Shown: positions 1 through 64,000 of the stretch, one piece after another | How the letters are laid out: each line of letters opens with the position of its first letter | Numbering within the stretch: position 1 is the stretch's first letter | DNA from: Heterodontus francisci | Lineage: Eukaryota | DNA length: 64,000 nt | Direction of reading: 5' to 3' | NCBI RefSeq assembly: GCF_036365525.1 | Contig: NC_090380.1 | Coordinates: 24,268,406-24,332,405 of the forward strand | Program-made: the position numbers and the translations under genes | The notes under the pieces: generated by a model | What the model was told of the DNA's origin: nothing | The model's input: only the letters and a program-made list of their open reading frames with translations | Databases searched by the model: none

Positions 1-544
1 GGTACTACTGTTGCACTCCAGACAGGCATTAAGCAGTATAGGCTCACTCTTAAATGCAAGATATAAAGGACCAATTACAGGAGTGAACCCAAGAATATAT
101 CTAAAACAGACTCAAAAATCTCTAACTGGAGCATTTGTCACAGGTAAAATAGTTTAATTTGATGTTTGATTTAATCACGTATGATTGGCAATCCTATCTT
201 CAAAGGGAAAGTATCCTCAAAACTTGGTAGTGACTGCAACTGTCTGATTACTTTTGCATTCTAAACACACCAGAAAGAAAAGCTCCCAAGATTTATGCCC
301 ATGAAGGATGACACCACAATCGAAAACACTGCAGCGATACAGATCTTTGGACTGTTTGCGTTGTTGGACATGATTAGATTGCTTTAAAGAAGGATTATTA
401 GCAACACATTTTAATGGATTCTATAGGGTTTGTATAATAGTTTTTTTTCTGGATAGTATTACCTAATTCATGCATTATTGTATATTTGGTTAAAGTGTAA
501 ATTAGTGATTTTTACCCTGTAAAACTCCTGTCACAAGCACTCAA

Positions 545-1320
545 CAACTGCTTGTATTTCTATAGTGCCTTCAGCATAGTAAAATGCACCAAGAGTAAAT
601 TCACATAAAAACTGACACCAAGTCTAAGGAGGATATATCAGGTCAGGTGACTAACAGTTTGGTTAATGAGGTAGGTCTTGAGGCGGAGGAGGAGGAGGAG
701 GAGAAAGGTTTAGGTCAGAAATTCTAGAGCTTAGGGCTTAGACAGCTGAAGGTGGGCTTAGACAGCTGAAGGTATGATCACCAATGGTTGGATTCAGGAA
801 GTGGATGACGCACAAGAGACCAGAGTTGGAGGAACTGAGTTTTCTATGGGCTGTTCGGCCAGTGGAGGTTACAGAGATAGGGGAAACCAAGCTAAGAGAT
901 TTTTTTTTTTTTAAAGGATGAAAATGTTAAGGTGCTGCAGGCCGAAAGCCAACGTAATTCAGTGAGAACAGGGGTATGAGTTAGAGGAAAGGAGCAGCAG
1001 AGTTTTGGAAGATATCAAATGGAGGGTGGAAGATGGGAGGCTGGTCAGGAGAGCATTGGAATAGTCCAGTCTGAAGGTTAATAAAAAGCATGGATGAGGC
1101 TTTAGCAGAAGGTGAGTTGAAGCAGGGGTTGAGGTGAAAGTAGGCAGTTTTTACAAAGGCAAGGATGAGTTCAGAAGTTCATTTGAGAGTCAAAATATGT
1201 CAGAGGTTGCGAACACTCTGGTTCAGCCTGAAACAGTGACCAGGCAGGGGAATGAAATTAGTGGCTATAGAACGGAGTTTACGACCTGGGCCAAAGACAA
1301 TGCTTGTGTTTTTCTCAATT
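545..1320 (-). mobile_element. Decayed L2-like LINE 3' fragment
   Basis: Starts with the L2-type 3' terminus seen elsewhere in the window (caacaactgcttgtatttctatagtgcctt...) and resembles the copies at 50215-51895 and 58690-59885. Confidence 0.55.
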
Positions 1321-1906
1321 AAAGCAGTAACCCCGGATAATGCAATCTAAGCTTTAAAAGGGCAACAATATTTAACTGTGTCAATATGAACTTGTACAAA
1401 TTTTAGAATTATGGCAGTAATCCTGAGTAGGAATTAAGAATATTTTACATGTATTGAAAGGATTTGAAAAGAACGCATAATGTCCTTAAGGACCCAAGGA
1501 GTTAAACAATTCAAATGCAACTTGCAATGATCCCTACCACAAATTCCAAATGAACGGTAACTACCAACGAGATACAGTGCTATCATTGCAGAGAACATTC
1601 GTTCGTATACAATAAATCTACAATTACAGAAAGACAACAAATTTCAGACACTGCTCAGAACAAACAATAAATCTGGCCGGCAAACAAATTTGATGGCCAG
1701 ACCACCACCCCCAACACAAAGAATTGCCTCAGGTTTATGCCCCAGTTTGAAAACTTGCCGGTCTGATCAGAAAAACATCTTGGAAAAGCCCAACCTACTT
1801 CGAGTAAAAACATGTTACATTTGATGTTATTGGCAAATGCAATAGCTCACTGGACATGTGTGGAAAGCGATGTGGAACACAGGGCGATTGCATCATCAGA
1901 TAAAAG

Positions 1907-2240
1907 GGGAGGCAGTGGTGTAGTGGTATTATCACTGGACTAGTAACCCAGAAACCCAGGGTATTGATCTGGAGACGGGGGTTCGAATCCCACCACAGCA
2001 GAAGGTGGAATTTGAATTTAATTAATAAATCTGGAATTAAAAGCTAGTCTAATGATGGCCATGAAACCATTGTCGATTGTTGTAAAAACCCATCTGGTCC
2101 ACTAATGTCCTTTAGGGAAGGAAATCTGCTGCCCTTAACTGGCCTGGCCTATATGTGATTCCAGACTCACAGCAATGTGGTTGACTCTTAACTGTCCTCT
2201 GAAATGGCCAGTGACGCCCACATCCGATGAATGAATTTTT
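1907..2240 (+). mobile_element. tRNA-derived SINE
   Basis: A-box-like ggtgtagtggt and B-box ggttcgaatccc; body shared with copies at 11173, 44490 and 62172; LINE-like 3' tail gacgcccacatcc..atgaat. Confidence 0.75.
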
Positions 2241-3289
2241 AAAAATGCCTTTGACTTTACAAGCAAGAAAGTGGCCAAACTGGGCCATTAATAGGCTTTC
2301 TTTGCCATATTGGCTGAAAAGAACCTGAGGCTCATGGTATTTCAATCCTGTACACCCAGAGAACTTGTTCAAATTAAATACATTACTATAAAAATGAAAT
2401 GTTACAAATGTGAGATATAGACAGGTCAATTAACATCTGTAAAGAGAAAAGGTCATGATGTTTCCGACTAAAATGTCGATTTGTCTGTTTGCTTTACAGA
2501 TGCTGTGCATTTCCAGCATTTACTGTTTTTACTCTAGTTCAATACAAGCTTACATACATCTGTAATGCTCGATCTCCCAGGTGCTACTCATGATAAGTTG
2601 TCTTATAACACTTTATATCAATTTAGTGTGTCAGGGAAAGCATTACAGGAAGCAAGTGTGATATTTACAGGCATTCCATGCTACAGGCAAGACTTTTAAG
2701 ATATTATAGATACAGAAACCTTGTACATTTATTGACAAACTGCTCACTCTTGGAAGCTGCAAACACCTGAGATTATTGTGCTTGCATTAATTAAGCCTTT
2801 GGCTTTAACATATCAAGGATAAAGAGTTCTCTCCTGCATCTCATTTCCATAAACAGAGTGATCCCCCAGCATGGCCTTCCTGCATCATAATGACCATTAG
2901 TACCACCCAATATCACAATGACGGCTGACACCACAGCAGGGCCTGAATTGCCACCACATGATTTGGGGAGGGTTCATGTTTGTCGTTAGGGGTTGGTGTT
3001 AGGGTTAGAAACTGCTAATGCCAGCACACTGTCAACAGCAAAGTCAGTTGTCACTAGATACATCCTTGAATAAATAGGTATAAAGTAAGCATGAATGTCA
3101 CTCCTCCCCGATACACTGCTCAGTTGCTTACAGTGGCAGTGAGATAAGCATCTGTCGACTGGATCAACGTTGTCCACTGTCTGCTCTGCTGAGCAATGCA
3201 CTGGCGAGGAGGCACATCATATTAATTTGGAGTTCTGTTCTTCAGTAGGATGGTTATCATAACTTTCCTTTCTAACTCGATTAAAAGCT

Positions 3290-5290
3290 TTTAACACTCC
3301 AGGTCTTGAGCACCAAAATCAAGGCTGACACTCCAGTGCAGTACTGAAGGAATCAACGTCGAAGCACTGTCGCAGGTGCTATCTTACGTTTTTTTTTTCA
3401 TTCATGGGATGCGGGCGTCGCTGGCTGGGCCAACATTTATTGCCCATCCGTAATTGCCCTAGAGAAGGTGGTGGTGAGCTGCCTTCTTGAACTACAGTGG
3501 TTCATGTTGGGTAGGTACACCCACGGTGCTGTAGGGAAGGGAGTTCCAGGATTTTGACCCAGCCACAGCGAAGGAACGGCGATATAGTTGCAAGTCAGGA
3601 AGGTGTGTGTGGTTTAGAGGGGAACTTGCAGGTGATGTTCCCATGCATCTAGGTGGTAGAGGTCGCAGGTTTAGAAGGTGCTGTCTAAGGAGCCTTGGCA
3701 CACTGCTGCAATGCACTGCTGCCACTGCGCATCATTGGTGGAGGGAGTGAATGTTTGTAGATGGGGTGCCAATCAAGCGGGCTGCTTTGTCCTGGATGGT
3801 GTCGAGCTTCTGGAGTGTTGTTGGAGCTGCACCCACCCAGGCAAGTGGAGAGTATTCCATCACACTCCTGACTTGTGCCTTGTAGATGGTGGACAGGCTT
3901 TGGGAGTCAGGAGGTGAGTTACTCGCCTCAGGATTCCTAGCCTTTGGCCTGCTCTTGTAGCCACAGTATTTATACAGCTACTCCAGTTCAGTTTCTGATC
4001 AATGGTAACCCCTGGGATGTTGATAGTGGGGGATTCACTGATCGTAATGCCATTAAATGTCAAGGGGAGATGGTTAGATTCTCTCTTGTTGGAGATGCTC
4101 ATTGCCTGGCACTTGTGTGGTGCAAATGTTACTTTCCACTTATCAGCCCAAGCCTGGATATTGTCCAGGTCTTTCTGCATTTCTAAACGGACTGCTTCAG
4201 TATCTGAGGAGTCGCGAATGGTGCTGAACATTGTGCAATCATCAGTGAACATCCCCACTTCTGACCTTATGATTGAACGAAGGTCATTGATGAAGCAGCT
4301 GAAGATGATTGGGCCTAGGACGTTTCCCTGAGGAACTCCTGCAGTAATGTCCTGGAGCTGAGATGATTAACCTCCAATAACCACAACCGTCTTCCTTTGC
4401 TCTAGGTACAACTCCAACCAGGGGAGAGTTTTCCTGATTCCCATTGACTCCAGTTTTGCTCGGGCTCCTTGATGCCATACTCTGTCAAATGCTGCCTTGA
4501 TGTCAAGGGCAGTCACTCTCACCTCTGGTGGTCAGCTGTTTTGTCCATGTTTGAGCCAAGGCTGTAATGAGGTCAGGAGCTGAGTGGCCCTGGCGGAACC
4601 CAAACTGAGCTTCAGTCAGCAGGTTATTGCTAAGCAAGTGCCGCTTGATAGCACTGTCGATGACACCTTCCAACACTTTACTCATAATTGAAAATAGCCT
4701 GATCGGGCAGTAATTGGTTGGGTTGGACTTGTCCTGATTTTTGTCTACAGGACATACCTGGGCAATTTTCCACATTGCTGGGTAGATACCAGTGTTGTAG
4801 CTGTACTGGAACAGCTTGGCTAGGGGTGCAGCAGGTCTTCTTATTGCCGAATGTTGTCAGGGCCTTTGCAGTATCCAGTGCCTTCAAGTCATTTCTTGCC
4901 ATCACGCAGAGTGAATTGAATTGGCTGAAGACTGGCATCTGTGATGCTGGGGACTTCAGGAGGAGGCAGAGATGGATCAACAACTCGGCACTACTGGCTG
5001 TAGATTGCTGCAAATGCTTCAGCCTTATCCTTTGAGATGTTAAACCAAAGCTCCATCTGCCTGCTTGGGTGGATGTAAAAGATCCCATGACATTATTTCA
5101 AAGGAAATCAATATTTATCCCTCAAGCAACATCAAAAGAGATCATCTGGTCATTATCACATTGCTGTTTGTAGGTGTTTGCTGTGCACAAATTGGCAGCC
5201 TCATTTCCTACATTTCAAACATAATTCATTCGCTGTAAAGCACTGAGACATCCAGCGGTCGTGAAAAGTGCCATATTTATGCAAGTCTTC
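3290..5290 (+). mobile_element. SacSINE1/DeuSINE-like SINE split in two (about 3290-3385 and 5031-5290) by a LINE insertion
   Basis: 5' half (ggctgacactccagtgcagtactga...) and 3' half (gagatgttaaacc...ggatgtaaaagatcccatg...aatatttatccctcaa) are collinear with the copy at 7650-8130. Confidence 0.6.
3389..5030 (-). mobile_element. CR1/L2-group LINE, 5'-truncated, frameshifted RT
   Basis: ORF fragments with RT motifs (NYCPIRLFSIMSKVLE, QFGFRQGHS, FTDD, KVTFAPHKCQ); 3' tail and A-tract at about 3389. Confidence 0.85.
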
Positions 5291-5304
5291 CTTCCTTCTT
5301 ATTG

Positions 5305-7640
5305 GCAGGAACAATGGGCTGACTTGAAAGAGATGATTTCAGTACAATCGAGATACATTCCCACAAGGGGGAAAGATAGGGCAAGCAAGGCCAGAGTTCC
5401 CTCGATGTCATAAAAGATGGAGGGGATGATGAAGCAGAAAAAGGGCGCATATGGCAAATGTCAGGTTGATAATACAAGTGAGAACCAGTTTAAATATAGA
5501 AAGTTCAAAGGGGAAGTGAAAAGGAAATACGAGAAGAGACTGGCAGCTAACCTAACTGAATCCAAAAGTCTTGTATAGGCACATAAATAGCAAAAAGTAG
5601 TAAGAGGAGGGGTGGGGCCAATTCGGGACCAAGAAAGGAATCTACACATGGAGGCAGGGGGCACGGCTGAAGTACTAAATGAGTACTTTGCATCCGTCAT
5701 ACCTAGGAAGATGCTGCTGCCAAAGTCAGAGAAAGAGGAGGTAGTTGAGATGCTGAATGTGCTAAAAATTGATAGAGGTATTAAAAAGTTTGTCTGTACT
5801 TAAAGTTGATAGGTGACCAGGACCAACTGGGATACATCCAAGGACACTCAGGGAAGTAAGGGTGGAAACTGCAGAGGTACTGGCCAAGTCTTCCAATCCT
5901 CCTAAGATACAGGGGCGGTGGCAGAGGACTGGAGAACCGTAAATGCTACATCCTTGCGCAAAAAAAAAAAAGGATGCAAGATAAACACTAGAACTACAGA
6001 CCAGTCAGTCAGTTTAACCTCAGTGGTGGGAAAGCTTTTCAAAATGATAATCCAAGATAAAACTAATCATCACTTGGACAAGCAGCGCTTTGTGATTCTG
6101 TGAAGTGTGGATTAAGAAAGACAGCATGGACTTGTTAAAGGTAAATTGTGTTTAACTACTTGAGCTTTTTGATAAGGTAACAGAGAGGGTTGGAGGGTAA
6201 TGCAATTGATGTGGTGTCCATGGACTTCCAAAAGGGGTTTGATAGAATGCCACATAATAGGCTTGCCAGCAAAGTTGAAGCCCATGGAATAAAAGGGGCA
6301 ATAGCAGCATGGACATGAAATTGGCTGAGACACAGCTGTTTTTTTAAACTGGAGGAAGGTATATCGTGAGGTTACCCAGAGGTCAATATTTGTACCACTT
6401 TCCTTGATATATATTAATGACCTAGACTTGAACATAATTTCAAAATTTGCAAATGATACAAAACTTGGAAGCATTGTGAGTTACGAGGATAGTGATAGAC
6501 TTCAAGAGGACGTAGACAGGCTGATGGAATGGGTGGACACGTGGCAGATCAAATTTAATGCAGAGAAGCGTAAAGTGATAGATTTTGGTAGGAAGAACGA
6601 GGAGAGGCAATATAATAGAGGGTATAAGTCTAAAAGGGATGCATAAACAGTAAGACCTGACAGTACAAGTGCACAAATCATTGAAGCTGGAAGGGCAGGT
6701 TGAGAACGTGGTTAAAAAAGCATAAGGGATCCCGAACTTTATGAACAGAACATAGTACAAAAGCAAGGAAGTTATAGTGAACCTTTATAAAATATTGGTT
6801 CTGCCTCAACTGGAATATTGTATCCAATTCTGATCACCACACTTTAGGAAAGATGTGAAGGTTTTGAAAAGGATGCAGAAAAGATTTACGAGAATGGTTA
6901 CAGAGATAAGGGACTTCAGTTACATGGATAGATTTGATTAGCTGGGTTGTTCTTAATAGAGAATGTTGAGATATTTGATTGAGTTGTTCAAAATTATGAG
7001 AAGTCTAGATAGAGTAGATAGAGAGGGCAACACAGTGGCGCAGTGGTTAGCACCGCAGCTACACAGCTCCAGCGACCCGGGTTCAATTCTGGGTTCTGCC
7101 TGTGCGGAGTTTGCACGTTCTCCCTGTGACTGTGTGGGTTTCCTCCCACAGCCAAAGGCTTGCAGGTTTTTAGTTAAATTGGCCATTATAAATTGCCCCT
7201 AGTCTAGGTAGGGGAATTGAGGGTAGGAATATGGGACTAATGTAGGATTAGTATAAATGGGTGGTTGATGGTCGGCACAGACACGGTGGGCCGAAGGGCC
7301 TGTTTCAGTGCTGTATCTCTAAATAAAATAAAAACTGTTCCAATTGGTGGAAGAGTCAGAAACAGAGGACATAGATTTAAGGTGACTGGCATAAGAACCA
7401 AAGCAGACAGGAGGAAAAACTTTGTGCAGCAAGTGGTCACGATCTGGAATGCACTACCTGAGAGGATGGTGGAGGCATATACAGTCATAGCTTTCAAAAG
7501 GGAATTAGATAATCACCTGAAGGTAAAGATTTTCGGGGTTACGGGGAAAGGGCAGGGGAATGGGTCCAGCTAAATTGCTCTTGCGGAAAGCTGACAGACA
7601 GGACAGGCCAAACGGCCTTCTGTGTTGTAACCATTCTACT
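5305..7640 (+). mobile_element. Decayed CR1 LINE
   Basis: RT fragments (IYINDLD..ISKFANDTKLG, WQIKFNAEK, GHRFKV); CR1 3' end ctgtgttgtaaccattcta. Confidence 0.85.
7025..7333 (+). mobile_element. HE1-like V-SINE nested in CR1
   Basis: tRNA head gggcaacacagtggcgcagtggttagc...gggttcaattc, V-domain tgtgcggagtttgcacgttctccc, CR1-type tail gggccgaagggcctgtttc..gctgtatctctaaataaaa; interrupts the host CR1. Confidence 0.85.
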
Positions 7641-7649
7641 CTTTCCTGA

Positions 7650-8130
7650 GTTAGAAGGTTGTAGGCTTAAGTCCCACTCCAGGACTACAGCACAAAAATC
7701 TAAGCTTACACTCCCAGTGCAGTACTGAGGGAGTGCTTTAATAATAATGGGCAGTTCTGATGAAGGGTCACTGACCTAAAACATTAACTCTGCTTCTCTC
7801 CCCATAGATGCTGGCAGACCTGCTGAGTATTTCCAACATTTCTAGTTTTTATTTCTGAGGGAGTGCTACACTGTTGGAGGTCCAAGGCCCCACGTGTCCT
7901 CTCAAACAGATGTAAAAATATTCCATGCCACTATTTTGAAGAGCAGAGCAGCAGTTATCCCAAGTGTCCTGGCTAATATTTATCCCTCAACCAACACAGT
8001 ATCTGGTAATCTTATTGTTGTATATGGGAGCTTACAGTCCATAAATTGGCTGTCACATTTCCTAAATTACAACAGTCTTCCCTTTCAAACTAACTTCATC
8101 GAGGTGCCCAGAAGTCGTGAAAGGCACAAA
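7650..8130 (+). mobile_element. SacSINE1/DeuSINE-like SINE containing a mini Penelope-derived insertion
   Basis: Motifs ccagtgcagtactgagggagtgct and gatgtaaaa..ccatg..ctattttgaagagcag; collinear with 3290-5290. Confidence 0.6.
7738..7854 (+). mobile_element. Penelope-derived mini-element with hammerhead-like core
   Basis: agttctgatgaagggtcactgacctaaaacattaactctg; flanked by the 13-bp direct repeat ctgagggagtgct (7725-7737 and 7855-7867). Confidence 0.75.
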
Positions 8131-8328
8131 TCCAAGCCTTCTCCTCTCCTTTCCCCCCCACGGGAAATTTTCAGAGTTAAAAGACTGGCGCTAATCAATG
8201 GCGCGTTATACTGTATTTCATATATCATTGATCACTCCTCATTTAAAGCCATTAAAACATTACATGTTGTGGACATGTTTTAGAAACAAAGTAGCAGCAA
8301 ATAGGATCGTGCAACTTATGGAGAGCGA

Positions 8329-8419
8329 AGAAGGGTCACTGACCCGAAACGTTAACTCTGCTTCTCTTTCCACAGATGCTGCCAGACCTGCTGAGTGATT
8401 CCATCATTTCTTGTTTTTA
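8329..8419 (+). mobile_element. Penelope-derived mini-element (5'-truncated hammerhead core)
   Basis: agaagggtcactgacccgaaacgttaactctg...; flanked by the 13-bp direct repeat ttatggagagcga (8316-8328 and 8420-8432). Confidence 0.75.
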
Positions 8420-8851
8420 TTATGGAGAGCGATGCTTTTTTAACCGTCGCAACAACAAAAAGCAGGCTTGGAAGACATATTCGCTTCAACAAAATTAGTA
8501 CTGACAATAATGGGGTTACTGAGTATCCTGCTACAATGATATAGTATCAATACAAAATCGAACCAAATCCAATTGCGAGCGCCACAGTCGCACCGGGCGG
8601 GGTGGGATCCATACAATGAAGTACAGCGGCTGTTATCCACTAAAGAGCCAGAGAGAGCCTCTCAAGCCGATAAAGCGCGGCCGGCAGAACCGAGTGCAGT
8701 GAAGAGAGAGACGCGGGGTGTGTGTGTTCATCTGGCGGGCCCGGGCAGCTTCTCCGAAACCGCTTGTCGGTATTCCGGCCCGAGCCAGCACTTGCTGCGG
8801 AGGGGGGGGCAGGCCGCCGAGACCACCAGCTAGTTCCCTTTCCATCCTTAC

Positions 8852-8916
8852 CTGCCCGGAGAAGTGCTTTCCTCAGAGCCACTGGCAGCCGCTTTCTTCA
8901 GGGGCTTAGGGGGCAT
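8852..8916 (-). CDS. RB1: Retinoblastoma protein, coding exon 1 (MPPKPLKKAAASGSEESTSPG-R); later exons not found in the window
   Basis: gccATG start, N-terminus MPPK typical of RB1, phase-2 donor AG|GTAAGG as in RB1 exon 1, CpG island, RB1-type promoter motifs, and position downstream of ITM2B as in human. Confidence 0.85.
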
Positions 8917-9014
8917 GGCGCGAAGAGACAAAACGACCTTTCGGCTCGAGCCCGCTGCCTTCAAGTGTTTGAAAAGCTGCTTCGCTCCGAACCAACAGAC
9001 ACCCACCCCCCACA

Positions 9015-9056
9015 GCGCGCCAAATACATGCCGCTTCCGGCTTTGGCGTCACTTCC
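9015..9056 (-). promoter_or_regulatory. RB1 core promoter: ETS/ATF composite GGAAGTGACG (9047-9056), ETS CCGGAAGC (9033-9040), E2F TTTGGCGCGC (9015-9024)
   Basis: Motifs read directly on the minus strand, 100-140 bp upstream of the ATG, in the same order as the human RB1 GABP/ATF/E2F core. Confidence 0.8.
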
Positions 9057-9401
9057 TTAGCACCGCCATGAGCAAAACAACAGGTCAAAGAGGAAGTAAC
9101 TCGTTGCCCAGAGCGGCATCAAACAGTAAGGTTTTACATATATAGATTGCACATACTCTTGTGATAGTTGATTTTTTTTAAATGCAAGCAGTCGGTTTCC
9201 TGTTTGAATGGACATGTTTGAACGGCATCAGTTCCCTAAAGCCAAAGGAGCAGGCAGTGAAAATATTTTCCCCTCTTTGGTCTATCCCATTGGTTGCCAC
9301 ATCATCCAGTGTTTACATTTTAATTGTATCTGTCGATACTGCGAACATTGAAAACTATTGTTGAATACACCGTTGTCACTCAGCGCATCAATTTACATTA
9401 A

Positions 9402-10200
9402 TATAAAAGCAAAATACTGCGGATGCTGGAAATCTGAAATAAAAACAAGAAATGCTGGAACCACTCAGCAGGTCTGGCAGCATCTGTAGAAAGAGAAGCA
9501 GAGTGAACGTTTCGGGTCAGTGACCCTTCATTGGAACTGACAAATATTAGAAAAGTCGCAGGTTATAAGCAAGTGAGGTGGGGGTGGGGCAAGAGATAAC
9601 AAAGGAGGTCTAGATTGGGATAAAAACAAGAAATGCTGGAACCACTCAGCAGGTCTGGCAGCATCTGTGAAAAGAGCAGAGTTAACGTTTCGGGTTAGTG
9701 ACCCTTCTTCGGAACGGGCCAGGCCACATAGCTGACCAAAAGGTCACGGAGCAAAGGCAAACAATATGTTAATGGTGTGTTGAAAGACAAAGCATTAGTA
9801 CAGATTAGGTATAAATACACTGAATATCGAACAGCAGCAAGTGCAAACCTGAAAAAAAAACAGTGGGTAAGCAAACTGAACAAACTAAGATGAAATGAAA
9901 TAAATGTAAAAAAAAAGGGAAGAAAAAATAACTAAAAATGAAAGTAAAATGGGGGGGCTGTCATGCTCTGAAATTATTGAACTCAATGTTCAGTCCGGCA
10001 GGCTGTAGTGTGCCTAATCGGTAGATGAGATGCTGTTCCTCGAGCTTGCGTTGATGTTCACTGGAACACTGCAGCAATCCCAGGACACAGATGTGAGCAT
10101 GAGAGCAGGGGGGGTGTTGAAATGGCAAGCAACTGGAAGCTCAGGGTCCTGCTTGCGGACTGAGCGGAGATGTTCCACAAAGCGGTTACCCAGTCTGCTA
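9402..10200 (-). mobile_element. Penelope-like element 3' fragment (GIY-YIG C-terminus plus two terminal-repeat copies)
   Basis: ORF 10014-10220 RLGNRFVEHLRSVRKQDPELPVACHFN matches the PLE endonuclease C-terminus; terminal repeat at about 9402-9540 and 9620-9715 matches the mini-elements. Confidence 0.8.
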
Positions 10201-11172
10201 TTGTAGGTAAGGTGTTGCATTTTGTCGACTTAACTCAAAGCTCAGTCGTGACAGCGGAACTGAAGTGGTCAGAAGCATATGAATCAAAGACAGCTGGAAA
10301 ACCTCCCATGAAAAACTATTACGGACTTATTATTACAACTAATTCTGAGTGCTTATATAATCAGGAAAATCTACAGATGAAGCATTTGGAAAATAGTGGC
10401 GAAGTGACCGCATTTGCTGATTATAAAAAAAAGTTATGCGCAAAGATTTAGCAGACTCCACGTTGTTGATTTTCCCTATTCTGCTGTGACTTTGAATCTC
10501 ACCATCTGTAGGGGGATCTGTGGCATCCAGCAACAGTAAAGTAAGCAAGTTCATCAGCCAACCAGACTGAAGATTTCTCAGAGACAACAAACCAGGAAGT
10601 AAATGTCAAAAACTATAATTCACTTTTTAATTATTTTATAGAAAGCAAAATGATGATTGGGACATAGACATGAGATTAAGGTAGATGATGAAATATCATA
10701 GACTTCAAAAAAACTTAAACATTGATTTTTGAATGTAATGAGGGAATGACACACTACATTTGCAAAGTTACCTTTTCAGCGCCAGAGAGGTTAACTTAGC
10801 ACCATCCCCGAGAAAGATCCAGAGGATGTTGTTCCATTTAGATGCCAGGAACAGGTTTGTACTGGTAGATGTGTCTTGGATTAGCTCTCATGCTGTGTTT
10901 GGTGGTGCATATTTGTAGATATTTTGTCGTGCAGGTGGGAGAATGCAAAATTGGATTCATTTTTTGTGCTCAATGCTTTAGTGTAAGTGTGTGAGACGGT
11001 GTACAGATCTTCTTAGATGCAAGGATGATTAAGCTTTGTTGGTCAGATTTAAATTTATTTTTCACATTATCTTATCCAGAAAAGCTTGATTTTTTGTGTG
11101 CGTGTGTGGATAAACTGAGCCATAATGCAAACTATACACTATTGCTCGAGTAAGTTTTCATGTTATGGAATA

Positions 11173-11575
11173 ATTTTTTTTATTCTTTCATGGGATGTGG
11201 GCATCACTGGTAAGTCCAGCATATGTTTTCCATCCCTAATTGCTTTTGACAACTGAGTGACTTGCTAGGCCATTTCAGAGGACAGATAAGAGTCAACCAC
11301 ATTGCTGTGGATCCAGAGTCACATGTAAGCCAGACCAGGTAGGAATGGCAGATTTCCTTCTCTAAAAGACAATAGTGAATCAGATGGGTTTTTACAACAA
11401 TCGATGATAGCTTCATGGCACCGTAACTGAAACTAGCTTTCAATTCCAGATTTTTATTAATTGAATTTAAATTCTGTCAGCTGCCATGGTGGGATTTGAA
11501 CCACTGGCCCCAGGATATTAGCCTGGGCCTCTGCATTACTAGTTCAGTGGCATTACCACTACCCCACCATCTCCC
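11173..11575 (-). mobile_element. tRNA-derived SINE inserted in the retrocopy
   Basis: Same family as 1907-2240, in reverse orientation; absent from the source intron. Confidence 0.8.
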
Positions 11576-11933
11576 TATTCTGTAGTATATTCCATTGTTG
11601 GGCTGTAATTTGCAACTCAATCTTATTGTATACTTTTTTTAAAAAAAATTAAAACTAGGGTTGAAGCTGGATTATAATAGTATACTACAGAAGGGCATAA
11701 ACAGGCTGGTGGAATGGGAAGACTCATGGCAAATGAAATTCAATGCAGAAAAGTGAGGGGTGATGCATGTTTTTATTAGGAAGAAAAGGACAGACCATAC
11801 ATGCTAAATAGTACAATTTTAAAATGACAGACCTGGGGATGATTATGCACAAATATTTGAAGGTGGCAGGATAGGTTATCGAAACATATGGGATCCTCAG
11901 CTTTAGAAACAGAGGCGTAGCATACAAAGCAGG

Positions 11934-14900
11934 ACCTCAAAAGTAGTCCGCTCTGGATTGCTCCCAATGCTATGCACAAGTGAGTATAGAAATAGAAAGA
12001 GGAGACAAATGAATGCATGGCTGGAAAGATGGTGCAGGAGGGAGGGCTTTAAATTCCTGGGACATTGGGACCGGCTCTGGGGAAGATGCGATGTGTACAG
12101 GTCCGACTGAGTTGCTTGCAAGATGTTTTGCTAGTGCTGTTGGTAAGGGTTTAAACTAGTTTGGCAGGGGGATGGGGACCAGAGGGTGGACTCAGTTGCG
12201 ACAAAATCAGAAATTAAAATGGAAGGCAGAAAATTAATGGATGAGCCTAGAAGACCAAGGAAACAAAAGTTAGAAAATAAGATTTAGGTAGTGCTCAATG
12301 GTATCTATTTCAATGCAAGGAGTATAGCAAATAAAGCAGATGAGCTGAGGGCACGATGGACACGTGGCAGTATGATATCATAGCTATAGAAATGTGACTT
12401 GAGACACAGAAATGGCAGCTCAATGTTTCTGGGTACAGGGTTGTCACTCGTGATAGGGAGGGGGATAAGAAAGGAGGGGGAGTGGCAATTTTGGTCAAGG
12501 AAGCTATTACAGCTGTGTTGGAAGATTCATCAAATGAGGCCATATAGATTGAACTAAGGAACACAAAAGGGGCAATCACAATCCTGGGAATGTACTATAG
12601 ATCCCCAAACAGGCAAATGGAGATAGAAGAGCAAATATGTAAGCAAATCGAAGTGCAAGAATAATAGGGCAGGATTAGTAGGGGATTTTAACTACACCAA
12701 TATTAACGACAATTGTTTTAATGTGAAAGGAATTGAGGGACAAGAATTCAAGGTGCATTCAGAAGAACTTTTTTGGTCAGTTTATAGCAAGTCTGACAAG
12801 AGAGGGTGCAGTTTTAGGAAATGAAACTGGGCAGCTTCAATGAGTGGCAGCAGGAGAGCATTTTGGTGGTAGTGATCTTAATTCGGTCAGTTTTAACAAT
12901 TATGGAAAAGGACAGAACACTGGAGGTTAAAAGTTCTCAATTGGGGCAAGGTCAATTTTACTAAACTGAGGAGCAATTTCACAAAAGTGGACTGGAAACA
13001 GCTACTTGAAGGTAAATCAGTGTCAGAATAGTGGGAGACATTCAAAGGGGAGATTCAAGGCATTCAGAGTAAACACGCTCCCCCAAAGAAAAAGGGTGAG
13101 AAAAAGAGCCCCCAGACGTCAAGGAGCCTACAGGGTAAGATAAGGCAGAAAAGGAAAGCAGAGAACTTACTACAGAAAGCAGAGAGGAGGAATAGAAAGT
13201 GGAGGGGTGAAATCAAAAAGGAAATTAGGAAAGCAAAGAGAGGGCATGAAATATTGGCAAGCTAAAATCAAGGTGAACCCAAAGATGTTTTATCAATACA
13301 TTGAGTAAGAGGATAACTGAAGAGAGTGTAGGGCCCATAAAAGACCAAAAAGGTAACCTATGTGTACCAAGATTTTGGTATTGTTCTTAATGAATACTTT
13401 GTGTCTGTCTTCACAAAAGAGGGGGACGATGCAGGTATTGTAGTTAAGGAAGAGGGGTGTGAAGTATTGGATTTGATAAACATAGGGAGAGGAAGCATGA
13501 ATGGGATTAGCATCCTTGAAAGTTGATAAATTACCAGGACTAGATGAAATGTACCCCAGGATGTTAAAAGCAGCGAGGGGAAAAAGTGGAAGGTCTGACC
13601 ATCACTTTCCAGTCCTCACTGGATACTGGTGTGGTGCTGGAGGATTTAAAAAGGGAGCGAGGGATAGACCGAAGTAGTGGGCAAATTATTGAATCTATTC
13701 TGAGAGACAGGATGAACTATCACTTAGAAAGGCACAGGTTAATCAAGGATTGTCAGCATGGATTTGTTAAGCAACTTGATTGAATCTTTTGATGTGATCT
13801 ACATGGATTTTAGCAAGGCTTTTGACAAGATCCCACATGGCAGACTGGTGAAAAAAAATAAAATCCCATGGGATCCAGGGAATGCAACAAGGCGAATACA
13901 AAATTGGCTCAGTGGCAGGAAACAAAGGGTAATTGACAAGCTGTTTTAGCGACCGGAGGGCTGTTTCCAGTGGTGTTCCGCAGGGCTCAGTACTGGATCC
14001 CCTGCTTTTTGTGGTATATGTTAATGATTTGGATGTAAATGTAGGGGGCATGATCAAAGAGTTTGCAGATGACAGAAAGATTGGCCATGTGGTAGATAGC
14101 GAGGAGGATAGCTGAAGGCTGCAGGAAAATATTGGTCAAAAGTGCCAAATGGAATTCAACCCAGAGAAGTATGGGTTATGCAGCTGGGGAGGTCAAACAA
14201 GGCAAAGGAATACATAATTAATGGGAAAATACTGAGAAATGTAGAGGAAGTAAGGGACCTTGGCGTGAATATCCACATATCCCCTAAGGTAGCAGGACAG
14301 GTCGATAAGGTGGTTAAGAAGGCATATGGAATCCTTTCCTTTAAAGCCGAGATATAGAATACAAAAGCTGGAACTGTATAACTCATTGGAGAGAGAAGCA
14401 GAGTTAATGTTTCAGGTCAGGGACTCTTCATCAGAAAGTTCTAATGAAGGGTCACTGACTTGAAACCTTAACTCTGCTTCTCTCTCCACAGATGCTGCCA
14501 GACCTAAGTATTTCCAGCATTTGTTTTTATTTCAGATTTCCAGCATCTGCAGTACTTTGCTTTTATATTATATAACTCATTGGTTAGGTCACAGCTTGAG
14601 TACTGTGTGCAGTTCTGGTCCTCATTACAGAAAGGATGGAATTGCACTAGAGAGGGTACAGAGGAGACTTGAGGAAGTTGCCAGGACTGGAAAAATGTAA
14701 CTGAGGAAAGATTGGATAGGCTGGGGTTGTTCTCCTTGGAAGAGACAGCTGAGGGGATTTGAGTGGCCTAGATAGAGCAAAGGTGAAGGGGCTATTCAGC
14801 TTAGCAGAGAGGTCAGTGACTAGGGGGCATAGATTTAAAATGATTGGTAGAAAGATTAGAGGGACGAGGAGGAAAAGTCTTTTCACCCAGAGGGTGCTGC

Positions 14901-15097
14901 CTGAAAGGGTAGTTGAGGCAGAAACCCTCAACTCATTCAAAAGGAGTCTGATATGCACCTTAAGTGCTGTAATCTGCAGGGCTACGGACCAAATGCTTGA
15001 AGGTAGGATTAGAACGGGTGGGTCATTTTTCAGCTGGCACAGACCCATTGGGCCAAGTGGCCTCTTTCTGTGCCTTAAACTTGCTATGATTCTATGA
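11934..15097 (+). mobile_element. Long decayed CR1 LINE (ORF1 end, endonuclease, RT) nested in the retrocopy
   Basis: YMDFSKAFDKIPH, SGVPQGSVLDPLLF..FADD; 3' microsatellite gctatgattctatga at about 15083-15097. Confidence 0.85.
14390..14570. mobile_element. Head-to-head (palindromic) Penelope-derived mini-element with two hammerhead-like cores
   Basis: Inverted arms centred on ttcatcagaaagttctaatgaa; 13-bp TSD tataactcattgg (14377-14389 and 14571-14583). Confidence 0.8.
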
Positions 15098-18000
15098 AAA
15101 GCCAGGAAGTTATGTTAAACCTATATAAAACACTAGTGCAGCCCCAGCTGGAGCATTATATCCAATTCTGGGCACTGCACTTTAGAAAGGACATGAAGGT
15201 TTTGGAGAGATTAGTTATCTGGATAGATAGGAGGAGGTGGTGTTGTTCTGCTTAGAGCAAAGGCAGCCAAGAGGAAATTTGATGAGATGTTTAAAATCAT
15301 GAGTTTGGATAGAGTGAATAAAGAGAAACTGTTTCCAATGCTGATGGGTTGATAACTAGAGGGCTCAGATTTAAGGTGACTGGCAAAGAACCAAGAAAAA
15401 CCTCTATGCATCGAGTGGTTCAAATTTGAAATATACTGTTTGATAGAGTGGTGAATGTAAATTCAATAGCCTTCAAAAGGGAATCTGATAAATATTGAGG
15501 AAACATTTATAGGGGCACAGGGAAGAGCAGGGGAGTGAGACCAGCCAGATTGTTCTTTGAAAGAATTGTTGCAGACTCAATGGGCTGAATGGTCTCCTGT
15601 ACTGTACTATTCTAATACACCATTAAAAATTACAGCTCATTCAACAAGGCTCAACATTTGATAGCTTTTATAGCAAAAATACTGCATAAAGAGTTGAAGT
15701 GCAGGTCAGATCACAGGCACTGACAATTTCATTATAGTTATAACTACAAATTCCAGGCTTTTTTTCCCCCAAAATTCTTTGAGCCACCACAGATCAGGTC
15801 AGTTACCATGCAATTTGTGGAAAATCCACCAATTAAAAAAAATTCAACTTGTTCGAATCTTCCTTCAAAAAACTTTGATTTACTATTTTTCTTAAATGTA
15901 AATGTTATGGGTTCAATAAAGCTAATTCAGATAATAAAATTGTATTGTGTAGTTTTGAGCATTTTCATTAAAGGGCCCAGCCTCCAAAGTCTCAAGTTGA
16001 CACTGTTGCCATAGTGCTTAGTTAAATCTGTTTCATGCAGTATATCTGAGTACATCAGTATGATTCTGTTGTGAACATATCTTTCAGCTACTAACAGTAT
16101 TTATCTGTTTTTCAAACAAGCCTTGATAAAGCTTTGAAATTTAAAAAAATGAAAAACAGTTTTTTTTAAAAATTTCAAATACAGTCTGGATGAGTGAGGT
16201 GGGCATAGACAATCAGGTGTGATGAGCAATTTGCTCCATTTACAGTTGCAATGCAAAACAGTTTGTAAAAAGGATTAAAATTTGGAAATTTTTCGTCAAA
16301 TCTATTTTCCAAAGGCTAAAAACCAAGTCATACTGTAGTATGGTTTCAGTTTCTTCAAATATTTGAAAAGGGGCTACAAGATACATGGTAAATAATTCTG
16401 TAAATGATGGCACCTTGGGCTAATGTGGTTCATGTTCCCATCTTTCTGTAAAAGCCAAGATAAAATTAAACACAAGACAAATATAAATCAAACCAAATTT
16501 GCAGTTTTCACAAATAGAATTCTGGTTTTTGATCCGCAAAACAGTGAAAATCTCAATATCATGTAATGAGCACACAATGTTATTTATTCAGTCACCAGAA
16601 ATCAGTAAAATAAAAACAAAATATGACTGTTCTAATAAAAAGGTCACAGACCTGAAACGTTCATTGTTTCTCTCTCCACAGATGCTGCCAGAGCAGAGTT
16701 TTTATACCAGAAATTAGCAGTCGGTAATGCATTTTGCCAGAACGCCTGTATAAACCTGTGTACCTTCAGACTGATTCACCGTTAAGCAATGCCATGAGAT
16801 CTGCTAGCAATACTATAAAATCTTAAATGTATTCATATTTCCTGTCCATCGCTCCTCAGATGGTCATCACATTTCAGACAGTGATGCAATTTGTCACATT
16901 TAGCCTATTTGTCCTAGTAAAATTAACTTGCCAATACCTGATGTAAATTTGTGTTTGAAATTCAATTTAAATTTCTTCCATCTAATTAGCTAAGCAAATG
17001 CTTTGACTTGGTTTTATTATATAAATTAGGGAAGCCATATACAAATATTTCAGAAATCATTCAAATCTGAAAAAAAATTCCTGCCATTATCATCCCTCAA
17101 TTTACCAATATCTCTTCAAAGGATTTTGAATGTTCTATTTATTCTACCAGATCAAAACCAGAATTCATTGGAGAGGATTCTCTGCTTGGACCCCTGGGCT
17201 TGTTACTTTTACCGAGATATTGGGCAGGTAAAGGCATGTTATAGACAGGTGAAGTATGACAAGGTTGGTTTCCCCTTTCTCACCCCTCAACTGACCAACA
17301 GCGTTTTTTTTTTAAAAGTTTTAACCCGAGTGTTTTAATAGTCAACAGACAAATGACGTTTAAGTTTAAAGATAAATGTTTATTATACAATACCCCAAAA
17401 TATTACACCATTTCACCCACTCTAATATGCATACAGATACACAAGAGGTAGAGATAAAAACGTATGTGTTAGGGTCAGATGGTTAACAGTGCATTCTAAA
17501 ACATGCTTGAAGAAAACTCAAATGTTCAGGACAACAGATGTGTTGTAGTCTTCTCTAGTTATGTTACAGTTCAATTGTGAAAGCCTGCTACAATTTCTCA
17601 GGTTGGGAGATGTTCTGAGGCCAACTCTAGTTTCTGCTTACATGTATTTTTTGATGGAGATTTTAAAGCAGGGTCCTTCTTCACTGGTAACAGATGGAAT
17701 CCTCAATTTTGAACTGAATTAAAACTGAAATTCCAAAATGAATTAAACCAACACTGATTCTGCTCCAATTGTTCCATACTGCACTGCTACTTCACTTGGA
17801 CGCCTCAAGTCTGTTTGGATTTTTTTATATAAACAGTTTTACATTATACAGTTTAAAATCTTTCCTGTGAGACAAGCACATTCTGGATCGTGGGGCCTTA
17901 TGGCACATTTGTAGCACTGAATAGAAAGAAAAAGGTGCATAAAACTCAAATATAACACTTCATTCTAATTTGGTTCGGCCTTTCCTTGTTTGCAATGGTC

Positions 18001-19999
18001 ATTGTTTGGCACTTACGTAGGTTGAATATTACTTATGCCCAAGTGTAAATCACATGAATATTAAATGTGAGCACAGCATTGAGCCCATGGGCTGGACTGC
18101 CATCAGCTCTTGTCCAATCCAAGCTACATTCTGTTTCCTGTCTGTTATCCAACTTTCCATTCATGTGCAACCTTTCTTCTTATACCATAAGCCTGAATCT
18201 TTGCAACAAGCTGAGACACCTAAGCAAATGCCTTCTGAAAATATATACTTAACATTAGCTGATTTACAATCACTTTTTGAAGGACTAAGTAAATTTGTTA
18301 ACCACAAGTTACCATGTATCTCTAGAATAATTTAAAGTAAAACTGTTGACTAAAGCATTTGCTCACAACAGATATTAAACTGGCTAGACAATAGCCCAAA
18401 TTATTCTCTCGCCTGCACTTCAGTATTCACAGCAGGATTCCAATCTAGCTGAGGAAAAACACCAAAAGTTTAGCACTTTTGACATTGCTCCTTTTGAACT
18501 AATTTCCTAAATAGAAATGGGCTCACCAAGCCATCTCCGTATATGGCTTGTTACTGACTTTGTTATGAATCAGTTGAATCCTGCAGGTTGATTTAGGGCT
18601 CCTGTGCTGTGCTAAGCTCTCTAGCTTAGACAGAGCCATTAGCATCTGAAAAAGTGTAGTTTTCCTTAAAATGATTGTATTATGAAGTCAAGTGTGCAGT
18701 ACCAAAAAGCATCACCACTTTTGTTCTGACTGCAGGTCCCACCTTCTCGTTGAAACTCGACCAGCCAGTAGTTTGAATTCTTCAGTTTACCGAATATATT
18801 GTTGTAGATAACACAACTTGACCTTTTTCAATGGAATGACTTCTGGGAATGCAGCGTTGGTTTTACTGATGAGCGTAGCACCCATCTGCTATTAGAGTCA
18901 GTGGCAGCCAGACTTTTCCCCACCCATATGAATTCCAGAGGCTCTTTGTATCCAAGATGGATGTTGCGTGTCCAGGGACAAAAAATATTACTCTATGTAG
19001 AAAAAAAAAGTTGTCCAAAAGGAGGGGCATGGAGAGCTTGACACAATGCAAGTAACAATGGGAGTAATTATAAAATGCTTAGATGTTTTTAAAATGCACA
19101 ATACCTCATCAAAAACACTTGTTCAAGTCTTAAAAAGGAGACAGGACTTTAGTGAAGCTTCAAAACAAATTGAGGGGATCCTAAGGAATGGCACGTGACT
19201 GGCACACAAAAGTCAAGAAATACTTGGAAACTTTAGCATTATGCAAAGTTTTGAATGAGATTGATTTTTGGAAAGAGAGCAACATTGGTGAAGCAATATT
19301 TGCTACCCATTCCTAATTTCCCACTGCAGCAAGAGTCAACCATATGGTGTCAGACTGGAGTCACAGGCCCATAAGGAAAGCAGGTTCCCTTCCCATTGGG
19401 TGTTTACAACAATTTGACAGCTTTCATTCCAGCCCACAAATTATCAAGATTTATTGAATTCAATTTTCATGCCAGTCCTGCATAGCAACAAGGATACTGT
19501 ACTAATTGTGCATAATTGAAACTTTTAGAAAAGCTTTGGGGATGTCAAAATTGGACAAACATTTTTCCTTCTAGTTTTTGCCGTCTCTTCCAAGTTGCTG
19601 TACCACTAACAGGGGTGGGGAAAGGGTACTGATGGTGCACATTAGCTACACCATAGCTGGTTAGGGCAACCTTGACACCAAATATCTTATTAATGTTCTG
19701 AAGATTTAAAATAAAGCATTTGTTTAAAAAAAGTCAACATGAACTTAGAAAATAGTTAATTAACCCGCTAGCTTCCCTTGACCCCAAAAAAGGGAGATGG
19801 TGGATAAATATATTGCTGTATGCAATTTCTCTAAGATTTTCAGAAAGCTTTTGCTAGTATTGTTAGTGACTTGTGGTGAAGGTGTCATGGAATAGAAAGT
19901 AAAGTACTCAGCAAAAAAATGTAATGAAAACAGAAGGTTGTAATATTTGGGGACTAACTGCAAAAAAGTAATGAAGCAGCAATAATTAGTAATGTCGCA

Positions 20000-22130
20000 A
20001 GATGATCCACTGGTAAATAGTGATCATACCATTAAATTCCATGTGAAGTTTGAAAGTGACATACTCCAATCACAAACAAGAATCTAAACTTAAAGCCAAT
20101 TACATAGGTATGAGGGGAGAAATGGCTACAGTAAATTGGCTAAATAGACTAAAAGGTATGGTGATAAATGAACAGTGAGAAACCTTGAATAAAAATTCAA
20201 AATGTTCAACAAAAATACATTCCATTGAAAGATAAAAACTCAAGCAAGACACATCTGTGATTCAGTCAGGAAGTTAAGGAAAGTATTGAGTAAAAGAGAC
20301 TTACAATGTTGTAAAAGAGTAACAAGTCTGAGCATTGAAAGTATATTAGAAACCAAAAGGGCCACCAAAAATGATAGAGAAAAAGGTAAACTAGCCAGTA
20401 ATATAAAAATATATAAAAAGATTGCAAGAGCTTTAAGTATAAAAAAAAAGGGAGTAGCTAAAGTAAACATTGGTCCCTTAGAAGCAGAAACAGGAAAAAT
20501 CATGGAGAATGAAGAAATGGCAGAGGCATTGAACAAATATTTTGTGTCCATCGTCACAGTAGAAGAGAAGTTTAATACTAGAAACGACAGCAAAAAGCGA
20601 GGAAGTTAAGGAAATATCAGCAGAGTAAAAGTATTGGAGAAACTCAAGGGACTAAAATCTGAAGGCCTACAGCTTAGGGTTCTAAAAGACAGCTGCAGAG
20701 ATAGTGGATATGCTAGCTGGATTCTACAAAATTCCTCAGATTTGGGAACGGTCCTATCAGATTGGATGTTGACAAATGTTTCCCTCCTTTCTTGAAAAGC
20801 GGTCTAAGAGACAACATAGCCTGTTAGCCTGTCAGTTGTTGGGGAAAATGCTGGAATTTAATCAACAAGTCTCAACAATACACTTAGAAAAGCACAGTAT
20901 AATCAGAACAAGTCAACATGGTTTTACTGAAGAGAAATCCTGTTTGACAAATTTATTAGAAAATAACTAGTAGGGTAGAAGAACCAGATGTTGTTTATCT
21001 GGATTTCAAAAGGCATTCGACAAGGTGCCACATAAAAGATTAATAGGCAAGATAAGGGCACATGGAGTCAGGGGTAATATATTAGCATGGAGGTGGGTTT
21101 GGCTAACAGACAGGTAGCAGAGTGGGCAGAAATAGGACATTTTCAAGTTGGCCAGCAGTGAATAGTGGAATGCCACAAGATCAGTGCTGGAGCCTCGGCT
21201 GTTTCCAGTCTATATTAATGACTTAGATGAAGACAGAGGAATGAATCTAAGTTTGATGATACAAAGGGAGGTGGAAATATAAACGGTAGGGAAGACACAG
21301 AGGCTGCAAAGAGATAGACAGATTAAGTGAGTGGGCAACAAGATGGCAGATCGAGTATAGTCTAGGGAAAGAAGGGTGAAGTTATTCACTTTGGTTGCAA
21401 TAGAAAATAAAAAAAATTTTTAAAGCTGTGAAACTGGTATGTGATACTCAGACTGGGGTGTGCTTGTACAAGAAATGCAGAAAGTTAGCATGCAGGTGCA
21501 GCAAGCAATTGGAAGGCAAGTGGCATGTTGGCCTTTATTGCAAGTGGATTGGAGTACAGGAATGAAGTCTTGCTACAATGGTACAGGATTTTGGTGAGAC
21601 CACTTCGAGAGTACTGTGCACAGTTTTGGTTTCCACATTTAAGAAAGGATATACTTGCACTGGAGGCAGTAACAGCATAAGTTCACAGCTGGTTCCTGGG
21701 ATGACTAGCTGAGTAAATTGGGCCTATATTCTCTGGGGTTTAGAAGAATGAGTGGCTATCACATTGAAACATACGAGATTCTGAAGGGGCTGGATAGGTT
21801 AAATGCTGAGAGATTGTTTCCACTGGTCGAGGAATCAAACTTGGGGCACAGTCTCAGGATAAGAGGCCGATCATTTAGGACTCGGATGACAAGAAATTAC
21901 TTCACTGAGGGTTGAGTGTTTATGGAATTCTCTACCCCAGAAGAGTATGGATGTTCCATCATTGAATACATTTGAGGCTGGGATAGACAGATTTTATGTC
22001 TCAGGAAATCAAGGATATGGCGAGCAGGCAGGGAAGTGAAGTTGAAACCCAAGATCAGCCATAATCATATTGAATGGCAATCAGGCTTGATGGGCCATAA
22101 GGTTTATTCCTGCTCATATTTCTTGTGTTC
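20000..22130 (+). mobile_element. Decayed CR1 LINE
   Basis: ENEEMAEALNKYF, SQHGFTEEKSCLTNLLE, GLYSLGFRR..GHSLRIRG fragments; 3' end at about 22130. Confidence 0.8.
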
Positions 22131-22681
22131 TCAGAAGAGAGAAAAAGTTCAACAACTGGTTTTGGAACAGTTTCTACTTTAAAGTGGTCCTGTAGCCAGA
22201 AATCACTAATGTTTGTACAGAATATAAAAGTAGAGTAGACATGCCAAATCATTAAGACGTCAGCCAGGTTTTCAAAGTTTTTTTCAAGTAAGTGGACCAA
22301 CAGGTTGAAAATATTGTTTAATTCCCCATAATTTTTCCTAAATTAGGAGAGAGACTTTCCCCAAGAGGTTGGGGTGGGGGGGGGGTGGGGGGGGTGGAAA
22401 GAGGGGGAAAAGAGGTGGTGCATGTGAACTGAACTATGTCTAATTTGACAATACTTGATGGACCACTTGGTCCTTTCCTCCTTTTGTCAAATTAATTGTG
22501 AAGGCAAGGCATGTGGGTGGAATACATCATTGGAGAGATCCATAGCATATAGTGGAAAAATCCAGAACAGTAGGTAAAGCTTCAATGAAAAAATGAACAG
22601 GTAATCTATTAGGCTGCATTAGCATAATGATATTGCAAAATTACTGTGCAAGGTGTTTGTCAGGAACCACCTAAACCAGTA

Positions 22682-23560
22682 CAAAAGCAAAATACTGCAG
22701 ATGCTGAAAATGAACAGAAATTGCTAAAATACTCAGGTCAGACAGCATGTGAGGAACAGTTAACACTTCAAGTTGATTGTCAGAAACAGGAAAAATGTGA
22801 TGTAACAGTTTTAACCAACTATAGAGGCAGGGAAAGGGAAGACAGACAACAAAGGGAAGGTCTGTGATAGGGTGGAAGGCAGGGGAAATTAAGTGACAAA
22901 AGGGATGATGGTCTAAGGCAAAAGCTGGTAATGGAACCAAAAAAAGGGTAGAAGTTATAATCTGAAATTGAACTCAAATGTTGAGTCCAGAAGGCTGTAA
23001 AGTGCTTAACCAAAAAATGAGGTGCTTTCCGAGCTTACATTGAGCTTCATTGGAACACTGTAAAAGGCAAAGGACGGAATGGACAGAAAGGGAATGGGGT
23101 GGAGAATTAAAAACAACAAGCAACCAGAAGTTCAGGGTCAGGCTTGCAGATTTAACAGGTATTCTGCAAAGTGGTCACCCAATCCACTCTCCCTAACAGA
23201 GGAGACTGCATCATGAGCAACGATCATGATATACTAAATTGAAAAGTACAAGTAAATCACTTTCACTTTCAAGGAGCATTTGGAAGGGAGAAGATAAATG
23301 GGCAGATGTTGCATCTCCTGCACTTGCATGGGAGGTATCATAGGAAAGGGAAGGTGATTGAGGATTGGTCCAAGCGGAGTTACGTAGGAATGCTGAAAGG
23401 AGGGAAAGATGTGTTGAGGGTAGCATCATGCTGGAGGTAATGAAAAATGATCCGTTGAATATGGAGGCCGATAGGGCAGAAGGTGAGGACAAGGGAAATC
23501 TTATTGTGATTCTAAGAGAGGGGAGTGGAAGGGACAAGAGCAAGAGTGTGGAAAATGGAA
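22682..23560 (-). mobile_element. Decayed Penelope-like element fragment
   Basis: Same terminal repeat (aaaagcaaaatactgcagatgctg) and GIY-YIG-region similarity as 9402-10200. Confidence 0.65.
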
Positions 23561-24412
23561 CACTCCATCTGAATCACACCGTTCAAAACTTCTGTTCAAA
23601 CAGAGCTGAGCTTCAATCCCCACTTTGCGTTAATTACCAAGAATACTTGGCTCCAGAACATCCTCTGCCACCTCAAAATCTGATTTCTCCACAATAGCTG
23701 TCCCATCCTTGATAATTCCAACCTGTCCAAAATGTAGTTGCTCACATCCCACACTAGGCACTGCATGTCCTACCCTCCCTGCCAAATACAGTCCTTGCTG
23801 ACCTATACCAGTCACCCAATGAATAGGGAATTTGAAATCCTAATCTTCAAGTACTGCACTCCCTCATCCCACCTTACCTCTGCAACTCCCTCCAGTCTGA
23901 TTACCTCCTGTTAAATCTTCAGATTTCTTCACATTCCCACTCACTTCTCCCCACGACTGGTACCACCTTCAATCGTCCTGGCTGCTTTCTGAAACCTCCT
24001 TCCTAAACGTTTGTGCCTTTACATTAAGAAATTTTCCCAAAATCCATCTTTTGGCCAGCCATCCTAATAGGTCAGTGACTAAGTGTCAGTTCCTCCATTT
24101 ATGAAATGCGTCAAGATGTCTGCCAATAAATAAATTAAGTGTACTGTGCGCAGTGCTGTTCACCTTATCACAAAGAATATTACTGACTCCCCCTGAAGAC
24201 ATCTGGGTCTTGCACTCTGGAGTCTCCTCCTTAAAGCTCTCTTTAAAATCATCCTTAAAAATCAACCTCTGACCAAGCTTTGAGTCACCTCTCCCAATAT
24301 CTCAGCACCTGTTTCTGGCTGCTTACACTGAAGCCCCTTGGGATGTTTCTCCATGTTAAAAGGTGTTATGCAAATTCAAGTTGTTGTACATCTCAGAACA
24401 ATTTTAAAAGAT

Positions 24413-24418
24413 TTTATT
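24413..24418 (-). terminator. Candidate ITM2B polyadenylation signal AATAAA
   Basis: tttatt on the plus strand, about 465 nt downstream of the stop codon, at the end of unique AT-rich 3'UTR-like sequence. Confidence 0.5.
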
Positions 24419-24882
24419 TTGTTACTTTTTACCTTACACAGGTTATATACACAAAATCAGCATGGATTTACCATATCATACCATGTTCTCTTATCTCCCA
24501 CCCCATGTTTTAGTATATAGATTAATACAGCAGGTACTTGAAATGAAAAAATAAAGAGAAAATCTCCAGTTTCTTCCCACCTAGGGAAAGAAAAAGTTAA
24601 TTGTAGTGTATTAAATTCCAGTCGAATATAGCCCACTATTGAAATCAGTAAAAATCTTGCTGTTAGCCTTTTCTCACAAGCTATTATTGCACCTTTAAAA
24701 AGTCTGCTTGCATCTTATACTTCCAATAGTACTTAAGCTGAGATGAAAATTGCAGATGTACAAAATAAACCCTGTTTATATCACTATGTTTAAAAAAAGA
24801 TAAATGCATTGCACACCAAGGGGGAAAAAAAAAAGTGATTTTCTGGGCTCAGCACAGAGCCTGGACTGGTTGTCTTCAGCAA

Positions 24883-24971
24883 TTATTGCTCACAGATGAG
24901 TGTTTCAACAGCAACACTGCTTTCAAAATGGCGAATTGTGAAACATTTCATTACATCTCGCTTTTGGATAC
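24883..24971 (-). CDS. ITM2B: ITM2B exon 6: (G)IQKRDVMKCFTIRHFESSVAVETLICEQ*; furin site and Bri peptide
   Basis: Acceptor ttttcag; matches the BRI2 C-terminus (IQKR..CF.IRHFE..AVETLIC); TAA stop. Confidence 0.95.
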
Positions 24972-27061
24972 CTGAAAAGAATTTCATTGAATAGATTATT
25001 TTATCTTCAGAATGTAGCCTACATCAATAGGAGCAACACAAACAAAAAGTCATTAAACAGTCTTTTATATTGAAAGCAAACATCATTCAGCATGCCATGC
25101 AGTGTTGGGGTATAGATTTACAGTTTCTACAGCCAGTTTGTAATTTGAGAAAATGTATTGCTCCAAAATAGAAGAGAAACAAGTCCACCTGGTCACAATC
25201 ACCTGAGGAACACAGTACAAAGAGTGAAGTTAACTCATGCAATCAGAACTTGAATTCTGACATGGGTGATGTGAACATAATTCAAACCCCAGCATATCTT
25301 TTTTGCAGTCTATAAACTAAGTCTTGGCACCACCTTGATATCTGGTCAGCTTCTATATTTATGAAGATTAAACAAGGGTCTACTTCATACTTGACTCAGA
25401 CCACTACTGTGCTGCTTGACTTGTAGATGGACATTTTCTCCAAGTTAAATTGGCATGGCTGAACCCATTCTGTTTGGCTCTGACCAAACCTTACTATTGG
25501 AGCCCAATTCCATTCCTCTCCCTAGCAGCATGCTCAAGATGAATACAATGGTATGGCAAGCTTGGTGTCCCATTTAGCCTTGGATGGAGTATCAAACCCA
25601 TCAAGACTGCCTATGAAAGATCACCCACTCCCTAAAATGCTCATCCATGCCCAGCACCTCCATGCTCAGTTATCCTCACTATTCTCCTGGGTTCCTAGCT
25701 AAGTAATTTGTCCAAAAACCCTGCTACCACATCCTATCCTAGCAACCAAAATTAAAAGTCAACTTAATTTACAAGTTTCCATATTCTGCCTAAATCTGAC
25801 CCCTCCTCTGGCCATTAAGGACAACCACATAACCCTCTGCTCTTCCCATTCTGACTTTTGCATTTTCTTTTGATAGAGTCTTCAACCAACTGAGTCCCTC
25901 TCAAACTTTCCTTTAACCCCTTGGCCTTGCTAGCAGCTTCCCCCCCCCATTCAAAAGCCTTCAGTCACCTCCTGTAATTGTTCTCTCCCAATCTTCTGCT
26001 TTCATTTGTGGCAATTATATTAATGGTACTGTATAAATGTCAGTTGCTGTACAACCTGACAGTTCAGTAGAAGCAAAAAACCCATTTGCAACATACTGGC
26101 TCAAAGAGCAGGTGGGTTAGTTCTTTTGTTTAATGACCTCACTTCCCAGCTAAAATCAAGGATCTGTACTTTTATATGACCTTCAATTCATCTTTATTGA
26201 CAATACAGAGGTCGAATTGTATTTTTAAGCAATAAGTTTGCAGTTAAAAGAATAAAAGGAACTTAAAAATTGGTCAATCCAACCTAAATTCCCAATACTA
26301 GACAGGAGTCAAACTCAGCAAAAAAAAGCAGAGTATGCCCATGCTTAGTCAATATTTTTGTAACCAGTCATAAGATTGTTTACTTTCTCCTCTTCACCAT
26401 GCAGCCCCTCCGCCCATAACCCCACCGCCCCCCCATCCCCCTTCAGGCAGATGGCAGCTCTGTTGTACCTCACCCAAATGGCCATTCCACACTCATGCCT
26501 AGATACAGACTGTCAGCAGGCTATTCAATTTAGAAGGGCACCACAACCACACTGCTCTTGTCCTCAGTGGACATTTACTTCCTGGACGATACTATTCAAA
26601 GGCCAATCAGCACAAACTCTGAATGACTTCCACCTCCTCCCAAGCCAGGATTGACATTATAACATCCACAATGACTGTAATCAGCTAAAGCACCAGAGAC
26701 CAGGAATCAAACCTACTACTTCCTGATCTGAAATTCCCAAACACCACAATAAATTTTTCTACTAAAAAGTGGTGAGATAGCACTTTATATTCAGCCAGTG
26801 CTAACGACCAACACCAAGTCAAGAGTAGATCAAAACACACATGGACAAACACCACTTAATTGTGAAGTAAATGTTCATTTTGACGCTGGTACTGGCAAAA
26901 CAGGCCAGTGAGAATAGTTGGCAGTATTATGGAATTCCCCAAGCATGGATACAATTTTGGTCCTTTACCAAGGAATATTACACTGCTCAAAAGGTAAAAC
27001 TGGGACAGTTAAAAAGCTGTCTTAATGTCTTGATTTTACATGACTATGTATATTAAATTAC

Positions 27062-27212
27062 CTTTTCCAAGCTCTCTGCGTTGAAGCTTGAAGGTCTCCT
27101 TTCCATGGCAAAGGCGAGAGATAAAGTATCCAAGCTCATCCACGTTTTCAACGTAATCAGTAACCATCATCTCTTCATGGATCAAGTAAGATTGGGGCAA
27201 GTACGTCCCAGC
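27062..27212 (-). CDS. ITM2B: ITM2B exon 5 (AGTYLPQSYLIHEEMMVTDYVENVDELGYFISRLCHGKETFKLQRRELGK), BRICHOS domain
   Basis: 151 nt, AG/GT boundaries, clear BRI2 similarity. Confidence 0.95.
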
Positions 27213-27557
27213 CTGTTCAATAGTTAATTGAGGACTTGTTTAAATTGAAACCAAAACTTGCAACGCAAGGCATATTTTGATAGGCAGTCTCAAAATATTT
27301 TACACCTCTTCACTATTCATTGATCCTAAATGAAAGTGCATGCATGGATATCAGATGAGAACAGAATTAGGCTCAGCCACAAGAATATCAAGACACACAT
27401 GAACATGCAAGCAAAATAACAGATGAAAACCAGAACCCTCAAAGAGGTAACATCTTCAGTAAAGGGGGGGGGAAAATGTTAGTATTTCACATCACTGCAT
27501 CATTTCTCGAAGTGGTCCCATTTAAAAAAAAATAAAATCTAACAATATTGTCTAAAA

Positions 27558-30500
27558 GTCAGAGGTTTACAGCACAGAAACAGGTCCTTCAGCCCAACGC
27601 ACCTGTGCTGACCATCAAGCACCCGTCCAAACTAATCCCATTTTCCCACACTTGGCCCGTAGCCTTGTATGCTCTGGCGTTTCAAGTGCTCATCTAAATA
27701 CTTCTTAAATGTTGAGCGTCCCTGCCTCTACCACCCCTTCAGGCAGTATGTTCCAGATTCCAACCACCCTCTGGGTGTAAAGTTTTTTCCTCAACTCCCC
27801 TCACCTTAAATCTATGACCCCTGGTTATTGACCCCTTCACTAAGGGAAAAAGTCTCTCCGATCTAACCTATCAATGCCCCTCAATTTTGCATACCTCATT
27901 CAGGTCCCCCCTCAGCCTTCTCTGCTCCAAGGAAAACAACCCTAGCCCATCTAGTCTCTCTTCATAACTGAAATGCTCCAGCTCATGCAACATTCTGGTT
28001 AATCACCTCTGCACCCTCTCCACTGCAATCACATCCTCCCTAGTGTGTTGACCAGAACTGTACACAGTACTCCAGCTGTGGCCTAACCAGCATTTTATAC
28101 AGCTCCATCATAACCTCCCTGATCTTATATTTATGCCTTGGCTAATAAAAGTATCCCATATGCCTTCCTAACCACCTTATCTACTTGTGCTGCTGCCTTC
28201 AGTGATGTATGGACAAGCACCCCAAGGTCCCTCTGATCCTCTGTACTCCCTAGGGTCCTACCATCCATTGTATATTCCATTGCCTTGTTAGTCCTCTCAA
28301 AGTGCATCACTGCACACTTCTCAGGGTTAAATTCCATCTGCCACTGCTCTGCCCATCTTACCAGCCCATCTATATCATCCTGTCATCTAAGGCTTTCCTC
28401 ACTATTTACGACACCAATTTTTGTGTCGTCTGTGAACTTAGATATTTTATATTCACGTCTAAATCATTAATGTACACTACAAACAGTAAGGGTTCCAGCA
28501 GCGATCCCTGCAGTATCCCACCAGTCACAGGCCTCCATTCACAGAAACAACCCTCGACCATCACCCTCTGCCTCCTTCCACTAAGCCAAATTTTGAATCC
28601 AATTTGCCAGATTACCTGGATCCCATGGGTTCTTACCTTCTTGACCAATCTCCCATGTGGGACCTTATCAAAAGCCTTACTGAAATCCATGTAGGCTACA
28701 TCAACTGCTTTACCCTCATCTACACATCTATTCACCTCCTCGAAAAATTCAATCAAGTTAGACATGATCACCCCCTGACAAAGTCATGCTGATTATCTCT
28801 GCCTCTCCAAGTGGAGATTAATCCTATCAGAATTTTTTCCAATAATTTTCCTACCACTGATGTTGTAGGCAGATGAGTCTAATTACCTGGTTTATCCCTA
28901 CTACCCTTCTTGAATAATGGTACCACATTCGCTGTCCTTTCGTCCTCTGGTACCTCTCCTCTGGCCAGAGAGGATTTGAAAATGTGTCATAGCCCCTATC
29001 TCCTCCCTTGCCTCATATAGCAGCCTGGGGATTTATCCACCTTGAAGCCCGCTAATACAGCTAATACTTCCTCCTTTGCAATGCTATCAAGTACATCACA
29101 AACCCCTTCCCTGATCACTCACCTACATCTTCCCTCTTCATAGTGAGCACAGATGAAAAGTAATCATTCAAAACCTCACCTATGTCCTCTGGCTCTACAC
29201 ACAGATTGCCTCTTTGATCCCTAATGGGCCCGTTTTTCCCTGGTTATCCTCCTGCCCTTAACATACTAAAAAAAAAACCCTGGGATTTTCTTTTATCTTG
29301 TCTGCCAGTGATTTTTCATGCCCCCTCTTCGCTTTAATTACTTTAAGTACTCCCCTACACTTTCTATACTCCTCTAGGGCCTCCACTGTTCTCAGCACTG
29401 AATTTGCCATAAGCCTCCTTTTTTTCCCCCTTATCCAATCCTCTATATGCCTTGACATCCATGGTTCCCTTGACCTGTTGGTCCTACTCTTCACCTTTAT
29501 GGGAACACATTGGACCTGAACACTCAATTTCCTTTCTGAATGACTCCCACTGGTCTGACGTAGACGTCTATACAAGAAGCTGCTCACGGCCAGATGCTGT
29601 TTTATCATATTGAAATCTGCCTTCTCCCAATTCAGTACTATGATTTCCAGTCCATCTTGGTCCTTTTCCATAACATTAAATCTTAGTTATTGTCACCATC
29701 ACTCCAACTGTTTGGAGGCCTGTAGTACACTCCCAGCCAAGTAACAGCCCCCTTTTTCTTTTTAAGTTCTACCCATATGGCCTCATTAGCAGAACCTTCT
29801 AAGATATCATCCCTCCTTACTGCAGTAATTGACTCGATCAACAGTGCAATGCCACGTCCTCTTTTTAACCCCCTCCCCTATCACATCTGAAGATTCTATA
29901 CCCTGGGATATTAAGCTGCCAGTCATACCCTTCCCTCAACCATGTCTCGGTGATAGCAATATCATAATCCCATGTGTTAATCAATGCCTCAATTCATTGG
30001 CCTTACTGGCAAGACTCTCTGCATTAAAATAGATACAATCCAGCCTTGCGTTATTGGATTGTGCCTCAACAGGTCTACATTTACTCTGCCCTCCAGATTG
30101 ACTTAGCTTCGCATTTATTTTTGATTGTACATCACCCCTTACTGTGCTTCCACTCTGTATCCCATCCCCCTGCCAAATTAGTTTAAACCACCTTGCCCCT
30201 GCACACCCACCCCCCCCCCCCCCCCACCCCACAGACAGCACTAGCAAACCTCCCAGCAAGAATGCTGGTCCCATTCCAGTTCAGGTGCAATCCATCCAAC
30301 TTCAACAGATCCCACCCTTTGCCAGAAACAGGCCCAGTGATCCAGGAAACTGAAGCCCTCCTTCCTGCACCATCTCCTCAACCATGCATTCATCCGCTCT
30401 AACCTCCTATTCATATACTCACTAGCCCGGGGCACCAGAAGAAACCCCAGATATTACAACCTTTGAGGTCCTACTTTTTGATCTGCTACCTAGCTCCCTA

Positions 30501-31300
30501 AATTCTTTTTGCAGGACCTCATCCCTCTTTCTACCTGGGTCATTGGTAGCAACGTGGACCACGACCTCCAGCTGTGCAGCTTCACCCTCCAGAATACTCA
30601 GTCAGTGATATCCAAGACCCTTGCGCCAGGGAGGCAACATACCATCCTGGAATCATGTCCACAATCACAGAAATGCCTCTGTTCTTCTAACCACAGAATC
30701 CACTACCACCATTGCCCTCTTGTCCCTTTTTTTCCATCCCAGCACCGATATTCCAGTTTTGACTCAGTGCATTCTCCAGAGGAATGCTCTTTCCCATCGG
30801 TACCCAGAACTGAATACCGGTTAGAAAGTGGGATGTCCTCTGGGGACTCTTGCACTACCTGCCCTGACTTCTTGGCCTGTCTGGCAGCCACCCAATCACC
30901 CCTCGACTGTGCTTGCCCAGGCACCAGCTTATTTCAACTAGCAAGCACCAGCTCGACTACCTCCTGAAACGAGCGATCCACGTAGTACTCCACCTCGCAG
31001 ATGTGCCACCGTGACTCCAGCTGCCGCTCGAACTCCAAAACCTGAAACTCAAGCTTCTGCAACCGCAGACATGTTCGCCAAGGTCACATGGCACATCCAT
31101 GATTTCCCACATTGCAAAGGAAGTACATTCTGCTTGGCCAAGCTGCTGTACCATTACTCAACTTTATAATGAAAACTTGCTAGTTGAAATAATTAGCAGC
31201 AATTTACAATCAGCTTTTATCCCCTGCACCTTTGAGGCTGAGAAAGAAAAAGACCAAAGAGCACCTTCCACCACCCCAGCCAATGAAGACACCCACACTT
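27558..31300 (-). mobile_element. Near full-length decayed CR1 LINE (ORF1 zinc finger/esterase, EN, RT) in ITM2B intron 4
   Basis: ORF1 remnants (ECTSFAMWE, IPLSNRYSVL, NAWLRRWCRKEGFSFLDHW) and RT (YMDFSKAFDKVPH, MEFNPEKC). Confidence 0.85.
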
Positions 31301-34300
31301 AACTTACAGCCTCACTCCATGCAAACAGCACTAGTATAGCCAGTAAATAATTTGCAGGTAGTTATCCTCAGGCTTTAATTTAAAAAAGGAACTTTTTTTT
31401 TTTTTAACTCCAATCTCAGCTATCCATATGCAGTAACAGCTGCCACCCACTGATCAATCAGCACACAATTAGTGATGTCACTATTCTATTTCTCACACTA
31501 AATCCAAACAGAGCGTGCGCAGAAACAGTCAGAGAGCCTGCCGCTGCCCTGGTCGTCAGGCAAGTGAAGGGCCTCGAGCCCCGCTCTTTCCTTTATCGGT
31601 CTACTTCCAGTACCAACTCCTTCCAGATCCACCACTGCCCCAGATTTCAGGTTAGATGTTAAAATTCTGAGTAGCAACTTCAAACTTTCATTCAAAAAGC
31701 ATACAAGAAACAAAATTCCCTTGAACTGCAGAACACATGTCAAGGCAAAAGCAGGCTGTGTTTAACTCTGGATTTGTTTGAGCAGAGTGTTTTTGGGCAT
31801 ACGAAACTCAGTGGACTTTGAAAATGCCAGCCCTGTTTTTGTTATGTGCCCTATAAATACATGGCCTCCCAATAAACAAATTTCTAGGAATTTATTTTTT
31901 TTTTTTAAATAGGCAAACACCATTTTGTACAGGTAATTTGTGAACCACATTTCAACTGTGCATAGAATCAGAAATCACTGCATTTCAATTGTTCTCAGGT
32001 GGTGAGGAAATAAGGTCGATGGAGGAAAACAAATCTCATTCAGATCATAAAAGGACAACACAGTAAGAGGCCTTCAGTCCACTGTGCCCCTACTGGTGCT
32101 ATTTCTTCAAATGCAGTTGTCTCCTTTAATCCCACTTCTCAACATTTCTCATTTAAATATTTTCTCTTTCCAAATGCTTTTAAATTCTCTCAGGTTATGT
32201 TGTAGTCTGTCCAAATAGTCCCTTGCTGTGAAGCATCACATATTCTAATAACCCAATGTAATAAAAGTTCCAATTTCCCCCTCCATTCTTATAATCCTCA
32301 CTATTACACCTCCTTATTACCAATTTGCCAATGAAAAGAAAGTGTTATTTACCATGTAAAAGTTGATAAAGGTATTGATTGGCCCTGTAGCAAATAGGGC
32401 ATTACTCTGCATCTTGCATCCCCACAGAACAGTTGGTTTCAGAGACCATGTTATATTTTAAAATATTGCATAAGACCCAATCAAGGTGAATCTACTCCAA
32501 CTAGTGGAAAGCAACTTTTAAATTTAGAGTCCAGATGGTCCACTGTACTTTTAATCTTATAGAAAAATAGCCAGAACAAAGTGACTCCTCTATACCCTAC
32601 AAATTCAATTTACTTGTGAGCAGACTTTATTCTGCTTGTAGGTTTAAATACTCACACTCCCCCAGACTAGAGACCTCCATATCACACCATGCTGTCCCCA
32701 TGCACTACTGTAAAAGGGTAGGCACATGTACTATCACTTCTGTATCAAAGCAAAAACAGAATTTTCAGAATATCTTATGAAGATGGCAGTATATTTCTGG
32801 CATCAGGTCCCAATCTCCCACTCAAACACACTAAAGCAGTGAAGTGTGATGATACCTCTAATCAGCAGCCATGTGGCAAATTCTAACTTGAGTAATTTCC
32901 ATGCAAAACAAAGTTATGACAAACATGAGAAACTGGAAACTCCCAACTCTCAATGTTAAACAACCGATTAGAAAGCAGAGTTCTATGCAGGCAGTCAAAT
33001 GCACACCCACAAAGCTTGTGTTGTGCAATTCCCTAAAAATTAAACTGAGCAATATTATTCCATATTGCTCTGACATCAATCTGAAGCAGGTAGCTACAGT
33101 GTAATGACAGCCCAAAAGAGGATTTGCCATCTGAGGGCCAGTCACAAAAATCCCCTAAAGACCTGTAATTACCAAAAAGAAATGTGGACCTTGGATACCC
33201 ATTTGAATACTTCTAGCTGGATTTGCATACTGAACTCAATGAGGATCATGTCAATGACAAAAGAAAACTATAGCATTTAATAATCAGTTGGAACAGTGAT
33301 AAATTAAAATCACAAACTGATTCCAGCAGCAGTGGCCATTTGGGGTGTAAGTTTTAGAAATTAAGAATGACATTCTTGAGGACCTCAACTAATTTAAAAA
33401 GTAGTATTTCCTGTTTTAAAACAGTATAATCAGATCTGGATCTTCCTCCAAAGACATTGAATTAAAATTTGCCAACACCCAATTCTGTATTTACCTCAAG
33501 CAAGTTTGCATATAGAAGGGTGAAAGTCATTTAGCTGATATTATGCCTTAACCAACATCCTCGGGATAACATATAAGGGGAAAAAAATCTAATTGTATAA
33601 GTGCATTTGTATTAAGTGAATTGCAGTAATTACCATTATCCAATGTATAAGAATTAGATTTCATAATTTCATCAGTTACTATTACCAGCCCATCAACTTG
33701 CTCAACTACAATCCACCTTGCATGGGACTACTCTTACTGCCAGATTACCCTCGCTTCTCCCAACAATTACTCCCCCCAAGAGAAAGTGTCATCTAATCAC
33801 TACTTCCTGATATACCGAATCTTCTCTTGCTCTTCTCTATTGCTGGGCCTTGGTCCTTACTTAGGTTTCTCAAAGCTACCCTTTTCAGTTCTTGGTATTC
33901 GCAAGTTTTTATTTTTAAACAAATAAAAAATCTTCCAGAACATTTTACACAAACCATAAAAATTAGGGGCGGAGCAAAAGACCCACTGAGTGGAGGGTGA
34001 GCAGGAGGCAAGTTCAACAAGCATCATTTATAGAAGACAGTCAATAGGGAATGGAGAAAATGAAACCTTGCAAGTCAATCTATACGTTAGTTAATATATA
34101 ATTTCAATGAACAAATAATCTACAAATGGAAATGCTCTCAACACACCAATATTGAGACAAGGAATTGGAGTAATATACAATAGCATTTGTTGAATGCGAA
34201 AACTATTATGGCATGGTTCAACAGTTGCCAGCTGTAGTATCTCACTTAAGTCTTCCTTCACATGGCCCAAGAGTAACAAATTAAAGCTATGGGGGCTTCA

Positions 34301-34551
34301 ACTAGCATTCACAAATACACTCAAGTAGTCAATGGATAGTTAGCATTTTCTCGTTTTTCTTGTTCCCTTGCCTCAAGTTTGACAACAGGCCAACTGTCAT
34401 ACTATTGTTATCCCAGTCAAGGTTGTTCTGGACCACATTAAGCAGGGGTCAAATTCAAGAACTACCTTATGGAGAACCACACAATCGACTAGGAGAATCA
34501 AGAATTTGGATATATTTTTCAAACTTAGCACTTTTCAAATGACCTGGGCTA

Positions 34552-34743
<192 letters not shown>

Positions 34744-35074
34744 CTAGGGAAGAAATATATTTTATATAGAGCACTCAAGCCAACTTCTGTTTAACATGCA
34801 AACCATTTTAGATTTGCAGGACAACTAGACTGAAAAACACAATGTTTTGTTAAACCATAATTAGTTGGGACTTCAACACCAACACAATCTATTTGCATAA
34901 CTAAATTTGTTTATATTTGGACTAAAAAAATCATTTTTGCATACATGTAATTTAAAAAATCTGAAATCTGATCACAAAATACTTAAAACACAATGAAGTG
35001 TACCTCAAAAAAAAATTTAAATTTGTAGAACAATTTTATAAAAAAAGCACATCAATACAGCAATTAATACATGC

Positions 35075-35284
35075 CCTGTGGAAATCATGAACAATATCTG
35101 CTGGATCACCATCAGCAAATTCTGGCACAAGAACATTGATCAGTTCAACTCCATCGTCCTCCAGGATCCGAATGTTTTCTTCAATGGATTGGTATGGAGC
35201 TACTTGTGGGTCAGCATCAATATCTGGGACAAGATAGTCTTTAGGATCACTGTACTTGAGGCCACAAAAGAAAACTTCACCTTC
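35075..35284 (-). CDS. ITM2B: ITM2B exon 3 (EGEVFFCGLKY...VPEFADGDPADIVHDFHR)
   Basis: Lies inside ORF 35036-35308; ttacag acceptor; staying in frame with exon 4 requires a GC donor (AGG|GCATGT). Confidence 0.9.
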
Positions 35285-36789
35285 CTGTAAGAAATTAACA
35301 TGAAACAATCAATGTTAAAATTTCATTGTAATCCTATTAAAATTAGATGTGGGTTTTATTATTTTTGCCAGAGAAAGGATCCATGATCCAAGGAGCAGGT
35401 GTTCAAGAGAACACTGAATGGAATTCAAAGAACCCCCAAACCATCGCTGGATGATTAATACAGCTGGATAAAACAATAGTAGAATTCTAGTATGGGTTAT
35501 AGCTAATATTGTCGTTTGCTCTTGTGCCAAAAGCATACTGAAGTCAGAAATTAGCATCAGAATAGCTGCATGTAGTGACCAAATACTCATTTAGCAGCTG
35601 AGTATGATCAAGTTAAATGGAAGCAATTCTCAAGTTTCTAACAACTTACATAGTTCGGCTGCAAATGTGATTCGCGTTCAGCCTTTTGACTATGTTTGAA
35701 ATGCTGAGTGGTTCAAAAGGTGCAGATGCATTGCAAACTATTAATATGAGCATCTGTACAGTTTATCCTGGTCACTCCTCATTATGCTTTTCTTTCCATT
35801 CATACTAAAATGTGGAATTTTGGGGAGTATGTCATTCCGAAGGAGCTTGTGTTACAAACATGCACCAATTGTTCTATGACTCCTTTAGCAGGTGGGGAAG
35901 ACAGGAAAGATTTAATTTAGCCATACTGAAGACTCAGCACAGTTGGAAGATTTTAAAACCATTTCCTTCCACCACCAGTGGTGTGATCACTGGTGCAACA
36001 AATCCTACTCTGTTTAAGTTTTCCTGCTCAATTATTTGTTTTTCAAAATATGCCGTAATATTCAAAATACACAATACAACCATACAGGCTTGTAATATGC
36101 TGGGAAAACACTGCAAGCAGAGTGGAGCATACATGACAAAAATCCTCCCTTATTTGTTGAAATGAAAAGCACAATTTTCAGGCTCACCGACAGGTTATCG
36201 TGGGTTGGAAAATCCAACCTTTAACCTCGTATACTCTATTCCTGTAGCACCTGATCATTTTTAAAAGTGGATAAATGCCCAGGCCTCCGGAGTAAATTGG
36301 AATCAAAGATCAGCAGGAACAATGGACTGCCTTTAAAGGGGAGATAGTTCAGGTACAGTCGAGGTACGTTCCCATGAGAGGGAAAGGTCAGAGCTCCCTG
36401 GAGGAGGAAAGCAAGTGAGCAAAATGAAGCAGAAAGAGGGCGTGTATGACAGTTGATAATACAAGTGAGAACAGGGCTGAATATAGAAAGTTCAGAGGGT
36501 AAGTGGAAAAGGAAATACGAGAGGCAAAGAGAGTATGAAGACTGGCAGCTAACATGAAGGGGAACCCAATGTTAATCTGTTAATTGTGCATCAATTCTTT
36601 AATTATATGCAAGTGCAGGGTGTTAATTGGGGTTTTACTTGAGCACTTATAAGCAGACACTTACTGAGATTGGGAGGTTTTTTGCTGTGTTAGTTATCCT
36701 TTTACTCTGTACAATAAATATGAAACTGAGTGAAGATAAGCCTCAGTATAATCCTTCCACAACAAGCTTTCTAGAATTTAGCACCCAAA

Positions 36790-37890
36790 AGTACACCCAA
36801 ACAGCATTTGAAGTGCCAGAACAGGTTTGTCAGCAAAGTTAAAGCCCATGGAATAAAAAAAAGGACAGTGGCAGTATGGATACAAAGTTGGATGCATGAC
36901 AGGATGGCAGTGAACAGTGGTTTTTTGGATTGGAAGGTTTGCAGTGAAATTCCCAGGGGTTGGTATTAGGACCACTCCTTTTCTTGACCTATATTAATGA
37001 CTTTGGTTTGCAGAGCACAATTTCAAAATTTGCAGATGACATAGAACTTCTAAGTACTGCAAACTATGTCGAGGATAGGGATAAACTAAGACAGGCAGGT
37101 GGAATAGGCAGACACATGGCAGATAAAATTTAATGCAGAGAAAGGTGAAGTGATACATTCTGGTAGGAAGAACAAGGAGGCACAATATAAAATAAAGCAT
37201 TCAATTCTAAAGAGGAACAAAGGGAACTGGGGGTTTAATGCGCACAAATCATTGAAGTTGGAAGGGCAGGTTGAGAAAGTGGTTAAAAAGACATACAAGG
37301 GATCCCAAGCTTTTTAAAAGAGGCATTACAGGATACAAAAATCAAGGAAGGTTTTGTAAACCTTTAAAGAAGTGCTGGTTCGGCCCCAACTGGGGTATTG
37401 TGTCCAATTTTAAGCATTTCACTTTAGGATGGGTGTGAAGGCATTAGAGAGGGTGCAGAAACAATTTACAAGAATGGTTTCAAGGATGAGGGTCTTTACT
37501 TACATGGATAGAGTGGAGAAACTGGGGGCAGTTCTCTTTGAAGAGAAGGTTGAGAGGATATTTGTTAGATGTTCAAAATTGAGGGGTCTGGACAAATTAG
37601 AGATAAACTGTTCCTATTTTGGGAGTGGAGGGGGGGGCGAGAGAAGGTCAAGAACCAAAGGACACTGATTTAAGGTGAATGGCAAAAGAGCCAACAGCAA
37701 CATGAGAAGCCTTTAAATGCAGCAAGTGACTAGGATCTGGAATGCACTGCCAGAGTGTGTGGTGGAAACAAATTCAATTGTGGCTTTGAAAGGGAATTAA
37801 ATATCTGGAGAAAAAATTTGATGGGCTCCAAGGAAAGGGCTGGGGAGTGGGAATAGCCAAGTTGTTCCTGGAGAGAGCCAGCACAGACAC
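36790..37890 (+). mobile_element. Decayed CR1 3' fragment
   Basis: RT C-terminal remnants (KALERVQKQFTRM) and CR1 3'UTR. Confidence 0.75.
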
Positions 37891-38974
37891 AAGCCAGTGG
37901 TTGCAGCAGAGAAGGAGACCATTTTACGATATTATGCTGCCAACTTTGAATTTCGGATCTATAAATCAGAAAATGCGGCCAAAGATACAGCAATCAGCTG
38001 GAAACCTTTGAGGAAGTGTTAATTTGATGTGACATCATGGTCGACCATAAAAATGCTGTTTAATGCTGCTCTGAATAGCGGGAAACCCTTTATGCGAACT
38101 TCTAAGTGTTATTCCTTACTTCTCCCTTTCTCGGATGGCAGAGATTCTCACTGAGGCATAGCTCCTTCACATAAGAGACCAAGGGATTTTTCACATGGTA
38201 AAGTCTTGGAATAACTTCATCCTTGCACTACAAATTTAAAATTCCAGCTCAAGTTTTTTTTTAAAAACCTTCATATTTTGTTTTTAAAAAGTAGCAGTGC
38301 ATAAATTTGTACTTTCCTTTGGAGAATACTAACATTTTATGTTAAAGGCTTTGAGGAATGGGACATGACGCTTTGTCTTAAATTGTGTCAACAATCCAAA
38401 GCAAAAGTTTATAAACATATATTCCACATACAAAAAAAAATATTGTATTTTAAGGCTCCCAGTGGTAAAGTGAATGTGTAACTAAGCCATTTGGAACAGG
38501 AGGTCTCAGATTCAATACCAAGGTTTGACTTGGCTGTACCAATTTAGGAGATCTGCAATCAAATGGAAATAAGGGTGCAACAATTCATCTCAGCTAGGTG
38601 CAGGTGGGAAAAAGGCAGTCAGCTGGGCTACTGCCTGCTATAAAGTGCAAGTAGGTATCAGGCAAGAACAGGATCAAGCTTGTTTGAAACATTGCTAAAT
38701 AGCCCAATTATGTCTCGGTTCAGCAGCATAGAAGGGAATGGGAATTGCACCTCAGCAGGAGTCTGATACCTTCAGGAGAAATTGGCAAAAACAGTTCTAC
38801 GTAGTGTTCACATTTCTTCTGATATAGTGCAAGAAGTGCACGAACAATTCAACAAAACATTACTATAAATTGAACATTTTTAAAAACTGGAGAACAGCAG
38901 GATCTAATTTTTGCCCTCAGACAATTCAGGTGGTACTTATGATTCTATGACTGTGGCTACCAGTCACAACAGTA

Positions 38975-39678
38975 CAGTACCATTCAGCCTATCGAGTCTG
39001 CAACAACTCTTTCAAAAGGAGCAATCCAGTTAGTCCCACTCCCCTGCTCTTTCCCTATACCCCTGTAAATTTTTCAACCAAGTATTTATCCAATTCCCTT
39101 TTGAAGGCTACTATTGAATCTGCATCCACCACCCTATCAGGCAGTGCATTCCAAATCTTAACCACTCGTTGCATTAAAGTTTTTCCTCATGTCACCTCTT
39201 GGTTCTTTGCCAGTCACCTTAAAGCTGTGCCCTCCAGTTATTGACCCTTTAGCCATTGGAAACAATCTCTATGAACACTATCCAAACCCTTCATGATTTT
39301 AAACACCTGTCAAATCTTCTAATATTCTTTGCTCCAAGGAGAACAACCCTAGCTTCTCCACATAACTAATCCCTCATCCCTGAACCATGCTAACAAATTT
39401 ATTCTGTAATCTCTCCAAAGCCTTCACATCCTTGTTAAACTGTCGTCCAGAATTTATATTTATAAAGCGCAGGATCCCATATGCTTTATTAACCTGTCCT
39501 GCCACCTACAAACATTTGTGCACAAACAGCCACACGTCTCCTCTTACCCGCACTTGAAAATTGTACCAGTTTGTATTACCTCTCCTCATTCCTCTTTACA
39601 AAATGTATCACCTCACTTTTCTGCATTGAATTTAATTTGCCATGTGCCTGCCCATTCCAGCCTGTCTATGCCCTCCTA
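38975..39678 (-). mobile_element. CR1 3' fragment in ITM2B intron 2, sense to the gene; proposed priming element of the retrocopy
   Basis: CR1 RT-end and 3'UTR sequence on the minus strand; shares its 5' junction and 3' motif ttgttgcagactc with the retrocopy. Confidence 0.8.
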
Positions 39679-39730
39679 AAGTTTACCTCTATTACCCCAT
39701 TTCAATCCAAGTTTTTTTTCAAAAAAGTAT

Positions 39731-41787
39731 TCTTCTTTTCTTTTTCTTTTGGGCCTCCTTATCTCGAGAGACAATGGATACGCGCCTGGAGGTGGTCAGT
39801 GGTTTGTGAAGCAGCGCCTGGAGTGGCTATAAAGGCCAATTCTGGAGTAACAGGCTCTTCCACAGGTGCTGCAGAGAAATTTGTTTGTTGGGGCTGTTGC
39901 ACAGTTGGCTCTCCCCTTGCGCCTGTCTTTTTTCCTGCCAACTACTAAGTCTCTTCGACTCGCCACAATTTAGCCCTGTCTTTATGGCTGCCCGCCAGCT
40001 CTGGCGAATGCTGGCAACTGACTCCCACGACTTGTGATCAATGTCACACGATTTCATGTCGCGTTTGCAGACGTCTTTATAACGGAGACATGGACGGCCG
40101 GTGGGTCTGATACCAGTGGCGAGCTCGCTGTACAATGTGTCTTTGGGGATCCTGCCATCTTCCATGCGGCTCACATGGCCAAGCCATCTCAAGCGCCGCT
40201 GACTCAGTAGTGTGTATAAGCTGGGGGTGTTGGCCGCTTCAAGGACTTCTGTGTTGGAGATATAGTCCTGCCACCTGATGCCAAGTATTCTCCGAAGGCA
40301 GCGAAGATGGAATGAATTGAGACGTCGCTCTTGGCTGGCATACGTTGTCCAGGCCTCGCTGCCGTAGAGCAAGGTACTGAGGACACAGGCCTGATACACT
40401 TGGACTTGTGTTCCGTGTCAGTGCGCCATTTTCCCACACTCTCTTGGCCAGTCTGGACATAGCAGTGGAAGCCTTACCCATGCGCTTGTTGATTTCTGCA
40501 TCGAGAGACAGGTTACTGGTGATAGTTGAGCCTAGGTAGGTGAACTCTTGAACCACTTCCAGAGCGTGGTCGCCAATATTGATGGATGGAGCATTTCTGA
40601 CATCCTGCCCCATGATGTTCGTTTTCTTGAGGCTGATGGTTAGGCCAAATTCATTGCAGGCAGACGCAAACCTGTCGATGAGACTCTGCAGGCATTCTTC
40701 AGTGTGAGATGTTAAAGCAGCATCGTCAGCAAAGAGGAGTTCTCTGATGAGGACTTTCCGTACTTTGGACTTCGCTCTTAGACGGGCAAGGTTGAACAAC
40801 CTGCCCCCTGATCTTGTGTGGAGGAAAATTCCTTCTTCAGAGGATTTGAACGCATGTGAAAGCAGCAGGGAGAAGAAAATCCCAAAAAGTGTGGGTGCGA
40901 GAACACAGCCCTGTTTCACACCACTCAGGATAGGAAAGGGCTCTGATGAGGAGCCACCATGTTGAATTGTGCCTTTCATATTGTCATGGAATGAGGTGAT
41001 GATACTTAGTAGCTTTGGTGGACATCCGATCTTTTCTAGTAGTCTGAAGAGACCACGTCTGCTGACGAGGTCAAAGGCTTTGGTGAGATCAATGAAAGCA
41101 ATGTAGAGGGGCATCTGTTGTTCACGGCATTTCTCCTGTATCTGACGAAGGGAGAACAGCATGTCAATAGTCGATCTCTCTGCACGAAAGCCACACTGTG
41201 CCTCAGGGTAGACGCGCTCGGCCAGCTTCTGGAGCCTGTTCAGAGCGACTCGAGCAAAGACTTTCCCCACTATGCTGAGCAGGGAGATTCCACGGTAGTT
41301 GTTGCAGTCACCGCGGTCACCTTTGTTTTTATAGAGGGTGATGATGTTGGCATCGCGCATGTCCTGGGGTACTGCTCCCTCGTCCCAGCACAGGCATAGC
41401 AGTTCATGTAGTGCTGAGAGTATAGCAGGCTTGGCACTCTTGATTATTTCAGGGGTAATGCTGTCCTTCCCAGGGGCTTTTCCGCTGGCTAGGGAATCAA
41501 TGGCATCACTGAGTTCCGATTTGGTTGGCTGTATGTCCAGCTCATCCATGACTGGTAGAGGCTGGGCTGCATTGAGGGCAGTCTCAGTGACAGCATTCTC
41601 CCTGGAGTACAGTTCTAGGTAGTGCTCAACCCAGCGGTCCATCTGTTTGCGTTGGTCAGTGATTATGTCCCCCGATTTAGATTTGAGGGGGGTGATCTTC
41701 TTGATGGTTGGCCCAAGAGCTCTCTTCATGCCATCATACATTCCTCTGATGTTTCCGGTGTCTGAGGCCAGCTGAATATGACTGCAT
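39731..41787 (-). mobile_element. Young 5'-truncated RTE-clade LINE with 52-bp TSD
   Basis: 500-aa ORF with RT (NYRGISLLS, QCGFR, FIDLTKAFD, GVKQGC, LLFADD); two frameshifts lead to LLYGSEAW and the C-terminal motif CSTCGRACYSRIGLYSHSRRC; (AAAAG)n-like tail; identical 52-bp flanks 39679-39730 and 41788-41839. Confidence 0.95.
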
Positions 41788-42132
41788 AAGTTTACCTCTA
41801 TTACCCCATTTCAATCCAAGTTTTTTTTCAAAAAAGTATACATTAAGATTAAGTTGCAAATTTCAGCCCAACAATGAAATGTACTACACAAGTATTGCAT
41901 AACATGAAAACTTACTCTTGAGCAATAGTGCAGTTTATGTTATGGTTCAGTTTATCCACACAAAGAAATTAAGCTTTGCTGGACAAGTTAGTGCACAAAA
42001 TTAATTTAAATCTGACTAAGGATGCCTTGTCATCCTTGCATCTAAGAACATCTGCACTCCATCACACATTTAATCTTAACTGTCAAAGCATAAGATCAGG
42101 TTTAAAAAAAATCCAATTTGGCAGTCTCCTAC

Positions 42133-42261
42133 CTGCAAGATAAAGTACCTGTACAGATATGCACCACCAACCACCACACCAGACAGCATAAGCGCTAGTC
42201 CAAGACACATGCACCAGCACCAGACACGCGACTGGCGTCTAAATGGAACATCCTCTGGATC
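42133..42261 (-). CDS. ITM2B: ITM2B exon 2 (DPEDVPFRRQSRVWCWCMCLGLALMLSGVVVGGAYLYRYFILQ), transmembrane segment
   Basis: 129 nt, AG/GT boundaries, WCWCMC..GGAYLY motif of BRI2. Confidence 0.95.
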
Positions 42262-42419
42262 CTATATTTAAAAAAGAAGAAATGTTACTTCAGTATCATA
42301 GCAAGCACCAACACTGCAAATGTACAGATTTCTGCTCTTTAGAGAACTATGTGTCTAGCTCTCCATATTTCATTTGCTATTGACTAGATGTTTACCGGAG
42401 ATCATACATTGTTATTAAT

Positions 42420-43210
42420 TACTTTCAATACAATATTGAAAAGACTGAAGCCATTGTTTTCAGTTCCCGCTACAAACTTCATTCCCTAGCTAACAACTCC
42501 ATGGAAATTGTCAGCCTAAACCAGTCTGTTTGCAACCTTGGTGACATGTTTGACCAGAGATGTGCTTCCAACCACATTCACAACAGCACTAAGGCTGTCT
42601 ATTTCCAACTCCATTGCAGACTTTGCCCCGGTCTCCACCCATCTGCCTCATTTGTGCCTCTTACCTCTAGACTTCACTATTCCAACACAATGCTAGCTGG
42701 TCTCCCACATTCTGCCCTCTGCAAGAATAAGGTCATCCAAAACTGTGCTGCCCTTGTCTTAACTCTCAAAGTCCTACTCCCTTATCACCCTTGTGCTCGC
42801 TGACCTACACTGGCTCTTTGTCAAGCAACATCTTGATTTAAAAATTCTCATTCTTATTTCTAAAACCCTCCAAGGCCTTGCCCCTCTATCTCCTCTCTTT
42901 CTCCCCCAAACTTTCAAGATATCTGCATTCCTCTAATTCTGGTCTTGAGCATCCCTGATTTTAATCACTCCACCACTGATGGCCACACCTTCAGCTGCCT
43001 ATGCCCTAAGCTCTGGAATTCCTTCCCTATATCTCTCTGCCTCCCTATCTCCCTTTCCTCCTTCACCCCATAAAACCTACCTCCTCGACCAAGCCTTTGC
43101 TCAGCTGACCCAATATCTCCGTACATGGCTCTGCCATTTTGTTTTATAATGCTCCTGTGAAGAACCTTGGGACATTTAATTAGATTAATGGTTCTAATAA
43201 TTTGTTGCAT
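42420..43210 (+). mobile_element. Decayed L2-like LINE 3' fragment
   Basis: TSRLHYSNTMLAGLP..IQNCAA remnants and an L2-type 3' end. Confidence 0.7.
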
Positions 43211-44019
43211 CAGCTGTAATATGCAACTTCAGTTTGACCCCCTTTTTTTAATGTCACAGCTCTACCAGCACTTACACTACTAGAGACAATGGTTTTGAAA
43301 TTCATAAAGATCCTGCTATAATCCCCATGACTGCATCCTCCCCTCACACCCCAAAGAGAATGAACAGTTGAATATTTTTGTCTACTACTGTTAGAAATTG
43401 TGGAGTACTTGAGAAACCCAACAAAAATGCTACCATGTTCATCTCCAAATGCTCAGTTGAAGGTTAGTGCTGGAACCAATCATTACTCAGTCTGACATCT
43501 ATTTAGAATTAAACATTACAAGTTTACACCTTCTAACTGAAGACAAATTTCAAAATGAATCTTAGTGTTCAACTGAAACCCCAGTTAATGCCCACCACCT
43601 GTATACAAACATAATTAGTATACAATTAACATTCTCAAGCAATTTTCAGAGCGAGCACCATTTTATCTAATATGCTTTTTCTGCATTGCAAAAGTGCACT
43701 TGAGTAGCTAAAATGCATTGTGCAATGTAGATGATATTGCTGGGTTAAAGACAACAAATCTTCTCTAGTAAATTAAAAAACCGAATTATATAATAATTTG
43801 AATGATAATGTTGAGCAAGTATTCTCTATTCAACCAACAGATGCCCAATACATGATCAAATGCACAACGAGGACCTTGACTAGGATTTTAGAGTTACAAT
43901 TTTATAAGAATGTCATTTCCAAAATATTCTACTTGTTCAGGTTAATTTAATTGCAACATAAAAGATTGGGGGATGCACAGTACAAAGATATTCATTCTTA
44001 TGATATAGATTGGGGGGCC

Positions 44020-45552
44020 TTCAAAGAGGAGTTGGTTTGAGTAGCGTAGGAACAGTCCCGAGAGGGAAAGAAAGGGAATTCAAAAGGTACAGTCCCCTGG
44101 ATGACAAAAGATAGAAAAAGGAGGCTCATTGTAAGGCTCATTCTATATTCAGCTTGGTTCTCTGCTGCATTATGAAAGTAGAGAGGAGATCTAAAAGGGA
44201 ATAAGAGGAACAAAGGGATGAGAACAGATTAGTAACTAAAATAAAAACCCATAAGTCTTCTATAAGCACACAAGAAGAGGGCAGTCAAAGGAAGAGGCAG
44301 AAGCATGGCCGAGATACTAAATGAGCACTTGGCATCTGTCTTTACTGAAGAGGATGACGCCCATGTAGCAGGAAAAGGAGACAGTAGTGATTGACGATAA
44401 AAAAAAATAAAGAGAATGTACTTAAAAGGCTGGCAATCCTCAAAAGTAGAACAGTCACCTCGTCTGGGAGAGGATTTTTTTATTTTTTTTTATTATGTCA
44501 TTGGATGTGGGAGTTGCTGGCAAGGCGAACATTTGTTGCCCATCCCTAATTGCCCTTGACAACTGAGTGGCTTGCTACGTCATTTCAGAGGGGAGTGTGG
44601 ATCTGGAGTCACATGTAAGCCAGACCAGATGAGGACAGCAGATTTCCTTCCCTAAAAGGACATTCGTGCACCAGTTGGGACGGACCCGACTGACCTTAAA
44701 CTCCACCAGCTGTTGGTGGGATTTAAACCAGTATCCCCAGAGCATTAGTCTGGGCCTCTGGATTACTAATTGAGACACATTACCACTATACCGCCATCTC
44801 CTAGGAAGCCAAGGGAAGCAAGGGTGGAAATCGCAGGGACTCTAGCTGCAATCTTCTAATCCTCCTTGCTTATGCAGGTGGTGCCAAAGGCCTAGAGTTT
44901 GTAAATGTTACACTCTTGCTTCAAAAAAAAAGGACTAAATTCAGCAACAAGTCAGTCAGCCTGGTGGGGAAACAAAAAAAAAATACAGAACAGAATGAAT
45001 TGGCAGTTGGCAAAGAATGGGCCAATAAATGTATGACAGCACAGATTTGTTAAAGGCCAATCAAGTTCTTTGATGAAACAACAAAAGGATTGATGAGAGT
45101 AATGCAGTTCACGTATATACAAACTTTCAAAAGGTGTTTGACAAAGTAACAATAGACTTTTTAAACCCCGCGGGCTTAAAGGAACAGTGGCAATGTGAAT
45201 ATAAAATTGACTAAAATACCAAAAGCAGACAGTAGTGGCAAATGGTTGATATTTTTTTAAAGACTGGATGGAGGTGTTGCTCAGTGTTTAGTAATGGGAC
45301 GACTCTTGATATATATTAACTTGGACTTGGGCATACAGGGCATAATTCAAAAGTTGCAGGTGATACAAAACTCAAATTGTTGTAAACTATGAGGACAGTA
45401 ACAGACATCTGGAGGACATAGACCAGTAAAATGGGCAGACACAGGGCTACAGGGAAAGAGCTGAAGAGTGGGACTAATTGTATTGCTCTACCAAAGAGCC
45501 AGCACAGGCACAAAGGGTCAAATGTCCTACTTCTGTGTTGTATCATTCTATG
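44020..45552 (+). mobile_element. Decayed CR1 fragments with a nested minus-strand SINE (about 44490-44801)
   Basis: CR1 RT remnants, 3' tail cattctatga at about 45545; SINE matches the 11173-11575 family. Confidence 0.65.
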
Positions 45553-48500
45553 ATAGTAGTATCTTGCTCCTCGAATCTAGAGCAGACGTGACTTTTGTCA
45601 GACATTAAACAGCAATGGTACTAGTTTACGAGAAAGCCATTTGGACTATGGACTTTTTCCTTTTGCTAAGCAATTATGAAATGGGGAAAATCCGCCAGGT
45701 TGCATCACCACCTCCCAGACACTAGTGTAGGTCTTCAGTTAATACTGAAAAATACTGGTATAGGAAAGGAATATATCTACAGGCAAAAAGTCAAAATGAG
45801 AATTAGGGAAGATGACCACAAATATAGTTGAAAAATATGGGATTAGTAAATGTCTTTTTTTTTTAAAAAAAAAGACAAGTGGAGCAGACAACTGAATTCA
45901 TAGTGGAGGAACAGAGCTGAAGGGGGAGAAAGAGGAAAGAGTAGAGTGCCAGAAGGCAAAAGTCAGGAACAGGAGAAGGAATATATGGCTGGAGTAGTTT
46001 GCAGAGGCCAAGTTGGGTACGGCTGTGGAGGGATTTAAGGAAGCAGATTTTAAATTCAGTACTAAAGGAATGAGGGAGCACATGTAGTCAGCAAGGATTG
46101 GGCTAATCGGCAGCTGAATTTTGAGCAGGTTTGAAGGATGGAAAACCAAAAATAAAAGAACCTGGAAGTAGCAAAAACATACACAAGGATTTTGGTTCCA
46201 TTCAGTTAAGGTGGGATGAAAGTGAGCAATGTTTAAGGTGGAACTAAGCACTATTAATTTTGCATTTATGTTCCCTTGTTCTAAATTCAACTAGAAAATC
46301 TATTTTTATCTACCCTGCCTCATTCCTTTACAAGTTTAAAGAAAAATTTATTTATATTGTGTCTTTAACATAAAATATTCCAAGACACTTCGAGGCATTA
46401 TAAAACAAAAGGACACCATGCTACATAAGGAGTTATTACGTCAATGAGGTAAGTTTTAAAGAATGTCACGCTTACGAGAAGTGCAATGAAAAAGACTCAA
46501 ACTGAAGTGTTAGAAAAAAATTGACTTCACCTTTAAAAAAAAATGCTGCAAAAGATGGCCACACGTGCAATCGAACATGGCCACACAGTTTAAAACAAAG
46601 GATACCTAACAAGGTTGAGGGGTGTCACCTGCACCCATCCTAAACCATTTCTGAATTGAATGGGCTGTTCTGAAACAAAGATGTGAAGTTGCCTAGGCCA
46701 TTGTCGATCACCAGAAGGAGATCGACCCATGTCTCCCAGCAGAGGCAAGATATAGCAAATTTTTACCTTAAAGTCAGGCCTTGCTTCCAGCTAAGAGGGT
46801 GGGAGAAATCCAGCAAGCCAGAAGGGAAGTACCCTGCTGTAGAATTCTACATCTTTACTTATACAGCAGTGAATTAGAAGTAATCCTCTCTTCAGCTGAA
46901 CTTTCACCATGAGAGAAACCTACTAACCACTCAGGCCTGCAACCAGAACTTGACTTCCAAGAGAATTCAACAGGTTTACCATGATTCCTGAAACCTACCC
47001 CACTTACAACCACTTACCCCTTTTCCTCTCTATCTGTCTCTTCTTGTGTGCATGCAAATGTGCGTGGATGCAGTTGCAACAAGTTCAGGATACGGCGTAC
47101 CAACTAGAAGGACAAGGGCAGCAGAAAGGAACACAACCACTTGCAAGTTCCCCTTCAAGTCACACATCCTGACTTGGAACTATATTGCTGTTCCTTCACT
47201 GCTGCAGGTTCAAAAACCTGGAACTCCCTCCTAACAGCACTGAGTGTACCTACACCAGTTGGACTGCAGAGGTTCAAGGCGGCTCGCCACCACTTTCTAA
47301 AGGACAATTAGGGATGGGCAACAAATGCTGGCCTTGCCAGCAATGCTCACGTCCCATGAAATAAAAAAGGAGCTGGGTCTGTGTACCTGTTAAAACAGAT
47401 CAAATCACCCCTTAAACATTTCTGCTCTAATTAAAAAATTTCCAATTTTTAAAAAATTATTCCTTGTCTCTCCTCACACTAAATAACACCCTAGTTGAGT
47501 CAGGGCTATCCCCTCCATTGCCTCAACATCCTCCCGATGATGTGGAATCCAAAAACTGTACAGTATCTACAACTGTGGACAATTTCAAAGATGGAGGAAA
47601 CAAGTCACTATTTCACAGCTGCACATTGTTCAACAAGAACAGTTGAACATAAGTGCAAAAAAAAGATTTACAGGGATGGTACCAGAACAGATATTAGAGC
47701 TATCAAGAAAGATTGAACAAGTTGGGACTTCTATGTTTAGAAAGACTTAGAGATGACCTGGTAAGTCTTCAAAATTATTAGTGAGTTGGACAGGGTAAAT
47801 GTGAAAAGAATAATTCCACTTGCAGCAGAATTCAAATCTAGGGACCATAAATAGAAGTTACTAATAAATGCAATAGGGAAATAAGGAGAAACATTTTTTC
47901 TAATTAGAACGTAGGGCTTGCCACCATAAGCGGTGGAGGCAAATAGCTTGGATGCTTTCAAACTGAAACTTTACGAGTACCTGAGAAAAAGGATCCTTTT
48001 ACTATCAGGTTTGCTACCCTGCCTTGTGATTTTGAATAAGTCTTTCTCTCTGCCTTCTCTTCAAGGAGAACTGCTACTAATCTTTCTTGCTGCGTTTTCC
48101 TGACGTTCTTAAGTATCTTGGGACTTTTTTTAAAGTTCTATACCGAGAGGGATAAAGATATTCTACCTGGAAGTTGGAGTGAGAGCATCGGTTTCGTTAT
48201 ATGAAGTAGCACTGCCATTAGAGATTTTATGTACCACCTCATCTGGTCAAGAAACATTCCCCCGAAACCAGCAGAGAAACAGAGTTGGCCGGAGACACAG
48301 AGTTTCAAGCCGAGCTCTTTGCTTGAAGCTAGTGTGTAGAGCCGGGAGTTCCCAGTGACGCCGCCGCTTCCTCCGGAGGGAGGGGGAGGAAGAAGCACTA
48401 AACACAAGGAGGATGAGCCCCGCGCACCGTCAGCCATTTTACAGCCGTCGTTCGAAAGGCCAAAGTCCGTTCTTTCCACAGTCGAGATTGGGGATGTTTA

Positions 48501-48702
48501 CCAGGCCCAAGCTCCCAGACTGAGAAGAGACTCCTCCGTTACTAAAGGCTGCATGTTGAGCTATAAAGTGAGAAGAGAAACCCCAATCTCTAGCTCACCA
48601 ACACTATCGGAACAAGCCGCACCGACACGGCTTCCTCTCTTACACAGGGCCCGGGACAGCCTATAAATGCCAAACCCTCCTTCCTGCGCCCGGGAAACGC
48701 AC

Positions 48703-48789
48703 CTTCTCGGGGATAATGAGCGCCTCGTTGTTCTCATCCTTCTTGGGCTCCTTCTGACTCAGGGACGAGTTAAATGATACTTTCACCAT
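48703..48789 (-). CDS. ITM2B: ITM2B coding exon 1 (MVKVSFNSSLSQKEPKKDENNEALIIPEK)
   Basis: Kozak ccaccATGG; matches the BRI2 N-terminus MVKV.FNS.L.QKE.KKDE..EALIIP; donor AAG|GTGCGT. Six exons total 777 nt, i.e. 258 aa plus stop. Confidence 0.95.
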
Positions 48790-48874
48790 GGTGGAAAAGT
48801 CAGGCAGCACACATCCAACAACTCAATTCACCACCAACTGAGTTCAACCGCCTCACTCCCTTCCTTTAATCATC

Positions 48875-48887
48875 CGCGTGACGCAGC
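48875..48887. promoter_or_regulatory. CRE/ATF-like site (cgcgtgacgca) in the ITM2B proximal promoter
   Basis: TGACGCA about 90 bp upstream of the ATG. Confidence 0.45.
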
Positions 48888-48921
48888 TCCCAAACAACAT
48901 GAACTCCCTCCCAGCTCATAT

Positions 48922-49295
48922 CGCCCCTCTCCCTCGCCCCGCCCCCTTTCCCTCGCCCCCGCCCCCTTTCCCTCTCCCTCTCCCTCTCCCCCGCCCCCTT
49001 TCCCTCTCCCTCTCCCCCGCCCCCTTTCCCTCGCCCCGCCCCGCCCCGCCCCCTTTCCCTCGCCCCGCCCCGCCCCCTTTCCCCCGCCCCGCCCCGCTTC
49101 CCTCGCCCCGCCCCCTCTCCCCGCCCCCTTTCCCCCGCCCCGCCCCGCTTCCCTCGCCCCGCCCCTCTCCCTCGCCCCCGCCCCCTTTCCCCCGCCTCGC
49201 CCCCGCCCCCTTTCCCCCGCACCGCCCCCGCCCCGCACCGCCCCCTTTCCCTCGCCCCGCCCCCGCCCCTTTCCCTCACCCTCTCCCTCTCCCCT
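48922..49295. repeat. GC-box minisatellite (unit about CCCCGCCCCCTTTCCCTCG) in the ITM2B promoter
   Basis: Irregular tandem repeats of ccccgcccc with tttccc/ctcg spacers; almost A-free on the plus strand. Confidence 0.9.
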
Positions 49296-49336
49296 GCGCC
49301 TCGCCTGGCAATCTGTCGCCCTGCCTCAACACCAGA

Positions 49337-50200
49337 ATCACAGAATTGTTACAGCACAGAAGAAGGCTGTTCCGACCATGGTGGTTGCACCGCTCTCTGA
49401 ATGAGCAATTTACGAAGTGCCATTCTTCCCCCCCAACCCTGCAGTTTCTTTGCGTAGTATAGTCTAATTCCCTTTTGAATGCCTCCATTGAACCTGCTTC
49501 CACCACACTCACAGGCAGTGCTTTCCAAACCGCTGCATGAAGAAGTTTTTCCTCCTGTCGCTTTTGCTTCTTTTGCCAATTTCTTTATATCTGTGCCTTC
49601 TCGCTCACGATGCTTTCACGAGTGGGAAGTGTCTCCCTTTTTACTCATTATTTTGAATATGACTTTCTGCCTTCTCTTCAAGGAAAACAGTCCTAACTTC
49701 TCCAATCTATCTTCATAACTGAAATTTCTCATCCCAGGAACCATCCTCGTGAATCATTTCTGCACTCTCCAGCTGAGGTTGAACTAGTGTCTTATACAAG
49801 TTCAACATAACCTCCTTGCTCTTGTACTCTGTGCTCCGATTAATAAAGCCTAGGATGCTGTATGCTTTATTAACCGCTCTCTCAAACTGTCCTGACATCT
49901 TCAATGACCTATGTGCATATACACCCAGGTCCCTCTCATCCTGCACCCTTTTAGAGTTTATACCCTTTATTTTCTATTGTCACTCTGTGTTCTTCCAACC
50001 AAAATGAATCACTCCACATTTCTCCACATTGAACTTCATCTGCCACTTGTCTGCCTATTCCACCAACTTGTCCATGTCCTTTTGAAGTTTAACACTATCC
50101 TCCTCATAGTTCACAATGCTTCCAAGTTTCGTATCATCTGCAAATTTTGAAATTGCGCCCTGGATGCAAGGTCTAGGTCATTGATACAGATCAGGAAGAG
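49337..50200 (-). mobile_element. CR1 3' fragment
   Basis: ERDLGVYAHRSLK..LYKTLVQPQLE; 3' end at about 49337. Confidence 0.8.
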
Positions 50201-50214
50201 CAAGTGCCCAACAC

Positions 50215-51895
50215 TGCAACAAAAACTTGTATTTATAATAGCCTTTAAGGCGCTTAACAGAAGTGTTATAAAACACAATTTTACATCAAACCACATAAGG
50301 GTGCAGATGTCCAGAAATCTGGTCCAGAAGTATGTTTTAAGGAGCCTCGTAAAGAAAGAAAAAGAGGTCGAGAATCATTGAGGTTTGGGGAGCGAATTCC
50401 AGAGGTTAGGGCCTTGGCAGCTAAAGCACAGCTTTAGAGGTAACAGTCTAGAGGTAACAAAGGCATGAACGAGGGTTTCAGCAGCAGATGAGCTGAGGCA
50501 GGGATGAAGTCGGGCAATAATAGAGGTGGAAATAGGTGGCGATCTTGGCGGTTGCTTGGACATATCAAAGGCGACATGAGGAAAGTTTTCTTTTGCAGCA
50601 AATGATTATGATCTGGATTGCACTGCCTGAAGGGGTGGTGGAGGCAGATTCAAACGTGGCTTTTAAAAGGGAATTAGATAAGTAATTGAAGGGAAAACAG
50701 TTGCAGGCCTATGGAGAAAGGGTGAGAGAGTTAGATTAGCTGAATTGCTCTTGCAGACAGACATGGCCTCCTTCTGTGCTGCAGCCATCCTATGATTCTA
50801 TGTGGTTGGAAGCTCAACTAGGGGTCAAATATGACACCAACATTGTGAACAATCTGGATCAGCCTCAAACAGTTGCCTGGGAGAGGGATGGAATCAATAG
50901 CTAGGGAGCAGAGTTTGTGATGGGGAGCAAAGATGGGGAAATTTCTGCTTATCCAGTACTGGATGTCAGACATGCAGTCGGAGAAATTAGCAACAGTGGA
51001 GGAGTCAAGAGAGGTGAAGGTGAGGTAGAGCTGGATGTCATTAGTGCATATGTTAAAACCGACATCGTGTGTGGATGATGTTGCCAAGGGGCAGCATGTA
51101 GATAAGGAAAAGCAAGGGGCTAAAGATAGATCCTTGGGGAACACCAGAGGTAATGTTGCAGGAAAGGGAAGACAAGCTATTGCAGGTGATACTCTGCCTA
51201 CAATTCAGTAGGTAAGTATGAACCAGGCGAGTACAGTCTCACCCAGCTGGATGACGGTGGAGAGGTATTGGAGGAAGATGGTGTGGCCAGCTGTGTAAAA
51301 GGCTGCAGAAAGACTGAGAAGGATAAGTGATAGTTTACCTTTGGCACTGTCAAATAGGTTGTCATTTGTGACTTCAATAAGAGCCATTTTGTTACTGTGG
51401 CAGGGACAGAAACCTAACTGGAATGATTCAAGCATGGAATTTCAGGAAAGATGGGCACAGATTTGGGAGGTGATAACACATTCAAGGACTTTGGAAAGGA
51501 AAGGGAGGTTGGAGATGAGTGGTAGTCTGCAAGGGTGGTGGGGGTAAAGGGTTTTTTTGAGGAGATTTTAGTAGATTTGAAGGAGAGAGGAACAACATCT
51601 GAAGAGAGAGAACCATTAACAATGTCAGGTAACATGGGGACCAGGAAGGGTAGTTGGGTGGTCAGCAGTTTAGTGATAATAGGTCAGGAGGTGGGTCTCA
51701 TGGACAAGATGAGCTCAGAGAGGGCATGAGGAGAGATAGGAGTGGAACTAGAGAACAATGTGAGTTCAGGGCTAAGATAAGAGGGAACCTTATTGGAAGC
51801 TTAGCCCAGTGGGCTAGGGGAAGGGAGGGAAATGGCAAAGGCAGCTGATTGGATGGTCTTGATCATCATGACTACAAAGTCTGTGAGCACCTCGC
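50215..51895 (-). mobile_element. Decayed L2-like LINE with a plus-strand CR1 3' end nested at about 50565-50802
   Basis: LESFQLGFCPCHS, DIQLYLTF..SDIQYW, AETLVHAFVTSRL remnants; nested CR1 tail ctatgattctatg. Confidence 0.75.
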
Positions 51896-53264
51896 ACATT
51901 ATTGTGGCCGCTCCCAAGTCCATTAACCCCCTTCAGGAACCACTACCACACCCCCTGTGAGGGGTCATAAACTGCAGCCAAGCACCCCCCCCCTCCCGCC
52001 CCCCCCCCCCCCCACCCCCGCACGGAACCATAGTGTCATAGTCATTTCAGGTCATTTGACCCATCGAGTCCATGTCATGTTAAAGGAGAAGAGCTTCAGA
52101 GACAAGTGTTCATCTCTTTGCAACCCAAACAAGATAGAGTCCCAATTGAAGATCCAAACAAATTGCATTCATATAGCATCTTTAATGCAGTAAAATATTC
52201 CGAGGTGCTTCACAGGAGCATTATCAGCCAAAATTTGACACTGAGAAAGGTGATGTTAGGTCCAAAAGCTTGCTCAAAGAGTTGGTTTTAGGGAGCAACT
52301 TAAAGGAGGAGAAAGAGGTGGAGAGGTAGAGGTTTAGGGAGAGAATTGCAGTGCTTAGGGCCGAGGTGACTGAAGACATGACAGCCAATGATGGGATAAA
52401 GAAAAACATGGATCAGGGTTTCAACAACAGATAAGCCAAGGCAGAAGCTGAGACGGGCAACATTATGAAGGTGGAAGTCAGTAAAATATCCTGAAGACTG
52501 TGATCAGCAGCGCCTCAGAATTGGAACCTGTTTGAACCTATTCCTCAAGATTGTAATTGTCAATATTCCTGATGCAGAATTTAAAGGCTTGCAGCAACTT
52601 AAAACCTCACTCCAATAATTGTTCAAACACCAGAGCACCTAAAAAATACCTACAAATTCTGTGGGAGGGCAGCCTTATATAGAATCACCCCAGTAAAAGT
52701 CTCACATAAACTCAAACGGGAGACTTCCCAGCTTCTCGCTCCCAGTGCCTACTATCTCACCTTTTACATTCTTTTCAAAGGAAAACGCAATCCATATCAA
52801 CAAAAAGAGAATAGCCCACTCAACCTTACAAGCGGAAGCTTTCCGATTCTGGGGAGGGAGGCCATACAGGGTCTTAAAGTGAAGTAGAATGGCAGATCCC
52901 AGCCTCAAGTTATCAATGATAGTCTCCTTTTCCTACTGTAACCACATTACGTCACCACAGTAGAACATGCCACTCCTTGTACTGAAAGTGAGCTGTGCTC
53001 ACCAAACTATGTAGCCTCTTCCCCAAACTTTATCTTGCAGTGTCGAAACAATTAGGACTGGGTTGCAGACAATGACCTCTTAGCGATGCTTTGATCTCGC
53101 TGATAACATTAGATCTGCTTCCCCACAGATCGGGAGTCACATGGAGTCAGTTCACAATAGTTTACATACCAGGAAAAGGAAATGCATGATGTTACTCCCC
53201 CTGGATGGCATATCTCAGTCCCAAGAGGGATCTATTTGAACACCACAACCAGCCAGGTCACATA

Positions 53265-54056
53265 CTCGGTTTAAAAGGCGTGAAACTTGTAAATGTTGAT
53301 GTTCAGAGAGACTTGGGTGTACTCGTACAAGGAACACAGGAAGTTTGTTTTTATTACACAAAATGTTAGCATGCAGGTACAGCAAGCAATTAGAAAAATA
53401 AAATGGAATGTTGGTCTTTATTACAAGAGGATTGGAATACAAGATTAAAGAAGTCTTGCTACAATTGTACAGGGCTTTGGTGAAACCACACCTCGAATAT
53501 TGTGTGCAATTTTAGTCTCCATATTTAAGGAAGGATATACTTGCATTGCAGGCAGTACAGCAAAAGCTCACTATGATAAATTAATTATCTTTATGGTTCC
53601 TGGGATGAGACGGTTGTCGTATGATGAGAGACTGAGTAAATTGGGCCTATATTCCCTGGAGTTTAGAAGAATGAGAGGTGATCTCATTGAAATATTCAAG
53701 ATTATGAAGGGGCTTAACAGGGTAGATGCTGAGATGTTGTTTCCCTTGGCTGGGGAATCTAGAACAAGGGGGCACAGTTTCAAGGTAAGGGGCCGATCAT
53801 TTTGGACTGAGATGAGGTGAAGTTTCTTCACTCAAAGGGTTGCGAATCTTAGGAGTTCTGTACCTCAAAGGGTTGTGGATGCTATCATTGAATATATTTA
53901 AGGCTGAGATAGACAGATTTTTGATCTTTCAGGGAATCAAGGGATATGGGGAGTGGGCAGGAAAGTGGAATTGAAGCCCAAGATCAGCCATGACCATATT
54001 GAATGGCGGAGCTGGCTCAATGGGCCTTATGGTCTACTCCTGCTCCTATTTCTTAA
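53265..54056 (+). mobile_element. CR1 3' fragment
   Basis: LSYDERLSKLGLYSLEFRRMRGDLIE..RTRGHSFKV; same subfamily as 20000-22130. Confidence 0.85.
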
Positions 54057-54857
54057 GTTCCTGCCACTCAGGTAGTAGCTAGGAGAAGCACAAGGATAGG
54101 TTCAGGTGCTCACACATTGGCACCAATGGGAAACAGGGTGGTGATATGAGTTTTTCATAGAATGGTTGCAGCATAGAAGGAGGGCATTCGGCCCATTGTG
54201 TCAGTGCTGGCTCTCTGAAAGAGCAACTCTGCTAGTCCCACTCCCCTTTATTAAAATTATGGTTGCTCTAAAGTCATTGTTTGTGCAAATGTAGTTTCAT
54301 GCAAACATTGAAACTAGCTTTCATCAGATGACACTAAAAGAAAGCTGTGTGAGTTGATGCTTGTTGATGGTGGCACATTTGTGGTTCTTCCTCCAACAAA
54401 AAGTGAACCAAACATTTTTTCATGAATAAATATATTGTTTCTATTTAAGAAAAACTTGCATTTACGGGGCATTTTCTAACACTTTCAGGATGTCCCAAAA
54501 CACTTCACTTTAAATGAATTATCTTAAGTGTTATCACTATGGTTATGCCAGCAAATACAGCAGACAATTTCACACAGTATGATCCCACAGACAGCAAACA
54601 AGATGAACAACCAGTTAATTTTCTTTTGTGGCATTCGGTAAAGGGGAATTCTCTGCTCTTCCATCAATAATACCCTTACATTCATCTGAGTAGGCAGGAC
54701 ATTGCCATAATGTTCCATCCAAAACACAGCACCCATAACAAAACAGCACTCCCTCAGCACCGCCCTGATGTGGCAGCTTGGGTTACAAGCCCACTGTCAT
54801 CAAAATTCAGAGGAAAGAGTGCTATCAGCGAAGCAAAACTGAGCAATTGAACTGACA

Positions 54858-55940
54858 TATGAAATAAAAATAGAAAGTGCTGGAAATACCCAGCAGGTTT
54901 AGCAGCATCTGTGGAGAGAGAAGTGGAGAGGATTAACGGGCTGGATTCCATGAACTCGGCGTCGAGATTGGCAGCGAGCTCAAGCAGGCTGCACGCCAAA
55001 GAGCCACCGCAATCTTAAGCTCTGGCTCATTTAAATAGCCGGGGCAGCCCGCACCACCCCCCCCCCCCACCCCCCCAATCACATGGAGGGGGTGGGCTGT
55101 CCGCCCCCAGCAATGGCATCAGCTGCCTGTGCACAGGCGTGGCGCCATTTTTACAGGGCAGTCAGCCCTGCCGGAATATTTAAATTTTTAAAGACATATC
55201 CCCCCAGAATTCCACAAATAAAGTTCCATTGCCCCTTTCCCACCCACCCCCCCCATAACAATTACACGATCTATTTGTCCTTCCCCCCCAAAACACTTAC
55301 CTTGAACATCTGACCTTCCCCTACCCCCCAACAAACTGCACAAAGTTTAAAGTACACCCCTTCCCACCATCCCCTACACCCATGATGTTTATTTGACCCA
55401 GTTTCCCGCACCCACCCACCCCCCCACACTAATAAACTTGCCTCCACCTCCCTCCCCATCAGTGTCGTGCCTTGTTTCCCCAGACGGGGATCTGAAAGTG
55501 CAGCAATGCCGGCCGCCACGCCAAAGATTGTTGTGGGCCCTCAAGATTGTGGGTGATTATATTTAAATCAATTAATTTTATTGATATAAATATTCAAATT
55601 GTTGTACCATTGCCCAGCAGCAGGGAGGCTGCCACGGAGCCTCGCCAGCACCGGGAGAATCGGGCCGGGCCCTGCCGGCGCATCGGGGTCCGTGGCGGGC
55701 CTCATCCGGAGCCATATTCAGGCCCCACCACCGCCGCCACAGATCACAACGTCGAGGGCTGCTTAAAATCCATCCCAACATTTCAGGTCTGTGACCTTTC
55801 ATCAGAAGTTCTGATGAAAGGTCACAGACCTGAAATATTAACTCTGCTTCTCTCTCCACAGATGCTGCCAGACCTGCTGAGTATTTATAGCACTTTCTGT
55901 TTTTATTTCAGATTTCCAGCATCTGCAGTATTTTGCTTTT
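54858..55940. mobile_element. Head-to-head Penelope-derived mini-element split by a MITE
   Basis: Left arm 54858-54937 resumes at 55777; palindromic centre gacctttcatcagaagttctgatgaaaggtc; 12-bp TSD attgaactgaca (54846-54857 and 55941-55952). Confidence 0.8.
54938..55776. mobile_element. Non-autonomous DNA transposon (PIF/Harbinger-like MITE)
   Basis: Termini gggctggatt and aatccatccc form an imperfect TIR; 3-bp TSD AAC (54935-54937 and 55777-55779); removing it rejoins the two parts of the host element. Confidence 0.7.
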
Positions 55941-56704
55941 ATTGAACTGACAAATGTGCAATCAAAGTTCTATGGAAATGCAGCCATAACATTAAACTCA
56001 TATTTGGTTCAAGATGCTGGTATTTGATTCTGTAGAATATATCTATATACAATTTCTGTCTTTGCCAATCTACTGTGACTAGCAGTATGCAGTTCAACTT
56101 GGGTAACTGACTTATCCAGGAATAATTACTGAAAGATATCCAGAAAGAACTAGTAACGTAGCACCTTTAAGTGAATAAGATTATCATTTTGCAATTTGAC
56201 AGATAGATTTGTGAGACCATCTCCACTGAGCCAAGTTTCCCTGGGCATTGTTTTTAATATTACAATATGATTCACTGTAGTTCACGTGACAGGATAGTGC
56301 ATCTTCCCGTTTCTCCTCACTGAAATATCAACTGAAATTTGATCAATGTCCCTGCTTAAATCATAACTCCTTTCATTAATTGCACTATGGCATGCCTGAA
56401 CTTGTTCAACAGGCTTACCCATTTCCTACAGAAATACATCACAAAAAATTCCAGGGCAGTTCTACTTGGACAAAAAAATTTGGATTAGCAAAGGAATACT
56501 TACTTTTAGTGTGGTGAAAATCTGAAAATTAATGGACGAAGGATCATTTTGAGAAGTTCTGCTCCAGTCATGGAGCCTCATCAGATTGGAGCATGAGTTG
56601 GAAATAGGGTGATAACATGAGGGGTGGCACAACCTAGCCCAGCTTACATCCATCAGACTCTGCACCAGTATCAGAGCTTTAAAAATCGTACATACAATAC
56701 CAAC

Positions 56705-58417
56705 TTGTATCAAACCGCTACCAAGTCTAAGAAAAGGAATGAAACCTGATGGACCACTCAGCATTGACTTAGGCACTGGAAATGACAATGGCACACCCAG
56801 CCCTGTCGACCCTGTAAGGTCCTCCTTACTAACATCAAGGGGCTTATGCCAAAATTGGGAGAGCTGGCCCACAGACTAGTCAAGCAACAAACAGCCTGAC
56901 ATAGTCATACTCATGGAATCATACCTTACAGACAATGTCCCAAACACCACCATTACCATCACTGAGTATGTCCTGTCCCACCGGCAGGACCGACCCACCA
57001 GAGGTGGCGGCACAGTGGTATACAGTCGGGAGGGAATTGCCTTGGGGTCCACAACATTGGCCCCGGACCCCATAAAGTTTCATGGCATCAGGTCAAACAT
57101 GGGCAAGGAAATCCCCTGCTGATTACCACCTACCGCCACCCCTCGGCTGGTGAATCAGTGCTTCTCCATGTTGAACACCAATTGGAAGAAGCACTGAGGG
57201 TAACTAGAGTGGGGGACTTCAATGTCCATCATCAAGAGTGGCTCGGTAGCACCACTATTGACCGAACTGGCCGAGTCCTAAAGGACATAGCTGCTAGACT
57301 GGGTCTATGACAGGTGGTGAGGGAACCAACAAGAGGGAAAACCCTACTTGACCTCTTCCTCACCAATCTACATGTTGCAGATACATCTGTCCATGACAGT
57401 ATTGGTAGGAGTGACCACCGAACAATCATTGTGGAGATGAAGTCCCGTCTTCACAATGAGGATACCCACCATTGTGTTGTGTGGCACTACCACTGTGATC
57501 TAGCAACTCAAAACTGGGCATCCGTGAGACGCTGTGGACCATCAGCAGCAGTAGAATTTTATTCAACCACAATCTTTGACCTCATGGCTCGGCATATCTC
57601 CCACTCTACCATTACCATCAAGCTGGGGGACCAACCCTGGTTCAATGAGGAGTGCAGGAGGGCATGCCAGGAGCAACACCCTGCATACCTAAAAATGAGG
57701 TGTCTGCCTGGTGAAATTACAACAAGGGGCTACTTGTATGCTAAACAGCGGAAGCAATATTGATGTTCAATGGCATTACCATCGCTGAATCCCCCACAAT
57801 CAACATCCTGGTTACCATTGACCAGAAACTGAACTGGACCCACCACATAAATACTGTGGCTACAGGAGCAGGTCAGAGGCTGGGAATTCTGTGGCGAGTA
57901 ACTCACCCCCTGACTCCCTAGTGCCTATTCACCATATACAAGGCACAAATCAGGAGTGTAATGGAGTACTCTCCACTTGCCTGAATGTGTGCGGCTCCAA
58001 CAACACTAAAGAAGCCCGACACGATCCAGGACAAAGCAGCCCGCTTGATTGGCACCCCATCTATCACCTTCAAAATTTACTCCCTTCACCACCGACGCAC
58101 AATTCACTGCAGTAACTTGCCAAGGCTCCTTTGACAGCACCTTCCAAACCCACGACCTCTACCACCTAGAAGGACAAGGGCAGCAGATACATGTGAACAA
58201 TACCACCTGCAAATTCCCCTCCAAATCATACACCATTCTGACTTGGAACTATATCACCGTTCCTTTACTGTCACTGGGTCAAAATCGTGGAACTCCCTTC
58301 CTAAAAGCACTGTGGGTATACCTACACCCCAAGGACTGCAGCAGTTCAAGAGCAATTAGGGATGGGCAATAATTGCTGGCTGTGCCAGCAACACCCACAT
58401 CCCATAAACGAATAAAA
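56705..58417 (+). mobile_element. CR1/L2-group LINE with endonuclease and 3' end, internally deleted
   Basis: ESYLTDNVP..RQDRPTRGGG, VREPTRGKTLLDL..GRSDH; joins directly to the RT C-terminus at about 57765; same family as 3389-5030. Confidence 0.8.
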
Positions 58418-58689
58418 CTTGCAATAGCAGCGGGCAGCAATAACGTCATCTAGAATGAGAAAAGGCTGTGCCAATGATGGTGTTGATCTTCAGTATATTG
58501 AGGACAATGATGAAAATTATTGTTTATAATGAGTTGCTCTCCCATGACTTTGCAGAAGGCTATATGTAGTCTTCAGGTGAAAAGTGAGGTTAGAGGACAG
58601 GGGGTAACCAGACCAGGGTGTACACAAACAGTTCAGATCCCATTTTCAAGCCATATTTTCATTATAAATCCAATGGACATGATTGTAAC

Positions 58690-61180
58690 AATTTGCATTT
58701 ATACAGTGCCTTTAATATAGAAAAACATCCCAAGACACTTCACAGGAGCATAAGCAAACAAAATTTGACATTGAGTCACATAAGGCAATATAAGGACAGC
58801 TTGGTTAATGAGTTAGGTTTTAAGGAGCGTTTTAAAGGATGAGAGAGGTAGGGAGGCAGAGAGGTTTAGGGAGAGAATTTCAGAACATTGGGCCCAGGCA
58901 GCTGGATGTACAGCCATCATTTATAATCAAGTATGTTCAAGAATTGGAAGAGCACAGATATCTTGCGGGATTGTAGATCTAGAGGAGGTTACAGAGATAG
59001 GGATGAGCAAAGACATGGAGGGATTTCAAAACAAGGATGTGATTTTTTAAATCAAGGTGTTGCCAAACTGGGAGCCAATGTAGGTCAACGAGCACAGGGA
59101 TGATGGTTGAATGCGACCTGATACTGTTGGTATATGGGAAGCAGAGTTTTGGATCATGTTTATGGAGGGTGGAAGCTGGGAGGTCATCCAGGAGAGCATT
59201 AGAATAGTCAAGTTTGGAAGTAACAAAGGCATGAATGAAGGTTTTGGCAGCAGATGAGCTGAGGGAGGGCGAGGGGACAATTGATGCTATGAAGGTGGAA
59301 GTAGGCGGACTTGGCAATGGAGCAGCTGTACGGTCAGAAGCTCAATTTGGGGTCAAGCAGGATGCCAGGGTTTAGCAAACAGTCTGGGTCAGCTTCAGAC
59401 AATTACCAGGGAGAGGGCTAGAGAATGCAGTTTGTAGCGGGGACTGAAGACAATGGCTTCGGTCTTCCCAATATTTAGTTGGGTGAAATTTCTGCTCATT
59501 GGATATCAGAAAAGCAGGATGACATATCAGAAACAATGGAGGGGTCAAAAGAGTTGGTGCTGAGTCACAGCTGGAAGTTGTCAGTGCACATGTGAAACCT
59601 GACATGTTTTCAATGATGTCCCCAAGGGCAGCATGGAGGTGAGAAATAGAAGGGGCTCAAGATAGATCCTTTGGATATCCAGAGGTAATAGTGTAGGAAC
59701 GGGAAGAAAAGCCATAGCAGGTGATTGTCTGGCTATGACTGGACAGATAAGAATGGAACCAGACAAGGCCAGTCCTACCCCGCTGGACAACCAGGAGAGG
59801 CGTTGGAAGAGAATAGTGTGGTCATCTGTGTCTAAGGCTGCAAACAGATTGAGAAGAATGAGGAGGAAGTGTTTACTGCAGTCACAGGACAGGAAACAAA
59901 GGGTAATGGTTGACAGATGTTTTTGCGAATGGAAGGTGGTTTACAGTGGCATTCCACAGGGCTCAGTGTTGAGTCCCTTGCTGTTTGTGGTATCTATTAA
60001 TGATTTGGACATAAATGTGGGAGGCATGATTGGGAAATTTGCAGATGACACAAAAATTGGCCGTGTAGTTGATAGTGAAGTGGATAGCTGTAGACTCCAG
60101 AATGATATCAATGGTCTGGTTGAGTGGGTGGAAAAGTGGCAAATGGAATTTAATCCAGAGAAGTGTGAGGTAATGCATTTGGGGAGGGCAAACAAAGCAA
60201 GGGAATATACAATAAACGTGAGGATATTGAGAGGAGTAGAGGAAGTGAAAGACCTTGGAATGCATGTCCACAGGTCCCTGAAGATGGCAGGACAGATAGA
60301 TAAAGTGGTGAAGAAGGCATATGGAATGCTTTCCTTTATTGGCCGAGGTAGAGAACACAAAAGCAGGTATGTAATGCTGGAACTGTATAAAACGCTGGTT
60401 AGGCCACAGCTGGTGTATTGCGTACAGTTCTGGTCACCACATTACAGGAAGGACAAAATTGCTTTGGAGAGAGTACAGAGGAGATTTACAAGAACGTTGC
60501 CAGGGCTTGAAAGTAGCAGCTATGAGGAAAGATTGGATAGGCTAGGGTTGTTTTCCTTAGAACAGAGGATGCTGAAGGGTGACTTAATAGAGCTTTACAA
60601 AATTATGAGGGGCCTAGATAGAGTAGACAGGAAGGACCTGTTTCCCCTAGCAGAGAGATCAATTACCAGAGGGTACAGATTTAAGGTGATTGGTAGAAGG
60701 ATTAGAGGGGACATGAGGAAAAACTTTTTCATCCAGAGGGTGGTGGGTGTCTGGAATTCGCTGACCGGATCGGTGTTGGAGGCAGAAACCCTCAACTCAT
60801 TTAAAAGGTACCTTGACATGCACCTGAAGTGTGGTAACCTGCAAGGCTATGGACCAGGTGTTGGAAGGTTGGATTAGATTGGGCGGCTAGTTTTTGTGCA
60901 GTAACCTTTCTGTGGTTCACAGTCGCATAGGATGTAATTTGTGACTTTTATAAGGGCCAGTTCTGTGTTGTGGCAGAGCAGAAATCTGATTGGACAGTTC
61001 AAACATGGAGTTGTGGGAAAGATTGTCAGTGGTTTGGGAAATGACAAGGCGTTCAAGGACTTTGGACAGGAAAGGTTTGGAGATGGGACCGTAAGGGCAG
61101 AGGCATCATAGGTGGGTTTTTGGAGAAGCAGTTGATGACAGCAGATTTGATGGGTAGAGGGACATAACGGGAAAGAGGGC
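58690..61180 (-). mobile_element. Decayed L2-like LINE split by a CR1 insertion
   Basis: AKTFIHAFVTSKLDYSNALL remnants at 58979-59317; the element resumes at about 60905. Confidence 0.7.
59886..60895 (+). mobile_element. Relatively intact 5'-truncated CR1 (RT C-terminal half with open frame)
   Basis: ORF 59735-60877: SGIPQGSVLSPLLF, KFADDTK, MEFNPEKC, LVRPQL.YCVQFWSP, ending in CR1 3' sequence. Confidence 0.9.
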
Positions 61181-61332
61181 AAGCTGCAAACTTGTCACAC
61201 TGATGGATAATTGGACCAAGTCGTGCAGACACAACTTAGCCCCTACATTTCTTATATTTGCCCGGGTAACAATTTTTCTTGGGCAGTATCCATTATAAAT
61301 TTGGACATAGGAATTTATAGTGGGAATACTGA

Positions 61333-61628
61333 CCGGAAGTGTATGCAGAGGTAAAGTAGGAATCATCTGAAAAAAAATAAAGGCTGGAGAGCAAGGAGCA
61401 ACTCAGGCAGCTTCTGTGGAGAGAGAAACAAGAGATTGTAATAGAATACATTTATAATAATGCAAACTGTGAATCACTCTATACAGTGCAGACTAAGTCA
61501 TTTTATTTGTAGCAGCAGACAGGGATATGTTGTCCTATTTGCAGTAGGAACTCGGTTTCATCTGGCCCTGGGCTGATGCAGGCACCGCGCATGCGCCGAC
61601 GGGCCAGGCAACCGCGGTAATGGCGGCC
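61333..61628 (+). promoter_or_regulatory. MED4 promoter: ETS CCGGAAGTG (61333-61341), NRF1 CGCGCATGCGC (61586-61596), YY1-like AATGGCGGC over the ATG
   Basis: Housekeeping-promoter motifs read directly; small CpG cluster around the ATG. Confidence 0.65.
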
Positions 61629-61690
61629 TCGGAGAGAAGCACGAAGGAGAAGCTGTTGGCCGTGCTGGATGATCTGGAAGTGCTGTGCAG
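61620..61690 (+). CDS. MED4: Mediator subunit 4, coding exon 1 (MAASERSTKEKLLAVLDDLEVLC-R); later exons outside the window
   Basis: Matches the MED4 N-terminus ST.E.LL..L.DLEVL.R; phase-2 donor AG|GTAAAA; divergent from ITM2B as in human 13q14. Confidence 0.9.
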
Positions 61691-62171
61691 GTAAAAGGCT
61701 ATTCCCCACCTCACTGAGGAGCGGATTTAGAGAGGAATCACTCACTGTCTTTTTTAAAAAAGGGTTTCCCACTCTTGACTCGAACATCCAGCGGCCTGTG
61801 AATAGCCGGAAAATCCAGCTGGGGAGTGCAAAGTGTCAGATATTTCTAACGTCCATTGGAAAATGCTAACGGTAAAGTGATTTGGGAGGGAGATGGTGGA
61901 CAAAGATGATGTAGAGCGGAAGGAGGAGTAGAACACGGAGGAGGGAACAACTGATGGGGACGTGAGGCTGAGGGAGGTCCCTGGGTGAGATGAGGGCAGG
62001 AATTTGGATATTGATTTGAAGGAGCATAGGAAGCTAGTTGAGCCTGGTGAGGACCAGGGTTATGGAAGTGCTAGGCTTCGAACAAGTAAGGACAGGCATC
62101 TGGAGTATCAAGCAATAGCTTTAGTGCCAAAGCATAAAATGGAAAGAGAAAGCTCTCCAGGGTACATCTGG

Positions 62172-62575
62172 GGTATGGTAGTGTAGTGTTGATTTTACTG
62201 GATTAGTAATGCAGAGGACTGGCATAATAATCCAGGGAACAATTTCAAATCCTATCATGGTAATTTAAGATTTGAAGTCATCTTAAATAAAATGTATCAA
62301 TAAAAATTACCATGAAACTGTCCAATTGTTGTAAAAATTCAACCAGTTTACTAATATCCTTCAGAGAAGGAAACCTGCTGTCCTTACCCATTCTGTGACT
62401 CCAGGCCCAGACAAATGCAGTTAACTCTTAACTGCCCTCTGAAGCAGGCTAGGAAGCCACTCAAATTGTATCAAACCACTTGATGATCAAGAAGGCCCAT
62501 TACCACCCCCTCAGCACAAGTAGGCACTATAAATGCTGTCCTTGCCAATGACACCCACATCCCAAGAATAATTTT
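62172..62575 (+). mobile_element. tRNA-derived SINE in MED4 intron 1
   Basis: Same family as 1907-2240, with tail gacacccacatcccaagaat. Confidence 0.7.
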
Positions 62576-64000
62576 TTTCTGTGAGGGTTCTCCTGACTTG
62601 CAACCATAACCTCCACCACTTCTCTGCTGAAGTTACTTTGGGAGTCCAGGCAAACCCTATTGAAATTTTACCCCTATTCTAAATAAAATATATACACACA
62701 ATATTCTGCAGTTTGCTTTTTCAATGATCTAACAGTAATGTGAAAAGCTGTTGCTTTTTAAAAGATACTGGTATTTTTCACACTGTGTGCAAACATCAAG
62801 GAACAATTGCATTTTTATTTAAGCCCTTCCTTTTTTTAACACCTTGAAGAAAAAATGCCTTTGAATCACTTGTCTAAAATGAGCCTTGGGCATTAGCTGA
62901 AACCGATGTAAATAGTCAAGACATACACATGGGTCCTTGTCACTCTTTGTAAGCACGTTGTCTTTGTCTGCTTAATACTATATTTAAAGAGCCATATTTT
63001 CTCAGATTTACTTACTATGTCTTTTTAAAGAGAGGAATGTTGCTAGCTTTGGGGAAAAAAAGCCTTTCTGTGATCTGCAGGTATTTTTTTAAAAAAGCAG
63101 TCTGGTTTGAATATGCATGCTATGCCAGGATGGTGTATGCTCCCCAGAATTGGACATTGTCTGTGATAAACATCTATCTCTGTGCAGCATGCAACTGTAG
63201 AAATGGAAGTGAGGCTGGAGGGTTGGGAATCCACAATTGCAATAGCTGAGCTGAACCAGTGGAGGTGTGGCAGTTAGGATGATACCAATCGACTGTAATA
63301 GAACATAGATAGGTTGGTAGAATAGGCAGACAGGTGGCAGATGGAATTTTATACAGAGAGGTGTGAGCATTTCACAGAGTGTGACATCAAGAATGCAAAA
63401 CTGAAGTCAATGGGAAAACTCTCCTCGGACTGGGAGCCATACCAAACAGAAAGGAAGATTGTTGTGGTTGTTGGAGACCAGTTATCTCAGCCCCAGTGCA
63501 TCGCTGCAGAAGGCCCAACCATCTTCAGCTGCTTTTTCAATGAGAATCCCTCCAACATAATGTCAGAATGTTTGCTAATGATTGCACAGTGTTCAGTGCC
63601 ATTTGAGGCTCCTCAGATACTAAAGTAGTCAGTGCTCACATGCAGCAAGACTTGGACAGCATTCAAGCTTGGGCTAATAAGTGACAAGTAACATTTGTGC
63701 CAACAAGAGAGAATCTAACCACTTCTCCTTGACATTCATTAAATATATAAAACAAGATTAGATAGAGATGGCAGTGTCAGAGGTAGGTTGTAACTGTGGC
63801 ATGTAGGAGTTTGTGGAGAGCAGCGTGATCCTAGGCAAACGCATCTGCAGTAAGTATCTGCAACTCAAGGATCTTTGGTTCAGAGTTGTTGAAGTGAGGT
63901 GCAGACATTGCAATGCCTCAGGGAGGGAGGGAGAGAGTCTTGACCGGGAGGGAGAGAGTCTTGACCAGGAGGCAGTCACCCTTTTAGTTTCGGTTGTGGT

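Follow-up and report, generated by a model that had tools for sequence, protein, structure and literature searches.

The window analysed here is a 64-kb stretch of DNA from the shark Heterodontus francisci that is rich in pieces of CR1-type LINEs. It contains two LINE-type reverse transcriptase (RT) frames (40242-41810, minus strand, 523 codons, and 59666-60874, plus strand, 403 codons; Pfam RVT_1), a C-rich low-complexity tandem tract (48920-49320) and, at 7027-7330, what we take by eye to be a tRNA-headed SINE-like repeat with an A-rich tail. Two divergent first exons lie about 150 bp apart in a CpG-rich stretch, one at 8851-8916 on the minus strand and the other at 9068-9127 on the plus strand. 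The minus-strand exon begins MPPK and presumably corresponds to RB1, which it resembles. A further first exon (61620-61691, plus strand) resembles MED4, which we take to be a neighbor of RB1 in other vertebrates.

Scattered through this DNA are copies of a repeat that is the pseudo-LTR (pLTR) of an endonuclease-positive Penelope-like element (PLE). Using BLAST and a profile search of the 64-kb window we recovered every position at which the first-pass annotation had placed the repeat, namely 7738, 8329, 9402, 9620, 14390, 16629, 22680 and 54858/55780. The profile search added two decayed pLTR remnants at 61377-61430 and 2495-2533. In what follows, the A of TCAGTT at 9538, which is also the first base of stem I of a predicted hammerhead ribozyme, is numbered +1. 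The features are as follows.

7725-7737, unstranded: left target-site duplication of 13 bp, repeated exactly at 7855-7867
7738-7854, plus strand: solo pLTR stub of an older subfamily, without tail; it starts 15 nt upstream of the initiator-like A (7753) and its GAAA is mutated
8316-8328, unstranded: left target-site duplication of 13 bp, with its second copy at 8420-8432; the final 3 nt are also those of the hammerhead core (microhomology)
8329-8419, plus strand: solo pLTR stub of the young subfamily, without tail; it starts inside the core (+6 to +9), leaving stem I incomplete
9400-9538, minus strand: 3' pLTR and tail of a 5'-truncated PLE, with 3' ends near 9438 (no tail) and at 9399-9405 (tail)
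9502-9538, minus strand: putative minimal type I hammerhead, from sequence and published consensus
9534-9618, minus strand: promoter-like set, by motif match
9620-9715, minus strand: second pLTR stub, inside the 3' UTR of the longer copy; it starts at +2 and has only GGG on each side
9961-10198, minus strand: C-terminal half of the PLE GIY-YIG endonuclease with its stop codon, 5'-truncated just past the YIG motif, frame broken near 10107
14377-14389, unstranded: left target-site duplication of 13 bp within a CR1 LINE, repeated at 14571-14583
14390-14436, minus strand: inverted arm of 47 bp, 42/47 identical to the direct arm; it spans hammerhead +3 through a 3-nt microhomology shared with the target
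14437-14570, plus strand: direct arm with tail, starting at +1
16594-16717, plus strand: decayed head-to-head insertion with a 12-bp duplication (16594-16605 and 16706-16717, one transition); it comprises an inverted 3'-end piece of about 20 bp (16606-16625) and an internally deleted direct arm (16629-16705) that starts at about +2
22680-23595, minus strand: older 5'-truncated PLE piece with tail, decayed hammerhead, a different 3' UTR, a decayed GIY-YIG region and a CxxxxCxxC linker (about 23300-23330)
54846-54857, unstranded: left target-site duplication of 12 bp, repeated at 55941-55952
54858-55807, minus strand: inverted arm without tail, from +3, interrupted later by an 839-bp element (54938-55776)
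55808-55940, plus strand: direct arm with tail, starting at +2; the sole arm that fits the published hammerhead consensus, with A-U at the base of stem II
61377-61430, minus strand: decayed remnant of the 3' part of the pLTR (nhmmer E 6.9e-05)
2495-2533, plus strand: decayed remnant of the 3' part of the pLTR (nhmmer E 3.6e-04)

The young copies at 8329, 9402 and 9620 are 94-95% alike. Older subfamilies are 82-87% like the young one in the pLTR and 69% in the endonuclease. In one sequencing run 86,563 reads matched the pLTR/PLE family, and an exact-pattern scan for further copies in viral contigs, prokaryote genomes and metagenome contigs returned 0 loci. The unit had been said also to occur alone. 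This holds for the solo stubs at 7738 and 8329, while the units at 14390 and 54858-55940 are each a single head-to-head insertion and not separate copies. The first intron of the minus-strand (MPPK) gene holds the stubs at 7738 and 8329 in antisense orientation, and the 9402 piece is antisense to the gene's plus-strand neighbor.

The link to a PLE comes from the coding sequence upstream of the pLTR. The first annotation read the unit as the terminal repeat of a GIY-YIG-bearing PLE fragment at 9402-10200. It is a PLE terminal repeat, but the GIY-YIG motif itself is absent from this fragment: positions 9964-10198 (minus strand) encode the back half of the endonuclease and start just after the motif. 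In X23, a capture library, 3,781 reads continue from 10198 into the YIG codons. A search of all representatives gave 61 proteins. Homologues of the coding piece carry PLE RT and GIY-YIG sequence, and tblastn with P0042, P0049, P0005 and P0020 matched 9967-10196 and 22977-23595. Pfam GIY-YIG matched weakly, below cut-off, on 4 of the 14 homologues scanned, and Pfam gave no match on the two short coding pieces of the window, both of which stop short of the RT core. By motif reading we take the homologue P0049 to have RT-like sequence with YIDD ahead of the linker; Pfam gave no match there. Among proteins, 9964-10107 is matched best by a Heterodontus francisci HHAT isoform that contains an exonised copy (86% identical). 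Endonuclease pieces appear fused to predicted host proteins in P0001, P0003 and P0004 (HHAT, ATP synthase c and a 7TM receptor), either through exonisation or through an error of annotation.

The 9402 piece ends short of the linker, and the older piece retains a linker motif, CKCRRCNIC, near 23300-23330. Because of this CxxxxCxxC linker in the 22680-23595 piece, the parent PLE is likely of Neptune type: in the available parts of Craig 2021 (PMC8557442), a CX2-5CxxC linker is found in Neptune and Nematis and not in Penelope/Poseidon. An ATG at 9483 (minus strand) opens 28 codons that run through the tail, and rotifer PLE pLTRs are described as holding first codons (PMC3846280/PMC8557442). The pLTR has several acceptor-like sites in its sense strand, and the one immediately ahead of this ATG is the strongest.

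Within the pLTR we found a putative minimal type I hammerhead with a GUU cleavage site, a reading supported by the letters and their match to a published consensus. At 9502-9538 (minus strand) stem I would pair 9538-9535 with 9505-9502, and the core (9534-9528), stem II (9526-9514), GAAA (9513-9510) and a palindromic ACGU place the predicted cut between 9506 and 9505. A minimal-hammerhead pattern matched three sites in the window, all within the repeat, whereas every one of 20 Markov controls gave none; a simpler pattern matched two sites versus none in 100 shuffles. The type I consensus and the GUU site are supported as first annotated, except that the CUGAUGA core is limited to older copies (7738, 14390, 55808). 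Young copies (8329, 9402, 9620) read CCGA, with C at core position 4. Among the positions listed, X23 reads carried G5 in 11,180 of 11,901, A7 in 8,703 of 11,925 and A1.1 in 20,101 of 20,597. Most arms have core changes, as had been noted, and the arm at 55808 is the one that is fully intact.

Tests of structure gave mixed results. The stems paired in 85.7% of cells over eight arms, against 13-48% when slid, and covariation over the same arms was not above shuffles (95/500 as high). A single change, from G-C to A-U in the basal pair of stem II, was seen in two of eight arms, and CpG decay can explain its C-to-T side. Single-strand folding compared with shuffles gave z of -2.7 for one copy and -1.0 to +0.4 for four. 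In predicted folds, which do not report activity, two 9620 hammerhead regions pair through the AACGUU palindrome and the 55808 pair folds otherwise. A model search with Rfam returned no hammerhead in the window at E up to 5; its 13 weak matches (12 microRNA hairpin models and one snoRNA), all far under gathering scores, were set aside as hairpin noise. In the accessible parts of published work, a U4C change lowers activity in vitro and keeps viroid infectivity, minimal hammerheads cleave poorly even as dimers (Cervera 2014), the Anolis hammerhead requires protein (Frangieh 2024, PMC11167929), and 8 of 9 Xenopus retrozyme dimers do not cleave.

The motif agrees with the minimal hammerheads of Cervera 2014 (PMC4209133) in its CUGANGAH core, a stem II closed by G-C after one extra base, GAAA, palindromic CG, UH and a short stem I, and GAAACGUU is frequent among the 56 examples given there. 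In the portions of that paper available to us, most motifs are solo and some form opposite-strand pairs 100-700 bp apart. No shark or ray is among the 56 examples and none has CCGA, unlike the young copies here; those portions do not cover 5' ends, duplications or promoter elements.

We examined the sequences flanking the short insertions. Three perfect 13-bp target-site duplications and one of 12 bp had been reported, and all proved exact: the 13-bp pairs at 7725/7855, 8316/8420 and 14377/14571 are non-extendable, and the 12-bp pair at 54846/55941 bounds 54858-55940. Among 600 similarly spaced position pairs drawn at random from the window, a match of 12 bp was reached once and one of 13 bp never. 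A fifth duplication, 16594/16706, is 12 bp long with one transition and bounds 16606-16705; the 9-bp exact match there, which could be taken for element sequence, was accepted as belonging to this duplication. Duplication lengths for the six short insertions are therefore 13, 13, 13, 12 and 12 bp in five and 3 bp in the sixth (9620), where no duplication beyond GGG was found on either side. Under a uniform model of 7-20 bp the chance that five of six lengths fall within two adjacent values is 0.004. No duplication was found on searching the 9402, 22680 and 61377 pieces.

When the insert and one duplication were removed at 14390, the CR1 sequence became colinear with a CR1 copy near 60312; for the other three duplication-bounded insertions the same operation gave no match spanning the site. 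The CR1 sequence that hosts the 14390 insertion has also lost 13 bp in a separate deletion (14350-14365), which lies 12 bp upstream of its target site. At both 8329 and 14390 the element shares the final 3 nt of the duplication, and because of these 3-nt microhomologies the true stagger may be 10-13 bp. A nearly fixed stagger, as first proposed, is thus overstated in view of this range and of the 3 bp at 9620; what stands is the narrow 12-13 bp length in five of six insertions.

The insertions end at two alternative 3' positions. Among the 3' loose ends listed for X23 are 9399 (2,092 reads), 9403 (6,128), 9405 (3,667) and 9438 (1,436). A distance of 35 bp separates the two 3' ends and represents the known 30-40 bp tail of PLEs, which has been tied to two internal RT start sites (Frangieh 2024, PMC11167929, in part). 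The 3,667 reads run past the tail at 9405 (agreement 0.62) into partly shared sequence, which may be continuation of the ORF, a tandem form or one captured host locus, and this end was not used as evidence. Both 3' ends (9399-9405 and 9434-9442, minus strand) come after a TTTTAT motif, and at the 3' junctions the target often has 1-3 nt in common with the continuation of the element.

Three insertions, at 14390, 16606 and 54858, are head-to-head inverted pairs. The arms of the 14390-14570 pair are identical at 42 of 47 positions beside the junction and are joined by 2 nt. Those of the 54858-55940 pair are identical at 30 of 31, are joined by 1 nt and have a tail on one arm only, an arrangement also drawn in Fig. 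2 of Craig 2021 (PMC8557442). In the third pair the inverted piece at 16606-16625 is a 3' end without hammerhead. Nested in the inverted arm at 54938-55776 is an 839-bp G+C-rich element with short TIRs (GGG..CCC, 9/10 alike) and a 3-bp duplication; it is present as a single copy in the window and is possibly a non-autonomous DNA transposon. Reading 9402 and 9620 as a tandem or a retrozyme dimer was rejected, as at least 4,876 X23 family reads in six listed joints skip the 9620 unit, which makes it a nested secondary insertion.

The 5' ends of the arms cluster at the 5' edge of the hammerhead. The arm at 14437 starts at +1, those at 55808 and 9715 at +2 and that at 16629 at about +2; the left arms (14390 and 54858) start at +3, the stub at 8329 at +6 to +9 and the one at 7738 lies 15 nt upstream of +1. 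None of the six short insertions starts at the ribozyme cut site (after +33). Based on six insertions in one window, five start 1-9 nt from the initiator-like A; the chance of five of six within 10 nt is 0.0004, or 0.003-0.015 when the two decayed remnants are counted as misses.

Promoter-like letters on the minus strand accompany this position: TCAGTTC at 9540-9534, TATAA at 9567-9563 (-29), CACCC at 9586-9582 (-48) and CCAAT at 9618-9614 (-80). With the usual definitions of Inr, TATAA and CCAAT, and with criteria chosen after the site was noticed, the set of three occurs at two places on both strands of the 64-kb window, one of them 9538. CCAAT is kept in the main family variants (X23 between-letters). 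TATAA is not perfectly kept: the letter at 9565 is different in 1,017 of 9,118 reads, the older piece is TTAAAA-like, and four contigs of organism C read CCTAT.

Read depth in X23 was 23,935 at 9488, 18,693 at 9514 and 9,692 at 9540. Beyond the hammerhead it was 8,580 at 9558, 10,243 at 9747 and 8,590 at 10024, staying within 8,580-10,243 (9579 included) except in the low-complexity 3' UTR, where it dipped to 2,500-5,200. The loss across the hammerhead is a step and not a slope and fits a distinct short class, a comparison that is confounded: the step is inflated because older subfamilies share the pLTR and not the body, and X23 is a capture library. The X23 reads give no one sharp 5' end, because none of the six loose ends listed (the smallest with 1,436 reads) is a 5'-side end in 9500-9560. 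We discarded 745 RAD reads and seven contigs ending at 9714-9715, where the reference copy itself ends.

To account for the PLE link, the two 3' ends, the 12-13 bp duplications, the head-to-head pairs and the clustered 5' ends, we propose that the stubs arise from target-primed reverse transcription by the PLE itself, as run-off cDNAs primed at its internal start sites and copied to the 5' end of uncleaved RNA. We give this reading a probability of roughly 0.55. That the stubs are by-products of the PLE and not a self-sustaining family is very probable. From the promoter-like letters we infer that transcription would begin at the initiator A, behind the TATAA (-29) and CCAAT (-80) in the upstream 3' UTR. 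The mRNA would then carry the hammerhead at +1 to +37 (cut after +33), the ATG at +56 and RT start sites at +101 and +136. Priming at the 5' copy of the start sites would end in run-off after 100-135 nt and leave a promoterless stub, and priming on both nicked strands would join two stubs head to head. Long copies would arise when priming takes place on a read-through transcript, at its downstream pLTR. The ends of insertions would not be set by the hammerhead, which, if active as a dimer or with protein assistance, would remove the capped first 33 nt.

The nearest experimental parallel is Poseidon_Ac of Anolis (Frangieh 2024, PMC11167929). In the available parts of that study, the protein nicks and extends both target strands in vitro, two internal RNA start sites define the tail, uncleaved RNA is used and the length of the product is set by the RNA 5' end; our proposal carries these properties over to the shark element. 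Poseidon_Ac differs in belonging to the Penelope/Poseidon clade and in an ORF that starts in stem II, whereas the ATG here lies 23 nt past the cut site. Those parts of the study do not derive stubs from a transcript start.

Early 5' truncation would give similar products without any transcript start: RT would begin at the 3' pLTR of a long transcript and, once the hammerhead stems were unwound, would tend to stall and let go. Heavy 5' truncation is a known feature of PLE insertions (a Chlamys pair has a median of 128 bp), and most solo minimal hammerheads have been read as truncated PLEs (Cervera 2014, in part). The depth loss, spread over 9490-9540 with no dominant 5' loose end among those listed, is also in line with truncation, as is the stub at 8329, which ends within the core at a microhomology. 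A stall is, however, expected at the 3' foot of a stem, and in five arms the end lies beyond the entire motif, at +1 to +3. In four of five copies the hammerhead region folds no better than shuffles, and the spacing of initiator and TATAA would be a coincidence. We consider truncation rather unlikely; the first-pass annotation had offered extreme 5' truncation as one origin, and as a random process this is weakly supported, since the 5' ends cluster at the hammerhead edge. Another way to place ends at +1 to +3 is a spliced or splice-processed template, with AG|TT inside stem I as a 3' splice site. CAG|TT does come after a pyrimidine-rich stretch (score 0.65), left arms start exactly at TT, and in D. 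virilis an intron end falls at helix I's 5' end, with a start site 46 bp before that intron (Cervera 2014, in part), so that a different layout is documented. Such a look is cheap, given that eight [CT]AG sites in 240 bp of this pyrimidine-rich strand score 0.55-0.85; the stubs have no common upstream exon and PLE copies, as published, usually keep introns. Splicing seems highly improbable as the source of these ends.

The other origin proposed at first was a non-autonomous, retrozyme-like (or SINE-like) family, in which the stub would be transcribed, self-cleave, perhaps circularise and be re-inserted by PLE proteins. The pLTR has about three times the depth of the body, non-LTR retrozymes related to pLTRs have been reported, some in one chondrichthyan (Li 2026, 10.64898/2026.07.22.740005), and putative non-autonomous Chlamys PLEs are described (Craig 2021, PMC8557442). 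Metazoan non-LTR retrozymes also share with the stubs a type I hammerhead, kinship with pLTRs and a lack of coding capacity (Cervera 2020, PMC7229834; Li 2026). In the accessible parts of these papers, however, they have canonical hammerheads in tandem repeats of 150-450 bp, with tandem arrays and circular RNA (Cervera 2020) or at least two consecutive hammerhead units (Li 2026), whereas the stubs here are single or head to head. We found no tandem units in the window (the apparent dimer 9402/9620 being the secondary insertion), no end at the cut site and no circularly permuted copy. The 3' ends are the two start sites of the PLE itself, the stubs are without upstream promoter-like elements, and they share subfamilies with long copies (8329 and 9620 are 94-95% like 9402). 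A retrozyme-like family is thus unsupported and, in our view, very unlikely. For the inverted pairs alone, a fold-back could replace two-strand priming: the cDNA would fold on itself, or an antisense template would self-prime, and the second arm would copy the first. The arms share subfamily letters at the identities given above, self-priming has been proposed for palindromic junctions (Arkhipova 2013, PMC3846280, in part), and a small TCAG-TT-CTGA palindrome lies in the element at the junction point. The junction loops of 1 and 2 nt, with TT in both arms, are nevertheless not the product of that palindrome, and the inverted piece at 16606-16625, a 3' end with no hammerhead, suits separate priming better. 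We regard fold-back as unlikely.

Several elements of this picture are already published: solo minimal hammerheads, opposite-strand pairs, inverted pLTRs, tails and very short PLE insertions all appear in the parts of the literature available to us. Complex PLE insertions (Arkhipova 2013, PMC3846280; Craig 2021, PMC8557442) share with those here head-to-head inverted pLTRs, a tail at one end, solo pLTRs and target duplications, as well as a pLTR with first codons and a TATA plus an Inr-like motif in a pLTR. In the portions considered, their duplications, described as variable, measure 8-10 bp in the examples quoted, compared with 12-13 bp in five of six here. A further difference is that whole insertions here are only 90-270 bp long and have their junction at the hammerhead's 5' edge. 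We also drew on parts of PMC9977147, PMC3088659, PMC6155905, PMC8969392, PMC2377424 and PMC3138052. Our literature search did not turn up this shark family, nor the mode of 12-13 bp, the C4 core or the reading of a start site; Repbase and most subscription papers were outside its scope, and the family may well be annotated in Repbase.

As a bare catalogue entry, one more PLE with a minimal hammerhead is ordinary. The origin of solo and inverted pLTRs and the role of weak hammerheads are still treated as open in the accessible parts of Craig 2021 (PMC8557442) and Frangieh 2024 (PMC11167929), and a shark family with this many matching reads in one run is a large natural data set. The part worth testing is the reading of a start site and two-strand priming. 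Taken together, and held tentatively at somewhat short of even odds, this reading would make the first transcribed base the first base of stem I, behind a TATA/CCAAT promoter supplied by the upstream copy. The abundant solo and mirror stubs would be complete run-off cDNAs of the mRNA 5' end, with priming on a single strand or on the two strands of a cut staggered by 10-13 bp. The genome would then document, on a very large scale, PLE start sites together with the geometry of the cut and priming on two strands, and the ribozyme may be a decapping switch on the mRNA rather than the maker of the template end.

Follow-up and report, generated by a model that had tools for sequence, protein, structure and literature searches.

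The window, that is, the whole stretch of 64,000 nucleotides of Heterodontus francisci DNA that was analysed, carries exons of ITM2B on its minus strand, as well as an exon that probably belongs to RB1. The features of the parent locus and its neighbour are as follows.

48703..48789, minus strand: coding part of parent ITM2B exon 1, matched by the exon 1 stub of the copy described below
42133..42261, minus strand: parent ITM2B exon 2 (BRICHOS; PDB hit to ITM2B, E 1.9e-18)
41788..42132, minus strand: unique 5' part of parent intron 2, the source of the transduced sequence, matched at only three genome loci
39731..41787, minus strand: young LINE in parent intron 2 with a perfect 52-nt target-site duplication (TSD), missing from both copies described below; we take it to be an RTE, as did the initial annotation
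38960..39690, minus strand: source element, a 5'-truncated CR1 fragment in intron 2, sense to ITM2B, with the private haplotype described below
8852..8916, minus strand: exon within a CpG island, probably exon 1 of RB1

In the ancestral intron 2, the source CR1 lay ~450 nt downstream of exon 2. No AATAAA or ATTAAA was found around its tail, in a stretch beginning ~430 nt before it and reaching 460 nt beyond it. An RB_A exon, whose best PDB hits are RB1, follows 84 kb beyond 8852..8916 on that strand, and both exons probably belong to one RB1 gene.

A semi-processed ITM2B copy inside a host repeat

A LINE-type insertion (the C10 copy, 10806-15617) is present in the same window, 23-31 kb from its source and in inverted orientation. 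It stands head-to-head with the probable RB1 exon, 1.9 kb upstream of it.

10440..10805, plus strand: left half of the interrupted host repeat (1,792 genome candidates, many matches ending at 10792)
10800..10805, plus strand: left TSD, CACCAT, ending in 2 nt of microhomology to exon 1
10806..10815, plus strand: exon 1 stub, 10 nt from the very end of ITM2B exon 1, at the 5'-truncated end of the copy (9/10 nt as in exon 1, 1/10 as in the end of intron 1)
10816..10934, plus strand: decayed exon 2 copy, joined to the stub without intron 1 (p-distance 0.164 to 42133-42261)
10935..11172, plus strand: first part of the kept intron 2, from the donor GT (p-distance 0.159 to the parent)
11173..11580, minus strand: later nested repeat, not in the parent, with a tRNA-like head read by eye; presumably a SINE
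11581..11679, plus strand: second part of the kept intron 2, ending where the CR1 begins (71 nt align to 41891-41821 at 90%)
11680..11934, plus strand: 5' part of the copied intronic CR1, by alignment to the parent
11935..15097, plus strand: later nested long CR1 with a ATTCTATG tail and a TSD of ~10 nt (15098-15107)
15108..15617, plus strand: 3' remainder of the intronic CR1 copy, including the private haplotype and the tail, without poly(A)
15618..15623, plus strand: right TSD, CACCAT, flanking the insert
15618..15760, plus strand: right half of the host repeat, in register again (BLAST match in 5/7 paralogues)

Of the 12 nt at 10804-10815, 11 agree with the exon 1 end but just 2 with the intron 1 end, and only 5 of the 127,982 10-mers in the window, both real sites counted, fit the exon 1 end as well as the stub does. 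The initial annotation had described an exon 1 end fused to an exon 2 copy, followed by a retained intron 2 and a sense CR1, and this description is borne out in each part. The exon 1/exon 2 junction is exact, with 6,441 nt of intron 1 absent; the exon 2 copy, donor, and intron 2 align to parent 42261-41821; and, with the nested inserts and the young LINE of the parent removed, the similarity runs on through the CR1 to its tail, which abuts the right TSD directly. The span had been given as 10804..15617. The insertion is real, and the insert proper starts at 10806, the AT at 10804-10805 being common to the TSD and exon 1.

The precise loss of one intron with retention of another is the hallmark of a semi-processed pseudogene and establishes an RNA intermediate, and the intact 3' end combined with a 5' end truncated at a microhomology is the pattern left by TPRT. 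The 3' poly(A) tail of semi-processed pseudogenes is absent from C10, where it may have been eroded, as the insert is 16-18% diverged between copies and a short poly(A) could have decayed.

Seven paralogous copies of the host repeat provide empty sites, in which the CACCAT motif occurs once (exactly in two, with one to three differences in the other five). Because the paralogues of the interrupted repeat carry CACCAT once, as the initial annotation had predicted for the empty state, the flanking CACCAT is a real TSD, which may be 8 nt long instead of 6. The same sites rule out that CACCAT is mere exon 1 sequence, which reads CATTAT there.

The proximity and inverted orientation of C10 could also be explained by a local inverted DNA duplication that later lost intron 1 through cDNA conversion. 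Similarity running beyond the CR1 tail, as expected from such a duplication, was not found (171 of 200 shuffles score as high). Upstream, against the end of intron 1, a single weak score (7 of 200 shuffles) was obtained, but this flank belongs to a multicopy repeat, which continues on the far side of the insert, and the similarity does not run on into intron 1. The single CACCAT of the empty sites contradicts a duplication. A TSD inside an otherwise continuous host repeat, an exon 1 stub of only 10 nt, the 3' boundary lying precisely at the CR1 tail, and the second copy described below also speak against it, and we regard this origin as extremely improbable.

A second copy on another contig and the descent of the CR1

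On another contig, C15, a second, independent copy ends at the same CR1 tail and begins at nt +1/+2 of intron 2; two insertion events have hence taken place. This copy has no exon and no poly(A), and ~25 nt at its intron/CR1 edge align poorly. It interrupts another repeat, which resumes in register within ~3 nt and without a clear duplication, and no other ITM2B or RB1 pieces were found within 20 kb around it. A derivation of this host repeat from the copy of the repeat in intron 1 was rejected, as the two share 70-76% identity and are no closer than other copies. The chance of a 5' end at a splice donor is ~1%, and in this one case the copy starts as an excised intron would begin.

Three loci are a lower bound. 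No fourth locus emerged when DNA searches were started with the parent or with C15, a protein search of the genome with exon 2 returned only the parent and one 33% paralogue, and an intron motif search gave 11 hits versus 12 in the control, with none of eight new loci being real; each of these results is likewise a lower bound.

Descent from the intronic CR1 is demonstrated by a 23-nt private haplotype. The 6-Gb genome holds exactly three instances of it, one each in the parent, C10, and C15, and none of 29 CR1 family members has it. With one mismatch allowed, two new loci appear, neither of them with the ITM2B intron. The three CR1 sequences have six derived states in common over 439 columns, where random triples (n=1,500) reach at most 3.5 per 400, with four of the six columns forming one indel cluster. 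In the tree, the parent and C10 CR1 group together (98/97, the only starred branch), so that the pieces belong with the intronic copy as anticipated. The free tree places C15 outside this clade, although the constrained topology remains acceptable (p-AU 0.55).

C15 could alternatively have been made from RNA of C10, driven by the divergent RB1 promoter, and not from ITM2B. C10 and C15 share six exclusive states while the parent and C15 share none (a pair ranking 49th of 496 for shared states), C10 lies head-to-head with the CpG island, and a contig from sequencing run X5 (organism B, ~97-98% identical) bridges the RB1 promoter and C10, although that this contig represents RNA is a guess. Against this, the parent and C10 share seven exclusive states in addition to their grouping in the tree, and the C10-C15 intron distance is the largest (0.176). 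This origin of C15, which we consider unlikely, involves the same chemistry with another source and is compatible with the explanation preferred below.

Probable priming at the CR1 tail

Both copies end in degenerate ATTCTRTG-type microsatellite units that are in register with the family tails and are not A-rich. The CR1 hairpin and ATTCTRTG have been described as the RT recognition site (PMC5729268, PMC8665684), and internal starts as well as action in trans are described for a 3'-UTR-recognizing LINE (PMC7265360). The explanation we favor, with a probability of roughly 0.78, is that a CR1 RT was primed in trans at the intronic CR1 tail on intron-containing ITM2B RNA, amounting to a 5' transduction. 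The source element can be named and shares its upstream flank with the copies, and the spliced exon 1/exon 2 junction in the insert suggests that transcription began at the upstream host promoter.

The process may have started with a 5'-truncated CR1 inserting sense-strand into ITM2B intron 2, ~450 nt below exon 2, after which each ITM2B pre-mRNA would have borne a CR1 3' hairpin and microsatellite. The ORF2 protein of another CR1 element, from a family still active, would have bound this tail in trans, most likely internally and on nuclear, intron-containing RNA, and, after nicking of the target, reverse transcription would have run from the tail back through intron 2. In the first event (C10), the template would have lost intron 1 by splicing while still containing intron 2. 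Synthesis presumably stopped after 10 nt of exon 1, with joining at a 2-nt microhomology and a TSD of 6-8 nt as the result. In the second event (C15), synthesis would have stopped at the first base of intron 2.

The initial annotation had proposed a similar scheme, parts of which need revision. Priming at the CR1 tail stands, while a transcript ending in the CR1 is not needed: there is no poly(A) signal nearby, and internal priming is the better fit. A molecule without intron 1 but with intron 2 did exist; one molecule establishes no general splicing order, and it may reflect a retained-intron isoform. The scheme is supported by the second copy ending at the same tail. The enzyme was probably that of CR1 rather than that of L1, although it leaves no signature beyond the 3' end.

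An L1/Tx1- or RTE-type enzyme might instead have copied an isoform polyadenylated in intron 2 close to the end of the CR1 or have been primed internally. The TMF1 insertion ends at an intronic poly(A) signal according to PMC4151081, tailless retropseudogenes are described as arising from nuclear RNAs (PMC5322556), and a TSD of 6-8 nt is compatible with L1 as well. Parent intron 2 itself contains a young LINE (39731..41787) that encodes an RT of a type other than CR1. Such an enzyme is improbable, in our view, given the lack of poly(A) and of a nearby signal, the CR1 microsatellite end in 2/2 copies, and a start at the intron 2 donor that is unexpected for a polyadenylated isoform; moreover, no copies of ITM2B exon 6 or of the true 3' UTR were found in the genome. 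A search for the L1 ORF1 family gave no hits in the genome or in the controls and therefore carries no weight for either side.

It is also conceivable that a CR1 enzyme began on a master RNA and switched template by homology to the intronic CR1, a route proposed for CR1-mobilized chimeras (PMC5729268). The strong private markers of C15 stop ~250 nt short of the tail, and later shared states are weak, as a switch would allow. C10, on the other hand, retains parent-private states into the last 100 nt (columns 901-994), leaving almost no master-derived stretch, and two events would need two switches, which makes this route very improbable. The landing of C10 so close to its source (~1e-5 if random), which the initial annotation took as given, is not predicted by ordinary TPRT and calls for an explanation.

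Relation to known systems and later history

SVA and L1 5' transductions, as described in PMC12593883, start at an upstream host promoter, carry upstream exons within TSDs, and can yield several offspring per source, features that recur here. In contrast, the source element at the ITM2B locus, a CR1 fragment that is truncated, has a microsatellite at its end and is not a poly(A) element, and, unlike in SVA_F1/MAST2, the contiguous intron was kept rather than spliced into the element, with priming that appears internal. Semi-processed pseudogenes (TMF1 in CYBB and mouse preproinsulin I, as presented in PMC4151081) likewise have some introns removed and others retained, with a TSD as a class feature, and TMF1 shares a 3' end within an intron. 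They differ in that here the CR1 tail sets the 3' end without a poly(A) signal or tail, and in that one copy is local and the other lacks any exon.

CR1-mobilized SINEs (TguSINE1, PittSINE, and HE1/HER1 in sharks and rays), in the accounts of PMC5729268 and PMC3747384, are similarly non-CR1 RNAs made mobile in trans by a CR1-derived tail. A SINE or other non-autonomous family would have many copies and a promoter of its own, whereas here the head is a Pol II pre-mRNA instead of a tRNA, there is no internal promoter, and only two offspring were found. Tailless retropseudogenes (PMC5322556) also lack poly(A), with internal priming and nuclear RNA templates proposed; these are described as L1-driven, with priming at A-rich loops by target complementarity, while both ends reported here lie at a LINE-specific tail.

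Reviews hold that recognition of its own 3' end by CR1 limits the retrocopying of host RNAs (PMC5470649). The same specificity may allow a CR1 tail that lies sense-strand in an intron to mobilize the host exons and introns upstream of it; the source CR1, dead and short, would have acted at least twice on unfinished ITM2B transcripts. Such copies lack poly(A), keep introns, and have a 3' end resembling that of a plain CR1, and would escape surveys that recognize retrocopies by the loss of introns.

Tentatively, and with more doubt than confidence, sense-strand intronic CR1 tails might serve the CR1 RT as internal landing pads on nuclear RNA at any splicing stage, the stage setting the destination: a nascent pre-mRNA still tethered to chromatin, with intron 1 removed and intron 2 present, would insert locally, here in the neighbouring RB1 promoter region, and released, excised intron 2 (5' end at the donor G) on another chromosome. 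CR1-rich genomes might then hold overlooked retrocopies, some with introns and some consisting of an intron only, in which splicing intermediates are preserved. The locus predicts more 5' ends at splice donors and more exon-bearing copies near their source genome-wide, both of which bear on where in the cell the CR1-clade enzyme meets its template.

Four of the 24 listed sequencing runs were compared, with no RNA source on record. Because the X5 contig spans both C10 junctions, the insert is common to the close relative B. Only short repeat pieces were obtained from runs X13, X16, and X18 among the matches listed, and no empty-site joint was present among the 15 of ~2,900 joints listed. Since a CR1 is nested inside C10, CR1 was still active after C10 had formed. 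This nested element had been placed at 11934-15097; the insertion is confirmed, with its start shifted to 11935 and a TSD of its own, and it carries a small repeat at ~14387-14570. The C10 tail folds into the same hairpin as the younger nested CR1, but the fold is significant in the nested element alone (z -2.49), the three old tails having non-significant values of -0.85 (C10), +0.45, and +0.37.

The ITM2B and RB1 locus

The window (C10:24268406-24332405 of a 6.0-Gb genome) contains ITM2B, so named because its product has a Pfam BRICHOS match and a PDB match to ITM2B (E 1.9e-18), and the probable first exon of RB1, beyond which, at 84 kb and on the same strand, lies an exon (RB_A) whose best match is RB1.

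Features of the window
48703-48789, minus strand: ITM2B exon 1
42133-42261, minus strand: ITM2B exon 2
near 35.2, 34.7, 27.1 and 24.9 kb, minus strand: later ITM2B exons
39679-41839 including its TSD: young LINE with a frameshifted RT frame of 523 aa (Pfam RVT_1)
starting at 8916 (8852-8916), same strand as the RB_A exon: probable RB1 exon 1, in a CpG island
11935-15107, same orientation as the surrounding CR1: nested CR1 with a TSD of ~10 nt
10440-10805 and 15618-15760: old, dispersed host repeat

The labels RTE, SINE and L2-like, as well as the assignment to the CR1 clade past the tail motif, are provisional. A GGGGC-type G-rich repeat tract (48921-49305) is located immediately upstream of ITM2B exon 1, and an ITM2-paralogue exon with 33% identity to exon 2 is found at C11:44882064-44882162 (L012). 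The TSD of the young LINE in intron 2 is perfect and, at 52 nt, unusually long, and it covers the junction between the intron and the 5'-truncated sense CR1 that served as source element.

Structure and insertion site of the semi-processed copy

After removal of the nested inserts, 10816-15617 can be aligned without a break to the parent gene, first to exon 2, then to ~450 nt from the start of intron 2, then to the intronic CR1. Of the 10 nt that lie from the left CACCAT to exon 2, 9 agree with the end of exon 1 and 1 with the intron 1 end; only 5 of the 127,982 10-mers in the window match the exon 1 end this well, two of them being the real sites. As this exon 1 stub is joined directly to exon 2, the template had already lost the 6,441-nt intron 1 by splicing. 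Past the CR1 tail, no likeness to downstream intron 2 was found (171/200 shuffles scored as high), and a single weak score between the left flank and the intron 1 end (7/200 shuffles) is put down to chance because the flank is a dispersed repeat.

That repeat has 1,792 candidate loci for the left flank, and in five of the seven fetched paralogues (L055-L061) the right flank was also matched by BLAST. The paralogues align uninterrupted over the insertion site and carry a single CACCAT-like word (exact in 2/7), and thus the insert split one element and duplicated 6 nt. Exon 1 itself reads CATTAT at the CACCAT position; the TSD would measure 8 nt if two left-side bases were later lost. The fusion of exon 1 to exon 2 with intron 1 precisely missing, the stop of similarity at the CR1 3' tail, and CACCAT as TSD, all proposed in the initial annotation, are hereby upheld.

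A second copy and descent from the intronic CR1

A genome search with the exon 2/intron 2 piece delivered a third locus (C15:53267170 onward), which begins at the intron 2 donor: its first base is intron 2 nucleotide +1 or +2, a G being common to the target. It consists of the unique part of intron 2, a nested CR1 of its own, and the source-element CR1 fragment, which has the same 5' edge (~25 nt there are poorly aligned) and, as its tail, about three degenerate microsatellite units. This copy splits another common repeat, whose two halves continue in register to within ~3 nt; a clear TSD is lacking, and no other ITM2B or RB1 piece was found in the surrounding 20 kb. Further CR1-type insertions later entered both copies (window 11935-15107; 1638-1992 of L003, the fetched C15 locus), and the young LINE of the parent intron is missing from both.

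The CR1 parts were compared with 29 family members, namely the other loci fetched from 40 scored of 11,843 candidates. Among 496 pairs ranked by shared derived states, parent and first copy rank 1, the two copies 2, and parent and second copy 49. States exclusive to one pair number 7 for parent and first copy, 6 for the two copies, and 0 for parent and second copy, and favor no one order of the two events. The sole starred branch of the CR1 tree unites parent and first copy (98/97), in agreement with the grouping expected in the initial annotation; the second copy falls outside it in the free search, and the AU test does not reject a clade of all three (p-AU 0.55), whose log-likelihood is 1.5 higher. 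A private 23-nt haplotype, chosen because it is common to all three and therefore probing other carriers rather than their own match, was found at exactly three genomic sites, these loci, and in 0/29 family members; with one mismatch, two additional loci appear, both without ITM2B intron. Derived columns common to all three number 6/439, where 1,500 background triples reach at most 3.5 per 400; four of the six form one indel cluster. By comparison, 44-51 further columns per sequence differ from the family majority, which argues for an origin of both copies fairly early after insertion of the CR1. Parent and copies differ pairwise by 0.159-0.176 in the intron and by 0.164-0.167 in the CR1. Contigs of X5, a sequencing run from a relative (organism B, ~97-98% identical), span the 5', nested CR1, and 3' junctions of the first copy, so that this insert predates the split from that relative. 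RNA-derived duplication in two events from one source element is well supported.

Priming, landing and the RB1 promoter

Both copies end at the CR1 microsatellite, and neither carries poly(A). In the parent, AATAAA/ATTAAA is absent between ~430 nt before the tail and 460 nt after it, and no copy of ITM2B exon 6 plus 3' UTR was found. Folding of the CR1 3' hairpin gave z -2.49 for the younger nested CR1 and was not significant for the three old tails. CR1 RT is held to recognize a 3' hairpin and the ATTCTRTG microsatellite (PMC5729268, PMC8665684), CR1 sequence recognition is described as limiting retrocopy formation (PMC5470649), and the 3'-UTR-recognizing LINE SART1Bm is reported as capable of trans action and internal starts on read-through RNA (PMC7265360). 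The simplest account, to which we assign a probability of about 0.78, is that CR1 ORF2 protein would have primed in trans at the intronic CR1 tail of intron-containing ITM2B RNA. Priming at the CR1 tail, as initially proposed, is thereby retained, while this account does without a transcript that ends in the CR1; if the second copy came from an excised intron, transcription must have gone on beyond the tail to the next acceptor.

SVA/L1 5' transduction (PMC12593883) works like the ITM2B copies, semi-processed pseudogenes (PMC4151081) are alike in structure although the ITM2B copy lacks the poly(A) of that class, and CR1-mobilized SINEs share the use of the CR1 tail, whereas the ITM2B copies are not a SINE family. 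A narrow search of open-access full-text literature turned up no description of intron-only retrocopies or of host exons carried along by CR1 5' transduction; PMC5131818 and PMC7518892 have no bearing on either.

The first copy lies 23-31 kb from its source (~1e-5 if landing were random), and a 64-kb window favors nearby source-copy pairs. Selection by the window alone would need ~1e5 such chimeras genome-wide, which would be a finding in themselves. The start of the second copy at the donor has a chance of 0.3-2.4%, depending on the window allowed, and is one post hoc case; a longer original join, of which a few bases were later lost, is possible. Taken together, the local landing and the donor start raise the tentative, rather unlikely idea that tethered nascent RNA inserts locally and released intron disperses.

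The first copy stands head-to-head with RB1, 1.9 kb upstream of its probable start codon (8852-10806). Because an X5 contig (its RNA status is a guess) joins the RB1 promoter region to this copy, divergent transcription from the promoter into the copy is possible. The organism B contig runs past a small-repeat cluster (9400-10197) upstream of RB1 exon 1 without containing it; the cluster represents recent, lineage-specific insertions beside the promoter.
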